IMG/VR virus record: IMGVR_UViG_3300002091_000004
Reading direction: 5' to 3' (one strand)
DNA: 50,744 nucleotides
Source: a virus
The position numbers and the translations under genes were made by a program. Below are positions 1 to 50,744 of the stretch, piece after piece (position 1 is the first letter of the stretch; every line of letters starts with the position of its first letter). The notes beneath the pieces are model-generated. The model had not been told where the DNA came from. It made no database searches and saw nothing but the letters and a program-made list of their open reading frames with translations.

Positions 1-466
1 GATAGACAGTCCAAGGAGCACGGATAGCAAGTTTCTTTACGCCAATCTTACCATCATTATATTTGCTGTTCTTTTTACTGGAACGAGCCTCACCACCACG
101 AACTTTATAGACAGTTTCAAACCATGAAAAACCATAAGTCAAGAAAGACAGGGCTTCTGCAATGTGGTCATCAAGGCTATGGTCCATGTCATCCAGAATG
201 GACTTCATAAAGTCAGCAGCATCTTGGGCAGCAGGAGAGTTATCAATAGGAACAACCTTAATTTCAACATCGCGAAGGGTTTGTTCAACTGCGTACATAA
301 CAGCACCAATAGTGGCATTATTGTCACGCATTTCACGATATTTTTGAATAGCCTTATTGCCACGAAGGTCAACAAGAAATTCATCAGCATAAGGCAAACC
401 TGAATAGGTATTCTGTCCAGAAACCCCAAGTTCAATTTTGCTGGCAGTTTCCGACAGCTTATTCAT
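1..466 (-). CDS. Portal protein, N-terminal fragment (copy of 46603..47068, cut by window start)
   Basis: Same sequence as the 5' part of the 45662..47068 ORF; start codon at 466. Confidence 0.7.
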   Translation of the reverse strand, partial: MNKLSETASKIELGVSGQNTYSGLPYADEFLVDLRGNKAIQKYREMRDNNATIGAVMYAVEQTLRDVEIKVVPIDNSPAAQDAADFMKSILDDMDHSLDDHIAEALSFLTYGFSWFETVYKVRGGEARSSKKNSKYNDGKIGVKKLAIRAPWTVY

Positions 467-474
467 TAGACTAC

Positions 475-1899
475 CTATTGATTTGAAGTTAGACCTTTTG
501 CATCTGAATAGGCCAAATTAAGTGTTGGTTTAGCAATACCTTTAAGGGCAAGGTCAGTCAATGCCCAAACTAGAGCATCAAGACGGTCAGGAGAACCAAT
601 AGAACCCAAAGGTTCCCATTGAACCATTTGATTTTCAAGTTCATCCAATCCCCTAGCATGTTTAACCTTGTGTCTTTCATACAAAGCCGATACTGGTTCA
701 GCACGGGCATACTTACCTTTAGAAGCATGGACCAAGCGAATAGGGATAGTCTCATTAACTGTTTGTAGAGTATGTCTAACCATATCCCCACCTTGATTTC
801 GTTCTGCTACAACACGATCCGCAGTATACTTAAAATAAAGGTCATTGGCTTTAGTAGCCCACTGTTCAGGAGAATATCTGTTTGTGGCATCTTCAAGGAC
901 ATAGCAAACACCATTAAGGTCTATACCTGCCACAACAATGCCAGTCATATCGCTTTCAGCATTAGCTGTAACCGCAGGGTCAATAGCCACAACAACTCTA
1001 GCAAGATTGTTAGCAAACTCTATAGGATCAGGAATATCCATCTCACAGGCTTCAAGAACATCTCTTGTCCACAAAGCACCAGAAGCTTCATCAAGGATTT
1101 CAGCATAAAGTTCTTGACGGCCAAGCCTCGTACCTTCATACAAGTTCTTCACTGTATCAAGATAAGGAGCCGCAAGATTAGCAGAGTTATCAAAAGTTGA
1201 ACCAAAGGTGACAACAGTTGTTTTACCTTTAATAATGTCTCGTACAAGCTTAGTAGGCTTAGGAGTTGTAGTGACACAAACTTGAGGATGCTTGCCAAGA
1301 CGAAGACAAAATTGGAGCATATCCCAAGTGTCTCTATCTCTATTCCAAGCAGCAAGTTCGTCACACCATGCACACTCAAACTGAGGTCCACGAAGACGTT
1401 CAGGTTCTTCAGCAGAGAAGAACTGTACTTGAGCACCATTCTCCCAAGTTAGTGTACGCTTAGTGGGAGACCATACAGGCATACCCATCTTAATACCACG
1501 ATCAGTCTTATCACCAGCCCAACAACGAGCAAGGAAACCAGACTCACCATTAATCATAACTCGTTCAATATCAGAGTTAGTAGCAGCGATAGCAGCAATA
1601 CGTTTTGCACCAGCTTTTACTTTTTCTCTGACCCACTCAACACCAGCACGGGTTTTACCAAAGCCACGACCAGCATTAATAAACCAAGTATTCCAAAGAC
1701 CTTCAGGAGCAAGTTGTGTAGGCCTTGCCCAAAAATGCCAGTTATAGATTAGGGACTTAGCCTTATCGGGATCAAGTTGAGCCAAAAGTTCAGCCACATC
1801 CTCACCCATGCCACGAAGATCATCAGCATGAAGTGCTAGACCATTCTTACCAGTGGGTTCGGGTTTAGGGGCTAACTTTTTGGTGACTCTCTTTACCAT
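475..1899 (-). CDS. terL: Terminase large subunit
   Basis: 474 aa; Walker A-like GRGFGKTR, Walker B-like WCDELAAW; directly upstream of portal gene. Confidence 0.9.
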   Translation of the reverse strand: MVKRVTKKLAPKPEPTGKNGLALHADDLRGMGEDVAELLAQLDPDKAKSLIYNWHFWARPTQLAPEGLWNTWFINAGRGFGKTRAGVEWVREKVKAGAKRIAAIAATNSDIERVMINGESGFLARCWAGDKTDRGIKMGMPVWSPTKRTLTWENGAQVQFFSAEEPERLRGPQFECAWCDELAAWNRDRDTWDMLQFCLRLGKHPQVCVTTTPKPTKLVRDIIKGKTTVVTFGSTFDNSANLAAPYLDTVKNLYEGTRLGRQELYAEILDEASGALWTRDVLEACEMDIPDPIEFANNLARVVVAIDPAVTANAESDMTGIVVAGIDLNGVCYVLEDATNRYSPEQWATKANDLYFKYTADRVVAERNQGGDMVRHTLQTVNETIPIRLVHASKGKYARAEPVSALYERHKVKHARGLDELENQMVQWEPLGSIGSPDRLDALVWALTDLALKGIAKPTLNLAYSDAKGLTSNQ

Positions 1900-2066
1900 T
1901 ATTTCTCAACTGGCTCATATGTGTGACTTTTGTTTCTGATCTTTATTAGAAACTCATCTGGTGGGCTGTAATGAACTAAGTCAAGTTTTCTGATATAGTA
2001 ACCAAACTCTTTTGCAAGGTCTGCAAGTTTTTGAGCCATATCTTCTGGCATTATTGTTGGTTTCAT
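1899..2066 (-). CDS. Hypothetical small protein (55 aa)
   Basis: Below ORF-track cutoff; ATG at 2066, TAA at 1899-1901; TAATG overlaps with both neighbours suggest translational coupling. Confidence 0.45.
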   Translation of the reverse strand: MKPTIMPEDMAQKLADLAKEFGYYIRKLDLVHYSPPDEFLIKIRNKSHTYEPVEK

Positions 2067-2449
2067 TACTCTTCTTTTTCTTTTTTCTTCTTACCTAGCA
2101 AAGCAAGAAGATCGTCAATAGCCCCATTATCAGAGGTTTCATCTTCAGGTTCAGCTTCAATAATGGTTTGAGTTGGCGACCAGCCAGCTTTAGAACGAAG
2201 CACAAGTTCAGCAGCTTTCCAATCACCACTTTTAGCAGCACTGATAACTACATTACCCATTTCTTCTTGTAGGTTAGCCCTAGCATCTGCAATATCAGCA
2301 CGATATGTCTTATACATACCATTCATAGAGGTAGGGGCATCTTTGAATTGTTGAATGTAATCTAGGATTACTCTCATAGCCACACCAGCGCCAATTTGAC
2401 GACGAATAGCTGTAGCAATTTCCATTTTATGTTTAAGTGCTTCAGCCAT
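2066..2449 (-). CDS. Putative terminase small subunit
   Basis: 127 aa from ATG 2449 preceded by AAGGAG; sits just upstream of terL; call by synteny only. Confidence 0.45.
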   Translation of the reverse strand: MAEALKHKMEIATAIRRQIGAGVAMRVILDYIQQFKDAPTSMNGMYKTYRADIADARANLQEEMGNVVISAAKSGDWKAAELVLRSKAGWSPTQTIIEAEPEDETSDNGAIDDLLALLGKKKKEKEE

Positions 2450-2509
2450 TTGTGGCTCCTTTAATGCGCATATAAGCCTTATATGGCTATCTAACTGCCA
2501 CAAAGTAAT

Positions 2510-2585
2510 TGGTGCCCCTGTTCAGAATCGAACTGATTTCCTCGCATTACAAAAGCGAACATCATCCAGTAAATGCTTCAAGGGC
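2510..2585 (-). tRNA. tRNA, anticodon probably UGU (Thr)
   Basis: 76 nt ending CCA; 7-bp acceptor stem GCCCUUG/CAGGGGC, GG in D-loop, T-arm with UUCGAUU loop; hand fold gives loop UU-UGU-AA closed by a U.U mismatch, so isotype is tentative. Confidence 0.6.
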
Positions 2586-2749
2586 CTAGCCTGATAAACA
2601 GGAAATAAGGAACCCTCCAGGGTGCGCCCAACCGATACTCAGTCTATTAATGGCGTGGAGGGTCTATAAACAAAAGGCTCAAACCTAGTTACGCTTCCAT
2701 GATACATGAGATTGTGGGGAAGATTTGTTGTTTTGCCTTTTGTTTATTA

Positions 2750-2778
2750 GATATAATGTTGGTGTTCTGAAAAGTCAA
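2750..2778 (-). promoter_or_regulatory. sigma70-like promoter upstream of tRNA and packaging genes
   Basis: On minus strand TTGACT - 17 nt - TATATC; short version of the repeated cassette. Confidence 0.5.
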
Positions 2779-2897
2779 GGGCAATAGTGATAAAAATATC
2801 ACATATTACGTATTTATTTTTCAAAACACCTAATTTTATCAGTTAAACCACAAAAATATAAAAGTTAACCACAAAAAGTTAACTGATATTTACATGA

Positions 2898-3419
2898 TTA
2901 GCTTCTAAAGTGCAAAGGCATAGTAGTATCCCATCTGTGGATGCTTTTATCCTTTTCCCACTCTCTACGTATAGCTACAGCCTCTTCATAGCTATTTGTT
3001 CTATATACTGCTTGGGTAGGACCCCTTCTAGCTACATAGTAGCCCATAGGCATAATTCTAGCCACACCCTCAACATCAGTCTCAACAGATTTAGGCTTAA
3101 CTACATGTCTGGCAGACAAAGCCTTCTCTGCTTTCTTAACCACAAGAAGATTAGAAAATTCAAAGTTAAGACAATCACCATCTTCAAACTTGATCACTTC
3201 ATCATCTTTAAGGAAGTAGTTCTTGTGAAGGATATATGCTACTCTTGCAGGCTGTAGAGCAATGACTTCATCACCTACCCTAACACCCAAGTACATCTTT
3301 CCACCCTTAGTAGAGTCAAGTAGTCTACCAGACTTCTTACTATAAAACCTACCTTGTTCGTGGTCATACTCAAACTTATTATTGAGTTCCTTGTAGGAGA
3401 ACCCTTTGTATCTTTCCAT
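2898..3419 (-). CDS. HNH_3/AP2-type homing-endonuclease-like DNA-binding protein, catalytic His apparently missing
   Basis: 173 aa; block IKFEDGDCLNFEFSNLLVV resembles the HNH_3 DHxDGNxxNNxxxNL block with F in place of H; C-terminal GYYVARRG..YRTNSYEEAVAIRREW resembles an AP2 domain (by eye). Confidence 0.55.
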   Translation of the reverse strand: MERYKGFSYKELNNKFEYDHEQGRFYSKKSGRLLDSTKGGKMYLGVRVGDEVIALQPARVAYILHKNYFLKDDEVIKFEDGDCLNFEFSNLLVVKKAEKALSARHVVKPKSVETDVEGVARIMPMGYYVARRGPTQAVYRTNSYEEAVAIRREWEKDKSIHRWDTTMPLHFRS

Positions 3420-3615
3420 TGGTACTCTATCCTAGACTGATTACTGATACTCTCTATATACAGATTCTGTACAGTTCTTCAAGTACTATCTTCTAATACT
3501 CTTTATCTCTATAGATAATCATATCCTTGTACGTACAGATATCCTTATACGTACTATCCTTTAAGTAATAGTCTATCTTAGATGGGGATATATTGGGGGG
3601 AACCAACCTTAAAGT

Positions 3616-3644
3616 AATATAGTGTTGGTGTTCTGTAGTGTCAA
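3616..3644 (-). promoter_or_regulatory. sigma70-like promoter upstream of the HNH/AP2 gene
   Basis: On minus strand TTGACA - 17 nt - TATATT, preceded by an A/T tract; core of cassette copy 3583..3670. Confidence 0.5.
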
Positions 3645-4377
3645 GGGGCATTTGTAAAAATATTTGTATATTTATCAAAAATCTTTTTTTTTGTGGAATT
3701 TAGGTCACGAAGGTAAGTCAAATACTTTTTCGTCAAGTCTAGAATGTCACGTTCTTTATGTCAAGGTAAGTATGTCATGTAAGCTTACTATATATAAGGG
3801 GGAGATATGTCACGGCTTGTTCTTTCTTAAAATTTTTCTTATAGATTTCAAGCTGTTACAAAAGTCAGAAATTTTTCTTTTGGATTTATATGGGCTAACC
3901 CACCCCAAACGAATCACCCCCCTATAATCCCAAGGGACCCTAGACTGCTCAGGCTAACGCCCTGCGCCTAGTCAATATCTAATCGTCACTGGTATCGAAA
4001 GAGTTAGACTAGTGTGGCAAATATGTCACTGTAATATAAATGTCACGGCTTCTAACTGTCATGGGATGGTCGGTTGATTTAACTTGACAGTGTGAAATTA
4101 GTAAATCTTTTCCGTAGGATAGCGATTCGGCTAACCCCCCCCCACCTTCAATCAAACTAACACTAGAACACATGCTAGCACTAAAACCCATGCCAGTTTA
4201 CATGCTAACACATTCGAATCCTTGCATATGATCTATCCTGGGTTAGCCTGGCCCGCCATGCTTTGCCACATGCAGAACAAGATAGGCACACAGTCCATAG
4301 GAAGGCCAAGGAAGGGGCAAGCTTGCTTTAGGTACACCTAGATATACCCTAGCAAGCTTGCCTCTCTGGCAGGCCTC

Positions 4378-4479
4378 TTATGAAACCCCTAGCAGGCAAG
4401 CCCCAAAGGACAGGACAACAGCGACAAGCGCCACAAGGGCAAGGGCGTCATATAGCCATGCGCGGATTGTCCCCTTCAT
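4378..4479 (-). CDS. Hypothetical 33-aa membrane peptide
   Basis: MKGTIRAWLYDALALVALVAVVLSFGACLLGVS; start 2 nt after the stop of the upstream 59-aa ORF; below ORF-track cutoff. Confidence 0.3.
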   Translation of the reverse strand: MKGTIRAWLYDALALVALVAVVLSFGACLLGVS

Positions 4480-4480
4480 G

Positions 4481-4660
4481 TCATACCCCCCGATCTGTAT
4501 TGATATTGATCACAAGAACATTGAAGCCGCCAAGTATCAGGTCGGCCTGATAGGCTTGCGCTTGTGCCAGAGTAAACAGTGGCCCAAAGGGCACGATGTT
4601 ATAAGCATTGCATTTTGCGAGACGGTAAGTTTTGAGGCCATAGGCTTTACAGTTTTGCAT
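4481..4660 (-). CDS. Hypothetical 59-aa protein
   Basis: MQNCKAYGLKTYRLAKCNAY...; same strand as the 523-aa ORF upstream; below ORF-track cutoff. Confidence 0.35.
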   Translation of the reverse strand: MQNCKAYGLKTYRLAKCNAYNIVPFGPLFTLAQAQAYQADLILGGFNVLVININTDRGV

Positions 4661-4693
4661 TGGTGTCTTTCCAGATATTTGATTGTTTAGTTA

Positions 4694-4725
4694 ATAAGGC
4701 GAATTGACCGCCTTATCTGTTTTTT
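4694..4725 (+). terminator. Rho-independent terminator, plus-strand orientation
   Basis: Stem ATAAGGCG / CGCCTTAT, loop AATTGAC, followed by CTGTTTTTT on the plus strand only. Confidence 0.55.
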
Positions 4726-4738
4726 CATGTGGCAAGCT

Positions 4739-6310
4739 TTAGGCCGCAATTACAACAGGCAAAAGCCTTTCAATTGCAATGGCCTTATAGTCGCCAACAT
4801 TGCCTGACAAGTAGAATTCGTCGGTGTCTAGTTCAGTATGATGAATCCAATTACCGTCCGGCAATTCTACCATTTCACCGGATTCGTACAGTTCGCCATT
4901 GTCACTTGAAACCATATAATCCTTTCCCGTTCCAATTAGATCATTCGGGATATAATCGCAAAGCTCTTCCGAATAGGTCACGGAATCTTCCTTAAAGAAT
5001 TCGCCTTCAATTTCGGAGTAAAGGAAATTATTTTGTGCGTACTCTTGTGAGTAAGTGCTAGACCCCCGATATTGGCGACCGGACCATGTGGTGCAAATTT
5101 CATATACTGTCACCGAATCCGAATTAAGGACATATTCGCCAAGCCCCTCGCAATACGTCAATTCGCTATCAGTGCAAGACTCGCAATAACAGGAATCGCC
5201 CATGATTTGATATACATCATCCTCAAAAATGTCTTCGTTGCATTCCGCGCAACATCCCACGCATTCCTTTCCATATATATAACCATTCGTGTTCTTGGGG
5301 CGTTCTCCCCTATCGCCAAGCGTCCAGAACTTGCCGCAATCGCTTAGGGTCAAAGACGTTTCAAGGTCCACATAAGGCATAATATAGCCGCCACAATGGC
5401 GCTTGATTGCCAGTAGCTTTGCACCTTGCCAAGCATAATCTGAGACCTCTTTTCCATCATATCCCCTTGAAACAAGATAGGCCAAGATCGTGTCAAAGGC
5501 TTGATCCGAATTGGTGTAAACCGGACCCGGAAAGAAAACCTCTCTTTCGCCTTGCTTGACGTTCACAACAACACGCGCAGCAACTTTGCCATTTTGATCC
5601 GTGGCGTAAATGGATTCAAAATCGCCGCTTGCATATACAGTTGCGGGATGGCCCTCTGTAAACCCAAAATCGTAACGCATACAAGAACCCGATAGAGACT
5701 TAGAATAAAGCCCTTTCTTGTGGCCATAATAAGGATTGAGACACTTTGTCTGTAAGTGTGTATCCACATACGCCGCAGCAAAAGATTCCTTGTCTTTTCC
5801 TGTTACAATATTGAGAACAACCGGGCTAAAAAGTTCTTTCCACTGTTCTGCAAACCAAGTGCAAGACGATTCATCTAGAAAGGGCAGGATCTTTTTGATC
5901 ATTTTTCCCGGCTTGCCTATGGTCTGGACGCCAAGACCATCATCAGTGATCTTTTCAAGTTTTGCCTTGGATTCGTAAATTGCCATAAGGTTGGGGTCTT
6001 TTAGGGCAAGGTTCGGTTGGAAGCAATAATGCAAGACGATTCGATTATAGCGGTAAAAAGCGCACAATTCGCGCAATTCCGCATTGTCGCAATTGTCTTG
6101 GAAACGCCAAAGCAGATTCTCAATAAGAGCGTTTAGCCTATAATTAGAGTCGCGCTTGTAATAAGCCGGGGCCATGATACGCCGAGCTTTATGCGTGTTA
6201 TCAAACAAGGTGGACTCGCGGAAAGAAAAGCCCATTGCTTCAAGCTGGGCACAAAAAATTTCGTCAGGGGTTTTGACAGTTTCGGCGGGTTGGATAGCGT
6301 CTTGAGTCAT
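4739..6310 (-). CDS. Hypothetical 523-aa protein with Cys-rich zinc-ribbon-like C-terminal half; no family recognised
   Basis: Long uninterrupted ORF; ATG 6310 preceded by GAGGAAAC; cluster CVGCCAEC..(14 aa)..CYCESC..C; visibly GC-richer codon usage than the rest of the genome. Confidence 0.6.
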   Translation of the reverse strand: MTQDAIQPAETVKTPDEIFCAQLEAMGFSFRESTLFDNTHKARRIMAPAYYKRDSNYRLNALIENLLWRFQDNCDNAELRELCAFYRYNRIVLHYCFQPNLALKDPNLMAIYESKAKLEKITDDGLGVQTIGKPGKMIKKILPFLDESSCTWFAEQWKELFSPVVLNIVTGKDKESFAAAYVDTHLQTKCLNPYYGHKKGLYSKSLSGSCMRYDFGFTEGHPATVYASGDFESIYATDQNGKVAARVVVNVKQGEREVFFPGPVYTNSDQAFDTILAYLVSRGYDGKEVSDYAWQGAKLLAIKRHCGGYIMPYVDLETSLTLSDCGKFWTLGDRGERPKNTNGYIYGKECVGCCAECNEDIFEDDVYQIMGDSCYCESCTDSELTYCEGLGEYVLNSDSVTVYEICTTWSGRQYRGSSTYSQEYAQNNFLYSEIEGEFFKEDSVTYSEELCDYIPNDLIGTGKDYMVSSDNGELYESGEMVELPDGNWIHHTELDTDEFYLSGNVGDYKAIAIERLLPVVIAA

Positions 6311-6349
6311 TGTGTTTCCTCTTGAGGATTTAAGCGGCAAGGCCGCAAG

Positions 6350-6402
6350 GTTAAGCTACTTTTTAGCTTATCAATTCACTCTTTTTAAGAGTGAACCTTA
6401 AG
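6350..6402 (-). repeat. Two-hairpin leader element, copy 1 (upstream of the 523-aa ORF)
   Basis: TAAGCTA-N5-TAGCTTA then TTCACTC-N7-GAGTGAA; near-identical block at 6621..6671. Confidence 0.6.
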
Positions 6403-6600
6403 CGGAAAAGATTCCACTATTTTTCCGTTAGTCTTGTCTGTTATTACCACGCACCAAAGAGTCTTTTTATCTATTGTGTGTCTGTCCATAAAAACGTCTA
6501 GATGTGTTTTTGCGGCTTCTATAGAAGCAAACAAAACAGGGTAAAAATCCGTTCCATATGGCATGTCATTAATTCTATAGTTAGCTTCTATTTGATACAT
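6385..6600 (-). CDS. Hypothetical protein (71 aa)
   Basis: ORF-track entry; AAGGA 9 nt upstream of ATG; first gene of the minus-strand island. Confidence 0.5.
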   Translation of the reverse strand: MYQIEANYRINDMPYGTDFYPVLFASIEAAKTHLDVFMDRHTIDKKTLWCVVITDKTNGKIVESFPLKVHS

Positions 6601-6620
6601 AGCATTGAGTCCTTGTTTGG

Positions 6621-6671
6621 TTGCTAGTTTTTAGCTTATCAATTCACACTGTTTTTAAGTGTGAACCTTAA
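6621..6671 (-). repeat. Two-hairpin leader element, copy 2 (upstream of the 71-aa ORF)
   Basis: GCTA-N5-TAGC then TTCACAC-N9-GTGTGAA; stem position 6 changed T-A to A-T relative to copy 1 (compensatory). Confidence 0.6.
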
Positions 6672-6880
6672 ACTAAAAAGGCCTAGCCTTACAACAGGCG
6701 CGTCAATTCAATGACATTCGCACTCGACCGAGTCGTTAACCCGATTCCCCCTTTACCTATATGGCAAGGCGGCTTATTTAGCTAGGCTTTAGACGGGTCA
6801 GGTACGGGGCCTTTCCGGCGCGGTTTCCTTTCATCTGAAACAACATTTAAAGCGATTCGTTGGGACTGTAAACCCCCTAT

Positions 6881-7009
6881 CTAGCATGACAGGGCAAGCT
6901 CGATCGGGACCTAGCATGACAGGGCAAGCTCGATCGGGACCTAGCATGACAGGGCAAGCTCGATCGGGACCTAGCATGACAGGGCAAGCTCGATCGGGAC
7001 CTAGCATGA
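6881..7009. repeat. Perfect 30-bp tandem repeat, 4.3 copies
   Basis: CTAGCATGACAGGGCAAGCTCGATCGGGAC x4 plus CTAGCATGA; each unit contains CGATCG (GATC). Confidence 0.95.
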
Positions 7010-7520
7010 AAAGAGAATCGGGCGCAGGCGCGTGATATAAGATTCAAGCAATGTAAAGCGGGAAAGACGTTTATTCTCAATTTTTGTGGCAAGATAGAAC
7101 AAAATTCCAAGATCTTGTTTCCTGACAGTGAATTTCGCCGCCAGGGGGCCGACTCTTGTTTTTATGTATCAGGGCCTAGCTGGAAAATGTGGGCCTCTGG
7201 CGGGCCTCTTTTAGGGGTCTCCGGGCATTGCACAAAAGATAGGCGATTCGCTTGAATTCCTGGGCTGTCAAGCAAAAGATTCCAGGCTAAATTGACGATT
7301 CTTTGACGATTCCGCTTGCAATCAAAGCGATTCGGCCCCATATTCGACTTGTCACCCGGCCAATAGCAGCCGGGCCGGGGTCCAGATTGGATTCGCAAAA
7401 AACACCGAAGTACGGCATATGCGAATCAGTTGCCCAAATGTCACACTAATGAAATCTTAAGATTAATCAAAAGATATCGCTTGCCGTGATATTTTTGCAA
7501 TCCCGACTGATTCGGTCGTG

Positions 7521-7583
7521 ATAAACTATCGTTCGATAATCTATCGTTTGATAATCTATCGTTCGATAATCTATCGTTCGATA
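7521..7583. repeat. AT-rich 15-bp tandem repeat, about 4 copies
   Basis: ATAA(A/T)CTATCGTT(C/T)G x4 followed by ATATTTTTA. Confidence 0.9.
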
Positions 7584-7617
7584 TTTTTAACTGCTGATAG
7601 TTGGGCAAACTTTTGAT

Positions 7618-7721
7618 ACCCCTACGAGGGAATTGTTCATCCTTTGACCCCTACGAGGGAATTGTTCGTCCATACCCCTACAAGGGAATTGTTCGCCCAT
7701 ACCCCTACAAGGGAATTGTTC
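7618..7721. repeat. Four phased 21-bp direct repeats upstream of the first early promoter
   Basis: ACCCCTAC(G/A)AGGGAATTGTTC starting at 7618, 7647, 7674 and 7701 (spacing 29/27/27 bp); last copy ends 13 nt before the -35. Confidence 0.9.
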
Positions 7722-7734
7722 AGGTATAAAACGC

Positions 7735-7763
7735 TTGACTTAATGAAAAATCTGCTGTAAAAA
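7735..7763 (+). promoter_or_regulatory. Candidate sigma70-like early promoter
   Basis: TTGACT - 17 nt - TAAAAA, 20 nt upstream of AAGGAG and ATG 7784. Confidence 0.4.
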
Positions 7764-7783
7764 CCTAACAAAGGAGTACAAAA

Positions 7784-8491
7784 ATGAAAAAAATCTTGGT
7801 TGGAATGGAAACATCTGGAACGATACGTCAAAAATTTAGAGACGCAGGCTTTGATGCATGGTCAATAGACTTGTTACCTTCCTTAGACAACAGCCCTTAT
7901 CATGTTGTGGCAAATGTCTTTGACTTTTTAGACTCTGATAAAACTGTTTGGGACCTAGCTATTTTTCACCCATCTTGCACCTATCTTACATGTTCGGCTG
8001 AATGGGCGTATAAAGAGCCTGACTATCTTAGGTATCCTGACGTTGGATATCATCAAAGGGTAAACAAAGACACTTTAGTAGGAAGTAAAAGGTTTGCTGC
8101 AAGACTAAATGCATTTGATGATTTTGTAGAATGCTTAAATACAAGTAATTCTTATAGGATTGCTGTAGAAAATCCTATTGGAATTGTTTCTTCTTGGTTA
8201 AGAAAGCCTGACCAAATTATTCAACCATATCAGTTTGGAGAAAATGCCTCTAAAGCAACTTGTCTGTGGCTTAATAACCTACCTAAACTTGTCCCAACAA
8301 ATCGGTTTACTGGAAGGTTTGTGATAGATAAAAGTTCTGGTAAGAAAGTGGAACGTTGGTCAAATCAAACTGACTCTGGTCAAAATAAACTTTCTCCTTC
8401 TAAAGATCGTTGGGCGGAACGTAGCAAGACTTATGCTGGTATAGCAAAAGCTATGGTAGATCAATGGGGGCATATAGTAAAAAACTCTTGA
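7784..8491 (+). CDS. DNA (cytosine-5) methyltransferase-like protein
   Basis: 235 aa; GMETSGTIR (motif I-like), HPSCTYL (PC motif-like), AVENP (ENV-like), QPYQFGE..KATCLW, C-terminal RSKTYAGIAKAM. Confidence 0.6.
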   Translation: MKKILVGMETSGTIRQKFRDAGFDAWSIDLLPSLDNSPYHVVANVFDFLDSDKTVWDLAIFHPSCTYLTCSAEWAYKEPDYLRYPDVGYHQRVNKDTLVGSKRFAARLNAFDDFVECLNTSNSYRIAVENPIGIVSSWLRKPDQIIQPYQFGENASKATCLWLNNLPKLVPTNRFTGRFVIDKSSGKKVERWSNQTDSGQNKLSPSKDRWAERSKTYAGIAKAMVDQWGHIVKNS

Positions 8492-8516
8492 CAAAGCAAA
8501 GCGAATTGTTTATCAA
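8488..8516 (+). promoter_or_regulatory. sigma70-like promoter
   Basis: TTGACA - 17 nt - TATCAA. Confidence 0.45.
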
Positions 8517-8567
8517 AATGGTCTGGACAAATCGTGATGTACCCTCTTGGTTCACTCAAGAAAATCC

Positions 8568-8596
8568 TTGACTTCCTGAACGAATCAGCCTATACA
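8568..8596 (+). promoter_or_regulatory. sigma70-like promoter
   Basis: TTGACT - 17 nt - TATACA; spacer contains GAATC. Confidence 0.5.
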
Positions 8597-8640
8597 TAAT
8601 CACACAAGGCAGGACGAACCTGCAACAATGAAAGAATGAA

Positions 8641-9723
8641 ATGACCTTCGATATGACCGCTAAACCCTTCAATAAAGCCAAGTACCTTGCTCCTAACCTT
8701 GCTGATATGCTTTCCTATAAGCGTCCTCAAGGTTCTCGCTATCAAAAGAAATTCTGCCGTAGGTTCCTTGAGCCTGTGTTTGGTCAACCTGACCGTCACG
8801 GCAACTATACATTGATTATCAATAATCATAACAATACACTTCCTAATATTGCCTTCATGTCTCACCACGACACTGTTCATAAAGATGATGGGATTCAATC
8901 TCTTTTTTATCAAGGTGATGTTGTAGGTACTACTGGTAAGGATTGCTTGGGAGCAGATTGCACCACTGGCGTCTATATCATGCTCCGTATGATTGAGGCT
9001 AAAGTTCCCGGTGTCTATGTGGTTCACGCTGCTGAAGAGATTGGCTGTGTAGGGTCTAGTAACCTAGTCAAAGACGCACCTTCTTGGATTGACCATGTGA
9101 AGGCTGCTATCAGCTTTGATCGTAAGGGTTTTGATAGCATTATTACACACCAAATGTGTATGCGTACTTGCTCTGATGCTTTCGCTGACAGCTTCTCTGC
9201 TATCCTTGATATGGGCCACAAGAAAGACGATACTGGCTCTTACACGGATAGTAATGAGTATGTGGGGGTTATTGGAGAATGCACTAACCTTTCGGTGGGG
9301 TATCTCAATCAACACACTATCCGTGAAACCCAAGATCTTGCGTTTGTGGAAGACTTGATTGACCACCTGATTAATGCTGATTGGTCCTGCCTTGTCTTTA
9401 AGCGTCAAGCTGGTGATGTGGAATATGATAAAAACTACTACACCTTTGGCAAGAAAGGTTCCTCTAAAAGCACTAACTCTGGTTACGGCTGGCCTTCTCT
9501 TGACTACTATGACGACACCTACTATCAAGAAAAGACAGACTATGCCTACAAGGGAGAGCCTTCTATAAGTGAACTGCAAGACCTTGTTTCAGTAATCAAG
9601 AAGTACCCTGAGCAAATTGCGGATATCTTGGCAAGTTATGGGTACTCTGCTGATGGTCTGATTGATGATTGTGTTGACCTTCGTGACAAGTGGAATCGTA
9701 AGTATAGAAATGTGGGGGCCTAA
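8641..9723 (+). CDS. M28-family zinc peptidase-like protein with unassigned C-terminal domain
   Basis: 360 aa; HHDTVH, GADCTTG, AAEEIGCVGS and SFDRKG match the M28 metal-ligand pattern by eye. Confidence 0.55.
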   Translation: MTFDMTAKPFNKAKYLAPNLADMLSYKRPQGSRYQKKFCRRFLEPVFGQPDRHGNYTLIINNHNNTLPNIAFMSHHDTVHKDDGIQSLFYQGDVVGTTGKDCLGADCTTGVYIMLRMIEAKVPGVYVVHAAEEIGCVGSSNLVKDAPSWIDHVKAAISFDRKGFDSIITHQMCMRTCSDAFADSFSAILDMGHKKDDTGSYTDSNEYVGVIGECTNLSVGYLNQHTIRETQDLAFVEDLIDHLINADWSCLVFKRQAGDVEYDKNYYTFGKKGSSKSTNSGYGWPSLDYYDDTYYQEKTDYAYKGEPSISELQDLVSVIKKYPEQIADILASYGYSADGLIDDCVDLRDKWNRKYRNVGA

Positions 9724-10077
9724 ATGAGGATGGTGTTTGTTTTTGGAAGTAACCTTGATGGTATTCATGGTGCAGGGGCTGCAAAATATGCCCACAAAGA
9801 ACTTGGGGCACAGTGGGGAGTGGGGGAAGGGATGACAGGGGCCACTTACGCTCTCCCCACCAAAGGTCATAAACTCTCTTACATGAGTCTGGAACAGATT
9901 GATCCTTACATTAAAAACTTTCTTGATTATGCAAAAGAGAATCCCTCTTGCACTTTTGCTCTAACACCAATAGGTACGGGTTTAGCTGGTCACAGGAAGA
10001 AAAGTATTTGGGGTATTTTGGAAAAGTATGGTGTTCCTAAAAATGTTTACCTTACCTCTACTTGGGTAACAGAGTAA
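9724..10077 (+). CDS. Conserved phage protein, possible SLOG-type nucleotide-binding fold
   Basis: 117 aa; N-terminal VFVFGSNLDGIHGAGAA glycine-rich loop; assignment tentative. Confidence 0.35.
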   Translation: MRMVFVFGSNLDGIHGAGAAKYAHKELGAQWGVGEGMTGATYALPTKGHKLSYMSLEQIDPYIKNFLDYAKENPSCTFALTPIGTGLAGHRKKSIWGILEKYGVPKNVYLTSTWVTE

Positions 10078-10084
10078 AAAGTTC

Positions 10085-10113
10085 TTGACGAATCGCTGAA
10101 GACCCTCTATACA
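10085..10113 (+). promoter_or_regulatory. sigma70-like promoter
   Basis: TTGACG - 17 nt - TATACA; CTTGACGAATC shared with the promoter at 11946. Confidence 0.55.
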
Positions 10114-10145
10114 GAATACAACGAACAACGAAAGGAACTGACAAT

Positions 10146-10418
10146 ATGAATGATGTGATTGACTTCATTAACCCGCAAGATGTTTACAGCTTTGTCGAAG
10201 GTAAAGGTACTAAGATTGCCACCGTTACCTTTATCAAGGCTGATGGTACTGAGCGTATTTGTAATGGACTGTTCAAGCCTGTTAGTCATATTGTTGGTTC
10301 TGAGCGTGGATATAAGCAAGGACAAGACATGCGGGCTAAGGGAATTGTTCCTATGTACGACCTCAAGAAAGGTGCATGGATTTGCTTCTATGCAAATAAG
10401 GTGATCAATGCAAAGTAA
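10146..10418 (+). CDS. Hypothetical protein
   Basis: 90 aa ORF, co-oriented and tightly packed in the early arm. Confidence 0.55.
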   Translation: MNDVIDFINPQDVYSFVEGKGTKIATVTFIKADGTERICNGLFKPVSHIVGSERGYKQGQDMRAKGIVPMYDLKKGAWICFYANKVINAK

Positions 10419-10617
10419 GTCTGTGAAATATATAGTTACAGAATATACTAGTCCTGTTTATTATTATTATCCAAACAAACTTGTTTCATGGCATTTCACA
10501 GAAGAAGGCTTAAAAGAGTACTTGCAAAAATATGGGACTTATAATAAGGTAGTCTGGAAGATCGAATCAGTGATTATCCCTGAAGGAAATATCACCCTAA
10601 CAGAGGTACAAAAATGA
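10408..10617 (+). CDS. Hypothetical protein
   Basis: 69 aa ORF overlapping its neighbours by a few nt. Confidence 0.5.
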   Translation: MQSKSVKYIVTEYTSPVYYYYPNKLVSWHFTEEGLKEYLQKYGTYNKVVWKIESVIIPEGNITLTEVQK

Positions 10618-10904
10618 GCGTCTACGAAGAAATCATCCCCGGCCCTGACTTTGTTGTGGTTTCATTTCCACTTCATGGTAAGTATTATGAAGTTGAGGCT
10701 TATGTTACCAAACATGCCACAGGTATGCGTTACTATGAGTGGGACACAGGTGCATCAGGTTGGCAGGTTATGACTTACCCTACCTTCGCTTTTGAAGGGT
10801 TTGATGACGATGATATGGCTCTAGTGTTTGACACTAATGAACTGAAGAAACTTGAAGATGATGCTAACCAAGCATACTGGGATAAAGTAGGAGAATACGC
10901 ATGA
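10614..10904 (+). CDS. Hypothetical protein
   Basis: 96 aa ORF, ATGA overlaps at both ends. Confidence 0.55.
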   Translation: MSVYEEIIPGPDFVVVSFPLHGKYYEVEAYVTKHATGMRYYEWDTGASGWQVMTYPTFAFEGFDDDDMALVFDTNELKKLEDDANQAYWDKVGEYA

Positions 10905-11143
10905 TTGATGATGATATCCAATTCGACCCTGACTTTGACGATATTGATCAGGTGTGGCAAGACTTTTGGGAGGGTATTTTTGATGACCTTCCCGAAGAAG
11001 CTGATGAAGCTGACCTTACTGCCTTCTTTGATGGCATGATTGATTGCTATGGCTTGACTGATCAAGAAGCCATTGATATGCTGGCAAAGCATATTATCAT
11101 TCGTTCTAGTAATATCAATAAACCAAAAGGGTATCTCCACTGA
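10901..11143 (+). CDS. Hypothetical acidic protein
   Basis: 80 aa, very D/E-rich; ATGA overlap with the upstream ORF. Confidence 0.5.
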   Translation: MIDDDIQFDPDFDDIDQVWQDFWEGIFDDLPEEADEADLTAFFDGMIDCYGLTDQEAIDMLAKHIIIRSSNINKPKGYLH

Positions 11144-11151
11144 AACCCTAT

Positions 11152-11364
11152 ATGACAATGTTTGTTCCTGCCCAAGAGTATGTACATCAGTTAGAGCAAT
11201 TGATTGACATTAACTACAGGGTAGGGACACCACAAGAAGCTGAAGTCTTTCAGCATGAACTTCAATCGGTAGTAGAGTACAATGAACATACATTGAGTGC
11301 TTACTATCCAGTATATATGACCACCAACAAAACAACCACACCAAAGGAAACTACTAATGCTTAA
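11152..11364 (+). CDS. Hypothetical protein
   Basis: 70 aa ORF. Confidence 0.5.
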   Translation: MTMFVPAQEYVHQLEQLIDINYRVGTPQEAEVFQHELQSVVEYNEHTLSAYYPVYMTTNKTTTPKETTNA

Positions 11365-11605
11365 GTTTAATATTGGCGATAAAGTTACTCTTAATCCCAG
11401 TTTGGATATGAATAACTACTCTAAAGACTATCAAGAAGTGTTTAACAATATGCCTATTGGTACTGTAACCAAAGTGTACCCTCTGTTTATTATTGATGAT
11501 ATTGAACATGTTTGGCCTTACAACGTATACTTTCCGGGGTTCAGTGAAACCACTGACGACCTCTTTCCTTGCTTCTCTTGGGAGTTGGCTTATGTTGGTG
11601 TATGA
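11357..11605 (+). CDS. Hypothetical protein
   Basis: 82 aa ORF. Confidence 0.5.
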   Translation: MLKFNIGDKVTLNPSLDMNNYSKDYQEVFNNMPIGTVTKVYPLFIIDDIEHVWPYNVYFPGFSETTDDLFPCFSWELAYVGV

Positions 11606-11777
11606 TAATCACACAGAATGTGACTTTTGTGGTGATAAGGTTCCTGATAGCCTCATTGTTATGAGTGGAGCCTTTGCTATGGTACAGTCTATCACTTGTC
11701 TTGCTTGTGCCATGCTGGAAAATGACTACTTTGAAGATGATGGAGAGGATGATGATCAACCTTATCCTGAAGACTAA
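11592..11777 (+). CDS. Hypothetical small Cys-containing protein
   Basis: Internal ATG of track ORF 11493..11777 overlapping the previous stop; CDFCG..CLAC motifs, acidic tail. Confidence 0.4.
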   Translation: MLVYDNHTECDFCGDKVPDSLIVMSGAFAMVQSITCLACAMLENDYFEDDGEDDDQPYPED

Positions 11778-11889
11778 GTATACAGATGATTGGAAGGACT
11801 TCTATGAAGTAGAGGACTTCTTAGAGTATCTAGAAGAGGAAGATGAACACATCCTTGATGGGGGATATTCAGGGTGGGACAAACCCTAA
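11737..11889 (+). CDS. Hypothetical acidic protein (start uncertain)
   Basis: 3' part of track ORF 11665..11889; several candidate ATGs at 11737-11752. Confidence 0.3.
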   Translation: MMERMMINLILKTKYTDDWKDFYEVEDFLEYLEEEDEHILDGGYSGWDKP

Positions 11890-11945
11890 AGTAAGATGGA
11901 TGTTGTTCGTCAGAGTTCAAGGGGCAAATGAAAATAAATTTCCCC
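11862..11945 (-). promoter_or_regulatory. Third copy of the conserved promoter cassette, antisense to the early arm
   Basis: Same orientation and about 80 bp of similarity to 3583..3670 and 35403..35483; on minus strand TTGAAC - 17/18 nt - (A)TCTTAC. Confidence 0.4.
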
Positions 11946-11974
11946 TTGACGAATCACTGACAAGTCTGTATGTA
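11946..11974 (+). promoter_or_regulatory. sigma70-like promoter
   Basis: TTGACG - 17 nt - TATGTA, preceded by the A/T tract GAAAATAAATTT. Confidence 0.55.
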
Positions 11975-11995
11975 GACACTTGAAGAGGAAAGAAA

Positions 11996-12172
11996 ATGAT
12001 CTGTTACAAAGATATGACCTTCTGTGTGGCTAAGTGTGATAACAAAGACTGCTCTGGTATGCTTACAGACGAAGTGAGGGCTAATGCTGCTAAGTGGTGG
12101 GGTTCAGATGAAGCACCCATTGCTGTAAGTGACTTTACCTATAACTGTTTCTTTTACATACCGAGGAAGTAA
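11996..12172 (+). CDS. Hypothetical Cys-rich protein (58 aa)
   Basis: Below ORF-track cutoff; GAGGAAAG 3 nt upstream of the ATG; MICYKDMTFCVAKCDNKDCSG... Confidence 0.45.
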   Translation: MICYKDMTFCVAKCDNKDCSGMLTDEVRANAAKWWGSDEAPIAVSDFTYNCFFYIPRK

Positions 12173-12175
12173 GAC

Positions 12176-12493
12176 ATGAAGCCTATCCATATGGAACTAA
12201 TTGGCCAAAACACTGTAGTATATGATAACCACAGCATCACAGGGCGTGGAGGTAACAGTGGCATACCCTATATGGCTAGGCACCTTATTTCACTAGGATA
12301 TGACCCTATGTCTGAGGTACTTTGCTACAGGAAAGGAACTGTGTGTTTCTCATCCACTACACTTGACTTTTGGGCTAAGGTTAACTATGTAGAGACTGAT
12401 GACAAAAGCGTGAAGCGTAAGAAGTATACACCTTTCAAATGGGGGACTACAGATGATCCTGACAACAGCCGCAGCGTATTGCCTAGCACTTAA
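12176..12493 (+). CDS. Hypothetical protein
   Basis: 105 aa ORF. Confidence 0.5.
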   Translation: MKPIHMELIGQNTVVYDNHSITGRGGNSGIPYMARHLISLGYDPMSEVLCYRKGTVCFSSTTLDFWAKVNYVETDDKSVKRKKYTPFKWGTTDDPDNSRSVLPST

Positions 12494-12845
12494 TGTGTAC
12501 TTTGAGGCTAGGGACCAAGACAAAGACGGTCAGCGTATGATTGCTGAAGTCACTATGGAACGTGTCCATCGTACAGGCTTTCCTAAGACTGTTTGTGGCG
12601 TTGTTTGGGATAAAGGTGCATTTAGCTGGACAGATGACGGTAAGCCTGATAAGCCTACAGACACTAAAGCATGGCTACAGGCTCAGATGATTGCCAATGA
12701 GGTATTGCTCAACGGTTGTGAACTTTGTACTGGTGCTACCTATTACCACACCATTGCTGTTGACCCTTACTGGGATAAAGGCTATAACTACATCGGCAAG
12801 TGGGGGAATCACTTGTTCTATGCTAAAAAAGGTTGTGATGAATGA
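12453..12845 (+). CDS. SleB-type cell wall hydrolase
   Basis: ALNVYFEARDQ..GQRMIAEVTMERV..FPKTVCGVVWDKGAFSW matches the Hydrolase_2/SleB pattern. Confidence 0.7.
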   Translation: MILTTAAAYCLALNVYFEARDQDKDGQRMIAEVTMERVHRTGFPKTVCGVVWDKGAFSWTDDGKPDKPTDTKAWLQAQMIANEVLLNGCELCTGATYYHTIAVDPYWDKGYNYIGKWGNHLFYAKKGCDE

Positions 12846-14431
12846 GTGAAAATATACATCTTCCCTGTCCATTTGACAACTGTGAATCTTCTGATGCCTT
12901 TGACTACGAAGATTCTAAGAAGGTAGGGTTTTGCAGAAGCTGTGGACAATCCTATCCACATAAAAATATGAGGCTTAAAGATTGGGCTAAAGATGCCTAT
13001 CCCCTTAAGGGGTTTGTTCAGAAAGAGGAAGAAGTGAATACAAGCTATGCTGTAATAGAAAATAAAGACGGAGAGTACCTAGAACATCGTGGAATTCTCC
13101 CTAGGGCTATGGAATTCTATAAGTGCTTGACTTACAGTGACTCTAATGATAATCCAATTAAGCATGTTTACGTATACCCTGACGGTGGAAATAAGACCCG
13201 AGTATTCCCGAAAGAGTTTTATGTAGGCAAGTTTAAGAGTGATCAACTTTTTGGTATGAACCTCTTTCCTGCTGGTTCTGCTGAAGCTGTGACTATCACT
13301 GAAGGTGAACTTGACGCTATGTCAGCCTTTCAGATGCTTGGTTCTAAGTATCCGGTTGTCTCTTTGCCCTCTGCTACCCCTTCTAAGAAACTCCTTGAGA
13401 ATTGTAAGGATTGGCTTGGCTCATTCAAGAAGATTTATCTTTCTCTTGATGCAGATGACAAAGCTGATAAGTTTGCCACAAGCCTAATGCACTTGTTTCC
13501 GGGACGTGTCTATAAAGTCCCTCACGATAAGTTTAAGGATGCTAATGAGTTTCTTCAAGCTGGTTGTGGTGAACAGTACCGTAAAGCGTGGTGGTCCTCA
13601 GGTCTTTACACTCCTGAGAATATCTATGCCACAGAAGAAAAGTTCCTAGAACTTCTTCACGATACTCCTGACCATAGTTTTGTTCCTACTGGTATTGAAG
13701 CACTAGACGAGAAAATCCTTGGTCTTATGCAAGGACACTTCACTGTTATTAAAGCCCCTACAGGCATTGGTAAGTCTGAGTTTATGCGATACTTGGAATA
13801 CAACTTTATCAAGAACCATCCTACTGTACGTTTTGCTACTTGGCACCTTGAAGAGACTAAGTTGCGTTCTCTGCTTGGTGTGGTTTCCTACTATCTCAAA
13901 GACGATCTTACTCGAAAGGACTTGATCACTAAGAAGGGTCGTATGGCTGACGTAGAGGCTGCTATCAAGCATATCACTCACAATACAGGGTATATGCAGT
14001 TCCACATTGATGACGCTGATGCAGAGGCTCTGGTAGAGCAGATCAGGGTGCTTACTCAAGTTTATGGGTGTCAGTATATCTTCTTTGAACCTATCCAAGA
14101 TGTGGTGACAATCTCTAATGACGATAGTAAAGAAGCATTGCTTGCTGACTTGTCTGTTCGACTGTCTAAACTTGCTGCTGACCTTAATGTAGGCATTGTT
14201 ACTATTGCTCACACTAACGAGAATGGTGATCCTAAATACTGTAAGATGATTGCTCAACGGGCTTCAGTCATTATCGACCTTGATCGTGATAAGGAAGCTG
14301 ATAATATGCTTGACAGGAACACTACAAAGCTGGTAGTTAAGAAGAATAGACCTTGCGGACTTGAAGGTAATTCAGGTGAGTTGGTCTTTGATGGTGACAC
14401 GTTCACCCTTAGTGAAAAAGGCAGTTGGTAA
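12842..14431 (+). CDS. Bifunctional DNA primase-helicase (T7 gp4-like)
   Basis: 529 aa; N-terminal CPFDNC..CRSCG zinc finger, TOPRIM ITEGELDAMS / SLDADDKADK, DnaB-type Walker A KAPTGIGKSE. Confidence 0.9.
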   Translation: MSENIHLPCPFDNCESSDAFDYEDSKKVGFCRSCGQSYPHKNMRLKDWAKDAYPLKGFVQKEEEVNTSYAVIENKDGEYLEHRGILPRAMEFYKCLTYSDSNDNPIKHVYVYPDGGNKTRVFPKEFYVGKFKSDQLFGMNLFPAGSAEAVTITEGELDAMSAFQMLGSKYPVVSLPSATPSKKLLENCKDWLGSFKKIYLSLDADDKADKFATSLMHLFPGRVYKVPHDKFKDANEFLQAGCGEQYRKAWWSSGLYTPENIYATEEKFLELLHDTPDHSFVPTGIEALDEKILGLMQGHFTVIKAPTGIGKSEFMRYLEYNFIKNHPTVRFATWHLEETKLRSLLGVVSYYLKDDLTRKDLITKKGRMADVEAAIKHITHNTGYMQFHIDDADAEALVEQIRVLTQVYGCQYIFFEPIQDVVTISNDDSKEALLADLSVRLSKLAADLNVGIVTIAHTNENGDPKYCKMIAQRASVIIDLDRDKEADNMLDRNTTKLVVKKNRPCGLEGNSGELVFDGDTFTLSEKGSW

Positions 14432-14459
14432 AACCAACAAAGAAAGGTAGTTGAAAATA

Positions 14460-16313
14460 ATGAATATTATCGTCCTTGATAGTGAAAGTGATGGGCTGTG
14501 GGAAGAAGCCACCAAAATTCATGTCCTGTCTTGGACGGATGATGGGGTAAACTTTCAGTCTACTAATGACTACGATACAATGCGAAAGGTACTAAGTGTA
14601 CCAAATACTAAGTATGTTGCACACAATTCAATTCGTCACGATTTGCCTTTGTTTAACAAGTTGCTTGGAACTGAACTAACTTACCGTGATTTCATTGACA
14701 GCCTTGCACTCTCTTGGTATCTAAGCCCTGAGCGCCCTAAGCATGGTATTGAAAGCTATGGTATTGACTTCAAGGTTCCTAAACCTAAAGTAACTGATTG
14801 GGAAAATCTTTCCTATGAAGAGTACAAACATCGTTGCGAAGAAGATGTTAAGATCAACTGGCTCTTGTGGAAAGATCAAGAGAGAAAGCTAACCGCTTTG
14901 TATAAAGGCGGTGATATGAACCAGTTTATCGAGTACTTGTCCTTCAAGATGGATTGTGCAAGGGAACAAGAACTAATCAAAGTACGTCTTGATGTTGACC
15001 TTTGTACAAAGTCTTATGAAACGCTCCTTCAACAGAAGGAAGAGAAGACTGTAGAACTTTCTAAGGCTATGCCTAAGAAGCCTATCTACAAAGAGGTCAA
15101 AGAGCCTGCCAGTATCTATAAGAAAGATGGCTCTTTGTCTGTGGCAGGTAAGAAGTGGTTGGATACCCTGATCACATTGAAACTACCACATAATACTAAG
15201 GGTTCCTTTAACATTATTGACCACTATGAAGAGGGAAATCCTAACAGCCCTGATCAGGTCAAAGAGTGGCTTCATAGTTTGGGTTGGAAACCACAGACCT
15301 TCAAGTATGTGAAGGACAAGACTACAGGCAAAGAAAGGATGGTTGAACAAGTCAGAGACGAAGGGGAACTTTGTGAAAGTGTAACCGATCTAATCGAAAA
15401 AGACCCCGCAGTGGAAATTTTGGAGGGTTTGACTGTTATCAGTCATCGTCTTTCAATCTTCAAATCCTTCTTGGAGTGCCACAAAGATGGTTGGCTTAAA
15501 GCTGAGATTGCAGGCCTTACTAATACGCTTCGCTTTAAGCACTCTAAACCTCTTGTCAATCTTCCCGGTGTAGACAAGCCTTGGGGTAAAGAGATTAGAG
15601 GTTGTTTGCTACCACCTGAAGGTTATGTTTGGGCGGGTAGTGATATGGTAAGTCTTGAGGATACTACTAAACGTCACTACATGATGCCTCTAGACCCCAG
15701 TTATGTTACAGAAATGAGCGCACCCGGTTTTGACCCTCACCTTAATCTTGCTCACTTTGCAGGAGTAGTCACACAAGAGCAGATTGACCTATACAACGAT
15801 GGTAAGTTGAACCTTAAGCCCATCCGTAAAAAATACAAAGCCGCTAACTATAGCTGTATCTATGGTGTAGGTAAGGCAAAACTTGCTAGGACCCTTGATA
15901 TCCCTGTGAAGGAAGCTGAAGGCCTTATTGAGGCATATTGGAGGCGCAATTGGTCAATCAAGCGTGTCTCTGAAAGCCAGAAGGTAAAGATTGTAGACTC
16001 TCAAATGTGGCTACAAAACCCTGTCTCTGGTTTCTGGCATAATCTTCGTGCTGAGAAAGATATCTTCTCAACTCTTAATCAAAGTACAGGTGTTTACTGT
16101 TTTGATACTTGGCTTTACTTTTCACGTCTACTTGGGCTTTCTGCTTCCTTCCAGTTTCACGACGAACAAGGTGTAGCTGTCAAGATTGGCGAAGAAGACT
16201 TTGCAAGAGAATCGTTGAAAGATGCTATCGGATATGTTAATAAGAAGCTTAAGCTGAATGTGTTGCTTGATGTTGACGTTCAGTTGGGCAAAAATTATGG
16301 TGAAGTTCATTGA
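14460..16313 (+). CDS. Family A DNA polymerase with 3'-5' exonuclease domain
   Basis: ExoI VLDSESDGL, motif A GSDMVSLED, motif B RKKYKAANYSCIYGVG, motif C QFHDEQ; TTG at 14451 is an alternative start. Confidence 0.9.
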   Translation: MNIIVLDSESDGLWEEATKIHVLSWTDDGVNFQSTNDYDTMRKVLSVPNTKYVAHNSIRHDLPLFNKLLGTELTYRDFIDSLALSWYLSPERPKHGIESYGIDFKVPKPKVTDWENLSYEEYKHRCEEDVKINWLLWKDQERKLTALYKGGDMNQFIEYLSFKMDCAREQELIKVRLDVDLCTKSYETLLQQKEEKTVELSKAMPKKPIYKEVKEPASIYKKDGSLSVAGKKWLDTLITLKLPHNTKGSFNIIDHYEEGNPNSPDQVKEWLHSLGWKPQTFKYVKDKTTGKERMVEQVRDEGELCESVTDLIEKDPAVEILEGLTVISHRLSIFKSFLECHKDGWLKAEIAGLTNTLRFKHSKPLVNLPGVDKPWGKEIRGCLLPPEGYVWAGSDMVSLEDTTKRHYMMPLDPSYVTEMSAPGFDPHLNLAHFAGVVTQEQIDLYNDGKLNLKPIRKKYKAANYSCIYGVGKAKLARTLDIPVKEAEGLIEAYWRRNWSIKRVSESQKVKIVDSQMWLQNPVSGFWHNLRAEKDIFSTLNQSTGVYCFDTWLYFSRLLGLSASFQFHDEQGVAVKIGEEDFARESLKDAIGYVNKKLKLNVLLDVDVQLGKNYGEVH

Positions 16314-16332
16314 AAAATACCCTTTAGTCTAC

Positions 16333-16360
16333 TTGACTTTTGAAATACAACACCTATATC
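16333..16360 (+). promoter_or_regulatory. sigma70-like promoter
   Basis: TTGACT - 16 nt - TATATC. Confidence 0.45.
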
Positions 16361-16457
16361 ATACTTCCTAGCGGGAAATAAGCTTGCTAGGAAGCAAAAC
16401 CCCGACAAACATCGGCCACGAAAAATTGGTCAAAACATAACAGGAATACAGGAAAAC

Positions 16458-16970
16458 ATGGCTACTAATACCAAATACAAAGAAGTTACCACCGTTGGTC
16501 CGATTGAATGGGCACGTATCTTTGAAGACAATCGGGATATGGAAGGTTATGAAGGCGCTTATGCCGATTGTGAAGGCGCATATACGGTAACTCAAATCCT
16601 TGCCAAGGATCAGTATGAAAAGCTGAAAAAGGCTGGCTCAATGAAGAAGCCTATCCAATCTCGTATGATGGATGGTGTTATTGCCATTAAGTTTGAACGT
16701 AAGCATCTTGTCACTACGAAGTCTGGTGATGTTATCGCTAAGGCTGGTGGAGCGCCAAAGGTCACTAACGCTGCGGGTAAGCCTTGGAGTGTTGAAGATG
16801 ATGGCCTGATTGGTAATGGGACTATTGCTGAAATTACCCATCTGGTTCAGACTTTCCCAGTTAAAGACCCTAAGACTGGTAAAGATAGCACTGCTTCTCG
16901 GACTTCTTTGCAGAAGATTAAAATCGTTGATCATGTTGTTTATGAACGCCAAGAAGAGGATGCAGCATAA
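16458..16970 (+). CDS. Single-stranded DNA-binding protein (T7 gp2.5-like)
   Basis: 170 aa, acidic C-terminus EEDAA, placed between polymerase and nuclease genes; resemblance by eye. Confidence 0.5.
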   Translation: MATNTKYKEVTTVGPIEWARIFEDNRDMEGYEGAYADCEGAYTVTQILAKDQYEKLKKAGSMKKPIQSRMMDGVIAIKFERKHLVTTKSGDVIAKAGGAPKVTNAAGKPWSVEDDGLIGNGTIAEITHLVQTFPVKDPKTGKDSTASRTSLQKIKIVDHVVYERQEEDAA

Positions 16971-17155
16971 TGGATTATTTGTTCAATATGTTTGACCAAG
17001 AAACTGGTTTTGAAGTTGTTGTCAAACGGGATAGCATTGACGATATCAATGATGTTCTTGAACTCTTCTACACCTTCCTTCATGGTTGTGGTTATACCTA
17101 TGTAAGTAGGGTTGGTGTGCAGTTCGATAATAAAGATGAAAAATGGACCCTCTAA
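16970..17155 (+). CDS. Hypothetical protein
   Basis: 61 aa, TAATG overlap with the SSB stop. Confidence 0.45.
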   Translation: MDYLFNMFDQETGFEVVVKRDSIDDINDVLELFYTFLHGCGYTYVSRVGVQFDNKDEKWTL

Positions 17156-17298
17156 TGTTTATGCAAATTTTTGCTTCGGTACTAGTGGTGCTCAACGTTA
17201 TTGCCGCAGTATTTACTTCTGATGAACAAAAGGAAACAAACTACTTGCTTTGGGCAATTTTGATTGCTTTTCCTTTGTATCTTGGAGCCTATAAGTGA
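17155..17298 (+). CDS. Hypothetical 47-aa membrane peptide
   Basis: Below cutoff; TAATG start overlap, stop overlaps the thyX GTG; two hydrophobic stretches. Confidence 0.35.
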   Translation: MFMQIFASVLVVLNVIAAVFTSDEQKETNYLLWAILIAFPLYLGAYK

Positions 17299-17963
17299 CC
17301 ACAATTAATGCTAAACTGGTAGCCCTCACCCAACCAACTATTGGGGTGGGGGCCGGTAATGCAGAATCCTTTGTTGCTTATTGTGCAAGGATTTCTAATC
17401 CCTCTAATCAAGAGAATCCAGATTATGAAAAACTTCTAGCCTATTGTGTAAAGCATAAACATTGGTCAATCTTTGAAATGGCTAATGCTGTTGTAGAAGT
17501 TGAAGCCCCTCGGGACATTACTCGTCAACTTCTTCGTCATCGTTCTTTCTCATTCCAAGAATTTAGTCAACGGTACTCTGACGAGATTGAGTTTACTACT
17601 CGGGAAGTTCGTGGACAAGATTTTAAGAATCGTCAAAACTCTTTGGACAATATTAGTGAAGAGTTGAAAGGGGATGCTGCTGTTGGGCTTAAGCAAGTAA
17701 AAGACCGTGCATATGGTGAGTATCTATACCTTCTGAATGAGGGTGTGGCTAAGGAGTGTGCAAGGGTAGTCCTTCCTGAAGGACTTACTATGAGCCGCCT
17801 ATATGTTAATGGAACCTTGCGTTCTTGGATTCACTATCTTGAAGTACGCGATGATCCCGGTGTAACTCAATGGGAACATGTATTGCTTGCTCGAAAGATT
17901 AAAGAGGTGCTGCTTCCAGCTTTCCCAACTGTCTTTAAGACCTTGGATAGTTTGAATGGCTGA
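17295..17963 (+). CDS. thyX: FAD-dependent thymidylate synthase
   Basis: ThyX signature RHRSFSFQEFSQRY; GTG start. Confidence 0.9.
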   Translation: MTTINAKLVALTQPTIGVGAGNAESFVAYCARISNPSNQENPDYEKLLAYCVKHKHWSIFEMANAVVEVEAPRDITRQLLRHRSFSFQEFSQRYSDEIEFTTREVRGQDFKNRQNSLDNISEELKGDAAVGLKQVKDRAYGEYLYLLNEGVAKECARVVLPEGLTMSRLYVNGTLRSWIHYLEVRDDPGVTQWEHVLLARKIKEVLLPAFPTVFKTLDSLNG

Positions 17964-18120
17964 AGAAATTATTCTGACAACTTTACAAATTGCTCATATT
18001 AATGGGTTGTTTGCTAGAAACAAGAAAGCTAAACAAATCAGCCTTTCTATGCAGGAAGGAGAATTGATTATTAAACTTCAATCTCCAAAAAAGGTAAAGG
18101 TTAATAAGAATGCAGACTAA
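17956..18120 (+). CDS. Hypothetical protein (54 aa)
   Basis: Below cutoff; fills the 17963-18110 gap and overlaps both neighbours. Confidence 0.35.
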   Translation: MAEEIILTTLQIAHINGLFARNKKAKQISLSMQEGELIIKLQSPKKVKVNKNAD

Positions 18121-18349
18121 GATTCAGGCTATTAAAACCCTATTGAACGGTTTTGATTATACTTGTCTTGTGGAGGAAGTTTTCCAAAAAGAACTTGAAA
18201 TGTTTTACAACGATCTTCATAACCCTCTATATTGTAAAGAGGGACTTGGTGAAAAGGAAAGAAATACTCTTAAAAAAGCTGTTTTGAGTCTTTATGAACA
18301 CTATTTTGGGACAAACAGGACCGCTATCCTTAAGGGCGCTTATAAATGA
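18110..18349 (+). CDS. Hypothetical protein
   Basis: 79 aa ORF. Confidence 0.5.
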   Translation: MQTKIQAIKTLLNGFDYTCLVEEVFQKELEMFYNDLHNPLYCKEGLGEKERNTLKKAVLSLYEHYFGTNRTAILKGAYK

Positions 18350-19038
18350 AGCTTCTCATTGATATGGATATTATTGCATATCATGCAGTCTTTTCTGCTG
18401 ATGGTGATACTGTCTCTGGTGTTGTTGATAAGATTGACAGCATTATGGAGAAAATCCTTTCAGCCACAGAAGTCCCTTGTGAATATCAAGGATACCTTAC
18501 TGGTAAAGGCAACTTTAGACATGAGATTTCTGACGTATATAAAGCCCAACGTCCCAAGGAAAAGCCTATCTTGTTGAACTTCGCTAGAAACTATCTGGTA
18601 GAAGAGTGGGATGCAATCATCATTGAGGGCCAAGAAGCTGACGATGCTATTGCTATTGAGGCTGCTAGGATCGGATATGATGAAGCAATCATTGTGTCTA
18701 TTGACAAAGACTTCAAGCAACTGCCTTGCCTTATCTATAACTATCAAAAAGACACTTGGCATAAGATAGGGGAATGGGAAGCTACCCTTAACTTCTATCT
18801 TCAAGTTCTGACAGGGGATAGGGCTGACAATATCAAGGGTGTTGATGGTATTGGTCCAGTTAAGGCAATGAAGCTTTTGTCTGGTTGCTTTGACGAGAAA
18901 AGCCTTTACAAAGCCTGTCTAGTAGCATATGACAATAAAGCAGATGAAGTTCTGAAGAGTGCGAGGTTGCTGTGGTTGCGACGAGAAGAAGGTCAAATGT
19001 GGGAACCGCCTTTTCTAGGGGATACCGTTCAGGCCTAG
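18346..19038 (+). CDS. 5'-3' exonuclease / flap endonuclease (T7 gp6-like)
   Basis: EADDAIA, SIDKDF, GDRADNIKGVDGIGPVKA helix-hairpin-helix region. Confidence 0.8.
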   Translation: MKLLIDMDIIAYHAVFSADGDTVSGVVDKIDSIMEKILSATEVPCEYQGYLTGKGNFRHEISDVYKAQRPKEKPILLNFARNYLVEEWDAIIIEGQEADDAIAIEAARIGYDEAIIVSIDKDFKQLPCLIYNYQKDTWHKIGEWEATLNFYLQVLTGDRADNIKGVDGIGPVKAMKLLSGCFDEKSLYKACLVAYDNKADEVLKSARLLWLRREEGQMWEPPFLGDTVQA

Positions 19039-19376
19039 AAAATAAAGTAGCCAAGCAACTTGAAGAGGCTGGTGTCAAGTTTGAGTATGAAACCACAAAA
19101 ATCAAGTATAAAGTGGAAGAAGAAAGAACTTATACACCAGACTTCGTACTTCCTAATGGCATTATTGTAGAGACTAAAGGCAGATTTGTGACTGAGGATA
19201 GGATGAAGCACCTTAAGATAAAGTTGCAATATCCTGACAAAGACATACGATTTGTCTTTACAAACTCTAAGAATAAGATTAGAAAGAACTCGCCTACCAG
19301 TTATGCAGACTGGTGTACCAAGAACGGCTTTAAGTTTGCTGACAAACTAATCCCAATGGAGTGGATCAATGAGTAA
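18999..19376 (+). CDS. Holliday-junction resolvase, T7 endonuclease I-like
   Basis: Near-colinear resemblance to T7 gp3: SGLENKVAKQLEEAGVKFEYE..YTPDFVLPNGIIVETKG..SPTSYADWCTKNGFKFADKLIPMEWI; GTG 18999 after GAAGAAGG (track start 18972 also possible). Confidence 0.85.
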   Translation: MGTAFSRGYRSGLENKVAKQLEEAGVKFEYETTKIKYKVEEERTYTPDFVLPNGIIVETKGRFVTEDRMKHLKIKLQYPDKDIRFVFTNSKNKIRKNSPTSYADWCTKNGFKFADKLIPMEWINE

Positions 19377-19611
19377 TGATATGCTGCTTATTTGGAGCAT
19401 TATTGAAGGTCCCTTTTCAAGTCAAGATGTTGAAGGTTGGGATCAAGAAGAAGATGGCCCTGATTGCTGGATTATTGTGGCTCAGACAGAAACGAGTTAT
19501 GGTAGTTTAGAAATCAAAGAAATCTACTTTGAAACCTTTGATGGTGCCTATGAACTAGTTAAATATTTCACTCATGGCAGAGCGCCATATGTAATTGAGG
19601 GATGGTCATGA
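19369..19611 (+). CDS. Hypothetical protein
   Basis: 80 aa ORF. Confidence 0.5.
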   Translation: MSNDMLLIWSIIEGPFSSQDVEGWDQEEDGPDCWIIVAQTETSYGSLEIKEIYFETFDGAYELVKYFTHGRAPYVIEGWS

Positions 19612-19811
19612 TAACTGAAGTTTATGCTCTTATTAAAGGTTGGACAGGAGGGGTTCAAACTTGGCCTGTTGCTGTTTTCTCAAGCCTGTATGACCTAGAG
19701 CAGCACATGAAGGATAAAAAAGCTATCCACAACTTTAATGGTAACATTGTTGCAGCTTGGATGGACGAAGACTTTACATACACTTGGGCTAGTGTGGACT
19801 TTTATGGGTAA
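19602..19811 (+). CDS. Hypothetical protein
   Basis: 69 aa ORF. Confidence 0.5.
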   Translation: MVMITEVYALIKGWTGGVQTWPVAVFSSLYDLEQHMKDKKAIHNFNGNIVAAWMDEDFTYTWASVDFYG

Positions 19812-20577
19812 AACAGCTATTGTATATACTTGCGGACATGCCAAGCCTGATGTATCTAATGAACGGTACAACTGGCTTGGTAAGTTGATTGAAGACATTA
19901 AGCCTGATTATGTGGTTGATCTAGGTGATGGGGCTGATATGGCAAGCCTTAACTCCTTTGATAGCCGATATCCACAAGCAATCATGGCTCAAAGCTATGA
20001 GAAAGATATTGAAGCGTATAACGATGCAAATGAGCGCATTTGGGGCCGCTATAGGACTAGCAAAAAGAAACGCCCTTTCAGGATTGGGTTTGAAGGAAAC
20101 CATGAAAACCGTATCAAAAAAGCTTTGGCAACTGATCCTAGACTTGAAGGAAGTAAGTACGGAATTTCTTTTTCCCACTTACAGACCGACTATTGGTTTG
20201 ATGAATACCACGAATACCATAATGCTGGGCCAGCAATCGCTGATTATGATGGTGTTAGCTATTCGCACTATTTTTCTGCTGGAAACTTCGGTTCTGCTAT
20301 GTCTGGCATTCATCATGCTTATGCACTTATCCAAGCTAGGAACCATTCTTCTACTTGCGGCCATAGCCATAAACGTAGTATCTATTTCAAAGACGGAGCG
20401 CATCCATCAGGTATTATTGGACTTGTTGCGGGCTGCTTCAAGGGGGCAGAAGAAGGATGGGCAGGCCAATCAAACCTTGCTTGGGCTAAAGGTGTCGTAA
20501 TTAAACGCAACATTGACCAAGGTATGTATGACTTTCAATGGGTGAGCATGGAGGCTCTGGAAAAGGCTTATGGGTAA
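19804..20577 (+). CDS. Calcineurin-like metallophosphoesterase
   Basis: DLGDGADM, GNHENR, GHSH; internal ATG 19804 overlaps the upstream stop. Confidence 0.65.
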   Translation: MGKTAIVYTCGHAKPDVSNERYNWLGKLIEDIKPDYVVDLGDGADMASLNSFDSRYPQAIMAQSYEKDIEAYNDANERIWGRYRTSKKKRPFRIGFEGNHENRIKKALATDPRLEGSKYGISFSHLQTDYWFDEYHEYHNAGPAIADYDGVSYSHYFSAGNFGSAMSGIHHAYALIQARNHSSTCGHSHKRSIYFKDGAHPSGIIGLVAGCFKGAEEGWAGQSNLAWAKGVVIKRNIDQGMYDFQWVSMEALEKAYG

Positions 20578-21106
20578 ACGTTCAACAAAAGAAACTACTT
20601 TTGTAAAGAAACCGAGGGACTATTATCCTACTATTGACCCTGCTGCTGTATCTGCCCTTCATGGGCATCTACTACCTAATACTTGGTTCATAGAGCCTTG
20701 TGCAGGGGCTGGCGACCTAGCTAAGGGTTTGGTTAAAAAAGAACATCAGTGCGCTGCGCTGTACGATATTGACCCTCAATGGGACCTTGTGGTACAACGT
20801 AGTTGCCTGAGCCTTAGCAAATATGAAGTCACAAGGGCAAGTTGCTTTATTACTAATCCTCCCTTTACTTGGTCTATGCTACAACCTATTATGGACCATC
20901 TAATTAATCTTCTTCCAACTTGGCTGTTGCTACCCGCTGATTATATGCACAATGTTCGTATGGGACCCTATATGAAACAATGTAATAAGGTTATCAGTAT
21001 TGGCAGACTTTACTGGGAAGAAAACAAAGTCAAAGGTGTTGACAACTACTGTTGGTATTCCTTTGATAAAGATCATAATAACAACACTGTTTTTGTGGGA
21101 CGATAA
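20570..21106 (+). CDS. N6-adenine (or N4-cytosine) DNA methyltransferase-like
   Basis: EPCAGAGDL (SAM motif I) followed by ITNPPF (motif IV). Confidence 0.55.
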   Translation: MGKRSTKETTFVKKPRDYYPTIDPAAVSALHGHLLPNTWFIEPCAGAGDLAKGLVKKEHQCAALYDIDPQWDLVVQRSCLSLSKYEVTRASCFITNPPFTWSMLQPIMDHLINLLPTWLLLPADYMHNVRMGPYMKQCNKVISIGRLYWEENKVKGVDNYCWYSFDKDHNNNTVFVGR

Positions 21107-21252
21107 TGAATAAAGAAGATATTAAAAAGCTGATGGAAACTTATGGTTATCAGCGTATCCTTGCAGACCATAATATCTCTTTGTGGAAATCACTTGAAAT
21201 CCTAGATGATCTAGGCTATATTTTTCTTGAGCATTATGAGGACAAAGAATGA
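21106..21252 (+). CDS. Hypothetical protein (48 aa)
   Basis: Below cutoff; TAATG start overlap. Confidence 0.35.
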   Translation: MNKEDIKKLMETYGYQRILADHNISLWKSLEILDDLGYIFLEHYEDKE

Positions 21253-21356
21253 TTGATAATATGATGCTAGCTTCGCTAACAGTAACTTGTATCTCTTTGC
21301 CGATAATTGCAGTAGCTATCTGCTTTGACATTGTTCGGGATATTATTAATGGCTAA
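21249..21356 (+). CDS. Hypothetical 35-aa membrane peptide
   Basis: Below cutoff; ATGA overlap with the previous ORF. Confidence 0.3.
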   Translation: MIDNMMLASLTVTCISLPIIAVAICFDIVRDIING

Positions 21357-21363
21357 ATGGGAA

Positions 21364-21738
21364 ATGAACAATATGACACCTCTCGATATGGTAACGCAGT
21401 TCGCTGTTGCTATGGGACAACCCCTTGGGCTTCCTTGGGTAACTGGTGAAAAAAGCACTGTTGAAAATATGCGGTTCAGACTTATTGAAGAGGAATTTAA
21501 GGAGTTTTCTCTAGAAGACACAGATCTTGTAGCAGCACTTAAAGAACTTGCAGACCTTGTCTACGTGTGCTATGGATATGCTGCCACCTTTGGTTGGGAC
21601 TTGGATGAAGCTGTAAAACGTGTTCATGCTTCTAATATGTCTAAACTTGGGGATGATGGTAATCCTATCAAACGAGAAGATGGTAAGGTCCTTAAAGGGC
21701 CAAACTATAAGAAACCTGACCTAACTGATTTGGTGTAA
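21364..21738 (+). CDS. mazG: MazG-like nucleotide pyrophosphohydrolase
   Basis: EEFKEF and ELADLVYV helices typical of the MazG fold; internal ATG chosen. Confidence 0.7.
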   Translation: MNNMTPLDMVTQFAVAMGQPLGLPWVTGEKSTVENMRFRLIEEEFKEFSLEDTDLVAALKELADLVYVCYGYAATFGWDLDEAVKRVHASNMSKLGDDGNPIKREDGKVLKGPNYKKPDLTDLV

Positions 21739-21739
21739 T

Positions 21740-21904
21740 ATGGCTGACATGGTTCAAATCTCGGTTAAAGAATATCTTTCCCTTAAAGATGATGCTAATT
21801 GGCGAAGGTGCCTTGAAGCTGGTGGGGTAACATCAGACTGGGAATGGTATAGTGAGGCGCTGGATGCAGGCGGCTATTATGAAGAAGAAGAGGACGAAGA
21901 ATGA
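21740..21904 (+). CDS. Hypothetical acidic protein (54 aa)
   Basis: Below cutoff; ATGA overlap with the nrdJ start. Confidence 0.4.
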   Translation: MADMVQISVKEYLSLKDDANWRRCLEAGGVTSDWEWYSEALDAGGYYEEEEDEE

Positions 21905-22870
21905 CTAATTACTTGCCTACAGACTATCAATCTTTTATTGCCACAAGCCGTTATGCACGATGGCTGGATGATGAAAATCGTCGTGAGAATTGGGGAGAGA
22001 CTGTTCAACGTTATATTGACAATCTTGTGGTACCTAAAGCTGATGCCCAAACCACAGAAGAGATTCGTGAAGCTATTCTTAGCCTTGAAGTAATGCCCTC
22101 TATGCGGGCTATGATGACCGCTGGACCTGCTCTACAACGTGATAATACTGCTGGCTATAACTGTGCTTACCTTGCTGTAGATGACCCTAAAGCCTTTGAT
22201 GAAGCTATGTTCATCCTTCTGTGTGGTACTGGTGTAGGGTTCTCTGTGGAACGTCAGTATATCAGTAAGCTGCCCGATGTACCGGATACTATGTTCCAAA
22301 GCGATGACACTATTATTGTAGCTGACAGTAAAGAGGGTTGGGCTAAGGCATTGCGTAAGCTGATTGCTTATCTGTATGCTGGTGAAATCCCTAAGTGGGA
22401 CGTGTCTAAGGTTCGTCCTGCTGGTGCAAAGCTTAAGACCTTTGGTGGTCGTGCTTCAGGTCCTGCACCTTTGATTGACTTGTTTAACTTTACCATCAAC
22501 ACTTTTGTTAACTCTAAAGGTCGTAAACTCTCTTCTATGGATTGCCACGACCTTATGTGCAAGATTGGTGAAGTTGTTGTGGTTGGTGGTGTTCGTCGTT
22601 CAGCTATGATTAGTCTTTCTAATCTGTCTGATGATCGTATGCGACATGCTAAGTCTGGACAGTGGTGGGAAAAGAATGCTCAACGTGCATTGGCTAACAA
22701 CTCAGTTGCTTATACTGAGCGGCCTGACATGGAAACTTTTCTTCGTGAGTGGACTTCTCTTGTTGAGTCTAAGTCTGGTGAACGAGGTATTTTCAGCCGT
22801 CCTGCGTCTAAAAAGCAAGCTGCAAAGAATGGCCGTCGCAACCCTGACTATGAATTTGGTACCAATCCGT
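21901..22870 (+). CDS. nrdJ: Class II (B12-dependent) ribonucleotide reductase, exon 1
   Basis: Ends ..EFGTNP + T; the unspliced frame hits TAA immediately; joins 23045 to give TNP-C-SEI. Confidence 0.85.
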
Positions 22871-23044
22871 AAGCGATAAATGTGCGGATTTAAAACTTCT
22901 CCTGATTGACTTGGAAGGCTGTAGCAAGCCGACAGGGCGCAAGCGTAATGGTAGCGTGAGAGACTAAGCGGAGAAGGCACTAAGACAGTGTATGCGATAG
23001 TCCAGCGCACAAGTGGGTATGCTAATGTAACCCCACAGTGTGAG
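22871..23044 (+). mobile_element. Group I intron 1 (ORF-less, 174 nt)
   Basis: 5' exon AATCCGU pairs with intron GCGGAUU (22884..22890) with U.G at the splice site; last intron base is G; R/S-like core GAGAGACUAAG (22958) and GCGAUAGUCCAG (22994). Confidence 0.8.
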
Positions 23045-23396
23045 GCAGTGAAATTATTCTAAGACCACAACAATTCTGTAATTTGACGGAATCTGTGATT
23101 AGGGCTACAGACACCCTTGATGACTTGATCCGTAAAGTTCGTATCGCAACTATCCTTGGCACTATTCAATCTACATATACTCACTTCCCTTATCTTCGTA
23201 AGTCTTGGAAAGACAATACTGAAGAAGAGCGGCTGTTGGGAGTTAGCTTGACTGGTATTATGGACAATACTCTAACTAACAATCCTTGGGAAAATCTGAA
23301 TGTTATCCTTGATCTTTTGAAGCAAGTTGCTATTGATACTAACAAAGAGTGGGCAGAAAAGCTTGGTATTAATGCTTCTGTGGCTATCACTTGCGT
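23045..23396 (+). CDS. nrdJ: Class II ribonucleotide reductase, exon 2
   Basis: (C)SEIILRPQQFCNLTE... to ...VAITCV; frame continuity with exons 1 and 3. Confidence 0.85.
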
Positions 23397-24171
23397 TGAC
23401 TAATTAGCGCCCTGTTGTGGTAACATAACAGTGAAAATCCTGTGAATTGCTGGAAACCCCTAACGTAAAGACGAGGGCAATCAGCAGCCAAGCCTTGAAA
23501 AAGGAAGGTTCAACGACTATCTACGAAGGTAGAGTAGGATCAAGTGATCCGAAGCGCAGGGCATCCTTATAGGATGATGATATAGTCTAGTCTCCTAAGA
23601 AACTAGGAGCAGTTTAGGTCTAAAAATGTACATAGTCTATAAAGCAACTTATAAAGATAAGTACTATATTGGTTTTACCAATGACTTGTCTAAAAGAATC
23701 TCTTCACACCAGTGTTCAATCAATTCTGGTAAGAAGAGTAAGTTTTATGATTATGCAAGAAAATACAACTTTGATAATTTTGTATTTTCTATAATTGGTG
23801 AGTTTGAAGATAAAGAATCTGCCTTTAGTTTTGAGATTGAGAACATAAAACTTTCTGACCCAAATTGCCTAAATTTGGCAAAAGGTGGTGAAGGTGGTTT
23901 TGTTATACCCGAATATTTACAAGATGGGTGGAAACAAAAACTAAAGGCTGCTAGACAAGGAAGAAAACCTGCCCAAGGTATGTCACACACAGAAGATAAT
24001 AAAAACCTCTTTAGTTTGTGTGGAAAAATTCGTTGGGATAAGTATGGTAGGTACCCAAGTGAAGTGATTTCTTTATCTTTCAAAGATGCTAAACAAAAGT
24101 ATGGCATAAGTAAAACTCATTACTATAGACTTAAACGGGCTGAGAATAACGAACTCAGTTGAATATAAACG
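23397..24171 (+). mobile_element. Group I intron 2 carrying a GIY-YIG endonuclease ORF (775 nt)
   Basis: 5' exon ends in U, intron ends in G; core GGUUCAACGACUAU (23507) and GAUGAUAUAGUC (23576); splicing restores ITCV-KPSGTVSQL; boundary ambiguous by 1 nt (repeated T). Confidence 0.8.
23626..24162 (+). CDS. GIY-YIG homing endonuclease (intron-encoded)
   Basis: YIVYKAT..YYIGFT..SKRISSH..FEIENI..LNLAKGG; stop lies 9 nt before the 3' splice site. Confidence 0.85.
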   Translation: MYIVYKATYKDKYYIGFTNDLSKRISSHQCSINSGKKSKFYDYARKYNFDNFVFSIIGEFEDKESAFSFEIENIKLSDPNCLNLAKGGEGGFVIPEYLQDGWKQKLKAARQGRKPAQGMSHTEDNKNLFSLCGKIRWDKYGRYPSEVISLSFKDAKQKYGISKTHYYRLKRAENNELS

Positions 24172-24751
24172 TAAACCCTCTGGCACAGTTTCCCAGTTGG
24201 TTGACAGTGCAAGTGGTATTCACGCTAGGCATAGTGAGTACTATATTCGTACTGTGCGTGGAGATAACAAGGACCCATTGACCCAGTTTATGAAGGATCA
24301 AGGTATCCCTAGTGAACCTGATGTTATGAAGCCTGAAAGCACTACTGTCTTTAGCTTTCCTATGAAGTCTCCCTCTGGTGCTATTACTCGTAATGATATG
24401 ACTGCCCTAGAGCAACTTGATCTGTGGTTGATCTATCAACGTCATTGGTGCGAACATAAGCCTTCAGTAACCATTACTGTTCGTGACCATGAATGGATGG
24501 AAGTTGGTGCTTGGGTCTATAAGTACTTTGATGAAGTGTCTGGTGTATCATTTTTGCCACACTCTGACCACTCTTATCAACAAGCACCTTACCAAGAGTG
24601 CTCTAAGCGTGAATACGAAGACGCTCTTGCCTTGATGCCGAAAAAGCTTGACTGGGCAAAGCTTTCAGAGTATGAAACTGAGGATACCTCGAAGGGAACT
24701 AGCACTTTTGCCTGCGTCGGAGGATCGTGTGAGGTTGTAGATTTGGTCTAA
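24172..24751 (+). CDS. nrdJ: Class II ribonucleotide reductase, exon 3
   Basis: Begins (V)KPSGTVSQL and ends with redox tail FACVGGSCEVVDLV; the three exons total 1902 nt = 633 aa. Confidence 0.85.
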
Positions 24752-25290
24752 TGAAGAAAGATTTAACAGGACAAACTTTTGGGGACCTCTACGTTGTAGG
24801 GGTCTCTGAAAAATCTAGAAATGGCCATTATAGGTATTCCGTAACCTGTGTTTGTGGGACTTCTAAAACTGTTTTAGGAACCCATTTAATTCAAGGTAAC
24901 ACTTCACACTGTGGTTGTAAAACTTTAAGAGTTAGTGCAAATTACCAAGGTTATAAGGGTGTTGGCAAAACTTATTGGAGTTCATTAAAACGGGGTGCTA
25001 ATGGTGAAAAAGGAAGAAAGTCTCTCGACTTTAATTTGACCATAGAGTATATTGGAGACCTGCTAGAGAGACAAGAATATAAGTGCAAACTTAGCGGCTT
25101 ACCGATAACTGCAAAAAGGGGAACTGCTTCTTTAGATAGGATTGATAGTGGTAAAGGTTATATTGAAGGTAATGTTCAATGGCTTCACAAAGATGTGAAC
25201 ATGATGAAAAGACATTATAACCAAGATTACTTCCTCTTTCTTTGTAAGAAAATTGCTGGGGGAAGCTGTGAAATCGTTGACCTGACCTGA
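24751..25290 (+). CDS. Free-standing HNH-family homing endonuclease
   Basis: N-terminal LTGQTFGDLYVVG..CVCG..SHCGC, C-terminal LDRIDSGKGYIEGNVQWLHKDVNMMK; TAATG overlap with the nrdJ stop; ends GGSCEIVDLT. Confidence 0.75.
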   Translation: MKKDLTGQTFGDLYVVGVSEKSRNGHYRYSVTCVCGTSKTVLGTHLIQGNTSHCGCKTLRVSANYQGYKGVGKTYWSSLKRGANGEKGRKSLDFNLTIEYIGDLLERQEYKCKLSGLPITAKRGTASLDRIDSGKGYIEGNVQWLHKDVNMMKRHYNQDYFLFLCKKIAGGSCEIVDLT

Positions 25291-25300
25291 TAGGAATAGA

Positions 25301-25570
25301 ATGTTCTATGTCTTGACCAAAGATGACTGCATTTGGTGTGATGCAGCTAAAGAACTCTTGAGCAAAACGGATACCCCTTTTGGGGTATTCGACTACCGTG
25401 ACCATCCTATGCTTGCTCTACTTATGAAGAAGGCAGGACTACGTACTGTACCACAGATTTGGGTTGACACTCCTGATGGAAGAGAGTATATAGGTGGTTA
25501 TGAAGACTTGATGAAATGGATTGCTACAAACAGTTTGACAAAACCTGTTACCTCAAGTGAATCGGAATAA
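25301..25570 (+). CDS. Glutaredoxin/NrdH-like redoxin
   Basis: 89 aa, N-terminal CIWC active-site motif, adjacent to the RNR gene. Confidence 0.7.
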   Translation: MFYVLTKDDCIWCDAAKELLSKTDTPFGVFDYRDHPMLALLMKKAGLRTVPQIWVDTPDGREYIGGYEDLMKWIATNSLTKPVTSSESE

Positions 25571-25573
25571 ATA

Positions 25574-26290
25574 ATGACCACAACCCCTCAACGAACCAAG
25601 CGAACCACAAAGTATAAGGGTGCAGAATCAGAGGCAGTTATGCGCACTGTCTCTCTTAAAGCCCTCAATGACAATCAAAAGCATTACATCAAGGCTCTTA
25701 ACGACTTTGATCAAGTGATTGTTTGTGGCTTCTCTGGTACAGGTAAGACTTACATTGCTGCTACTGTAGCTGCTAACATGTACGCTCAAAAGCAGATTGA
25801 TAAGATCATCCTTACTCGTCCTAATGTATCCGTAGGTAAAGACCTTGGTTACTTTCCGGGCACTCTTGAAGAGAAGTTTGCCCCTTGGGCAATGCCTATC
25901 CTAGACGTTCTTATTGAACAACTTGGTAAAGCTGTGGTAGAGACGGCTATCAAGAATGGTAATATCGAGACGGCTCCTCTATCTACTATGCGTGGTCGTT
26001 CCTTAAAAAATGCTTTCATCATTCTTGACGAAGGTCAAAACACTACTGTGCCAGAGATAAAAATGTTCTTGACAAGAATCGGTCAGAACTGTAAGGTCGT
26101 GATTAATGGAGACGTTAAGCAAACAGACATTCGTGGACAGTCTGGTTTGTCTAAGGTTATCCAGTTGGCTAAAGACTACAAGTTGCCTGTTCCAGTGATT
26201 GAGTTTGGAGTAGACGACATTGTTAGGTCTGATATCTGTAAGCAATGGATCATTGCATTTGAAAAAGGTAAGAATGAATATGACGTTTAA
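25574..26290 (+). CDS. phoH: PhoH-like ATPase
   Basis: Walker A GFSGTGKTY, Walker B IILDEGQN. Confidence 0.9.
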   Translation: MTTTPQRTKRTTKYKGAESEAVMRTVSLKALNDNQKHYIKALNDFDQVIVCGFSGTGKTYIAATVAANMYAQKQIDKIILTRPNVSVGKDLGYFPGTLEEKFAPWAMPILDVLIEQLGKAVVETAIKNGNIETAPLSTMRGRSLKNAFIILDEGQNTTVPEIKMFLTRIGQNCKVVINGDVKQTDIRGQSGLSKVIQLAKDYKLPVPVIEFGVDDIVRSDICKQWIIAFEKGKNEYDV

Positions 26291-26933
26291 GATTGGTGAC
26301 AAAGTTAAGGTTAGTGGTACTCACTATTCCTTTGATGGTAAAGAGGGGATTATTTCGGGGGTTCACCCGGAAAGGGATGCCGCAATGGTCACTAAAATTA
26401 GCCCCCTTGCCCCTGAAGGAAAGTATTATGTATCTTTTAGTGAAATGACTCTTGTTGAAGCAGATCCTGTAGTGGAAAAGGAAGATGTAGTGTTTAATAT
26501 TGGTGACAAAGTTCGTGTAACTGGTGATAAAGGTCGTGCATATCACAGTCTTGAAGCAGGCACTATTGGCACTTATGCTGAACCTACTTCAAGTACAAAA
26601 TGGTTGAGAATTGTCCCTGATGATGACATGTACCCGGATCAGTGGGTTCACCGGAAAGACCTTGAACTTGTTTCAAAAGCAGAACCTGCATCTGTAGCAC
26701 CTTTGACTAAAGGCTCTTCCGATGGAAAAGCTTCTGAGTATTATGACTTTCCTGAGGGTGCCTCTACTCTCAATGACCTGATTGAATACAAGAATATGAC
26801 CTTTGCTCAAGGAAATATCTTCAAAGCAGCCTACCGGCTTGGCCACAAGGAAGGTATCACTACTGAGTACGACCTGAATAAGATTATCTACTATGCAGAA
26901 CGTATGCTTAACCAACTGAAAGAAGGCAAATAA
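26274..26933 (+). CDS. Protein with two SH3/KOW-like repeats and a DUF3310-like C-terminus
   Basis: FKIGDKVKVSG / FNIGDKVRVTGD repeats; SEYYDF..FAQGNIFKAAYRLG tail; start 26274 or 26280. Confidence 0.5.
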   Translation: MNMTFKIGDKVKVSGTHYSFDGKEGIISGVHPERDAAMVTKISPLAPEGKYYVSFSEMTLVEADPVVEKEDVVFNIGDKVRVTGDKGRAYHSLEAGTIGTYAEPTSSTKWLRIVPDDDMYPDQWVHRKDLELVSKAEPASVAPLTKGSSDGKASEYYDFPEGASTLNDLIEYKNMTFAQGNIFKAAYRLGHKEGITTEYDLNKIIYYAERMLNQLKEGK

Positions 26934-27067
26934 TGAGCAGTGTTGTAAAAGACCTTATTGACCGTGTTAAACATCTGACAAAGGAGGGTACAGACGAAGC
27001 TTTGAAAGAACTTCAAGATATGCTCCAAGAACTCGAAGCTGCAATCCAAGAAAAGAAAGATAACTGA
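26933..27067 (+). CDS. Hypothetical coiled-coil peptide (44 aa)
   Basis: Below cutoff; overlapping start and stop with neighbours. Confidence 0.35.
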   Translation: MSSVVKDLIDRVKHLTKEGTDEALKELQDMLQELEAAIQEKKDN

Positions 27068-27519
27068 TGAACCCCACTATTGACCTTGCACAACAACTGA
27101 AAGTCGTCCTTGCTACTGCTTTTAGTTTCTACCTTAAGACTCATAACTACCATTGGAATGTAACTGGCCCTAACTTCAGTGAGTATCATAAGTTTCTAAA
27201 CGATGTTTATGATGAAGTGTGGGAAAGTGTAGATGCTTATGCAGAGCATATTCGTTCACTGGATACTTTCTCTCCCGGTAGCCTTTCTCAGTTTGCTCAA
27301 CTGTCTAAGATCTTGGATGCTAATACTGTTATCCCCGGCCTGTCTATGATGAAGCAATTGGAAGATGATAACCGCACTCTGCAAGCTGAACTCACTAAGG
27401 CCCATGACCTTGCTGTAGAAGCTGGTGCATATGGTGTGGTGAACTTCCTTGAAGGTCAGATGGACTATCACGATAAGCTGCATTGGATGCTTCGAGCATT
27501 CACCCCGGCTGTAATGTAA
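27067..27519 (+). CDS. dps: Dps-family ferritin-like DNA-protection protein
   Basis: KTHNYHWNVTGPNF..YHKFLNDVYDE..DAYAEHIR ferroxidase-site pattern. Confidence 0.8.
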   Translation: MNPTIDLAQQLKVVLATAFSFYLKTHNYHWNVTGPNFSEYHKFLNDVYDEVWESVDAYAEHIRSLDTFSPGSLSQFAQLSKILDANTVIPGLSMMKQLEDDNRTLQAELTKAHDLAVEAGAYGVVNFLEGQMDYHDKLHWMLRAFTPAVM

Positions 27520-27525
27520 AAAAAT

Positions 27526-27563
27526 AAGCCCCTTCAGGAAATCAATCCTGAGGGGGCTTTTTC
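27526..27563. terminator. Bidirectional rho-independent terminator between the convergent arms
   Basis: 13-bp stem AAGCCCCTTCAGG / CCTGAGGGGGCTT, flanked by an A-run upstream and a T-run downstream. Confidence 0.8.
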
Positions 27564-27800
27564 TTATTGTGCTTTATTTTTGTAGATATCAAGAATGTCC
27601 CTCTTGATTTCTTTTACATCGTCTTTTAGTTCTTGCCAAACTGCACGATCTTCTGTACGTTGGGAATCTCTGTCATTAATCTCTTTCTGAAGGAGGGCAA
27701 TGGCCCTTTGGTTTGTCAGAATAACTCTGGCTACCCAACCCACAAAACCAAGACACCCAAGAAGAAAGCCGCTTACAATGGAGGTGAGATAATCATGCAT
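27564..27800 (-). CDS. Membrane-anchored coiled-coil protein at the end of the lysis cassette
   Basis: 78 aa; one N-terminal TM segment, then a charged helical region. Confidence 0.5.
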   Translation of the reverse strand: MHDYLTSIVSGFLLGCLGFVGWVARVILTNQRAIALLQKEINDRDSQRTEDRAVWQELKDDVKEIKRDILDIYKNKAQ

Positions 27801-28012
27801 TATTTACTACATCCCACGTCATAACCATGAATAAGCTTTTCACCTGTTACAAGGGACTTAGGACCACCATCAATAATCAGAGCATCAGCGTGATCATTGA
27901 AAAGAGGATTAAGCCCAGCACAAATAGCACTATCATTTTGCGTGTTGACGTTGGAGCAACTTGCTAAGAGCAACATTAGCGGGAATATTAGAGTAATCAT
28001 TGATAGCTGCAT
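27800..28012 (-). CDS. Outer-membrane spanin (lipoprotein)
   Basis: Signal peptide with lipobox LLLASC; overlaps the 3' end of the upstream TM protein gene out of frame. Confidence 0.65.
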   Translation of the reverse strand: MQLSMITLIFPLMLLLASCSNVNTQNDSAICAGLNPLFNDHADALIIDGGPKSLVTGEKLIHGYDVGCSK

Positions 28013-28175
28013 CTATCTTTGTCCTTGTGGCGATATAGGTTGTTTGATCTTTGACAATGACAGCTTGCTTTTCAGTAAACTTACCGTATTCATAGATACC
28101 AAGGCACCCAAGAGCAATGCTGAAGATGAAGAGAAGAGGGAAGAAGAGTTTACTGGCTAGGTAGGATTGAATCAT
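27933..28175 (-). CDS. Inner-membrane spanin candidate
   Basis: 80 aa from the internal ATG; N-terminal TM then a soluble domain; overlapped by the lipoprotein gene. Confidence 0.5.
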   Translation of the reverse strand: MIQSYLASKLFFPLLFIFSIALGCLGIYEYGKFTEKQAVIVKDQTTYIATRTKIDAAINDYSNIPANVALSKLLQRQHAK

Positions 28176-28362
28176 TTGGGAGAGCCTTCTTAAACAGTTC
28201 AGTTTGTGTGGCAATAGATTGTAGACCAAATGCACCTAGGATAAAGGCCGTATATGGCCAGACAAGGACAGTTGTCATTTCTGGTGTAGAGTAAATAGTA
28301 AGCCACACAAGATGAAGCCACATAACTATTGCCAGTTCTCTCTTGAAAGACTTATTATTCAT
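28150..28362 (-). CDS. Holin candidate
   Basis: 70 aa, two hydrophobic helices, immediately downstream of the endolysin gene. Confidence 0.55.
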   Translation of the reverse strand: MNNKSFKRELAIVMWLHLVWLTIYSTPEMTTVLVWPYTAFILGAFGLQSIATQTELFKKALPNDSILPSQ

Positions 28363-28370
28363 AGGATACC

Positions 28371-28856
28371 TTATTTGAATGTATGGGCTAGGATGCTCAG
28401 TTCTTTAAGGCGGTTAGACCAACCTGTTCCAAACTTGTTCCAAGTGGACAAGGACTTATCATAGGCCAAACGAAGTGCGATATACTTGTCGATAAGGGTG
28501 CTAATATCCTTACCTTGCAGAGCATTGAGGGTCTGATTACCAATCACCCCATCAGCCGTTACACCAAGCACTTCCTGTAGCCATATAATAGCCTCATGTA
28601 CACCAGAGTTGACTGCGCTATCGAACACAACCATGTCAAGGCCAGAGGGTAGCTGATCACCACAGACCCTATTCCAGTAGTCACGTTGATAAATTTGACA
28701 AGCAAGTTCTTTGGTTAGGTTCTTGATATCCAGAGAAGGATAGGCCCTCTTAGAGATACCCATATTGGTTTCACCACCGGGATCACTAGGATTATTTACA
28801 TATCCACCTTCATAATGAAGTAAAGGAATAATGCAATTATGGAAATTATCCTTCAT
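28371..28856 (-). CDS. Endolysin, GH108-type muramidase with PG_binding_3-like C-terminus
   Basis: LLHYEGGYVNNPSDPGGETNMGI motif; internal ATG 28856 overlaps the upstream ORF. Confidence 0.8.
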   Translation of the reverse strand: MKDNFHNCIIPLLHYEGGYVNNPSDPGGETNMGISKRAYPSLDIKNLTKELACQIYQRDYWNRVCGDQLPSGLDMVVFDSAVNSGVHEAIIWLQEVLGVTADGVIGNQTLNALQGKDISTLIDKYIALRLAYDKSLSTWNKFGTGWSNRLKELSILAHTFK

Positions 28857-29025
28857 TTGGATTAAGTACCTTATACAATTCAGTTTGTTCAAAAGGGATA
28901 ATGTCTTTTTCTTTAGACAAGGCTTCCCAATCAATATTGCCCGGCTCTACAATAACTGTGTGAGAACCTTCAATTTTAGCCAATACTGTATTTTCAGCAT
29001 TATGCCATTCAAGGATATAGTTCAT
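28846..29025 (-). CDS. Hypothetical protein (59 aa)
   Basis: Below cutoff; ATGA overlap with the 29022 stop; fills the gap before the endolysin. Confidence 0.4.
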   Translation of the reverse strand: MNYILEWHNAENTVLAKIEGSHTVIVEPGNIDWEALSKEKDIIPFEQTELYKVLNPNEG

Positions 29026-29546
29026 GTCATCACCGCCGATCTAGCATCAAAATCATACTTCAACAAAGTTACTGTTCCTGTACCTGTGGCCCCACCACTA
29101 GTACCTGTACCAGTAACTTCAACGCCAATACAGTCACCCGCAGCAAGAGTAATATCTACAGTCACGTTTGTCTGGTTAGTTGTATAGGTTTGTACAATAG
29201 TAGCATTTTTACGAATATTCAATGCTCCTGAGGTTCCAGTTACTGCAAAAGTTAAGTTAACCCTTACTGTGCAGGCCACAAGTGCAGTAAAAACAGAAGG
29301 CATAATTTGATTTACAGAAGGGGTACTGGTATTAGATGATGCGGAAACAGTTCCAAAAGGAAGACAGTTTCTTTGAACAATTGCACCAGCTACAGGAGAG
29401 TACATAGCTGGCCCAACAATACGAGGGGCACCTGTAGCACCTTCAGTGATAGCCACAGGATTATCACGCATTTTAGTCATAAGATCAGAAGTGATCGGGC
29501 TATTAGGATCAATTTCTGCATTAGTGATTGAGATATAACTTGTCAT
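29022..29546 (-). CDS. Tail-tip/fiber-associated protein
   Basis: 174 aa, last ORF of the tail module; call by position. Confidence 0.4.
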   Translation of the reverse strand: MTSYISITNAEIDPNSPITSDLMTKMRDNPVAITEGATGAPRIVGPAMYSPVAGAIVQRNCLPFGTVSASSNTSTPSVNQIMPSVFTALVACTVRVNLTFAVTGTSGALNIRKNATIVQTYTTNQTNVTVDITLAAGDCIGVEVTGTGTSGGATGTGTVTLLKYDFDARSAVMT

Positions 29547-29559
29547 ATCGGGTTCCTTA

Positions 29560-31359
29560 TTATATCATTACATAGGGCGAAGAATTGTCAGAAGCAAACA
29601 CAAGAGTAGAAGCATCTACAATATAGCCACCCTTAGCTTTTTCTGTGGTTGTAGCAGTAGCATAATCATTAGCAGTATTAGCCATAACCCTAGCAAACCT
29701 ACCTGCGTAGTTATATGCTTGAGCAGTAACTTCTACTTCATGGCCATAGTTAGTTTCCATAAGCTTAATGACCTGAAGGTCAGTAGGAATAGGATTACCA
29801 ACCTCATCTGTAATGGTTCTGCTTGTCACTTCAATAACATCTGCAAGACCAATAGACCTGTCTTTAGCATCCAAGACAATACGGTAGTTTTTAGGTGCAG
29901 TATTGAACCTGTTAAGCAGTCGAATAGACAACAGACCGACAATAGAGTCAGCCCCATTATTTACCCATCTACAGAAGATTTCTCTAATACGAGTATCACC
30001 ATAGGCTTGTTTGCTTTCAGCATTACTGTCAATAGTAACAGTAAGCCTATTATAATTTTCTTTAGCAGAGATACTCTTAGTAGGGTCAGCTTGAACAGAG
30101 TAGAAGTGGATTTCTGTAAGACGGTATTGATCCAAGTCCTGTTGTTCAATCTCTTTGATATTGTTTCTATCCGACAAAGGGTAGGCAGTATCGTCAAAAA
30201 GAGGACGGTTAGCTTTAAGACCAATCTTGTTATTAACAGAATCCCACCAGATACTAACACCAAGAACAGCCAGTTCACCAACAAGAGTATTAACACCTGT
30301 AGGTGCTGTAATAACAGTGTCAAGATAGACAGAAGACATCCAGTCAGTTACTTCTTGTGCCCATGCAGCAGTATCAATATAAGCAGGATTGATATTTGCA
30401 TAGTTGACCAAAAGGTCATAGACCACTGTATCCATTCTAGCGTGGGTATATGCTAGTACTTGCTGGAAGCTATCTCCTGCACTGTGTGTGGCAGCAGTAG
30501 TACCATACTGGCCTCTGGCAGTGAAGGTTACTACATCCCCTGTGAGGGAATATGCCACAATCTCAGAGCCAATGACAGCATACCCACTAGGGGAATAGCT
30601 AGAACCAATGCCTGTAGGAGACAGAGTAAAGGAAGTATCAGTCTCAAGCATATCTACAGTCAATGTACCTGTGGAAGCTTTAGGAGCAACAGCCTTAATA
30701 TCATCTGCCAGAGAAAGAACATCTTTACCCTCAAAGGATACATTGCCATCACTATCAGGTCCAACCATGTTAGTGATAATAAAGTTTCTGGTTCTGGTAT
30801 TTGTCAGAGTGCCATTATCAATATACCCATCAATGATACGGAGAGGACGCCCAACATAATAAGGGGATCGACTACGTAGTTTTGTGAAAAAAGTACCGAG
30901 AGTTGTTGGATCATATCCGCCTCCACTATATTGGGCAGCACCACTAACTCGTTCGGGTTGGTACTTATCTACAAGCCTGTCATTATAAGGGAAATCAGTA
31001 AGTGTCACTGTTACTGTGGCCCTACGTCCAAAAGCACTAAGGCTTTCATCAGAACCAGCAATATTAACAGTGGAAGAAATTGCAGAAATACTTTGCAGAG
31101 CAGGGAAATAGATTGCAGAACCTTTCGGAAAGTTAACCCTAGGGCTTGCAAATCGAAGAGTCTTCGTATTAATAGTCTTAGTCAGATCAAGGTAATTACC
31201 ATCATAAGCAGATTTGAACTGACAGGTAGCAAAAGTATTAAAGCACTTCCGCTGACCTGTTGTTCCTAGAACAGCCAAACAGGGAGAGGTGCCATAAGTA
31301 CGAGTGCAATAGTCCATATCAATTTCTACGATTTGGACAGGCTCTCTATTATTGGACAT
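29560..31359 (-). CDS. Tail hub/tip protein with N-terminal four-Cys cluster
   Basis: 599 aa; CTRTYGTSPC..(11 aa)..CFNTFATC; second ORF downstream of the tape measure gene. Confidence 0.55.
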   Translation of the reverse strand: MSNNREPVQIVEIDMDYCTRTYGTSPCLAVLGTTGQRKCFNTFATCQFKSAYDGNYLDLTKTINTKTLRFASPRVNFPKGSAIYFPALQSISAISSTVNIAGSDESLSAFGRRATVTVTLTDFPYNDRLVDKYQPERVSGAAQYSGGGYDPTTLGTFFTKLRSRSPYYVGRPLRIIDGYIDNGTLTNTRTRNFIITNMVGPDSDGNVSFEGKDVLSLADDIKAVAPKASTGTLTVDMLETDTSFTLSPTGIGSSYSPSGYAVIGSEIVAYSLTGDVVTFTARGQYGTTAATHSAGDSFQQVLAYTHARMDTVVYDLLVNYANINPAYIDTAAWAQEVTDWMSSVYLDTVITAPTGVNTLVGELAVLGVSIWWDSVNNKIGLKANRPLFDDTAYPLSDRNNIKEIEQQDLDQYRLTEIHFYSVQADPTKSISAKENYNRLTVTIDSNAESKQAYGDTRIREIFCRWVNNGADSIVGLLSIRLLNRFNTAPKNYRIVLDAKDRSIGLADVIEVTSRTITDEVGNPIPTDLQVIKLMETNYGHEVEVTAQAYNYAGRFARVMANTANDYATATTTEKAKGGYIVDASTLVFASDNSSPYVMI

Positions 31360-32158
31360 AAGCCTCTACCTCCATTGTTACCCTTACCCAACTACCAGTT
31401 TCAGTAAAGGTTGGTTTCATTTCTGCATTAGGCTTTCTCCAACAATAACCTATATCCTTAGTAAAGGTTGAAGGTCCACTTGCCCAAACAAAACCATGAC
31501 CACCATTATACCAAGCCTTAAATGGTTGCAAGTCAGCTTCAGCAAATGCTCTAGAGAAAGCCACAAGACTGATAGAAGTATCAGCCCCTTGACGAAGTAC
31601 CCTGTTGCCCATAAATTGGCCACCAAGGCTTTTAGATTGAAGAAGTTGTACTGTCTGTGCTTGCCAGATAGGTGTATAGCTAGGCATAACCCCACCGGGG
31701 AATACAAACCTATCTCCCAAGATAACAATACCAACTACAGGAATTGTGGTTCCTGTAATATACACTCTCCAATACCTAGCAGAAGTATCTGCAAAGATTG
31801 CCAAGATAGGTGTATCATCTGTGGGTGTAATAACAGTACTTACTGTAGTCCAAGTAGTTCCATTAGGAGACGACTGAAGCTGTACTGTAGCCCCACTGGA
31901 ACCAATAGTATGTCCAATAAGGGCTACACTGTTTACAAGCTTTGTGGCATATCCAGTACCAAGGTCTATTTGGACATAAGCAGGAAGGGCTGTGGCTTGC
32001 CAATAATCATACGTAGTCTCTGTATAACAATTAGCTACAGGGCCATCAGTAGTTGAGGTTGAAGCAGTTACTATAGAGGTACTGTAGGACAAGTAATTAT
32101 CCCACAGTACCATCGGCAGAGTAGCATCGTCAGTAGGAGTACCATTAACATAGATCAT
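31349..32158 (-). CDS. Distal tail protein with discoidin/galactose-binding-like N-terminal domain
   Basis: 269 aa; YDYWQA..YVQIDLG..VQLQSSPNGTTWTTV pattern; immediately after the tape measure gene. Confidence 0.45.
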   Translation of the reverse strand: MIYVNGTPTDDATLPMVLWDNYLSYSTSIVTASTSTTDGPVANCYTETTYDYWQATALPAYVQIDLGTGYATKLVNSVALIGHTIGSSGATVQLQSSPNGTTWTTVSTVITPTDDTPILAIFADTSARYWRVYITGTTIPVVGIVILGDRFVFPGGVMPSYTPIWQAQTVQLLQSKSLGGQFMGNRVLRQGADTSISLVAFSRAFAEADLQPFKAWYNGGHGFVWASGPSTFTKDIGYCWRKPNAEMKPTFTETGSWVRVTMEVEAYVQ

Positions 32159-34599
32159 CGTTGCACCTGAAAGACCATACCTCTAGCACGGTTCTCTTTA
32201 TAAAGACTGTCAAAGAGTTGAGACAACTGTTCACCAGTAAAGATATCCGTAGGTTTAATCCCTTGGATCAAGACTTGTTGTGGAGTTGCTGTTTGTGCAG
32301 CAGCAGCAGTAGCTGTAGAAGTTGAAGGTATGGTTGCAGAAGGTTTACCACCAGAACTACCAGACTGGATAGATGCCACAAACCCTAGACCCGCAGAAAT
32401 AATGCTACCAGCAGCAGCAAGGTTCGCTGGGAAAGGAAGCTTAAGGGCAGCAGCAGCACCAGCATAAGTATCTGCCAAAGCTTGGGCAGCACCAAGAACC
32501 TTAGCCATTTTAGCGGCCTTAGCATTATGTTCGCCCAAAGCTGTTAGGATTTGAGCACCAGTACCCAAAACTGTAGACAGTTTAGCTACACGACCTTGAT
32601 TTTCAATAGTTTGGAGAGCAACTTCATGTTTACGTGTCAAATCAAGTTCTGTTGCCTGATACTCTTTAAGCGAAATAATTCTTTTAGAGAGAGCAGACTT
32701 AAGTGCTTTTTGTCTTTGATCATAAGCAGTATCCTCTTCTTTAGTAGCATACTCATTAAGCTTTTTGGAATCTTCCAAGTACTTATAAATATCCTTCAAA
32801 GAAGTCTCTGCACCACCACCACTACCAGCAGCACCTCCTAAACCCTTATCTTTTTTAGGTTTGATAGAAGCACCACCGGGACCAAAATCAATATTCTTAA
32901 AGAGTTTGTTAGTATCAATACCGGGAGATTCCATACCGTAGTCATGCATAACATTGGCTGGCATACCGTTAGCAGGAAGACCTCTGCCTGACATGTTAGC
33001 CATATTATTAACTTTATACATGTACTGAGACAAAGCACTTGCTGCATCTGAGGCGGCAATAATCTCCCCAGCCCAACCATTAAGACTGACTGAAACTGCA
33101 CCTGTTTCCCCTGCCATAGCATGGAAAGTGTTTTTAAGGAGGTTTGCTTTTACGTCTGAACCTTCAAGAACACTTTGTTGATCTTTTAGGTCTTGAAGGT
33201 GCTGTAATTCAAAAGCAGCTTTAATACGGGCTTGATCTGTAAGCTTTCTTGTGGCTTCATCTTGGTCTTGAAGCACTTGAAGTTGTGTTTGTAGATCTGC
33301 AAGTTGTTTCTTAACTGCCTCACCTGCAAGTGCAAACATAGCAGCGGCACCAAAACTTTCAGGGGGGTTTTCTGAAATAGTTTTATTAAGATCTTTTATT
33401 TGCTGTTCAAGATCGGCCATTTGCTTTCTAGCTTCACCCACAGCAGGGTTTGCTCCAAATTTAGCTTTAAGAAAAGCTTCTTGATTTTTTTGGATTTCAG
33501 CAGTAAGTTCTTTGACAATTTTGGTATAATCCTCAAGATCGCCACCAGCATCTTTAGCACCTTTACCAGACCTAAGAAATGCCCCAACAATAGCTGTAAG
33601 AAGAGGGATAGCAATACCAAGACCAGCAGTAAGAGCACCAATACCCACACTCATGCCAAGCAAAGGAACCTCTGTAATAGCAAACTCTTTTGCAAGTTCT
33701 GGAAGAACATATATCAACTGAGTCATTTGTTGACCAAAAGCCATAACAACATTAGCACCAGATTGAATTTGCACCAAAAAGTCACCAACCTGATAACCAG
33801 TTTGTTGCATAACAAAACCCATGCCAGAAAAAGAACTACGGGTACTGTCTATTGCTTTAGTCTGTTGAGCAAACCTATTAGAAGTTGTTGCGGAACCGTT
33901 ATTGAAAGCGATATATTCTGCTTCAAGTTTTGCCAACTCTGCTTTTAAAGTGTCCGCATTACCAGCACCCTTAGACATAGCAAGATTGATCTCGTTTTGA
34001 GCAGCTTTATAAAGTTTGGTCGCAGCATAAGACTTATCATATTTAGTATTAAGGTAGTCAAGCATGTCAGCTTCTTGCTTTGCAGCTTTAGCTGTTTCTG
34101 CATCAGCAGCAATCTGTGCTTGAATCTCCGCTTGTCTATTTTTGATAAGAGTGTCTGAAACTCTTTTTTCATCAGCTAGCCGTTTAGCTTCAAGCTTTTC
34201 ACTCTCTTGCATCATAGAGAGTCTACGTTTCTGTGATGAAAACCAATCGTCTTGTTCTTTTTGCTCTTCTTTATACCGTTGCATAGACAAAGCAAAAGCT
34301 GTGTCAGCCTTAGCACCAAGGTCTTTAATTGCAGCAGCCTTAATTGCAGCAGTTTCTTTTTCAACAGCAGCAGCTTGTTTCTGAAGGGCAATTGCATCCC
34401 TTGTTGCCACAGAAGTCATATCAAGGTGAGTTGCTATTTCTTCAAGGCCACGATTAACTTCCTCACTACTGATCACACCTTCTTCAAAAGCTTTTGTAAG
34501 CCTTTTAAACATTGCTTCAGCAGCAATAGTACTCTTAATCATCTTATCAATAGAAGTGCTATCAATAGGGATTACAATAGGGTCAATTAGGTCGCTCAT
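32155..34599 (-). CDS. Tail tape measure protein
   Basis: 814 aa, long coiled-coil stretches plus central hydrophobic segments; follows the G/GT chaperone pair. Confidence 0.85.
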   Translation of the reverse strand: MSDLIDPIVIPIDSTSIDKMIKSTIAAEAMFKRLTKAFEEGVISSEEVNRGLEEIATHLDMTSVATRDAIALQKQAAAVEKETAAIKAAAIKDLGAKADTAFALSMQRYKEEQKEQDDWFSSQKRRLSMMQESEKLEAKRLADEKRVSDTLIKNRQAEIQAQIAADAETAKAAKQEADMLDYLNTKYDKSYAATKLYKAAQNEINLAMSKGAGNADTLKAELAKLEAEYIAFNNGSATTSNRFAQQTKAIDSTRSSFSGMGFVMQQTGYQVGDFLVQIQSGANVVMAFGQQMTQLIYVLPELAKEFAITEVPLLGMSVGIGALTAGLGIAIPLLTAIVGAFLRSGKGAKDAGGDLEDYTKIVKELTAEIQKNQEAFLKAKFGANPAVGEARKQMADLEQQIKDLNKTISENPPESFGAAAMFALAGEAVKKQLADLQTQLQVLQDQDEATRKLTDQARIKAAFELQHLQDLKDQQSVLEGSDVKANLLKNTFHAMAGETGAVSVSLNGWAGEIIAASDAASALSQYMYKVNNMANMSGRGLPANGMPANVMHDYGMESPGIDTNKLFKNIDFGPGGASIKPKKDKGLGGAAGSGGGAETSLKDIYKYLEDSKKLNEYATKEEDTAYDQRQKALKSALSKRIISLKEYQATELDLTRKHEVALQTIENQGRVAKLSTVLGTGAQILTALGEHNAKAAKMAKVLGAAQALADTYAGAAAALKLPFPANLAAAGSIISAGLGFVASIQSGSSGGKPSATIPSTSTATAAAAQTATPQQVLIQGIKPTDIFTGEQLSQLFDSLYKENRARGMVFQVQR

Positions 34600-35328
34600 T
34601 GATAATCCTTACATATATCGTATCTAATTTCTTGATGATATCAACCTCTAAAGGAGATAGTTGATTTCCAGTTAATTGTTGCCAATAGGCAATCTCAGTA
34701 TAGGTCAGTGGTAACGGACCAGAATATCCTTGACCACGGGCAGAGTTCAAACTAAGAAAGGCAGACCAGACATACTCCATTAGTTCAGGGAATTCAGGTC
34801 CCTGTAATTCTACTGGTGTTTGTCCGATCTGCCTTTCAACTGCTTCTAAATGTTCTCTCTCAGAGATACCATCTTTATCAGGAATGCTTAGTTTGAAGTC
34901 CCATTCCGCATAGTTTTGAAGATCAAGGATTACTTCTTCAAAAAAGAAGTATAGTCTTCTTGGGCTTCTACAATCTGATCTTTAAGCCACGGAAGCTTTT
35001 GATAAAGGTCTGTAGCTTCAGCCACAGAAAACTTAAGAGGCTTCTTATTAAAAATCAAATCCCACTCTTTTGTGGTTTTAGCAATCAGTTCAACAGAGGC
35101 AAGATCAATTTCTTCAGCAGTGAAAGTAACTTTCTTGGTCTTCTGTGCTTTTTGAATTCGCTTGTTTGTCTGATCATGCAATGCAGCCTTGTACTCCTTA
35201 GAGTGAGGTGCATAGACAGTGATAGACATTTCAGTACCATCATCTTTGGTCAGAGCATCTTCAGTAACAGGATGCTTCAAGAGAACAGTGATAGTATCAG
35301 TAGTCGGGATCAGGCTAGAAAGGTCCAT
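34583..35328 (-). CDS. Tail assembly chaperone GT-type fusion via -1 frameshift
   Basis: The -1 frame is open from the slippery site to the stop at 34583; 746 nt + 1 re-read nt = 249 codons. Confidence 0.65.
34930..35328 (-). CDS. Tail assembly chaperone (G-type product)
   Basis: 132 aa between the major tail and tape measure genes; ends 2 codons after the slippery heptamer. Confidence 0.7.
   Translation of the reverse strand: MDLSSLIPTTDTITVLLKHPVTEDALTKDDGTEMSITVYAPHSKEYKAALHDQTNKRIQKAQKTKKVTFTAEEIDLASVELIAKTTKEWDLIFNKKPLKFSVAEATDLYQKLPWLKDQIVEAQEDYTSFLKK
34939..34945 (-). other. -1 slippery heptamer U UUU UUG
   Basis: Read in zero frame as tcT TTT TTG aag aag taa. Confidence 0.65.
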
Positions 35329-35432
35329 GTCGGGTATGTCCTTAGAGGGTTATATATATAAAAGTATCTGAATATCATTAAGGATAATCATAATCCTTAG
35401 TGGACATATTCAGGGTGGGGCGAACCCTAAAG

Positions 35433-35461
35433 TAATATGGGTGTAGAATCCCATAAGTCAA
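35433..35461 (-). promoter_or_regulatory. sigma70-like promoter between the major tail and chaperone genes
   Basis: On minus strand TTGACT - 17 nt - ATATTA, preceded by AAATTTATTTT; core of cassette 35403..35483. Confidence 0.5.
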
Positions 35462-35563
35462 GGGGTAAACGAAAATAAATTTAGTGTGTGTCGGGAACTG
35501 AATTTCGGGACGGAGAACCTTGCCCGACACAATCTTCCCCGTCCCTACCCCGAAGGGATTCTA

Positions 35564-36484
35564 TTAGGTACGGGTGAGTTTGATGTTAGTCGCTTCAGTC
35601 GTATCGTACAGAGCAACAAACGGCATAGTGACAACACGGGCCAGAGGACCACTGACAGGAACAGCAGCACCATTGATCTTGATACGCGGGAACAACCAAG
35701 TGTAAGCAGAAGCACCAGTAGGGTCGTTCACAGCGACTTCAAGAGCGGTCTGTGTTTCATTAATGAAGCGGTTGATCAAGGTAGCATCAGCGAAGTATGC
35801 AGTGATAGTACCCTCAACTGTAGCCATACCATACTCAAGCTGCGGAGTGGAAGCAGAACCAACCACAAAAGTAGGAGCAAGAGCATTGTTGATAGTGAAG
35901 TCAATACCAGTGATCGTGGCCACAGAAGCAAGAGAACCGCCAGCATCAGCAATCTTAATCGTACCTGAATAGCTGTCAAACGGTTGGTTGCCCAAAGTAG
36001 CTGTTTTAATTGCATCCAAAGACGTGCCAGAAATGGTCATGTCTTTACCAATCATGCCAAAGGTACCAGTGACCATTTGGTTCGGTTTAATCGACACAGC
36101 AAGGCTATTCATGCTTACGCCAGTAAACAGACGGAATTGGCTAATGTCATTGGCAGAGTCTTCAAAGGAGAAGGACTTCGGAGTAGTACCAATCTTCAGC
36201 ACGTTGGTAGAGAAGGTATTCATAAACAGACCTTCAAGCAGGGGATCAAAGTCACCCTTACGAAGGTCAACAACCATATCACCAGCAACCTTACGATTAC
36301 CATGACGATCAATACGAAGCATACGGTCAGGCTGAAGTTCATTACCTTGGACACGGTCTTTGGTCAGTTCAAGAGTATGAGTGTTGTAGGGAAGTTCAAT
36401 GTAAGATGGAGTAGCAGGAGTAGTGCCAAACGTAGTTTCAGCTACAAAAGAAAGGCCAGAACGAGAACCTTGTGCAAATGCCAT
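35564..36484 (-). CDS. Major tail (tube) protein
   Basis: 306 aa; placed between the terminator-like gene and the chaperones; N-terminus resembles tail-tube families by eye. Confidence 0.6.
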   Translation of the reverse strand: MAFAQGSRSGLSFVAETTFGTTPATPSYIELPYNTHTLELTKDRVQGNELQPDRMLRIDRHGNRKVAGDMVVDLRKGDFDPLLEGLFMNTFSTNVLKIGTTPKSFSFEDSANDISQFRLFTGVSMNSLAVSIKPNQMVTGTFGMIGKDMTISGTSLDAIKTATLGNQPFDSYSGTIKIADAGGSLASVATITGIDFTINNALAPTFVVGSASTPQLEYGMATVEGTITAYFADATLINRFINETQTALEVAVNDPTGASAYTWLFPRIKINGAAVPVSGPLARVVTMPFVALYDTTEATNIKLTRT

Positions 36485-36499
36485 TTTTAGTTTCCTTTA

Positions 36500-36907
36500 T
36501 CAGTTATGGTAGCAATACCAAGCAACATTGATTGGTGTGCAGTAGAAGGGGCTGTCAAGGAAACTTCCCCTGACTTCGGAATAGTCAACGGTGATAATCA
36601 GACCATTGTAGGAGATATCTTTTGTGGCTTGGAAACTTGCAAGCAAAGTATCCGCGATATCATAGCCAGCACCTGCACCAGCAGCTTCAGGTGTACATAT
36701 TAGTAGTGTATAGAGGCCTTGATAGAGTTGCTGGGGGTTGAGGCCTCTTGTAGTAGGACGCCTTGCTGTAGGTACGATACTAGCCTTGATAAAGGGTGTT
36801 CCTACCTTTTGGGCATAAGCAACATTTTCTTTAACCACAACAGGGATGCCAGAGGTATTTGATAGTTGGTTATCCAAACATGCTCGGATATCATTAATGA
36901 TTGTCAT
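36500..36907 (-). CDS. Tail terminator-like protein
   Basis: 135 aa, position upstream of the tube gene. Confidence 0.45.
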   Translation of the reverse strand: MTIINDIRACLDNQLSNTSGIPVVVKENVAYAQKVGTPFIKASIVPTARRPTTRGLNPQQLYQGLYTLLICTPEAAGAGAGYDIADTLLASFQATKDISYNGLIITVDYSEVRGSFLDSPFYCTPINVAWYCYHN

Positions 36908-37356
36908 GGAGAACCTTTTACTTTTGCTATAGCTTCCGCCAAATAGATATTAGACTTATTTTCTACAGTAGAGTAGATATAGTAACCATCACGACGCCAA
37001 TTAGGCCCACCAAATTCAACAATTCTTGCATGAGGCGCTACGTTATTGATATAAATCTTATAGCTATCTGGTGGTAGATTTTCAATCTCTGATAAAAGAG
37101 TGGATAGGGCTGTTTCTTTTTTTGCGGAAACATCAAGGGCTTTTGGTATACCCCTAACAATTTTACCAGTAAATCTACCAGACATGGGTGTTTCAGAAAT
37201 GTGGTGTGAAGAAACATACTGTCCTGTGTCTACAGGAGACATGGCTACAATATCTTCTGCCAAATTTATAAGAAACTGCTTTTTTACACCTTCAAGCTTT
37301 GCTTCTACAGATTTAAGGACCGATGTTAATGTTTTACCTATGGCCCTATTAAGCAT
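36904..37356 (-). CDS. HK97 gp10-like head-tail joining protein
   Basis: 150 aa; ..APHARIVEFGG.. motif. Confidence 0.55.
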   Translation of the reverse strand: MLNRAIGKTLTSVLKSVEAKLEGVKKQFLINLAEDIVAMSPVDTGQYVSSHHISETPMSGRFTGKIVRGIPKALDVSAKKETALSTLLSEIENLPPDSYKIYINNVAPHARIVEFGGPNWRRDGYYIYSTVENKSNIYLAEAIAKVKGSP

Positions 37357-37358
37357 AA

Positions 37359-37721
37359 TTAACCTTCAACCTTAACAGTATAATAAACCACAGAACCATT
37401 AGATTTAACAACGTCAACTTCAACTACATCAAGAGTATAACCACCAAACAAAATTTGATCATTAACTTTAGGCAAAGGAAGTGCATTACCATTCGTCTGA
37501 TAGTTAGTCAAAAGAATATGACGAGCATTCTTTACAACAGAATTATTAGTCAACAAAGAAGGTACAGTGGTGGAAGAGTATCCATAAGCCTTGTAATCAA
37601 CATAGGTCAGAGGGACAGTTCCAGTCAAGTCATCATAGAAGCCTGTAGTTCTCTGACGAACAGTGCAAATCTCACCATGCTCTTTAATGAACCGTCTAGT
37701 AGTAGTTGTACTAAATGCCAT
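37359..37721 (-). CDS. Head-closure/head-tail adaptor protein
   Basis: 120 aa from the internal ATG overlapping the upstream stop; call by position. Confidence 0.4.
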   Translation of the reverse strand: MAFSTTTTRRFIKEHGEICTVRQRTTGFYDDLTGTVPLTYVDYKAYGYSSTTVPSLLTNNSVVKNARHILLTNYQTNGNALPLPKVNDQILFGGYTLDVVEVDVVKSNGSVVYYTVKVEG

Positions 37722-38181
37722 AGAAATAATCAGGCGTGTAGAAACCTGCCCTCTTATTATCAAACTCTTGTACTTCAAACGAAGAGACAACACGATCAGG
37801 GTCAAGTTTAGCATTCGTCATATCAACGATACTAATACCACCAGCGAAAGCACCAAGAGAGCGACCATTAGTCTTCTTACCAAGATTGGAAAGATGAATG
37901 CTAAGGTTCATATAGTGAGCGATAATATCGCCATACTTACTGATACCAGCACCTTCTAGTTTGGTATCAACAAGCCTAGAAAATTTAGCAGCAATAATAG
38001 TGCAAAGCCAAGAACCAGCATAATAGATACTATTATTAGTTTGTGCAAGAGAGAAGAAAACTTCTTCATCTTGAATCATTTGGTCTGTGGTATCAGTATC
38101 ACCAATCAACAGACGTACAGAATTGAGCCGGCCCGAAGCTGTATCAACACTCAAATCGGTAGGGTTATAACTCCAACTCAA
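37711..38181 (-). CDS. Head-tail connector (gp6-like)
   Basis: 156 aa; ..LLIGDTDTTDQMIQDEEV.. region typical of connector proteins; position. Confidence 0.45.
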   Translation of the reverse strand: MSWSYNPTDLSVDTASGRLNSVRLLIGDTDTTDQMIQDEEVFFSLAQTNNSIYYAGSWLCTIIAAKFSRLVDTKLEGAGISKYGDIIAHYMNLSIHLSNLGKKTNGRSLGAFAGGISIVDMTNAKLDPDRVVSSFEVQEFDNKRAGFYTPDYFYGI

Positions 38182-38196
38182 AGCCGTCTCCTTTTC

Positions 38197-38598
38197 TTAT
38201 TCCATATCACCGTAAGTCATCCGCCAACGACGAATAAGACCAATCTGCTTGTCTTTAACTTTGCTTGTGGCGCATTTCTTAGCCAAAAACTCAGAAGTAT
38301 CTTTTGTCTTATCTTTGACTTTACCGTTGATGTTAGCTACAAGGACTTGCAACTGCTCAATAGTAAGTTCTTCAAGACCGTCACCAATAGTGACCTTTTT
38401 AACTACTTCTTCTTCCAACTCTTCATTGTGGTGAACAAAGCCACCAACATAGATAGCATGGACCTTTTCAAGAGGGATTTGAAGAAATTCCCAATTAAAC
38501 CGATCCCCAGCTTTCCAGAAAGTACCCGCTGCCTGAAAAGGCACCTTCGCAAACAGCGGGCGATTTTGTTGGAAGAAGGCATTATTGTGTCGGGCCAT
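38197..38598 (-). CDS. Hypothetical protein
   Basis: 133 aa ORF directly downstream of the capsid gene. Confidence 0.5.
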   Translation of the reverse strand: MARHNNAFFQQNRPLFAKVPFQAAGTFWKAGDRFNWEFLQIPLEKVHAIYVGGFVHHNEELEEEVVKKVTIGDGLEELTIEQLQVLVANINGKVKDKTKDTSEFLAKKCATSKVKDKQIGLIRRWRMTYGDME

Positions 38599-38615
38599 AT
38601 GCCTTCTCCTGTTAA

Positions 38616-39623
38616 TTAGGCAACTACAGTGCCGATGAAACCACCAAGGTCAGACGAGACAACCTTTTGGTCATAAGCCAGATTGGCTTCCAGCAGTTCT
38701 GCGATACCTTCGACACGCAGGAAGTCACCAACATACGAGCGAATGTCGATACCATAACCGGAGTTATTAGCAACATCATTCCAAGTGAAGGTGTAACCAG
38801 CCGAGGGAACCATCAGGCCAGAGGCCTTCGGGCGGTAGTACAGAGCCGCCGATTTGCCACCAATGAAAGCGTTAGCTTCCGTCAGGCCTTCAGCAGCAGT
38901 GTTCTTGACCGTTTCCATGATCAGGAACTCTTCCACACCGAAAATTTCGGCCAGCTTGGAGTCAGTGATCAAGGCAGTGTTGGTGACGGTAGCGCCGCCA
39001 TTCAGACGGTTCAGGATATCCGGGTGGTTAACCAGAATGTCACGGGTTTGCTTACCAACAACCATGACGTTCGGCTTAAAGCCACCGGACTTCAGTTGCA
39101 CAGCTTGCATCAGCGAAGTAATGTCACGAATCGGAGTCGAGTTCGTGTAGTCGGACCATTGACGCACTTGGTTAGCCGAGGGAGAACCCGAAACACCAGT
39201 CCAGTCATTACCCCAAACCGAAGCAGCGAAATACTTGGAAGCCCACTTAATTTCACGGTCAATCAGGAGTTGATACGTCAGCATCTGCGCACCAGCAGCG
39301 CGGATATTCAGAGCGGTGTCTTCGTTTGCCAGCGTTTCGAAGTCGAAGTTCGTAGCCAGCGAATACACGTCAGCCGAGTACGTATCCAGCGACAGCGACA
39401 TACCAACCACAGGGGCTTTAGTACGCGGAGCGCGGAGTTGGACTTGACCAGCGCGATTAAAGTCAGCGCGGTTATAGATGTAGTATTTGTTAGTCTTGTT
39501 GCTAACAGCCACACGCGGGAACACTTTGTCCGCAATGAAACCAGCCTGATCTTGCAGATAAGCAATCGTGAGGTTGGTAAGCGGTTGATCGACGTGAACT
39601 GAACTCGGAGTCAACATAGCCAT
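38616..39623 (-). CDS. Major capsid protein (lambda gpE-like family)
   Basis: 335 aa; preceded by decoration, scaffold and protease genes. Confidence 0.8.
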   Translation of the reverse strand: MAMLTPSSVHVDQPLTNLTIAYLQDQAGFIADKVFPRVAVSNKTNKYYIYNRADFNRAGQVQLRAPRTKAPVVGMSLSLDTYSADVYSLATNFDFETLANEDTALNIRAAGAQMLTYQLLIDREIKWASKYFAASVWGNDWTGVSGSPSANQVRQWSDYTNSTPIRDITSLMQAVQLKSGGFKPNVMVVGKQTRDILVNHPDILNRLNGGATVTNTALITDSKLAEIFGVEEFLIMETVKNTAAEGLTEANAFIGGKSAALYYRPKASGLMVPSAGYTFTWNDVANNSGYGIDIRSYVGDFLRVEGIAELLEANLAYDQKVVSSDLGGFIGTVVA

Positions 39624-39655
39624 ATTTTATATTCCTTATTTTAAACTAGGTAGTC

Positions 39656-40015
39656 TTAGGCAGCAGTGCCGTCAAGACGGATATCCATCGTAATCACTTG
39701 GCCCGAAACAGCATCTTCCAAAGCAGTGCCAAGGATGATTTGACCAGTCGTAGCAGTGATAGCTTTACCTGTGGCATCCGAAGCGACAGCAGCGCCCTTG
39801 GCGATAGTGCCAGCAGCCACAACCGACACACGGCCATTGTAAGCAGCAGCAACAGCCTTGCCCGAAGCTGCATCAGTAATCGAGACAGCATCAGCACGAA
39901 CACCAGCCGTGCCAACATGAGCAGCCAGACCAGCAGTCATCACGATGAAACGGTATTGGGAGACAGCAGCACCAGTGACATAGCTGCGGGTAGACATATT
40001 TTCGGTAAACGCCAT
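39656..40015 (-). CDS. DUF2190-type capsid decoration/cement protein
   Basis: 119 aa, Ala/Gly/Val-rich beta pattern, immediately upstream of the capsid gene. Confidence 0.6.
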   Translation of the reverse strand: MAFTENMSTRSYVTGAAVSQYRFIVMTAGLAAHVGTAGVRADAVSITDAASGKAVAAAYNGRVSVVAAGTIAKGAAVASDATGKAITATTGQIILGTALEDAVSGQVITMDIRLDGTAA

Positions 40016-40027
40016 AATTAAGGCTCC

Positions 40028-40783
40028 TTATTTCTTATAGGTTTGAAGCAGAAGGGCTTTACCTTCAGCGGTTTTGGTCACAGCAGCGTATGCTTTATAG
40101 AAGTCTTCCTTCTTGTCTTCTTGACGAGCCTTAACCATAGCTTGTAGCTTTTGATCAGCAGTCATAAGACCAGTTTCGCTATCCGTTTTACCAACTTCTT
40201 GGAAGAGGCCAGCAAAGGCAGCATCAGCGGATTTGAGAAGAGCCAGAAGTTCAGCATCTTCACCAATAGACTTCAGCAGTTTACCGCGCTGATCAGGTGT
40301 CCCAGAGAAGTTGGGGAGTTCTTCTTCAGCACGTTTACGGAGTTCTTGGGCTTCTTGGGCTTTTTGAACTTCTTCTAGTTTCTTAAGGACAGGCAGCGGG
40401 ATGGAGGACTTAGCAACCATTTCGCCAGCGAAGTCAATCATCACTTCTGCCTTAGCAACGTCTTCCTGAGCCTTTTCTTCAAGGGCTTTAGTCAGTCGTT
40501 CAACTTCTGCTTTCAGCATTTCAACTTCTGCCATATCTTCATCAGCTTTATCTACTTCAGCAGTATCTTCAGCTTGATCTTCTTGGGCTTCCATTTGCAT
40601 TGCAGCAGCTTCTTCTTCGGGGGTTTTAATTTCGATTTCGATGCAAACGCCCTTATCGACTTCTTCTTTTTTAGCCTTAGCCATTTTAGTATCCCGTTTA
40701 AAAAGGGCGACAGTTGCCGACTTATTAGCGGGAGAATCCACCAGCGACACCTCGTCTAGTTCCAAATCAAGGAGTTCATTCAA
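40028..40783 (-). CDS. Scaffolding protein
   Basis: 251 aa, highly acidic and helical (AEEDK-rich), between the protease and capsid genes. Confidence 0.65.
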   Translation of the reverse strand: MNELLDLELDEVSLVDSPANKSATVALFKRDTKMAKAKKEEVDKGVCIEIEIKTPEEEAAAMQMEAQEDQAEDTAEVDKADEDMAEVEMLKAEVERLTKALEEKAQEDVAKAEVMIDFAGEMVAKSSIPLPVLKKLEEVQKAQEAQELRKRAEEELPNFSGTPDQRGKLLKSIGEDAELLALLKSADAAFAGLFQEVGKTDSETGLMTADQKLQAMVKARQEDKKEDFYKAYAAVTKTAEGKALLLQTYKK

Positions 40784-41337
40784 TTGATTTTCTCCCGCTT
40801 TGCTCTTCCGCCAATCGAAAAAGCTTTCAGTTCACCAGATTTAACCTTCTCCCACACTGCATCGTCATAAACTTTGCAGGCTACGATCCAGCCTTCTTTA
40901 TCTGATGTAATGCCAAGGGCTTCACCAAGTGCTTTGGTTAGTGGCAAAGAGTGAACAAACTCACCAACTTTACCTCCCGAGTGCATTTCTTTAGTGACAC
41001 GAGTAGAAAGCATAAACTCTGTAGCAGCTTTCATTAGCGTGTCAGCTTTAATAACATCACCTTGTGTATCAACCACAGGAATGCCGTTTTCAGTAATAAC
41101 TGAGGCCCAACCCCAAACCATTCGCTGCTCATTGTCAGCTTTAAGGATTTGACCTTGAATTTCCATTTTCTTCACAGAAGCACCTTTTGCTTTAGACCAT
41201 GCACTAGCGAAAGCTTGACTTTCTGTGGCACCACCATCTAGAACTGAATTAAAAACACTTCTAAATACCGTTTGTTGGTGATTACTCAACTTACCACGAA
41301 CAGCTTTAGGTAAATCTGAATTATGTGTGTAGGGCAT
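40780..41337 (-). CDS. Prohead protease (XkdF-like)
   Basis: 185 aa; C-terminal block RMVWGWASV..DTQGD..EFM..H resembles XkdF-type proteases; position. Confidence 0.55.
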   Translation of the reverse strand: MPYTHNSDLPKAVRGKLSNHQQTVFRSVFNSVLDGGATESQAFASAWSKAKGASVKKMEIQGQILKADNEQRMVWGWASVITENGIPVVDTQGDVIKADTLMKAATEFMLSTRVTKEMHSGGKVGEFVHSLPLTKALGEALGITSDKEGWIVACKVYDDAVWEKVKSGELKAFSIGGRAKREKIN

Positions 41338-42070
41338 TATTTTTTACCAAAAGAAGTTGTTGATTAGAGTAAATTCTAGTACCATTAGAAGTTACAAACC
41401 TAACTACATTATCAATATCTGTTTTTTCAGGTATAGCACCGGGAATAGGTGGCATAGCAGAAATATGCTGTTCATAAATCTCTGTGGAATAAACTCTGAT
41501 AAAACTAGAGCCATAAAAACGCCACATAGCATTAAGTTGAGCGCCTTCACCCTTATTACAAGAAAAATCACCATACATTGAATAGGCAGTATACCCAGCA
41601 GGTACAGTATATATGGACATTGAAGTGGCACCAATACTTGGGTCAATCTTCCCCACCAAAGTGCCTAAAGAACTTCCAATCCTAATAGAAATAGTCCCAA
41701 GATTAGAAGAATCTCCATCCAAATAAATAGCACTATTTAGCCTATAAAATACAGTAGTTCCGGTATTGACATAAGTTGTGCCAGAAAGTTGGACTAGCAA
41801 TGTAATAGGATTATAGTCAGTATCTAGGCCACTAAGAAGGACGTTTTTAATATCTGAAGCATTAGAGCTTGCAAGATATAGAACTTTACCTCCACCATTC
41901 CAAGCAGTCCAAGGATAAGGTCCAGTTACATTCCAAATACTTTCAGGAACATCTGCAACCTGAACGCCATCATTAACACCACTAAGAAAAACTACAGAAT
42001 GGTCATTAACTTCCCCTTTAGCAATAGGAAGATTATTTACTTCAAAAAGCCGTCTTGCCCAAGCGGTCAT
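41321..42070 (-). CDS. Hypothetical structural protein
   Basis: 249 aa beta-rich ORF. Confidence 0.5.
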   Translation of the reverse strand: MTAWARRLFEVNNLPIAKGEVNDHSVVFLSGVNDGVQVADVPESIWNVTGPYPWTAWNGGGKVLYLASSNASDIKNVLLSGLDTDYNPITLLVQLSGTTYVNTGTTVFYRLNSAIYLDGDSSNLGTISIRIGSSLGTLVGKIDPSIGATSMSIYTVPAGYTAYSMYGDFSCNKGEGAQLNAMWRFYGSSFIRVYSTEIYEQHISAMPPIPGAIPEKTDIDNVVRFVTSNGTRIYSNQQLLLVKNNALHT

Positions 42071-42390
42071 TATGCTAAACTCGGATAAATGATAAGAGTA
42101 TCATTGTTGTTGTTTGGAAAAGTTTCAATAGAAGTGTTTGGATAAGTTACTTCAAACTCAACATAGTAAGTGCCGGGAACATTAGTGTCACCAGAAACCC
42201 AGTTATATTGCACAATGCCATTTAGGGCGCTAACAATAGTCATCTGAGAGTTGATAGTGAGGCTACCATTTACATTCTTCATATGGAAGTTTACCACACA
42301 ATTAGTAAGATTAATAGCAGCCCCACTATAGTCAGTCAATGTCGCTTGAAGGGAGGGAGAAGTATCATTTTGCTTGATTGAAAAGGTCAT
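42070..42390 (-). CDS. BppU/Ig-like small structural protein
   Basis: 106 aa; KQNDTSPSL..L.D..G..INLT...V.FHM......G.V.Y.W...DT...G.YY.EFEV pattern. Confidence 0.5.
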   Translation of the reverse strand: MTFSIKQNDTSPSLQATLTDYSGAAINLTNCVVNFHMKNVNGSLTINSQMTIVSALNGIVQYNWVSGDTNVPGTYYVEFEVTYPNTSIETFPNNNNDTLIIYPSLA

Positions 42391-45064
42391 TTATGATAAT
42401 CCTGTTATTACCTTCAAGGTCGGCATTATTAGAGGTGTCTTGAATAGACGCAAAGTTACTATTGTCCACAGAAGCTTTATTAAAGATTTCTGTAATAGAA
42501 ACTCTGTTAGTTGAATCTCCTGTAATAGACACAAACCTATTAGGCGGTGCATTTACAAAAGGACTTTTAAGAACTGGTATTCCAGAAAGGATATTTCCAG
42601 AAGACAAGTTAACGATAGTTACTTCTACTGGACTTCCTAAAGAAGGTTGACCAATCAAGATACCATTTGCAATAAGAACATTCTTACCGATAATATTAGG
42701 ATTACCAAGAATGGGCGAATTGTAAGTGATATTAGAAGCAGAGAGATTAAAGATACGACCAGCAGTCGGTGTACCAAGGATAACTGCACTAGAAGTTATA
42801 CTAACAGAAGTCAGAACATGCTTCTGAGTAAGTGTTGTGGCATTAACCTCAACAATACCAGACAGTATCCCTATGGCACTAAGCACATGCTTTTGGCTGA
42901 TAGTGCTTTGTCCAAATACAGGTGTACCTATGGTAATATCCGTAGCGTACAGCACCCTTGGCGTCAGAAGTACAGGTGTACCAAAAGTAGGTGTACCCTC
43001 AACAATACTAGTGGATACTAGCACGTTATTTTGAGAAATAGTCGTAGTAGTCAGTTCAACAATACCAGTCGTAATTCCTGTAGAGGAAAGACTATGGATT
43101 TGTGTTAGGCTACTTGCACCTAAAGTGGGAATTCCTGTAACAATCCCAACAGAAGTTAGGACATAGGGTACAGATAGTATAGGGCTATCAAGCGTTGGTG
43201 TACCACAAACAATACTTGTGGAAGTTAGTACTTGCACTTGGGTAATAGAAGAATTATCAAGAACAGGTGTACCACAAACAATACTTGTGGAAGTTAGTAC
43301 TTGCACTTGGGTAATAGAAGAATTATCAAGAACAGGTGTACCACAAACAATGCTAGTAGAAATCAGAGCTTGTGTCTGGTTAATTACTGGGTTATCAAGA
43401 ACAGGAGTTCCTGTAGTAATACCAGTAGAGGTCAGACTATCAGTAGAACCTAAAGGATATCGGATAATAACGATACCGTTACCACCTTTACCAACCGATA
43501 CTGCACTTAGGCCACTAACCCAACAAGCACCACCAGATCCACCACCAGAACCATCATTAGCAGCAGAAACACTTAAGTTTTGAGAGTTACCAGCAGAACC
43601 ACCATTGACACCATAGCCCGGTATACCAGTATTACGGCTTGCGCCACCACCACCGCCAGCAAAACTGATAGGAGCATCGAAGAAGGTACTAAAAGTAGCA
43701 CCAGCCCCACCATTACCGCCAGTAGTTGTTGTGGCAGAACCACCTATAGCAGAAAAACCACCACCGCCGCCGCCAAAGAATTGGGTACTGTTACCAGTAC
43801 CACCGGCACTACCTTTACCCGCTGTTCCAGAGCCACCAGAAGTAGAACCAGTTACACCCGGTCCACCACCACCAGAACCTCCTGAGCCACCATTTGTTGT
43901 ACCACCACCTGAACCACCACCTTGGGCAGTAAGGCCGTTGAAGGTAGTATTACCGCCAGCATTACCTTGAGTAGCTGCGCCAGCAGATGCAAGGGCTGCA
44001 CCACCTGAGCCAATTACAATAGGATAACTTCCGGCTGAAAGGCTTATAGGTGAGCCAACAGTATGGATAAGGCCACCAGCCCCGCCACCACCACCAGCAA
44101 CAGCCCGTCCACCTGAGCCACCACCACCAACCATAATGTATTCAACATTGGTGAGGTTAGAAGCTGGGGAGAAAGTCCCACTAGTAGAGAAAACATGGTA
44201 GCGATAAGTTGTAGCACCAATCGTCTTATCATAGGTAGTATTGGTACCGGGAATAAGATCTGCGGGATAACGGATCATTACGATACCGTCGCCACCTTTA
44301 CCGGAAATATTGGTAGTTAGTGTTGTTCTAACACCGCCAGAACCACCACCAGTACCATCAACACCTGCGGCTGAAGAGGCTGTACCTGACCCAGCAGAGC
44401 CGCCACCTAGGCCACCTGCCGTGGTAGTACCTCCGCCACCTCCACCACCTGCATAGGCTGCTTTTATTCCAGAGAACGTAAAGTAAGTGCCTGCACCACC
44501 AGCACCAGTACTAGAAGCATCGACACCAACGGCAGAGTTACCACCACCACCGCCACCAAATTGGAAGGTCACTGTGGAGTTAAATAGACCTGCACCACCA
44601 GCATTACCTTGACCTACGGTACCTGTACCGCCAGCCGTAGCACCACTAAGACCGGGACCGCCACCACCAGAACCACCATTGCGTCCAGTTGTAGTTGTTG
44701 TGGCACCGCCTCCACCACCCCCAATAGCACTAAGACCATTGAAAGTACCATTAGTGCCGGGGTTGCCGTTTCTAGCAGTAGAGCCAGTAACAGTAGCAGC
44801 ACCACCTACACCAACAGTAACAGGAAAGCTACCAGCAGACAAGGCAATGGGTGAACCGATGTTTTGGAGAAGGCCCCCTGCACCACCACCACCTGCACCA
44901 CCTGCGTTTCTACCACCAGAACCACCGCCTGCAACTAGGAAATATTCAACATCAGAGCCACCAGTAGTGACTGTAAAAGTTCCATCAGCCGTAAAGGTGT
45001 GTAGACGCCAAAGCTTATTAGCATCCCAAATATAGCTAATTGAACCGCCAGTCGCTAGGGTCAT
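42365..45064 (-). CDS. Glycine-rich fiber-like protein (899 aa)
   Basis: Two ~270-aa Gly-rich modules each ending GG(D/N)GIV(M/I)IRYP, then more than 10 copies of a 22-23-aa unit. Confidence 0.75.
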   Translation of the reverse strand: MTLATGGSISYIWDANKLWRLHTFTADGTFTVTTGGSDVEYFLVAGGGSGGRNAGGAGGGGAGGLLQNIGSPIALSAGSFPVTVGVGGAATVTGSTARNGNPGTNGTFNGLSAIGGGGGGATTTTTGRNGGSGGGGPGLSGATAGGTGTVGQGNAGGAGLFNSTVTFQFGGGGGGNSAVGVDASSTGAGGAGTYFTFSGIKAAYAGGGGGGGTTTAGGLGGGSAGSGTASSAAGVDGTGGGSGGVRTTLTTNISGKGGDGIVMIRYPADLIPGTNTTYDKTIGATTYRYHVFSTSGTFSPASNLTNVEYIMVGGGGSGGRAVAGGGGGAGGLIHTVGSPISLSAGSYPIVIGSGGAALASAGAATQGNAGGNTTFNGLTAQGGGSGGGTTNGGSGGSGGGGPGVTGSTSGGSGTAGKGSAGGTGNSTQFFGGGGGGFSAIGGSATTTTGGNGGAGATFSTFFDAPISFAGGGGGASRNTGIPGYGVNGGSAGNSQNLSVSAANDGSGGGSGGACWVSGLSAVSVGKGGNGIVIIRYPLGSTDSLTSTGITTGTPVLDNPVINQTQALISTSIVCGTPVLDNSSITQVQVLTSTSIVCGTPVLDNSSITQVQVLTSTSIVCGTPTLDSPILSVPYVLTSVGIVTGIPTLGASSLTQIHSLSSTGITTGIVELTTTTISQNNVLVSTSIVEGTPTFGTPVLLTPRVLYATDITIGTPVFGQSTISQKHVLSAIGILSGIVEVNATTLTQKHVLTSVSITSSAVILGTPTAGRIFNLSASNITYNSPILGNPNIIGKNVLIANGILIGQPSLGSPVEVTIVNLSSGNILSGIPVLKSPFVNAPPNRFVSITGDSTNRVSITEIFNKASVDNSNFASIQDTSNNADLEGNNRIIINDLFNQAK
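43197..43334. repeat. Perfect 69-bp tandem duplication inside the fiber gene
   Basis: Identical units at 43197 and 43266 (23 aa LTSTSIVCGTPVLDNSSITQVQV), diverged copies on both sides. Confidence 0.9.
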
Positions 45065-45069
45065 TTAAT

Positions 45070-45267
45070 TTAAACCTCTTCTTGCGGAGGGCTAAACCCA
45101 CTCTCTTGTGTCCAGAGCCAACCTAGCGCAGGATATTGATCCATACTTGTAATTTCAATCCAAAAACCGGGGTACAAAGCCGGATTTTCAGACATATATT
45201 GTGCAGTTGTCTTTCTTACGTCCGTAACAAGACCCTCTGTTACTTGAACAAAATAACTGGTTTCCAT
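45070..45267 (-). CDS. Hypothetical protein
   Basis: 65 aa ORF. Confidence 0.45.
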   Translation of the reverse strand: METSYFVQVTEGLVTDVRKTTAQYMSENPALYPGFWIEITSMDQYPALGWLWTQESGFSPPQEEV

Positions 45268-45277
45268 TAGTCACCTA

Positions 45278-45646
45278 TTACGGAGCAGGGATGCCAATAT
45301 CAAAGGTGGTCAGAGTAAACGTATTGCCAGAAGTCACAGCTTGAGAAGCAGACAAAACACCAGCCGCAATCAGTTCCGAAGTGGCTGTTTTAACCAAAGC
45401 GTAACGAGTTGCAGTACCTGTCCCAGTGACAGTACCAGCCGAAATAGCTGGCACCGTTACTTTACGACCATTCGGGCTACGAACACCAGCAGCGCCAACA
45501 GTAACAGCAGAGTTACCGAGGGTGTTTGTGGTTACGTCCGAATAGGTAGCCGGATCACTTGCACCTTGCAGGATATGAAGAGTAGTCACGTTAGAAGTCA
45601 GATAGTTTAGACCACTATCATAGACGTTGTTACCAAGAAAGGCCAT
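45278..45646 (-). CDS. Hypothetical structural protein
   Basis: 122 aa, Thr/Ala/Gly-rich; directly downstream of the portal gene. Confidence 0.5.
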   Translation of the reverse strand: MAFLGNNVYDSGLNYLTSNVTTLHILQGASDPATYSDVTTNTLGNSAVTVGAAGVRSPNGRKVTVPAISAGTVTGTGTATRYALVKTATSELIAAGVLSASQAVTSGNTFTLTTFDIGIPAP

Positions 45647-45661
45647 ATTAGTCTCCGAAGA

Positions 45662-47068
45662 TTATTTGGTTTGATCAGTTACATCTTGAGCATCATTAGT
45701 AGCCTGTGCAGCAAGCATAGCTGCTTTATCTTCGGCTGCTTTTGCTTCTTTTTGGGTCTTTACGTAAAGATCTTTATCAAAAGGAAGTTCAGCAACATGA
45801 AGCAATTCAGCCACAGTATCGCCTTGATTAGAGATATCAATACTTGCACCATTAAGGTTGCGAAGGAATACTGCCAATTCACGAAGGTCGTGAGGAGCAA
45901 CATCACCAGCCACAAGCTTAGGCATAATGTCCCAAGAAAGACCATTCAGACGCCAAATGGACTCTACAAGTTGTTTGTTAAGCGTGTCTACAATGCTATT
46001 AATATAGCTTTCCATAGAACGAAGAAACAAGTCAGTTTTAGTTTTAGACAAAGCATACGAACCAGTAGCACCACCACCAAGCATCATAAACTCAGCCATA
46101 ACAGAACGAGCAATGTCATGCTGATAGCGTTGAATTACTGGATCAGTGTTAATAGCCCGAGTGCCATTAGCGGTAATGAGTTCAATATCCATAAGACGTT
46201 GATTGGTTGGTTTACCATCCACGTCCACATAAAGGTCAGAGGGAAGGAGCGCATAACCTTGTTCATTGTTTTTCAAATCTCGAAGGATGCGTTCAAATTG
46301 CTGACGCAGGGCTGCTTGGTCTACTGTGGCATCTGAACTAAGATACTCAGCAGGCATACGGCCAACAGGAACACCATGAAGTTCACGCTCAATAGCAATA
46401 GCTTCATAGCTTTGAATCCTATTCAGGTAGGTATAAGCCACATAGGCATTACGCAGAACAGAGCGTCCAGAAGGATCATTATTAAGGCTTGTGGTGCGAT
46501 AATAAATACTCTTTTCTACAGGAATGTAGATAGCTGGCTTACCCCATGTCACCATCTGGTGCATACCGAGAATTTCACTATTTTCGTGGTCAACCTCAAA
46601 AAGATAGACAGTCCAAGGAGCACGGATAGCAAGTTTCTTTACGCCAATCTTACCATCATTATATTTGCTGTTCTTTTTACTGGAACGAGCCTCACCACCA
46701 CGAACTTTATAGACAGTTTCAAACCATGAAAAACCATAAGTCAAGAAAGACAGGGCTTCTGCAATGTGGTCATCAAGGCTATGGTCCATGTCATCCAGAA
46801 TGGACTTCATAAAGTCAGCAGCATCTTGGGCAGCAGGAGAGTTATCAATAGGAACAACCTTAATTTCAACATCGCGAAGGGTTTGTTCAACTGCGTACAT
46901 AACAGCACCAATAGTGGCATTATTGTCACGCATTTCACGATATTTTTGAATAGCCTTATTGCCACGAAGGTCAACAAGAAATTCATCAGCATAAGGCAAA
47001 CCTGAATAGGTATTCTGTCCAGAAACCCCAAGTTCAATTTTGCTGGCAGTTTCCGACAGCTTATTCAT
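45662..47068 (-). CDS. Portal protein
   Basis: 468 aa, immediately downstream of terL. Confidence 0.8.
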   Translation of the reverse strand: MNKLSETASKIELGVSGQNTYSGLPYADEFLVDLRGNKAIQKYREMRDNNATIGAVMYAVEQTLRDVEIKVVPIDNSPAAQDAADFMKSILDDMDHSLDDHIAEALSFLTYGFSWFETVYKVRGGEARSSKKNSKYNDGKIGVKKLAIRAPWTVYLFEVDHENSEILGMHQMVTWGKPAIYIPVEKSIYYRTTSLNNDPSGRSVLRNAYVAYTYLNRIQSYEAIAIERELHGVPVGRMPAEYLSSDATVDQAALRQQFERILRDLKNNEQGYALLPSDLYVDVDGKPTNQRLMDIELITANGTRAINTDPVIQRYQHDIARSVMAEFMMLGGGATGSYALSKTKTDLFLRSMESYINSIVDTLNKQLVESIWRLNGLSWDIMPKLVAGDVAPHDLRELAVFLRNLNGASIDISNQGDTVAELLHVAELPFDKDLYVKTQKEAKAAEDKAAMLAAQATNDAQDVTDQTK

Positions 47069-47076
47069 TAGACTAC

Positions 47077-48501
47077 CTATTGATTTGAAGTTAGACCTTT
47101 TGCATCTGAATAGGCCAAATTAAGTGTTGGTTTAGCAATACCTTTAAGGGCAAGGTCAGTCAATGCCCAAACTAGAGCATCAAGACGGTCAGGAGAACCA
47201 ATAGAACCCAAAGGTTCCCATTGAACCATTTGATTTTCAAGTTCATCCAATCCCCTAGCATGTTTAACCTTGTGTCTTTCATACAAAGCCGATACTGGTT
47301 CAGCACGGGCATACTTACCTTTAGAAGCATGGACCAAGCGAATAGGGATAGTCTCATTAACTGTTTGTAGAGTATGTCTAACCATATCCCCACCTTGATT
47401 TCGTTCTGCTACAACACGATCCGCAGTATACTTAAAATAAAGGTCATTGGCTTTAGTAGCCCACTGTTCAGGAGAATATCTGTTTGTGGCATCTTCAAGG
47501 ACATAGCAAACACCATTAAGGTCTATACCTGCCACAACAATGCCAGTCATATCGCTTTCAGCATTAGCTGTAACCGCAGGGTCAATAGCCACAACAACTC
47601 TAGCAAGATTGTTAGCAAACTCTATAGGATCAGGAATATCCATCTCACAGGCTTCAAGAACATCTCTTGTCCACAAAGCACCAGAAGCTTCATCAAGGAT
47701 TTCAGCATAAAGTTCTTGACGGCCAAGCCTCGTACCTTCATACAAGTTCTTCACTGTATCAAGATAAGGAGCCGCAAGATTAGCAGAGTTATCAAAAGTT
47801 GAACCAAAGGTGACAACAGTTGTTTTACCTTTAATAATGTCTCGTACAAGCTTAGTAGGCTTAGGAGTTGTAGTGACACAAACTTGAGGATGCTTGCCAA
47901 GACGAAGACAAAATTGGAGCATATCCCAAGTGTCTCTATCTCTATTCCAAGCAGCAAGTTCGTCACACCATGCACACTCAAACTGAGGTCCACGAAGACG
48001 TTCAGGTTCTTCAGCAGAGAAGAACTGTACTTGAGCACCATTCTCCCAAGTTAGTGTACGCTTAGTGGGAGACCATACAGGCATACCCATCTTAATACCA
48101 CGATCAGTCTTATCACCAGCCCAACAACGAGCAAGGAAACCAGACTCACCATTAATCATAACTCGTTCAATATCAGAGTTAGTAGCAGCGATAGCAGCAA
48201 TACGTTTTGCACCAGCTTTTACTTTTTCTCTGACCCACTCAACACCAGCACGGGTTTTACCAAAGCCACGACCAGCATTAATAAACCAAGTATTCCAAAG
48301 ACCTTCAGGAGCAAGTTGTGTAGGCCTTGCCCAAAAATGCCAGTTATAGATTAGGGACTTAGCCTTATCGGGATCAAGTTGAGCCAAAAGTTCAGCCACA
48401 TCCTCACCCATGCCACGAAGATCATCAGCATGAAGTGCTAGACCATTCTTACCAGTGGGTTCGGGTTTAGGGGCTAACTTTTTGGTGACTCTCTTTACCA
48501 T
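47077..48501 (-). CDS. terL: Terminase large subunit (same locus as 475..1899)
   Basis: Identical peptide in the ORF track. Confidence 0.9.
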   Translation of the reverse strand: MVKRVTKKLAPKPEPTGKNGLALHADDLRGMGEDVAELLAQLDPDKAKSLIYNWHFWARPTQLAPEGLWNTWFINAGRGFGKTRAGVEWVREKVKAGAKRIAAIAATNSDIERVMINGESGFLARCWAGDKTDRGIKMGMPVWSPTKRTLTWENGAQVQFFSAEEPERLRGPQFECAWCDELAAWNRDRDTWDMLQFCLRLGKHPQVCVTTTPKPTKLVRDIIKGKTTVVTFGSTFDNSANLAAPYLDTVKNLYEGTRLGRQELYAEILDEASGALWTRDVLEACEMDIPDPIEFANNLARVVVAIDPAVTANAESDMTGIVVAGIDLNGVCYVLEDATNRYSPEQWATKANDLYFKYTADRVVAERNQGGDMVRHTLQTVNETIPIRLVHASKGKYARAEPVSALYERHKVKHARGLDELENQMVQWEPLGSIGSPDRLDALVWALTDLALKGIAKPTLNLAYSDAKGLTSNQ

Positions 48502-48668
48502 TATTTCTCAACTGGCTCATATGTGTGACTTTTGTTTCTGATCTTTATTAGAAACTCATCTGGTGGGCTGTAATGAACTAAGTCAAGTTTTCTGATATAG
48601 TAACCAAACTCTTTTGCAAGGTCTGCAAGTTTTTGAGCCATATCTTCTGGCATTATTGTTGGTTTCAT
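48501..48668 (-). CDS. Hypothetical small protein (same locus as 1899..2066)
   Basis: Duplicate by +46,602 offset. Confidence 0.45.
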   Translation of the reverse strand: MKPTIMPEDMAQKLADLAKEFGYYIRKLDLVHYSPPDEFLIKIRNKSHTYEPVEK

Positions 48669-49051
48669 TACTCTTCTTTTTCTTTTTTCTTCTTACCTAG
48701 CAAAGCAAGAAGATCGTCAATAGCCCCATTATCAGAGGTTTCATCTTCAGGTTCAGCTTCAATAATGGTTTGAGTTGGCGACCAGCCAGCTTTAGAACGA
48801 AGCACAAGTTCAGCAGCTTTCCAATCACCACTTTTAGCAGCACTGATAACTACATTACCCATTTCTTCTTGTAGGTTAGCCCTAGCATCTGCAATATCAG
48901 CACGATATGTCTTATACATACCATTCATAGAGGTAGGGGCATCTTTGAATTGTTGAATGTAATCTAGGATTACTCTCATAGCCACACCAGCGCCAATTTG
49001 ACGACGAATAGCTGTAGCAATTTCCATTTTATGTTTAAGTGCTTCAGCCAT
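48668..49051 (-). CDS. Putative terminase small subunit (same locus as 2066..2449)
   Basis: Duplicate by +46,602 offset. Confidence 0.45.
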   Translation of the reverse strand: MAEALKHKMEIATAIRRQIGAGVAMRVILDYIQQFKDAPTSMNGMYKTYRADIADARANLQEEMGNVVISAAKSGDWKAAELVLRSKAGWSPTQTIIEAEPEDETSDNGAIDDLLALLGKKKKEKEE

Positions 49052-49111
49052 TTGTGGCTCCTTTAATGCGCATATAAGCCTTATATGGCTATCTAACTGC
49101 CACAAAGTAAT

Positions 49112-49187
49112 TGGTGCCCCTGTTCAGAATCGAACTGATTTCCTCGCATTACAAAAGCGAACATCATCCAGTAAATGCTTCAAGGGC
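49112..49187 (-). tRNA. tRNA, probably Thr(UGU) (same locus as 2510..2585)
   Basis: Duplicate by +46,602 offset. Confidence 0.6.
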
Positions 49188-49351
49188 CTAGCCTGATAAA
49201 CAGGAAATAAGGAACCCTCCAGGGTGCGCCCAACCGATACTCAGTCTATTAATGGCGTGGAGGGTCTATAAACAAAAGGCTCAAACCTAGTTACGCTTCC
49301 ATGATACATGAGATTGTGGGGAAGATTTGTTGTTTTGCCTTTTGTTTATTA

Positions 49352-49380
49352 GATATAATGTTGGTGTTCTGAAAAGTCAA
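49352..49380 (-). promoter_or_regulatory. sigma70-like promoter (same locus as 2750..2778)
   Basis: Duplicate by +46,602 offset. Confidence 0.5.
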
Positions 49381-49499
49381 GGGCAATAGTGATAAAAATA
49401 TCACATATTACGTATTTATTTTTCAAAACACCTAATTTTATCAGTTAAACCACAAAAATATAAAAGTTAACCACAAAAAGTTAACTGATATTTACATGA

Positions 49500-50021
49500 T
49501 TAGCTTCTAAAGTGCAAAGGCATAGTAGTATCCCATCTGTGGATGCTTTTATCCTTTTCCCACTCTCTACGTATAGCTACAGCCTCTTCATAGCTATTTG
49601 TTCTATATACTGCTTGGGTAGGACCCCTTCTAGCTACATAGTAGCCCATAGGCATAATTCTAGCCACACCCTCAACATCAGTCTCAACAGATTTAGGCTT
49701 AACTACATGTCTGGCAGACAAAGCCTTCTCTGCTTTCTTAACCACAAGAAGATTAGAAAATTCAAAGTTAAGACAATCACCATCTTCAAACTTGATCACT
49801 TCATCATCTTTAAGGAAGTAGTTCTTGTGAAGGATATATGCTACTCTTGCAGGCTGTAGAGCAATGACTTCATCACCTACCCTAACACCCAAGTACATCT
49901 TTCCACCCTTAGTAGAGTCAAGTAGTCTACCAGACTTCTTACTATAAAACCTACCTTGTTCGTGGTCATACTCAAACTTATTATTGAGTTCCTTGTAGGA
50001 GAACCCTTTGTATCTTTCCAT
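49500..50021 (-). CDS. HNH_3/AP2-type protein (same locus as 2898..3419)
   Basis: Identical peptide in the ORF track. Confidence 0.55.
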   Translation of the reverse strand: MERYKGFSYKELNNKFEYDHEQGRFYSKKSGRLLDSTKGGKMYLGVRVGDEVIALQPARVAYILHKNYFLKDDEVIKFEDGDCLNFEFSNLLVVKKAEKALSARHVVKPKSVETDVEGVARIMPMGYYVARRGPTQAVYRTNSYEEAVAIRREWEKDKSIHRWDTTMPLHFRS

Positions 50022-50217
50022 TGGTACTCTATCCTAGACTGATTACTGATACTCTCTATATACAGATTCTGTACAGTTCTTCAAGTACTATCTTCTAATA
50101 CTCTTTATCTCTATAGATAATCATATCCTTGTACGTACAGATATCCTTATACGTACTATCCTTTAAGTAATAGTCTATCTTAGATGGGGATATATTGGGG
50201 GGAACCAACCTTAAAGT

Positions 50218-50246
50218 AATATAGTGTTGGTGTTCTGTAGTGTCAA
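50218..50246 (-). promoter_or_regulatory. sigma70-like promoter (same locus as 3616..3644)
   Basis: Duplicate by +46,602 offset. Confidence 0.5.
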
Positions 50247-50744
50247 GGGGCATTTGTAAAAATATTTGTATATTTATCAAAAATCTTTTTTTTTGTGGAA
50301 TTTAGGTCACGAAGGTAAGTCAAATACTTTTTCGTCAAGTCTAGAATGTCACGTTCTTTATGTCAAGGTAAGTATGTCATGTAAGCTTACTATATATAAG
50401 GGGGAGATATGTCACGGCTTGTTCTTTCTTAAAATTTTTCTTATAGATTTCAAGCTGTTACAAAAGTCAGAAATTTTTCTTTTGGATTTATATGGGCTAA
50501 CCCACCCCAAACGAATCACCCCCCTATAATCCCAAGGGACCCTAGACTGCTCAGGCTAACGCCCTGCGCCTAGTCAATATCTAATCGTCACTGGTATCGA
50601 AAGAGTTAGACTAGTGTGGCAAATATGTCACTGTAATATAAATGTCACGGCTTCTAACTGTCATGGGATGGTCGGTTGATTTAACTTGACAGTGTGAAAT
50701 TAGTAAATCTTTTCCGTAGGATAGCGATTCGGCTAACCCCCCCC

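Follow-up and report, generated by a model that had tools for sequence, protein, structure and literature searches.

By its sequence, the 523-aa protein encoded on the minus strand of the window (the whole stretch of 50,744 nucleotides analysed here, IMG/VR record IMGVR_UViG_3300002091_000004) is a further member of an existing, uncharacterised phage family, and very probably of one whose genes are linked to a peptidase gene, membership and linkage being taken together in this assessment. The family gene adjoins a gene for an M28-type di-zinc peptidase-like protein in all 73 informative IMG/VR loci, and the stretch singled out in the preliminary description is therefore half of a widespread two-gene module and not a private island. 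The reading we favour, with a probability of about 0.5 for the whole of it, is that of a two-gene enzymatic module composed of the 523-aa protein and an M28-type di-zinc (amino)peptidase. The functional unit would thus span the divergent promoter region and reach past the four ORFs originally described, as far as the peptidase gene (Table 1). The only true ORFan of the cluster is the 71-aa ORF.

Table 1. Features of the minus-strand cluster, its surroundings and the partner gene
Feature	Position	Strand	Remarks
Spacer between cluster and HNH/packaging genes	3420..4377	-	958 bp; promoter-like matches
15-nt inverted repeat (I4)	4313..4365	.	93% complementary, 23-nt loop; right after the 33-aa ORF
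33-aa hydrophobic peptide	4378..4479	-	Start codon one base past the 59-aa stop codon
59-aa basic protein	4481..4660	-	pI 9.1; directly downstream of the 523-aa gene; conserved in the phage group
523-aa protein, large uncharacterised phage family ('SCM-motif' early protein)	4739..6310	-	ORF from ATG
Acidic beta-hairpin-rich tail, residues 391-523	4742..5140	-	Part of the 523-aa protein
CxxC…CxxC zinc finger (predicted), residues 346-390	5141..5275	-	Part of the 523-aa protein
Conserved alpha/beta core of about 250 aa, residues 98-345	5276..6019	-	Part of the 523-aa protein
N-terminal variable helical region, residues 1-97	6020..6310	-	Part of the 523-aa protein
Duplicated element of about 56 nt, copy 2	6355..6410	-	Directly upstream of the 523-aa gene
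71-aa ORF, true ORFan	6385..6600	-	AAGGA ribosome-binding site
Divergent intergenic region	6601..7783	.	Three tandem arrays; conserved non-coding block 7370-7446
Duplicated element, copy 1	6623..6680	-	Directly upstream of the 71-aa ORF
DNA methyltransferase, 235 aa	7784..8491	+	phrog_757 at 8.7e-50; between intergenic region and peptidase
Partner: M28-type di-zinc peptidase-like protein, 360 aa	8641..9723	+	Divergent; outside the stretch covered by the preliminary description

Family membership and distribution

A phmmer search of a word-indexed database returned 68 homologues of about 500-530 aa, metagenomic members among them, with E-values down to 1e-110, and a profile-seeded second search of the same database added just 5 proteins. 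An exhaustive profile search recovered 4,767 clusters (50% identity, E ≤ 1e-3), 639 of them at E ≤ 1e-30. With such numbers the label of ORFan, originally attached to the protein, fails; the accompanying remark that no family could be recognised holds for curated models, as no Pfam (E ≤ 0.1), NCBIfam or PADLOC model matches, but not for relatives, which are abundant. PHROGs gave a single weak match (phrog_6980, function not known, E = 0.016), and no nucleotide match to positions 4000..8000 turned up when 50,697 phage records were searched with megablast. The family HMM matches proteins of cultured phages, namely Pasto gp004 (1.7e-62), BDU-MI-1 (5e-33), Buco gp9 (5e-27), KpV48 gp08 (2e-19), VP93 ORF6 (9e-19), fHe-Kpn01 gp12 (3.5e-17; hhalign probability 97.9%) and C171 gp19 (6e-14). 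The family is apparently restricted to phages, a search of 185,579 species genomes having given a single match, which lies on a MAG contig of 14 kb. The 10 longest members contain no Pfam domains, and hence no informative fusions. It occupies a fixed early position in phages of clinical or agricultural use (KP34-like Klebsiella, Pectobacterium PhiM1-like and Vibrio VP93-like phages) and is found also in abundant marine phages.

Relatives with a 70-90% identical TerL carry the 523-aa gene in the same place, together with the 59-aa gene and an HNH gene, so that the module cannot be called private to this genome. Among cultured phages, roseophage CRP-6 is the closest by terminase; its genome is laid out in the same way but has neither the 523-aa gene nor the peptidase, and the module is therefore an accessory one, able to move from one phage lineage to another. 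The same two genes are found together in unrelated lineages: the module lies in the early region of T7-like phages, directly after ArdA in Pasto, and upstream of the primase in Slopekvirinae, Corkvirinae and Maculvirus. PhiM1_09/10/11 are listed among the conserved early-region ORFs in the CB5 paper (PMC6115819).

Linkage to an M28-type peptidase

Among 80 IMG/VR loci, the two genes lie in tandem in 47, divergently in 18 and on the same strand but 400 nt or more apart in 8; in the other 7, where no peptidase was detected, the contig ends near the family gene. The peptidase stands beside the family gene in Pasto, KpV48, fHe-Kpn01, VP93, Buco, C171, PhiM1 and BDU-MI-1, and the two overlap or abut in KpV48, fHe-Kpn01, Buco, PhiM1 and locus L017. 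Across loci, the identities of both proteins to the copies in the window correlate (r = 0.68). For distant peptidase homologues the linkage does not always hold: no big partner was found within 4 kb of gp56 of Thermus phage P23-45, a distant peptidase homologue, and no peptidase within 5 kb of the family gene on the sole MAG contig that carries one. The gene that follows the peptidase in the window (orf117, A1S_2505 family) was rejected as a member of the module, having no match in any related locus. The methyltransferase lies outside the module in relatives, where the peptidase directly faces the big gene (L004 and L006).

Homologous pairs of a conserved hypothetical early protein and a 'putative peptidase' are present in KP34-like (Drulisvirus), PhiM1-like (Phimunavirus), VP93-like and Buco phages, among them KpV48 gp08/gp09, fHe-Kpn01 gp12/gp13, PhiM1_09/10, VP93 ORF6/ORF7 and Pasto gp004/gp005. 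Their big proteins (HMM E 1e-14 to 1e-62) share with ours the SCM motif and P..Y, and most of them the CxxC…CxxC finger too; their M28-type peptidases are 33-37% identical to the one in the window, and the two genes are likewise neighbours near the start of the replication block. Unlike those pairs, the genes in the window diverge over a 1.2-kb repeat-filled region with the methyltransferase in between, the peptidase being 2.3 kb from the start of the 523-aa gene, and they belong to a 46.6-kb phage related to CRP-6 in which the arm of the big gene runs into packaging genes. A literature search yielded no described function for the family or for its pair with the peptidase.

The partner protein itself has, by its sequence, an intact peptidase metal site. 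It matches PF04389 above the gathering score (24.2 bits vs a cut-off of 21.3) and phrog_4191 (1.7e-75), and 68 homologues all retain H75, D77, D106, E132, E133, D160 and H225; the order of metal and catalytic residues, together with the Pfam score, places it in peptidase family M28. The individual ligand roles of these residues are those we presume from an alignment with PepT and from the site of the Vibrio aminopeptidase. As in clan MH (M28 aminopeptidases and the M20 enzymes DapE, ArgE and PepT), there is an H-x-D, a G-A-D, an E-E, a D and an H, invariant and in M28-like order and spacing. Unlike the known enzymes of the clan, the partner belongs to a phage subfamily of its own, marked by numerous additional invariant residues and by a C-terminus extended by about 100 aa, and it has no M20-type lid domain, because D160 and H225 are just 65 residues apart. 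The fHe-Kpn01 orthologue was assigned to DapE by HHpred with 99.8% probability (PMC7291057 Table S2).

Architecture and conserved residues of the 523-aa protein

The protein is preceded by a GAGGAAA ribosome-binding site 5 nt upstream of its ATG, and its sequence features were located as originally reported: the cysteine cluster CVGCCAEC…CYCESC…C at residues 350-387, the SCMR…ASGDF motif (SCMRYDFGF…GHPATVYASGDF) at residues 209-231, and an acidic, Tyr-rich C-terminus whose 133 residues have a pI of 4.05 and include 12 Tyr. AF2 models are confident (pLDDT 83.2 for the whole protein and 89.9 for the core; core pTM 0.84). The N- and C-terminal regions of the family are hypervariable, and the near-invariant positions of the core are S209, C210, M211, R212, H221, P222, Y226, R246, Y265 and D315. 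Over 214 family sequences that are otherwise about 28% identical, S209, C210, P222 and Y265 are conserved at 100%, R246, D315 and G343 at 99% and H221 at 95%, and the zinc-finger cysteines at 95-98%. H221 is substituted in the distant cultured-phage homologues Buco, VP93 and BDU-MI-1, and a strict Cys-His dyad is therefore doubtful; the invariant C210 could also be a metal ligand.

Judged by the order of strands and helices in the model, the core weakly resembles the GNAT acyltransferase fold. Foldseek comparison of the full model with the PDB gave no match below E = 0.17, and that of the core gave sub-significant matches (E 0.05-0.3, TM 0.15-0.33); most of the listed top 50 are GNAT-fold proteins (Eis2, AAC(6'), ElaA, FemX, ESCO1, NatD and GNA1). 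Modelling the core alone raised model confidence and left the GNAT matches sub-significant. The order of elements is compatible with the GNAT succession beta1-alpha1-alpha2-beta2-beta3-beta4-alpha3-beta5-alpha4-beta6, except that alpha4 is missing. From the GNAT N-acyltransferases that depend on acyl-CoA or aminoacyl-tRNA (Eis, AAC(6'), ElaA, FemX) the core differs in several respects. Apart from the lack of significant scores, no Pfam GNAT model matches (one of 37 family members hits PanZ at E = 0.09), and the acetyl-CoA pyrophosphate loop Q/R-x-x-G-x-G/A between beta4 and alpha3 is not recognisable in the 523-aa protein, which has GPVYTNSDQA after the presumed beta4 (family consensus GPIYxxxDxA, with no Gly pair). 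Moreover, the invariant Cys lies where the alpha1-alpha2 loop would be, and a Cys there is not canonical for GNAT.

The predicted structural zinc finger resembles half a LIM domain. A profile search against PDB sequences returned LIM fingers only, with a match to those of CRP1 (PDB 1b8t) at E = 5.7e-4; Pfam LIM is touched weakly by 6 of the 37 family members, and has no match in the window protein. Both share a C-x2-C … C-x2-C arrangement with about 18 residues between the pairs and an aromatic residue thereafter. A full LIM domain has two fingers and eight Cys/His/Asp ligands; in the family just C354, C357, C376 and C379 are conserved, plus C387, which leaves one four-Cys site, the second finger having degenerated to Cys-poor hairpins. 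In eukaryotes, LIM domains serve in protein-protein interaction and, to our knowledge, have no link to phages.

Possible roles of the two-gene module

In most phages the pair is in tandem, often with a stop-to-start overlap, and occupies the early region, where primase and helicase genes follow directly downstream; in the group studied here it would have been split across a divergent promoter region, so that each gene heads one arm. Within the enzymatic reading, we propose that the 523-aa protein is a thiol-dependent acyl- or peptidyl-transferase or a hydrolase, or at least a substrate-selecting subunit, with C210 as the presumed nucleophile. Thiol acyl- or peptidyl-transfer chemistry specifically is a doubtful refinement. 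Together with the peptidase, in physical or functional cooperation, the protein would act soon after infection on a peptide-bearing target of the host, to the benefit of the phage, candidate targets being protein N-termini, stem peptides of the cell wall or a peptide metabolite. The near-obligate pairing with an intact di-zinc peptidase and the invariant Cys-centred motif make of this a genetically testable hypothesis of a two-enzyme, host-modifying system, and several tractable model phages carry the module. A yet more specific, and speculative, version is a hitherto unrecognised phage-specific system of two enzymes, a GNAT-like transferase that depends on Cys and an aminopeptidase, which would jointly remodel the N-termini of host proteins or some other molecule that bears peptides; trimming and subsequent acylation or aminoacylation, for instance, might make or erase degradation or immune signals. 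If true, such a system would act within minutes of infection in thousands of phage lineages, therapeutic Klebsiella phages included.

Host takeover or anti-defence had been suggested for the module at the outset, and such a role is plausible because the module is early in T7-like phages and right behind ArdA, an anti-restriction gene, in Pasto. Anti-defence in the strict sense, with the pair destroying, trimming or modifying, early in infection, a host immune component or a peptide or protein signal, amounts to the enzymatic reading with host immunity, and not host metabolism, as its target. It agrees with the patchy, accessory distribution of the module over unrelated phages, with its absence from CRP-6 and with the evolution of the big protein, which far outpaces that of its neighbours (39-49% identity among relatives, vs 70-90% for TerL and 62-70% for the peptidase). 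The hypervariable N- and C-terminal regions are also what an arms race would give. Against this, no PADLOC match to any defence-system component was obtained and the literature search gave no link, while the family is widespread and, in KP34-like, PhiM1-like and VP93-like phages, regularly sits right in front of the replication genes; a housekeeping takeover role is therefore as likely as anti-defence, which we regard as a tentative option.

The obligate linkage to an enzyme of fully active appearance could also be explained if the 523-aa protein were non-catalytic and served the peptidase as scaffold, adaptor or inhibitor, bringing substrates to it or regulating it, with the conserved Cys, His and Asp of the 523-aa protein binding a structural metal. 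The zinc finger and the acidic hairpin tail do resemble interaction modules, no cofactor-binding motif is recognisable and His221 varies in distant members, but the conservation of S209 and C210 (100%) and of R246, Y265 and D315 (about 99%) in such divergent sequences is a pattern met more typically in active sites than at interfaces. We rate this explanation as unlikely.

We consider it improbable that both proteins are packaged in the virion, injected and active at entry, for instance in trimming peptidoglycan stem peptides or in protecting the incoming DNA. We know of no wall-breaching role for M28 exopeptidases, and in every genome examined the genes lie among early or replication genes, outside the structural module. 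Nonetheless, LC-MS/MS of purified fHe-Kpn01 particles revealed gp12, gp13 (the peptidase) and gp14, the next protein, and gp12 carries the annotation 'putative structural protein' (PMC7291057 Table S2). In all, 29 of 56 proteins were detected there, in particles purified by ultrafiltration and a glycerol step, and the authors of that study call some of the detected proteins mere carry-over (PMC7291057). The orthologue of the 523-aa protein was left out of the accompanying toxicity screen because it was classed as virion-associated (PMC7291057).

Composition of the cluster

The four minus-strand ORFs (71, 523, 59 and 33 aa) are present exactly as first described and are also predicted in independent public assemblies; the cluster is flanked on both sides by non-coding, repeat-rich DNA and sits at the junction of the packaging arm and the replication-early arm. 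Its GC enrichment is real, though modest and originally overstated: positions 4200..7450 have a GC content of 0.459 vs 0.421 for the genome (+3.8 points, z = +2.15 against same-size windows), a value equalled or exceeded by 6.5% of same-size windows, and the maximum (0.476) falls in structural genes. The 523-aa gene has a GC of 0.450 and a GC3 of 0.461, and in GC3 it ranks second of 42 genes, behind the capsid gene. The remark on GC-rich codons was borne out, CGC, CCG, GCG and GGC being 2.3 to 4.4 times commoner in this gene than in the other 41, an enrichment found in the major capsid gene too. The codon bias of the 523-aa gene (B = 0.335 vs 0.21-0.26) exceeds that of every other gene of 450 aa or more. 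Capsid-like codon usage indicative of high expression is a possible source of its GC-rich codons: the five GC-rich codons are in common, but overall usage is no nearer to the capsid gene than that of other genes (B = 0.618).

As the GC shift is unexceptional and the capsid gene has the same codon enrichment, a foreign origin is not required; what stands of the acquired island is an accessory module of somewhat deviant codon usage. The preliminary description was to be given up if composition equalled the genome mean or if the protein fell in a well-known family with an ordinary role, and neither was fully found, in that GC and codons differ somewhat and no such family emerged. A recently acquired, compositionally foreign island with an orphan private to this phage is nonetheless very improbable and already largely refuted by synteny and family size, for all the regional GC, the GC3 rank, the codon excess and the absence from CRP-6 that speak for it, since many relatives have syntenic orthologues in a huge family, and the 71-aa ORF, to which private, recent-insert behaviour is limited, is GC-poor.

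Small ORFs and flanking non-coding DNA

The 523-aa and 59-aa genes, syntenic in relatives and modestly shifted in composition, do not behave as an island or moron; the 71-aa ORF alone does, being absent elsewhere, low in GC (0.352) and flanked by the duplicated element of about 56 nt. It has no homologue besides itself in 5.8 billion proteins and none in 98 related loci, and it was probably inserted recently, with the leftward promoter region on one side and the 523-aa gene on the other. The element consists of a palindrome (TTCACTCTTAAAAAGAGTGAA) followed by TTGATAAGCTAAAAA; its two copies in the window (repeat families D4 and D5; 0 expected by chance) are 85% identical, and it is not present upstream of the homologous big gene in relatives. 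The 59-aa protein is 49-73% identical in at least 13 related loci, at the same position (tblastn), and the 33-aa peptide is weakly conserved, with N-terminal similarity only, in L018 and L019 (E 8e-4 to 0.013).

The cluster appears to be its own transcription unit. Putative promoters in the spacer before the packaging genes include sigma-70-like matches (e.g. 3644..3616, at 11/12 positions); clustered CGTGACAT motifs and two short 18-bp tandem repeats lie in the same spacer, and relatives have a comparable gap of about 0.8-0.9 kb there. The inverted repeat after the 33-aa ORF, which has no U-run, may mark the end of the unit. Early timing in this phage is suggested by position, as the 523-aa gene heads the leftward arm and the spacer separates it from the packaging genes. 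No single-subunit RNA polymerase was found among the scanned ORFs of this phage. An exact terminal duplication of 4,142 bp in the window was rejected as a real terminal repeat, since an independent assembly of 46,627 bp continues through the junction. The arrays of the divergent region comprise a 30-bp x4.3 array at 6881-7009 (100% identical), a 15-bp x4.3 array at 7520-7583 and a 27-bp x3.9 array at 7616-7721. The last of these and the 7370-7446 block are 75-91% identical in relatives whose big protein is just 39-49% identical.

A widespread phage protein family

The preliminary description of the 4378-6600 region took its 523-aa product for an ORFan, a view that database comparison overturns. 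A word-indexed search returned 68 homologues of like length, and when 1.84 billion representatives were searched exhaustively with an HMM, the count was 4,767 clusters at a threshold of E<=1e-3 and 639 at the stricter E<=1e-30. By tblastn and the family HMM, cultured-phage members were identified in Rhizobium phage Pasto (gp004), Bradyrhizobium phage BDU-MI-1 (ARQ95236), Klebsiella phages KpV48 (gp08) and fHe-Kpn01 (gp12), Vibrio phage VP93 (ORF6), Shigella phage Buco (gp9) and Pseudomonas phage C171 (gp19), to which BFVD structure matches add Pectobacterium phages Nobby and CB5, Vibrio phage DE17 and Caulobacter phage Lullwater. The gene is thus a newly added member of a catalogued phage family without assigned function. 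Scanning one genome per species across 185,579 bacterial and archaeal species with one strict peptide pattern gave a single match, on a 14-kb MAG contig; judged by this pattern, the family looks phage-restricted.

All four minus-strand ORFs of the cluster (71, 523, 59 and 33 aa) are present at the positions first given and are called as genes in public assemblies. A GAGGAAA ribosome-binding site precedes the ATG of the 523-aa ORF at 6310; that of the 71-aa ORF is AAGGA. The 59-aa gene is conserved in at least 13 relatives; conservation of the 33-aa hydrophobic ORF is marginal. The 71-aa ORF matches nothing but itself among 5.8 billion proteins and is the real orphan of the cluster. Two copies of a ~56-nt palindrome-containing element flank it, one on either side; the window has no others, and relatives lack the element ahead of their homologue of the 523-aa gene. 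This arrangement looks like the outcome of an insertion in which that gene's regulatory leader was duplicated.

Features of the window and segments of the 523-aa protein
Feature	Position	Strand	Details
tRNA-Thr, anticodon TGT	2510..2585	-	between HNH gene and 145-aa gene upstream of TerL
61-aa ORF	3493..3678	-	in 'non-coding' spacer; 44-54% protein similarity, same position, in related loci L006, L007, L018, L019 (E 1e-6 to 1e-9)
523-aa gene	4739..6310	-	
N-terminal part	residues 1-97		helical, variable
alpha/beta core	residues 98-345		element order fits GNAT-like topology
zinc-finger site	residues 346-390		conserved C-x2-C…C-x2-C
tail	C-terminal		acidic hairpin set
30-bp array	6881..7009		x4.3, perfect; divergent intergenic region
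conserved non-coding block	7370..7446		80-91% identity in at least 5 relatives
15-bp array	7520..7583		x4.3; divergent intergenic region
27-bp array	7616..7721		x3.9; divergent intergenic region; conserved in relatives
peptidase-like gene	8641..9723	+	360 aa
117-aa gene after peptidase	9724..10077	+	NCBIfam 'A1S_2505 family phage non-structural protein', 9e-39
group I intron	23387..23609	+	Rfam RF00028, 114.6 bits; between ribonucleotide-reductase ORFs 21901..22872 and 24197..24751
178-aa ORF	23626..24162		GC 0.33; after group I intron
major capsid gene and next gene	38616..40015	-	genome's top GC (0.52-0.54) and codon bias (B 0.62-0.66)
69-bp tandem repeat	43197..43405		3 copies, inside 899-aa gene (phrog_2295, function unassigned)

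Association with a predicted peptidase

In Pasto, KpV48, BDU-MI-1, fHe-Kpn01, VP93, Buco, C171 and PhiM1 the homologue of the 523-aa gene is immediately followed by a gene for a "peptidase" of ~300-350 aa, whose start codon often overlaps the stop codon before it; these peptidases share 33-43% identity (E 1e-44 to 1e-67) with the M28-type product encoded in the window. The association was traced through 80 IMG/VR loci that carry the big gene; in 47 of them the two genes lie in tandem. Another 18 have the window's arrangement, with the peptidase divergent and ~0.9-2 kb upstream of the big gene, and 14 of these carry a packaging-arm marker (TerL, the 145-aa or the 59-aa gene) alongside; in 8 the two genes share a strand and lie 400 nt or more apart. 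No peptidase was detected in the other 7, where the contig stops near the big gene on the relevant side; leaving these out, the pair is present in every one of the 73 informative loci. The big partner was not detected within 4 kb of a distant peptidase homologue, gp56 of Thermus phage P23-45, nor was a peptidase found within 5 kb of the big gene on the lone MAG contig. A single record of an uncultured 735-kb megaphage (GenBank LR756501.1) contains five members of the peptidase family.

Residues H75, D77, D106, E132-E133, D160 and H225 of the peptidase are kept in 68/68 aligned sequences, the protein scores above the Pfam M28 threshold, and published HHpred analysis of its orthologue in the Klebsiella phage fHe-Kpn01 gave DapE at 99.8% (PMC7291057). 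This combination makes the protein look like an active clan-MH di-zinc hydrolase. The 117-aa gene that follows it is missing from related loci and was therefore rejected as a part of the module.

Protein architecture and a possible two-component module

As first described, the 523-aa protein has a Cys cluster (residues 350-387), an SCMR…ASGDF stretch (residues 209-231) and an acidic Tyr-rich tail; the pI of the tail is 4.05. The AF2 model is a confident one, reaching a pLDDT of 83.2, and 89.9 with a pTM of 0.84 for the core alone. The element order of the predicted core is compatible with a GNAT-like topology, and GNAT enzymes make up most of the PDB matches listed (top 50), but with non-significant scores; the core shows no CoA-binding loop motif, and the protein gave no Pfam GNAT match. 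The segment that follows resembles one LIM finger. Across 214 diverse sequences S209, C210, P222 and Y265 are conserved in 100%, R246, D315 and G343 in 99% and H221 in 95%; even the most distant cultured homologues keep the SCM motif, but not the His.

Three features together point to a two-component enzymatic module: the invariance of polar and nucleophilic residues, a gene strictly linked to that of an intact exopeptidase and in many cases translationally coupled to it, and a position in the early region. We assign this reading a probability of about 0.5. In this phage the two products would form a complex acting soon after infection on a peptide-bearing host substrate, and the big protein would catalyze as a Cys-dependent acyl/peptidyl-transferase or hydrolase, or else serve as the substrate-selecting subunit. 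An anti-defence role for the module seems unlikely, and we hold it still more doubtful that the big protein is a non-catalytic adaptor. That the pair might be virion-carried ejection proteins, a reading favoured by LC-MS/MS of fHe-Kpn01, is the least probable of these three. The proposed enzymatic module merits experimental attention.

Composition, gene order and mobility

The cluster was also portrayed as a GC-shifted island of foreign composition. Its flanks are indeed repeat-rich and non-coding, and GC content departs in the direction described (0.459 vs 0.421 for the genome, z = +2.15), but the size of the shift was overstated; 6.5% of windows of equal size are as GC-rich, and the GC maximum lies in the structural genes. 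GC3 of the 523-aa gene (0.461) is the second highest among 42 genes (mean 0.349, sd 0.072), its codon bias is the largest among long genes, and CGC, CCG, GCG and GGC are 2 to 4 times commoner in it than elsewhere. The capsid gene, however, uses the same GC-rich codon set, CGC/CCG/GGC-rich codons being common to it, the next gene and the 523-aa gene, and the 71-aa ORF is GC-poor (0.352). Hence, the composition of the cluster by itself gives no indication of foreign origin.

Nor is the cluster private to this genome. Relatives with TerL 70-90% identical (the related loci L004 and L006/L007 and many IMG/VR loci) have the order peptidase, intergenic region, big gene, 59-aa gene, ~0.8-0.9 kb gap, HNH, 145-aa gene and TerL, with 62-70% identity in the peptidase and 39-49% in the big protein. 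By this common order, the cluster is ancestral within this phage group. Roseobacter phage CRP-6, the closest cultured relative by TerL (65% identity), has the same overall architecture; neither the big gene nor the peptidase was detected in its two terminal stretches (15 kb, including the equivalent position) or by whole-record tblastn, so that the module counts as accessory, and its presence in unrelated phage families shows it to move between lineages. The preliminary description is largely real as observation; of its interpretation, the accessory early module finds partial support and the orphan, private and foreign island none.

Genome layout and non-coding regions

Positions 1..4142 exactly duplicate 46603..50744 (4,142 bp), giving a unit genome of 46,602 bp. 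For the same phage, an independent assembly in ENA, a 46,627-bp contig, reads unbroken across the junction; this identifies the duplication as a circular wrap, and a biological repeat was ruled out. A second contig with the same protein measures 72,693 bp and is possibly a concatemer assembly. PHROG scans delineate a rightward arm (7784 to ~27500) with genes for methyltransferase, peptidase, cell-wall hydrolase, primase-helicase, DNA polymerase A, thymidylate synthase, exonuclease, ribonucleotide reductase and PhoH, and a leftward arm that runs through tail, capsid, portal, TerL and the HNH gene and terminates in the studied cluster.

The three tandem arrays of the divergent region could be iterons or regulator-binding sites. 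The conserved block among them is far more conserved than the flanking proteins in relatives; it contains TGCAACTGATTCG…TTTTTTGCGAAT as well as a GC-rich hairpin in which some changes are compensatory. The spacer that lies upstream of the HNH/packaging genes has three copies of CGTGACAT within a 300-bp stretch (3744..4047, minus strand); with the wrap counted, the window holds 8 vs 0.7 expected, and GTGACAT recurs in the conserved block (7438..7444, minus strand). As every copy is on the leftward strand, CGTGACAT/GTGACAT is a candidate promoter or regulator motif. The similarity seen for the 61-aa ORF of the spacer could mark a small conserved gene or result simply from conserved DNA. Elsewhere, the 178-aa ORF next to the intron could be a homing endonuclease, and the first 2.2 copies of the 69-bp repeat are 100% identical.

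Follow-up and report, generated by a model that had tools for sequence, protein, structure and literature searches.

The intron of the Azoarcus sp. BH72 pre-tRNA-Ile, a member of subgroup IC3, is located in the tRNA anticodon loop and contains a P2 helix together with tetraloop-receptor clamps. Its length is 205 nt (PMC3895272). The group I introns of T4 nrdD (sunY), nrdB and td and of Twort nrdE are located at highly conserved codons and often carry GIY-YIG or HNH genes, and several introns can occupy a single phage RNR gene (PMC3653736). Group I introns are also described in the class II RNR (RIR) genes of cyanobacteria such as Nostoc punctiforme (Meng et al. 2007, cited in PMC12702839), and introns without P2 are noted in that literature.

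The nrdJ gene described here is encoded on the plus strand, as are all features discussed below, of the window, a stretch of 50,744 nucleotides from IMG/VR virus record IMGVR_UViG_3300002091_000004. With a probability of roughly 90%, the locus is best explained as a class II nrdJ gene that has acquired three homing-type selfish elements, two of which are group I introns that would be spliced out of its RNA. The virus appears to be a marine T7-like (Autographiviridae-like) phage to which no cultured phage is closely related in its DNA; when the entire region was compared to phage genomes by megablast, the intron 2 core alone was matched, in unrelated DNA-polymerase introns.

The nrdJ gene and its spliced product

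The gene is divided into exon 1 (21901..22870), which comprises 323 codons and the first base of the Cys324 codon, exon 2 (23045..23396), which is delimited by the conceptual join and the alignment to homologues, and exon 3 (24172..24751), the last 12 codons of which (24716-24751) are a recoded tail derived from an HNH cassette. The exon lengths of 970, 352 and 580 nt add up to 1902 nt, and their conceptual join is in frame and yields a protein of 633 aa. Exon 1 ends in ..GGT ACC AAT CCG T and is directly followed by AA, so that a UAA stop codon straddles the 5' splice site of intron 1. Exon 2 opens at 23045 with GC AGT GAA ATT, and the join of T and GC generates a Cys codon and restores GTNPCSEIILRPQQFCNL. 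A sequence-only reading of the window had already proposed the joins 22870/23045 and 23396/24172, a 1902-nt coding sequence for 633 aa, and a TAA after the GTNP of exon 1 that is resolved by T+GC to bring back the active-site motif, and every one of these coordinates and features was recovered here. Alignment to uninterrupted NrdJ, which had been suggested as a check, is equally favourable: FGTNPCSEIILRP across the intron 1 junction (FGTNP-C-SEIILRP) and AITCVKPSGTVSQ across the intron 2 junction (AITCV-KPSGTVSQ) both align without gaps in 120 of 120 uninterrupted homologues.

The best 80 IMG/VR nrdJ loci are all uninterrupted, and the exons share 80-86% identity at 100% coverage with uninterrupted full-length homologues. 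The spliced 633-aa product matches Pfam PF21995 and PF02867 above their cut-offs as well as the L. leichmannii RTPR structure (PDB 1L1L, E 9.5e-54), in an alignment that spans GTNPC(G/S)EI and VKPSGTV. The codon split by intron 1 is that of the catalytic Cys, which aligns with the C of GTNPCGEI in 1L1L, and the conserved TCV|KPSGT motif is the one interrupted by intron 2. The product contains the RNR barrel, the B12-RNR insertion domain, the NPC(x)E finger-loop Cys and the C-terminal CxxxxC pair (in the tail CVGGSC). By these features the gene is a class II monomeric NrdJ-type reductase, for which dependence on adenosylcobalamin (B12) is predicted from homology.

Intron 1 is a miniature group I intron

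Intron 1 (22871..23044) is 174 nt long, ORF-less and devoid of P2, and terminates in the omega-G at 23044. P1 (22864-22871 / 22883-22890) is formed by the exon sequence AAUCCGU (22864-22870) and the intron sequence GCGGAUU (22884-22890), with U22870.G22884 at the 5' splice site and an A22871-U22883 pair that lengthens the helix to 8 bp. P10 pairs UGU 22881-22883 with GCA 23045-23047 of exon 2. P3 (22896-22902 / 22970-22976) encloses P4 (22910-22913 / 22933-22936), P5 (22917-22920 / 22927-22930) and P6 (22937-22944 / 22951-22957). The P7 pseudoknot (22960..23003) is composed of G22960, the bulged A22961 and GACUA 22962-22966 opposite UAGUCC 22998-23003, and its span includes P8 (22977-22981 / 22987-22991) and the J8/7 sequence AUGCGA. 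The P9 hairpin (23006..23042) has the form CGCAC-AA-GUGGG ... CCCAC-A-GUGUG and is followed by an A and the omega-G. The core strings AGACUAA and GAUAGUCC lie at 22961 and 22996, respectively, and G22962-C23002, which adjoins the bulged A22961, is presumed to be the pair that binds guanosine. These helices were recovered both by a single-sequence MFE fold and by RNAalifold.

The 174-nt length, 7-bp P1 with its U.G pair, terminal G and core strings had all been pointed out in the sequence-only reading and are confirmed, and its remark that 174 nt would be very small for a group I intron is borne out by the 205 nt of the Azoarcus intron (PMC3895272). In Rfam searches at E<=10, intron 1 gave no match to Intron_gpI (RF00028) and only chance matches of the lncRNA type, and the outcome for a long-tailed relative was identical in both respects. 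The miss is read as a gap in the coverage of the model because intron 1 displays four structural hallmarks, namely a P1 with U.G, a P3-P8 core with the P3/P7 pseudoknot, a bulged P7 with R/S-type junctions, and an omega-G with P10.

Distribution and covariation of the intron 1 family

The core motif of the intron 1 family occurs on at least 119 IMG/VR viral contigs, and a search of bacteria and archaea, with one genome for each of 185,579 species, returned only six matches and none in Nostoc. The family lacks P2 and is inserted into head, portal, tape-measure, NrdD and NrdJ genes, with one relative of intron 1 splitting a P22-like coat gene. ORF-less members at the RNR site of intron 1 are 167-223 nt long, mostly 167-190. 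Roseobacter phage CRP-118 carries an 85.6%-identical copy at this same RNR site, and in the relative L064 the same intron at the RNR site includes a 201-aa GIY-YIG ORF in the P8 loop (L8). GenBank annotates the RNR of CRP-118 as two separate CDSs, and the CRP-118 genome paper makes no mention of an intron; similarly, the coat protein of MW202674 is annotated in pieces, and a spurious ORF has been called within the intron.

Among 118 model-aligned copies, both partners vary in 28 of the 32 pairs of P3-P8, and the paired fraction of cells is 95.9%, with the reservation that the alignment was fitted to the model structure and pairing is thereby inflated for all helices except P7. The covariation score of this alignment is 0.512 versus 0.17 for shuffled data and about 0.1 with the pairing slid, and an alignment made by MAFFT only gave 97.6% paired cells and a score of 0.43 versus 0.16 shuffled. 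P7 lies outside the covariance model and yet covaries, both its bulge-flanking pair and its terminal pair occurring as AU, GC and UA. Changes on both sides were found for 7/7 pairs of P3, 5/5 of P5, 5/6 of P6 and 3/4 of P4, the last of these resting on few independent variants (3 + 1 copies changed on both sides, 13 on one side), GGUG/CACU and CUCG/CGAG. A different P4 register, CUUG/CAAG with a 9-nt J5/4, was ruled out as both variants compensate only in CUUG/CAGG.

The pairings with the exons are likewise maintained. A P1 of at least 7 bp with U.G is present in 95 of the 118 copies, across 54 different exon contexts, and within the RNR-site clade it shows one compensatory change from GC to AU. 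In the window copy and four others an upstream decoy helix was dropped as P1, which was set by hand from the family pattern. The 3-bp P10 covaries among 11 RNR-site relatives in five combinations (GCA/UGU, GCU/AGU, GUG/UAU, GUU/AAU and GCG/CGU), one relative being an exception with two of three pairs, and the inner helix of P9 also covaries among the RNR-site relatives. Against R1, a covariance model of its own family, intron 1 scores 130.7 bits (E ~1e-29), a circular value since it is one of the 30 training sequences; the independent evidence is the family-wide covariation.

Without P2 and peripheral tetraloop-receptor clamps, intron 1 might need a protein or high Mg2+ for activity. It could accordingly be a true but non-autonomous group I intron that depends on a protein helper, either a host RNA chaperone or an endonuclease/maturase, for its folding and splicing in vivo. 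Such a dependence would suit the stripped-down architecture (174 nt, no P2, a 4-bp P4 and minimal P5, P6 and P8), an unremarkable single-sequence folding energy with a z-score of only -1.19, and the two endonuclease genes found within nrdJ, and there is precedent for a protein encoded in one intron that helps a number of similar introns in bacteria. However, in other phages an endonuclease is absent from the vicinity of most family members, as in CRP-118, which possesses the ORF-less intron only, and all core helices and junction sequences show the strong conservation that would be expected of a self-sufficient catalytic core. The Azoarcus intron, moreover, self-splices well in spite of its small size. 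A requirement for a helper is for these reasons judged unlikely.

A dead relic that leaves the RNR broken at the catalytic cysteine, as a pseudogene or as two non-functional fragments, is very improbable. The missing Rfam match of insert 1 and the two RNR CDSs given to the CRP-118 homologue by the GenBank annotators could be taken in this sense, but the three exons are intact, in frame and as similar to full-length homologues as stated above, intron 1 keeps all 53 invariant positions of the family, and its P1 and P10 fit the flanking exons, including a compensatory change relative to CRP-118, a cultured and viable phage that retains the same interrupted arrangement. Finally, it is hardly conceivable that RNA splicing plays no part in bridging the 174-nt gap and that ribosome bypass as in T4 gene 60 or assembly of two polypeptides takes its place, for although the UAA stop lies exactly at the 5' boundary of intron 1 and phage RNRs assembled from split fragments are known (PMC3045599), the break falls inside the catalytic Cys codon so that no fragment pair could carry the Cys, and the covarying RNA fold, the exon-tracking guide sequence and the spread to unrelated genes would be left unexplained.

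Intron 2 and its GIY-YIG endonuclease

Intron 2 (23397..24171) is a 775-nt group I intron with a 5' core, an ORF in the 3' tail and its omega-G at 24171. Its P1 (23393-23399 / 23404-23410) contains the U23396.G23407 pair, and P10, as read from the sequence, joins UUA 23404-23406 to the UAA of exon 3. The region 23387-23609 matches RF00028 over the full length of the model (positions 1-253) with 114.6 bits (E 3.5e-29), compared to a gathering score of 50. The core strings GUUCAACGACUA and GAUAUAGUC are located at 23508 and 23579, two extra hairpins reminiscent of P7.1/P7.2 follow GACUA, and introns of phage DNA-polymerase genes share 76-95% identity with the core. The ORF (23626..24162) encodes a 178-aa GIY-YIG homing endonuclease (Pfam PF01541, E 8e-12; PHROG 314, E 3e-23) and its stop codon lies 9 nt upstream of the 3' splice site. 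Removal of the intron restores the reading frame. The exact intron 2 junction had no matches in IMG/VR, and a protein-based search identified one relative with intron 2, L288, in which it occupies the same RNR site and carries a 97%-identical GIY-YIG copy; intron 2 with its GIY-YIG gene is missing from L064.

The boundaries of insert 2 between ..ITCV and KPSGTVSQL, its core strings and the 9-nt spacing of the GIY-YIG stop agree with the sequence-only reading. That reading had also suggested that both inserts be compared to Rfam Intron_gpI and modelled structurally. The first comparison succeeded for insert 2, which passes the gathering threshold, and gave nothing for insert 1 at E<=10; used alone it would wrongly have led to the rejection of intron 1. 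Modelling of insert 1 produced a full P1, P3-P9 and P10 fold, which compensatory changes among 118 relatives support. The identification of both inserts as group I introns is supported by every test open to sequence analysis.

An HNH cassette within the RNR 3' end

The third element is a cassette of about 540 nt (24715..25254) that comprises a recoded RNR tail, (C)VGGSCEVVDLV*, followed by most of an ORF (24751..25290) for a 179-aa HNH endonuclease (PHROGs 3322 and 374, E 5e-20 and 6e-19). The last 11 codons of the HNH ORF (25255-25287) are the displaced native RNR tail AGGSCEIVDLT. The breakpoints were obtained from a three-way DNA alignment that includes the HNH-free relative L288. The HNH-in-RNR arrangement recurs in at least 15 IMG/VR contigs, and the HNH gene is missing from both L064 and L288. 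The GIY-YIG and HNH proteins each have a domain match and an optional presence at a fixed site that characterise homing endonucleases, and cleavage is predicted. The earlier suggestion that this gene is a hot spot for selfish elements holds further than was claimed, as the HNH gene is inserted inside the RNR 3' end and not merely adjacent to it.

Proposed mechanism

The exon joins, the RNA folds with their covariation, the breakpoints of the cassette and the optional occurrence of each of the three elements among relatives are observed; from here on we infer catalysis, homing and the order of events at nrdJ. The gene would have been colonised by three homing-type elements, and its two group I introns very probably remove themselves from the nrdJ RNA, in two self-splicing reactions that would render the pre-mRNA contiguous. 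Exogenous guanosine bound in P7 would attack the phosphate that follows the U in the U.G pair of P1 (U22870 in intron 1 and U23396 in intron 2). P10 would align the 3' exon, and the freed 3'-OH would attack after the omega-G (G23044 and G24171), which would restore the Cys324 codon (U+GC) and the Val441 codon (GU+U). Intron 2 is a conventional phage group I intron that would be mobile by means of its GIY-YIG endonuclease. Intron 1, which has no ORF, belongs to a lineage of compact group I introns carried by phages, with no P2, a 4-bp P4, short P5, P6 and P8 and a single P9 hairpin. As the P8 loop of sister copies at its site still contains a GIY-YIG ORF, it probably arrived by homing, its endonuclease having been lost or never gained. 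The HNH gene interrupts the RNR at the codons for the CxxxxC redox pair of the C terminus, and since its cassette supplies a recoded replacement tail the RNR stays intact.

Implications

That phage RNR genes harbour group I introns is a classic observation, and intron 2 and the HNH gene do no more than extend the list. More is added by intron 1. On a reading that is put forward tentatively, at somewhat less than even odds, it would represent a group I structural lineage that is uncatalogued in Rfam 15 and occurs almost only in environmental phages, and a literature search for an earlier description of the family or of a 'smallest group I intron' found nothing specific. Among natural group I ribozymes whose core has all of P1, P3-P9 and P10, the ORF-less members (167-175 nt, no P2, 4-bp P4) would then rank as the smallest, with a length some 15-20% below that of the Azoarcus intron. 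Their escape from RF00028 would mean that split capsid, portal, tape-measure and RNR genes are systematically mis-annotated in viromes, among them capsid genes with six or more intron copies.

The family provides a minimal group I architecture (167-175 nt) that occurs in nature and has been validated by evolution, and that would be attractive, if self-splicing, for folding, structural and engineering work. RF00028 is blind to the family on well over a hundred viral contigs, a gap that leads to annotation errors in deposited genomes such as those in the CRP-118 RNR and the MW202674 coat protein, and virome surveys that use RNR or capsid marker genes will miscount the intron-split genes. The nrdJ locus also appears to preserve three stages of the homing life cycle: an intron with its endonuclease, an intron alone, and an endonuclease that stands free and is accompanied by a recoded tail of its target.

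Comparison with known systems

Like the Azoarcus intron, intron 1 is small and ORF-less with short P5, P6 and P8, and both share the P3-P7 pseudoknotted core and R/S-like strings. Unlike the Azoarcus intron, it has no P2, measures 174 nt with relatives down to 167 nt, and is found in a protein-coding phage gene. It is unmatched by RF00028, of which intron 2 is a full-length member. Intron 2 is of the T4/Twort type, with its core at the 5' end, extra hairpins after P7 and the ORF in the 3' tail, as is the case in sunY. Unlike the T4 and Twort introns, those described here are hosted by a class II nrdJ gene at the different sites NP|C and TCV|KPSG, and intron 1 additionally lacks the IA-type P7.1/P7.2 and P2. 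The Nostoc RIR introns are likewise described as group I introns in a B12-dependent RNR gene.

The HNH cassette is comparable to free-standing homing endonuclease elements that bring a replacement gene end with them, such as the Allomyces atp6 mobile element and the phage mobE/seg genes. It lies within the 3' end of the gene that it targets, contains a recoded duplicate of the final 11-12 codons and is present in some relatives but not in others. It differs from the Allomyces/mobE type in that the ORF of its endonuclease continues into the native tail that was displaced.

Exon structure of the RNR gene

The class II ribonucleotide reductase (RNR) gene appears in the ORF listing of 21700-25000 as three frames on the same strand, one at 21901-22872 and two that stay open over 23045-23403 and 24172-24751. 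With 22870 joined to 23045 and 23396 to 24172, the coding sequence adds up to 970 + 352 + 580 = 1902 nt, or 633 codons, and the product comprises a B12-RNR insertion domain (PF21995) and the RNR barrel (PF02867). It aligns with the ribonucleoside-triphosphate reductase of Lactobacillus leichmannii (1L1L; E 9.5e-54), with GTNPCSEI opposite GTNPCGEI and CVKPSGTV opposite TVKPSGTV. The Cys restored at the first junction falls on the finger-loop Cys of 1L1L, the thiyl-radical residue C408. RNR homologues in the protein database number in the thousands, and in all of the best 120 (80-86% identity, 100% query coverage) the 8 residues on each side of both junctions align without gaps; the gene is uninterrupted in all of the 80 best-matching IMG/VR loci. 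Because uninterrupted homologues align across both joins, the three-exon structure proposed in the sequence-only reading is correct and the inserts are optional. The exon joins, the Rfam result for insert 2 and the family structure of insert 1 likewise support its interpretation of both inserts as group I introns. Upstream of the RNR lie genes for a metallophosphoesterase, a DNA methyltransferase, a MazG-like pyrophosphohydrolase and a small acidic ORF, and downstream glutaredoxin and PhoH; the Autographiviridae roseophage CRP-118 has the same MazG-RNR order.

Intron 2 and the HNH cassette

Insert 2 (23397-24171) is a mobile group I intron of the ordinary phage type. Rfam Intron_gpI (RF00028) aligns end to end at 23387-23609 with 114.6 bits (E 3.5e-29) against a gathering score of 50 bits. 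P1 is formed by 23393-23399 and 23404-23410 with U23396.G23407 at the splice site, and a 3-bp P10 pairs the UAA that starts exon 3 with UUA at 23404-23406. Like IA-type phage introns, it has two additional hairpins after GACUA, and the core shares 76-95% identity with those of DNA polymerase gene introns in Ralstonia, Rhizobium, Staphylococcus and Bacillus phages. Downstream of P9 is a 178-aa GIY-YIG ORF (23626-24162; PF01541, E 8e-12; PHROG 'homing endonuclease', E 3e-23) whose stop, as was noted earlier, lies 9 nt before omega-G24171. L288, an IMG/VR contig end with a near-identical RNR, carries this ORF at 97% amino acid identity and has the same 3' junction.

Homology search identifies an HNH endonuclease ORF at 24751-25290, which had been described as a neighbour of the RNR; its identity stands, but alignment with L288 places it inside the RNR 3' end rather than merely next to it. 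In a three-way DNA alignment the window RNR, which ends ..CVGGSCEVVDLV, equals that of the HNH-free L288 up to 24714 (..TTTGCCTG) and diverges beyond, and the native L288 tail TGCTGGGGGAAGCTGTGAAATCGTTGACCT recurs at window 25254-25284, the end of the HNH ORF; the breakpoints are exact (window 24715-25290; L288 771-900). The alignment therefore shows a cassette of ~540 nt lodged in the codons that specify the C-terminal CxxxxC pair. It is made up of a recoded RNR tail (VGGSCEVVDLV) with its stop and, after it, the HNH ORF, which runs on through the native tail, now displaced, and ends ..AGGSCEIVDLT. The same arrangement occurs in at least 15 IMG/VR contigs (loci L128-L146); more distant HNH homologues have no RNR-like tail, and in L288 and another RNR relative, L064, the RNR ends in the 'native' tail and the HNH is absent. 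Where the window has the cassette, L288 has a 74-aa ORF between RNR and glutaredoxin (L288 895-1399 versus window 25301-25570), and the two glutaredoxin genes are nearly identical.

Intron 1 and its relatives

Insert 1 (22871-23044) gave no match to RF00028 even at E≤10, the search that the sequence-only reading had suggested. Sensitive blastn returned two relatives: one, 85.6% identical, interrupts the class II RNR of Roseobacter phage CRP-118 at the same codon, and the other is a partial match (74%) that splits a P22-like coat protein gene in the freshwater podovirus genome MW202674. A pattern of two blocks conserved among these three copies is found in at least 119 IMG/VR contigs but, in a set of 185,579 bacterial and archaeal species with one genome per species, in only six contigs. 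Among these six (L122-L127) are MAGs labelled Methanobacterium, Dehalococcoidia and Myxococcales and an isolate of Bacillus pseudomycoides; they may be prophages or phage contigs that were mis-binned. Of 50,697 deposited phage records, only five contain a relative. Family members split the genes of three major head protein families, of a portal and a tape-measure protein, of several class II RNRs and of an anaerobic RNR.

In some viral contigs (L063, L010, L097, L051, L059 and L061) capsid-type genes hold many copies, all on one strand: six strong hits fall in 2 kb of L063 (2503-4437), with one exon of only ~20 nt between two introns, and L010 and L097 have 3-6 each, counting weak ones. In CRP-118 (OR420741; locus L001, 2031-4104) the RNR is annotated as two CDSs, gp44 and gp45, with the start of the latter placed 230 nt into exon 2; the intron is missed, and the CRP-118 paper does not mention it. 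The MW202674 coat protein (locus L002, 2693-4208) is likewise annotated as two CDSs, and a spurious 'hypothetical protein' has been called within the intron.

The P1 proposed earlier, exon AAUCCGU with intron GCGGAUU and a U.G pair, is reproduced in the window (AAUCCGU-A / U-GCGGAUU, 22864-22871 / 22883-22890). A P1 of at least 7 bp, with U.G at the expected place, occurs in 95 of 118 copies across 54 exon heptamers, so the guide sequence tracks whichever gene hosts the intron. In the 11 ORF-less introns at the RNR NP/C site, the three bases preceding the guide G form P10 with the first three of exon 2. Five combinations covary, GCA/UGU (window), GCU/AGU, GUG/UAU, GUU/AAU and GCG/CGU, and there is one partial exception. 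This pairing sets the 3' splice site after G23044, which accounts for the exact restoration of UGC (Cys). After the exon-final U most family members start AA; UAA 22870-22872 straddles the 5' splice site, while intron 2 has its in-frame UAA (23401-23403) within the P1 loop, so ribosomes would halt before either core.

The fold, first traced by eye and next on 30 copies aligned with MAFFT, runs from P1 through a 5-nt A-rich joiner replacing P2 to P3, J3/4 UGAUUGA, P4 CUUG/CAGG, J4/5 GAA, P5, J5/4 GA, P6 (GCGC/GCGU and an inner stem), J6/7 GA and P7 (G-(bulge)-GACUA / UAGUC-C), followed by J7/3, the P3 3' strand, P8, J8/7 AUGCGA, the P7 3' strand, P9, A and omega-G. In this alignment 97.6% of cells are paired, both sides change in 17 of 32 pairs, and the covariation score is 0.43 versus 0.16 shuffled (reached by 0 of 500 shuffles) and <0.1 with partners slid. 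R1, a covariance model of these copies that leaves out P7, finds exactly one copy in the window, at 130.7 bits, a circular score because that copy is among the training sequences. In the fetched loci it detects 118 strong copies, some of them divergent and without the search pattern. Across these copies 95.9% of cells are paired and both sides change in 28 of 32 pairs, with a score of 0.512 against 0.17 for shuffles and ~0.1 for slid partners.

Independently of the model fit, P7 covaries although absent from R1: its terminal pair and the pair across the single bulged base are each A-U, G-C or U-A, the latter arrangement being that of the group I guanosine-binding helix. The rare variants GGUG/CACU (three copies) and CUCG/CGAG, also independent of the fit, set the P4 register and rule out the other possible one, and the outer P6 stem is confirmed by GGGC/GCCU, GCGG/CCGU and GCCG/CGGU. 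From ten full-length introns at the RNR site, and given no user-supplied structure, RNAalifold returns the same helices. The minimum-free-energy fold of the window insert alone contains the same P1, P3, P4, P5, P6, P8 and P9, at an unexceptional folding energy (z = -1.19).

By its structure, intron 1 is a group I intron and a putative ribozyme. The main live alternative is that it needs protein-assisted splicing. Nothing supports the antisense ORFs over the introns, such as 22702-23010 (-; 102 aa), which overlap conserved RNA.

Comparison with known introns

L064 carries at 1465-2240 a sister of intron 1 that splits a closely related RNR at the same codon; its P1 and L1 are almost identical, and it has a 201-aa GIY-YIG ORF in the P8 loop (PF01541, E 7e-8). 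Intron 2 and the HNH cassette are both absent from this RNR, which indicates that the three elements assort independently among relatives. About one fifth of family members have an ORF within P8 or P9. The family's behaviour is thus that of a mobile intron lineage of the homing type. A literature search found no earlier description of a compact P2-less phage lineage of this kind.

The ORF-less RNR-site introns measure 167, 167, 170, 172, 174 (window), 174, 175, 180, 180, 190 and 223 nt; most other members have a longer 3' domain ending ..GUAACAGAAUG and reach roughly 215-250 nt, as estimated from tail lengths. The Azoarcus intron, usually termed unusually small, has 205 nt (PMC3895272) against the 174 nt of intron 1, and fungal 'degenerate' putative introns of 56-81 nt have most of the core missing (PMC3160393). 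Intron 2 and the HNH cassette add members to kinds already known; intron 1 represents a compact, P2-less, phage-borne lineage missed by the curated Rfam model.

Follow-up and report, generated by a model that had tools for sequence, protein, structure and literature searches.

A homing endonuclease cassette probably lodged within the nrdJ 3' coding end of an HMO-2011-type marine phage, with a replacement reductase tail in front and the displaced native tail behind

In the viral DNA analysed here (IMG/VR record IMGVR_UViG_3300002091_000004, 50,744 nucleotides, referred to at its full length as the window), which belongs to an HMO-2011-type marine phage, the ribonucleotide reductase gene nrdJ and the nuclease gene following it end in two versions of one short peptide. 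We attribute this arrangement, with a probability of about 0.8, to a free-standing homing endonuclease cassette lodged within the 3' coding end of nrdJ. This reading is based on the duplication itself, the native character of the second tail copy, the association of the nuclease with nrdJ, the linkage of the first copy to the nuclease and the existence of a second nuclease family bearing the same tail.

The exon-3 reading frame of nrdJ ends in TFACVGGSCEVVDLV and the nuclease reading frame in LCKKIAGGSCEIVDLT, each followed by a stop codon; all features of the window described here lie on the plus strand. The first copy, T1 (VGGSCEVVDLV and TAA, 24716..24751), was delimited from the sequence and by its deviation from nuclease-free tails, and comprises the core GGSCEVVDLV (24719..24748) and the stop at 24749..24751. 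The second copy, T2 (GGSCEIVDLT and TGA, 25258..25290), was recognized by its match to native tails and its junction with the glutaredoxin gene grx; its core occupies 25258..25287, its stop 25288..25290, and together they close the nuclease frame. A sequence-only reading of this DNA had counted 8 of 10 identical residues and 18 of 30 identical nucleotides between the cores, and had placed the nuclease start on the ATG at 24751, within a TAATG overlapping the T1 stop; recounting returned exactly these values and this start. As a control for chance, C-terminal decapeptides were compared in 38,503 pairs, covering every one of the 278 six-frame ORFs that reach 60 aa, and only this pair had at least 7 identities, the next best pairs having 6. 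Excepted from this statement are ORFs within the exact 4,142-nt terminal duplication of the window. The same reading had called T1 a synonymous replacement tail, of which the replacement stands and the synonymy does not, T1 running E-V-V-D-L-V against E-I-V-D-L-T in T2. In the alignment T1 differs from nuclease-free tails at nearly all codons beyond the second cysteine. T1 would thus be the cassette-borne tail, predicted to serve as the functional NrdJ C-terminus in the window genome, and T2 appears to be the displaced native tail with its native stop, in frame with the nuclease.

The nrdJ product is, by its profile matches, predicted to be a class II (adenosylcobalamin), monomeric RTPR-type ribonucleotide reductase. 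Its three exons together make 1,899 nt or 633 codons, compared with 632 aa in NrdJ of phage CRP-207. Exon 1 (21901..22870) was defined from the ORF list and the sequence, a Pfam RNR-II_ins_dom match (1e-10) and tblastn with CRP-207 NrdJ, exon 2 (23045..23396) by comparison with the latter protein, and exon 3 up to the first redox cysteine codon (TGC, 24713..24715), that is 24172..24715, by alignment and by a TIGR02505 RTPR match (1e-20) that extends to profile position 722 of 724. Exons 2 and 3 flank a group I intron (23397..24171, with splice junctions placed from the CRP-207 protein; Rfam Intron_gpI, 114.6 bits, E 4e-30, at 23387..23609) that harbours a GIY-YIG endonuclease ORF (23626..24162; Pfam GIY-YIG, 8e-12). 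The C-terminal CxxxxC pair is kept in about 150 relatives; in the RTPR of L. leichmannii (C731/C736) this pair is established to shuttle reducing equivalents. Exon 3 shares 83-90% amino acid identity with nuclease-free relatives, and its part at 24172..24715 is best taken as the resident portion of nrdJ and the left homology flank of the element, the resident right flank being grx (25301..25570; Pfam Glutaredoxin, 8e-09).

The nuclease ORF encodes 179 aa, of which residues 1-169 (24751..25257) form the body of the putative homing endonuclease, as judged from PHROG profiles, an AF2 model and fold matches in PDB and BFVD. It combines an N-terminal CapR-like Cys zinc-finger domain, putatively DNA-binding (about residues 3-62), with an HNH/EndoVII-superfamily core (about residues 89-169) carrying the motif SLDRID..GN.QW.HKD.N. 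The earlier label of HNH endonuclease agrees with the PHROG matches (HNH endonuclease, 6e-19; endonuclease VII, 1e-16; endonuclease, 5e-20) and with the folds found for the AF2 model (pLDDT 89): BFVD matches at 1e-7 to 1e-11 are named HNH endonuclease, and those in PDB are mostly HNH domains (Cas9 HNH, PacI, Gme HNH, T4 endo VII), at weak E-values of 0.02-0.3 and a probability of 0.95-0.97. Pfam does not back the label, since a search with the window nuclease and 40 homologues returned no HNH model and only CapR, weak in the window protein and present in 24 of the 40 homologues, down to 8.5e-06. NCBIfam profiles gave no match to the window nuclease, and a sequence search of PDB with it gave nothing meaningful. 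D129, R130, N141, H146, D148 and N150 are invariant in the alignment of the 40 homologues, and such conservation of putative catalytic residues argues for function. In our hand alignment to HNH_3 and I-HmuI-type motifs, the usual His-His position presumably reads Asp-Arg (DRID), with an arginine, which we take to be R130, in place of the usual general-base histidine, so nuclease activity or mechanism could be atypical. T2 lies outside every PHROG nuclease profile match, all of which end by residue 169, and forms a low-confidence floppy end of the model (pLDDT 56).

The direction of the exchange was read from nrdJ genes that carry no nuclease, all comparison loci being metagenomic assemblies. 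It had been proposed that their 3' ends should resemble T2 (25258..25290) more than T1 (24719..24751) at nucleotide level, and this is what we found among the 10 closest relatives of the same tail length: identity to T2 was equal or higher in all ten and higher in eight, with a mean match of about 23.8/33 against 20.7/33, and a preference for T1 was not seen in any of them. Taken by itself, the window thus separates the two copies only modestly, by about 3 positions in 33. The closest nuclease-free relative (L170, 90% aa) matches T2 at 26 positions and T1 at 21, and the native tails of L004, L007 and L009 are protein-identical to T2. In nuclease-free relatives the native tail, ending CEIVDLT, runs directly into grx, the same as T2 does; the junction is a TAATG overlap in L170, a TGATG overlap in L007 and a 12-nt gap in L006. 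The idea that the original tail was left fused in frame to the endonuclease is upheld by both the match and the preserved grx junction. When 11 non-redundant occupied loci were each set against the most similar backbone lacking the nuclease, T2 was the better match in nine (e.g., 0.89 vs 0.53 in L096 and 0.86 vs 0.58 in L099), and T2 also bears backbone-specific endings, such as DING in L164 and nuclease-free L016, or DLN, which L087 shares with L006, a neighbour at 94% nt identity. Mean identity to all nuclease-free tails favours T2 in 11 of 13 cases (p=0.03), a count that includes the false tail call L105. T1 is imported, T2 resident. The insertion had been placed just upstream of the nrdJ stop; its position in the 3' end holds, and the point itself moves to directly after the first redox cysteine codon. 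Viral and metagenome contigs were searched for an empty allele nearly identical to that of the window and yielded none, and because the best allele reaches 90% aa identity, the cassette boundaries in the window are not fixed to the nucleotide.

The association of the nuclease with nrdJ is site-specific. In about 70 of 80 viral contigs a homologue stands directly after the nrdJ 3' end, even where nrdJ identity is 25-35%, and homologues in Logan and ENA contigs are likewise found there. Presence is polymorphic: two of the 80 nearest viral nrdJ loci are occupied (one by this nuclease, one by a second family) and two of the 80 nearest metagenomic ones, inserts being always at the nrdJ tail and the remaining nearest loci empty. 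The cultured HMO-2011-type phages CRP-207, HMO-2011 and CRP-1 have empty sites, and deposited phage genomes yielded no close nuclease homologue (best 39.5%).

The second family joins a CapR-like domain to a MUG113/T5orf172 nuclease and occupies the same nrdJ-tail site. Only the N-terminal zinc-finger domain is common to both families, their nuclease domains being unrelated, and yet 17 of 21 MUG113-type members end in the same manner, with [VA]CEIVD followed by LT, VGG or IGA. One member of the second family (L250) has the same T1 as the HNH-bearing locus L092, and in L137 nuclease genes stand in tandem downstream of nrdJ.

Comparison between loci supports the view that T1 tracks the nuclease lineage and T2 the host backbone. 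A tail with Cx3C spacing occurs in 11 of 16 occupied and in 1 of 77 empty non-redundant alleles (Fisher p=2e-9), and T1 copies show more non-synonymous variety than native tails, along with altered cysteine spacing. The loci L092 and L095 bear signs of horizontal movement: their nucleases are closer to those of L094, L096 and L098 (74-76%) than to those of the window and L084 (65-70%), whereas their nrdJ is window-like (86-89% vs 73-76%), and correspondingly their T1 is of the CVG[SN]C type of the L094/L096/L098 nuclease clade and their T2 of the GGSC type of the window-like backbone. Nuclease and nrdJ distances are nevertheless largely correlated (rho 0.68), and given this value much of the history of the element may have been vertical. 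Occupied L095 and empty L011 are 92-98% identical until ~135 nt before the nrdJ end and only 71% identical from there on, a drop that looks like a co-conversion tract. We also considered whether L011, an empty allele with a Cx3C tail (VGSCEIVDLT), is the scar of a recombination between T1 and T2 that removed the nuclease; the protein pattern fits, and the candidate was rejected because the nucleotide evidence is too weak.

According to the homing explanation, the mobile unit would consist of T1, that is the last 11 NrdJ codons with their own stop, and a nuclease gene coupled to it through TAATG, possibly also in translation. The order would be replacement tail, DNA-binding domain, nuclease and then the displaced native tail. 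The cassette nuclease would have no stop codon of its own; because the unit sits directly behind the first cysteine codon of the CxxxxC redox pair, the resident tail and stop would now end its reading frame, and grx would retain its original upstream context. In a mixed infection the nuclease would cut empty nrdJ alleles at or beside the conserved stretch that encodes the tail, and the break would be repaired from the occupied allele, with the body of nrdJ as left homology and T2 with the DNA beyond it as right homology. We propose that the occupied allele escapes cutting because the insert splits the site and T1 is recoded or shortened, and that NrdJ stays functional because both cysteines are kept in T1.

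A rival, which we consider rather unlikely and which would refine the homing explanation without replacing it, holds that T2 derives from nrdJ but has since come under selection as a working component of the cassette. It could act as a portable right-hand homology arm allowing entry into any nrdJ, or as a peptide with some function on the nuclease, for instance docking it to NrdJ or to the glutaredoxin or thioredoxin that services the RNR tail. T2 is in frame in 68 of the best 120 homologues (out of 1,003 database matches), as well as in the MUG113-type members noted above. Four phylogenetically independent pairs differ in T2 by 23 synonymous and 3 non-synonymous codon changes, the corresponding counts for the nuclease body being 271 and 97, and the diversity of T2 is 0.56 at third positions and 0.10 at the first two, no looser than in functional native tails. 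The view that T2 was simply left behind may therefore be incomplete, because a dead relic would soon lose such a synonymous excess. A homology arm would also suit the site, where tail-coding DNA is the local conservation peak and last conserved island (0.72 pairwise identity), identity collapsing to 0.28 after the nrdJ stop, and where downstream genes vary between occupied contigs. On the other hand, re-derivation of T2 from each invaded allele would account just as well for its backbone-specific variants and could pass for purifying selection; T2 is predicted to be disordered and has a single one of the two redox cysteines, spaced differently. Tail-less nucleases adjoin nrdJ as well, most of the distant members being of this kind, so T2 is dispensable for some members. 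A search downstream of them found no T2 remnants, and for this reason they are not simple nonsense or frameshift derivatives.

More tentative than the core explanation, though slightly better placed than the selection of T2 taken by itself, is a joint reading in which these phages possess a 'tail-swap' homing class comparable with the WHO elements discussed below, where T2 is selected, nuclease modules are exchanged and T1 copies are products of an arms race. T2 would be kept as a built-in right homology arm or functional peptide, one cassette could enter any nrdJ regardless of the downstream DNA, HNH and MUG113/T5orf172 modules would be traded behind a common CapR-like targeting domain, and replacement tails (Cx3C, CDMVDLV and similar) would reshape the redox-active end of an essential enzyme.

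The opposite polarity, in which T1 is the original end and the nuclease arrived downstream of the nrdJ stop carrying T2 as a foreign tail, is very improbable. The tail-nuclease-tail layout is formally symmetrical, the inter-Cys codons of the window T1 (GTC GGA GGA TCG) are about as near as those of T2 to L004, the nearest backbone by one measure, and some members are plain intergenic inserts beside a native-type tail, as in L105, where the nrdJ tail is unaltered. Against this stand the better match of T2 in 8 of 10 window comparisons and 9 of 11 loci, its backbone-specific endings and native junction with grx, the near absence from empty alleles of the clade-specific Cx3C spacing of T1 (p=2e-9), and the overlap of the T1 stop with the nuclease start, which makes them physically one unit.

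That the tail is intrinsic to the nuclease family, its RNR likeness being due to convergence or an ancient shared module, is effectively refuted. More than half of the close homologues bear it, as such a reading would have it, but it occurs in 0 of 71 homologues from cellular genomes (69 of them away from any detectable nrdJ) and is missing from distant viral homologues at other loci, beside other genes; the sequence-only reading had itself pointed to a family-wide tail at loci unrelated to RNR as one of two possible objections to its proposal, and none was seen. Moreover, at the nrdJ site a nuclease domain of unrelated type also bears the tail, which lies outside the PHROG family profiles and parallels local nrdJ tails, both copies ending CEII in L158 and CEVK in L128. 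Over distant lineages, where most members are tail-less, the end-anchored identity between nrdJ and nuclease tails is only weakly significant in a permutation test (p=0.03). Equally hard to credit is a splicing element, with the nuclease ORF in a group I intron or intein and nrdJ truly ending in T2 as its final exon or extein: the gene does contain one certain and one probable intron upstream and is thus a known refuge for such elements, but Rfam gave no intron signal in 24700-25300 at E<=0.1, Pfam no intein (Hint) domain in the nuclease, T1 alone completes the two-Cys tail and terminates it, the T1 stop is overlapped by a separate start codon for the nuclease, and T2 lacks first-Cys context unless joined exactly after the codon ending at 24715, which would leave T1 pointless. 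The nuclease gene thus appears to be embedded in neither an intron nor an intein.

Invasion by 3'-end duplication had been said to be known from organelles, and the parallel does exist in the mORF-mediated gene hybrids of fungal mitochondria, namely Glomus atp6, atp9, cox2 and nad3 (Beaudet et al. 2013, PMC3630166) and, as reported through that paper, Allomyces macrogynus atp6 (Paquin et al. 1994). There too a free-standing endonuclease ORF that entered a conserved gene at its 3' coding end brought a foreign in-frame C-terminus and left the native C*-terminus downstream (PMC3630166), the two copies are similar as protein and diverged as DNA, and the native copy is nearer to relatives (91% vs 63.5% nt; compare L096 above). 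The differences are that the host here is a bacteriophage and not an organelle, that the nucleases are of the HNH superfamily or MUG113/T5orf172 type with a CapR-like zinc finger instead of LAGLIDADG or GIY-YIG, that no more than about 11 codons are exchanged, and that the phage endonuclease frame opens with a start codon of its own and continues into the native tail. The Torulaspora WHO elements (Osborne, Monnin & Wolfe, bioRxiv 10.64898/2026.08.13.744650, and earlier work cited there) are likewise homing elements outside introns and inteins that pair an endonuclease gene with an alternative 3' part of an essential gene, so that integration replaces part of the host gene and does not disrupt it; the target region diversifies, as T1 does in sequence and spacing, and nuclease genes may stand in tandem, as in L137. 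WHO nucleases, however, are LAGLIDADG proteins with a zinc finger that replace half of FBA1, their displaced fragments are not fused to the nuclease, and their cleavage and arms race were shown experimentally. The phage element would thus work like mORF hybrids and WHO elements while belonging to neither named family.

Among phages, SegF and SegG are examples of intronless homing in T-even phages, MobE lies between or within nrd genes, and cyanophage F-CphI adjoins psbA. Similarly to the present element these are phage-borne, promoterless or coupled nuclease genes by or in conserved essential genes, ribonucleotide reductase genes being particular targets, and their spread relies on break repair, in which flanking DNA is co-converted; unlike it, they are intergenic or split the host gene, as in Aeh1 nrdA with its two polypeptides. 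We know of no phage homing endonuclease that carries a replacement host-gene end and is itself joined to the end it displaced, and a literature search, with most subscription papers outside its reach, found no earlier phage description of a tail-replacing element. Free-standing phage homing endonucleases are partly summarised in PMC3653736 and PMC10448857, and CapR-type zinc fingers combine with T5orf172 or HNH nuclease modules (PMC10448857).

The element would extend homing by end replacement, as opposed to splicing out, from fungal mitochondria and, recently, yeast nuclei to bacteriophages, and the strategy appears common in uncultured marine and other phages, with two nuclease families and many nrdJ lineages involved. 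In annotation a recoded tail may be taken for ordinary variation and the nuclease C-terminus for part of the nuclease, and where virioplankton surveys rely on the 3' end of nrdJ as a marker, that marker includes segments of foreign origin which may be under positive selection. With Cx3C and Cx4C tails both occurring in nature, there is a ready set of variants for probing the tolerance of the class II RNR redox tail, and the compact 179-aa nuclease, with a presumed coding target of 20-30 bp, is a candidate new site-specific enzyme to characterise.

Separate from the tail duplication, and belonging to the context of the host gene, is the 174-nt intervening sequence between exons 1 and 2 (22871..23044), recognized by in-frame stops and a P1-like pairing (AAUCCGU/GCGGAUU). 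It splits the TNP|C codon: exon 1 ends in EFGTNP and the T of the catalytic cysteine codon, and exon 2 resumes as GC AGT GAA, that is (C)SEIIL. A search of this interval against Rfam gave no match, and from the features listed it is probably a group I-like intron of very small size that contains no ORF.

The window is an HMO-2011-type marine podophage genome, with the gene order nrdJ, MazG, endonuclease I, glutaredoxin and PhoH common to Roseobacter phages CRP-207 and CRP-1 and Puniceispirillum phage HMO-2011. Its positions 1..4142 are repeated exactly at 46603..50744, so the unit genome is 46,602 bp; this 4,142-nt repeat is either the wrap-around of a circular assembly or a long terminal repeat. 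By its TIGR02505 match and its RNR-II insertion domain, the nrdJ product belongs to the class II reductases of the monomeric RTPR type; it is encoded by exon 1 (21901-22870, placed from the ORF list and by tblastn with CRP-207 NrdJ), exon 2 (23045-23396) and exon 3 (24172-24751), which total 633 codons versus 632 aa in CRP-207. The first two exons are separated by a 174-nt intervening sequence (22871-23044), located exactly inside the catalytic Cys codon (TNP/CSE; exon 1 ends in T, the insert in G). It contains a P1-like pairing, AAUCCGU/GCGGAUU, and an Rfam search of 241 nt around it at E<=10 gave no family match. Between exons 2 and 3 lies a group I intron (23397-24171; Rfam 114.6 bits) with a GIY-YIG endonuclease ORF identified by Pfam (23626..24162). 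Together with the nuclease gene downstream, nrdJ thus carries three separate selfish inserts. Contig L168 has the same layout of intron, GIY-YIG ORF and downstream nuclease.

About 150 relatives share a strongly conserved NrdJ C-terminus, AC-x4-CE[IV]VD[LI]x; in the Lactobacillus leichmannii enzyme such a CxxxxC pair is established to re-reduce the active site. In the window exon 3 ends in TFACVGGSCEVVDLV, where GGSCEVVDLV occupies 24719..24748 and the stop codon extends to 24751. The 179-codon nuclease ORF overlaps that stop at TAATG, its ATG lying at 24751, and terminates in LFLCKKIAGGSCEIVDLT, with GGSCEIVDLT at 25258..25287 and the stop codon extending to 25290. The tail duplication claimed in the sequence-only reading was borne out at these coordinates: eight of the last ten residues are identical, with just 18 of 30 nt matching. 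As a chance control, the ten C-terminal residues of every six-frame ORF of 60 aa or more in the window (278 ORFs, 38,503 pairs) were compared and, ORFs in the terminal duplication aside, these two tails were the sole pair with at least seven identities. The nrdJ-joined tail (24716..24751) is referred to below as T1 and the nuclease-joined tail (25258..25290) as T2.

Of the 80 viral contigs closest to the window in nrdJ exon 3, nearly all are nuclease-free; occupancy is low, with one window-type nuclease (L010) and one of a different, second family (L013), while the window-type nuclease is carried by 2 of the 80 nearest metagenomic nrdJ loci. The closest nuclease-free contigs (L004, L007 and L009) end in FACVGGSCEIVDLT, which is protein-identical to T2, not T1. 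In nuclease-free relatives glutaredoxin follows immediately after the nrdJ stop, the two genes overlapping as TGATG in L007, standing 12 nt apart in L006 and overlapping as TAATG in L170, the closest relative overall (90% aa), which came from a metagenome scan; in the window it starts 10 nt beyond T2, as after native tails. The nucleotide alignment proposed earlier, in which the 10 closest nuclease-free relatives of the same tail length were compared with 25258..25290 and 24719..24751, also favoured T2, which matched better in eight relatives and never worse (means of about 23.8 versus 20.7 of 33; 26 versus 21 for L170). Taken by itself, this margin for the window is modest, since even the nearest relatives reach no more than about 80% DNA identity.

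The polarity of the duplication was also compared across loci. The redox cysteines are spaced Cx4C in 76 of 77 non-redundant nuclease-free alleles and Cx3C (CVGSC or CVGNC) in 11 of 16 occupied ones, having a nuclease directly after nrdJ (Fisher p=2e-9), and unusual residues are present in other occupied T1 tails (CDMVDLV, CDLVDLI, CELVDI). T2 is canonical and tracks the backbone, i.e. the nrdJ body and locus flanks: it reads SGD[SA]CEIVDLT where empty relatives read ACSGDSCEIVDLT, GGSCEIVDLT where empty relatives of the backbone read ACVGGSCEIVDLT, and ends in GGVCEIVDING in L164, as in the empty L016, and in DLN in L087, an ending shared by its neighbour L006 (94% identical). T2 exceeds T1 in nucleotide identity to the nearest empty backbone in 9 of 11 non-redundant loci (0.89 versus 0.53 in L096; 0.86 versus 0.58 in L099), which supports the proposal that T1 was brought in and T2 is original. 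The most telling case is that of L092 and L095, whose nrdJ is of the window type (86-89% aa) and whose nuclease groups with those of SGDSC-type backbones (74-76%, versus 65-70% to the window). In T1 both loci show the Cx3C spacing of the SGDSC-backbone nuclease clade, and in T2 the GGSC form that goes with their own backbone. Across the loci compared, T1 thus moves together with the nuclease, and T2 is the recipient's own tail. The insertion point is placed directly after the first Cys codon, at 24715/24716 in the window. The only nuclease-free allele with a Cx3C tail, L011, reads FACVGSCEIVDLT (about 3511..3552), in protein the front of a T1 joined to the back of a T2, as would be expected after nuclease loss by recombination between the two tail copies; the nucleotide evidence for this is too weak.

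No HNH model in Pfam matches the 179-aa nuclease, its sole match being a weak CapR zinc finger at residues 11-57, which is also matched by 24 of 40 homologues (best 8.5e-06). PHROG matches (1e-16 to 1e-20) are annotated as HNH endonuclease, endonuclease VII and endonuclease, and all stop by residue 169, ahead of the tail. The AlphaFold model, built with 40 homologues (pLDDT 89), places a beta-beta-alpha unit at residues 126-153 and its final helix at 158-172; the last nine residues drop to pLDDT 56. Its best PDB fold matches, with weak E-values, are HNH domains (Cas9 HNH, PacI, Gme HNH, T4 endonuclease VII), and many viral structure matches carry the name HNH endonuclease. The invariant family motif is SLDRID..GY..GN.QW.HKD.N (25132..25203, residues 128-151 in the window), in which Asp-Arg stands at what we take, by hand alignment to known HNH motifs, to be the usual His-His position. 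This D-R pair is invariant in the whole family, as are H146, D148 and N150. Nuclease activity is plausible as a prediction; either another residue would serve as the general base, or the enzyme may be atypical, e.g. a nickase.

Database matches to the nuclease at E<=0.001 number 1,003, and 68 of the 120 best end in CExVD[LIV]... In about 70 of 80 viral contigs collected by family-profile search the homologue lies directly after the nrdJ 3' end (gap of -3 to about +100 nt), even at 25-35% nrdJ and 40-50% nuclease identity to the window, and Logan and ENA assemblies added three homologue proteins in the same context. A few distant viral homologues have different neighbours, among them a DnaE-like gene and another RNR type, and have no tail. 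The alternative that the tail is a conserved part of the HNH family away from RNR genes did not hold, as none of the 71 homologues (27-57% identity) in bacterial and archaeal genomes, two of them adjoining nrdJ, has an nrdJ-type tail. Its absence from cellular and off-site viral homologues ties the tail to the nrdJ site, not to the nuclease fold. The finding reaches well beyond the window. The nucleases of L106, L107 and proteins P0084 and P0092 end in FLCK[RK]IVDLT, without the second Cys and Glu, so the native tail is fused further in and the fusion point varies between lineages; the Cys-to-Cys distance ranges from 3 to 9 residues across the family.

The L013 ORF after nrdJ (3248..3730) shares with the window protein the N-terminal zinc-finger domain only (38% over 72 aa, E 2e-10), its C-terminal half being a MUG113/T5orf172 domain of the GIY-YIG superfamily. 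There T1 reads FACVGSCEIVDIA and the ORF ends in GEWYHWEKVCEIVDLT. In this second family 17 of 21 full-length homologues end in [VA]CEIVD followed by LT, VGG, IGA or V, all of which occur in native nrdJ tails, and three homologues looked up in long contigs all overlap an nrdJ stop. At one such locus, L250, T1 is FACVGSCEVVDLV, exactly as in L092 with its HNH nuclease. That one resident-type tail is found at one site on two unrelated nuclease domains rules out a nuclease-family motif and points to a modular cassette of replacement tail, CapR-like targeting domain, interchangeable nuclease and resident tail. Besides the L013 ORF, the second family includes L250, L251 and L252 (each at about 2501..2950) and proteins P0121-P0142. 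Its members end in resident nrdJ tails such as VCEIVDLT, VCEIVDVGG or VCEIVDIGA, fused nearer to the second Cys than the tails of the HNH family are.

Most of exon 3 is 92-98% identical between L095 (occupied) and L011 (empty); over the final ~135 nt ahead of the insert identity declines, first to 82% and then to 71%, as would be expected for a co-conversion tract. T1 and T2 of the same locus share 52-76% DNA identity, versus an average of 72% for two random native tails, which would fit selection against cleavage or against repeat-mediated loss. T1 has greater non-synonymous variety than native tails (2.12 versus 1.37 codon differences per pair), which recalls the reported diversification of target sites in yeast WHO elements. 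On whether T2 is only a relic the evidence is mixed. Across four independent pairs of occupied loci, synonymous codon changes in T2 outnumber non-synonymous ones by 23 to 3 (271 versus 97 in the nuclease body), and the codon-position pattern of T2 is as tight as in functional native tails. This fits selection of T2 as a right-hand homology arm, which has some support: the tail-coding DNA forms the final patch of conservation (pairwise identity 0.72) before the value drops to 0.28 just past the stop, and genes downstream of occupied sites differ between contigs. It also fits T2 being re-derived from each newly invaded allele. A use for the T2 peptide fits the pattern as well. Tail-less nucleases occur at the same nrdJ site, with no T2 remnant found behind them, which argues against a necessary role of T2.

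The order of inserted C-terminus, endonuclease ORF and native C-terminus is that of fungal mitochondrial mORF gene hybrids, including the Allomyces atp6 case, and there too the native copy is closer to relatives (PMC3630166). The tail-swap cassette likewise matches in architecture the WHO elements of yeast, by which the 3' half of FBA1 is replaced and which are classed apart from introns and inteins (bioRxiv 10.64898/2026.08.13.744650). Unlike in both systems, the host here is a phage, the nuclease families differ, the swapped nrdJ segment is very short, and the nuclease reads on in frame into the displaced end. Phages are well known to carry free-standing endonucleases next to or inside nrd genes (PMC3653736). 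A general account exists of CapR-type domains being reused in modular fashion with T5orf172 and HNH nucleases and of their clustering near RNR genes (PMC10448857). Our literature search found no earlier description of the tail-swap arrangement in phages, and deposited phage genomes held no close homologue of the nuclease. The nrdJ cassette would extend a known homing strategy to phages. The sequences compared support the proposed origin and polarity of the duplication, and from them we infer cleavage of empty alleles and immunity of the occupied one. Contig L137 has two different nuclease homologues in tandem after one nrdJ (2501..3109 and 3453..4058), resembling the WHO endonuclease gene clusters downstream of yeast FBA1.
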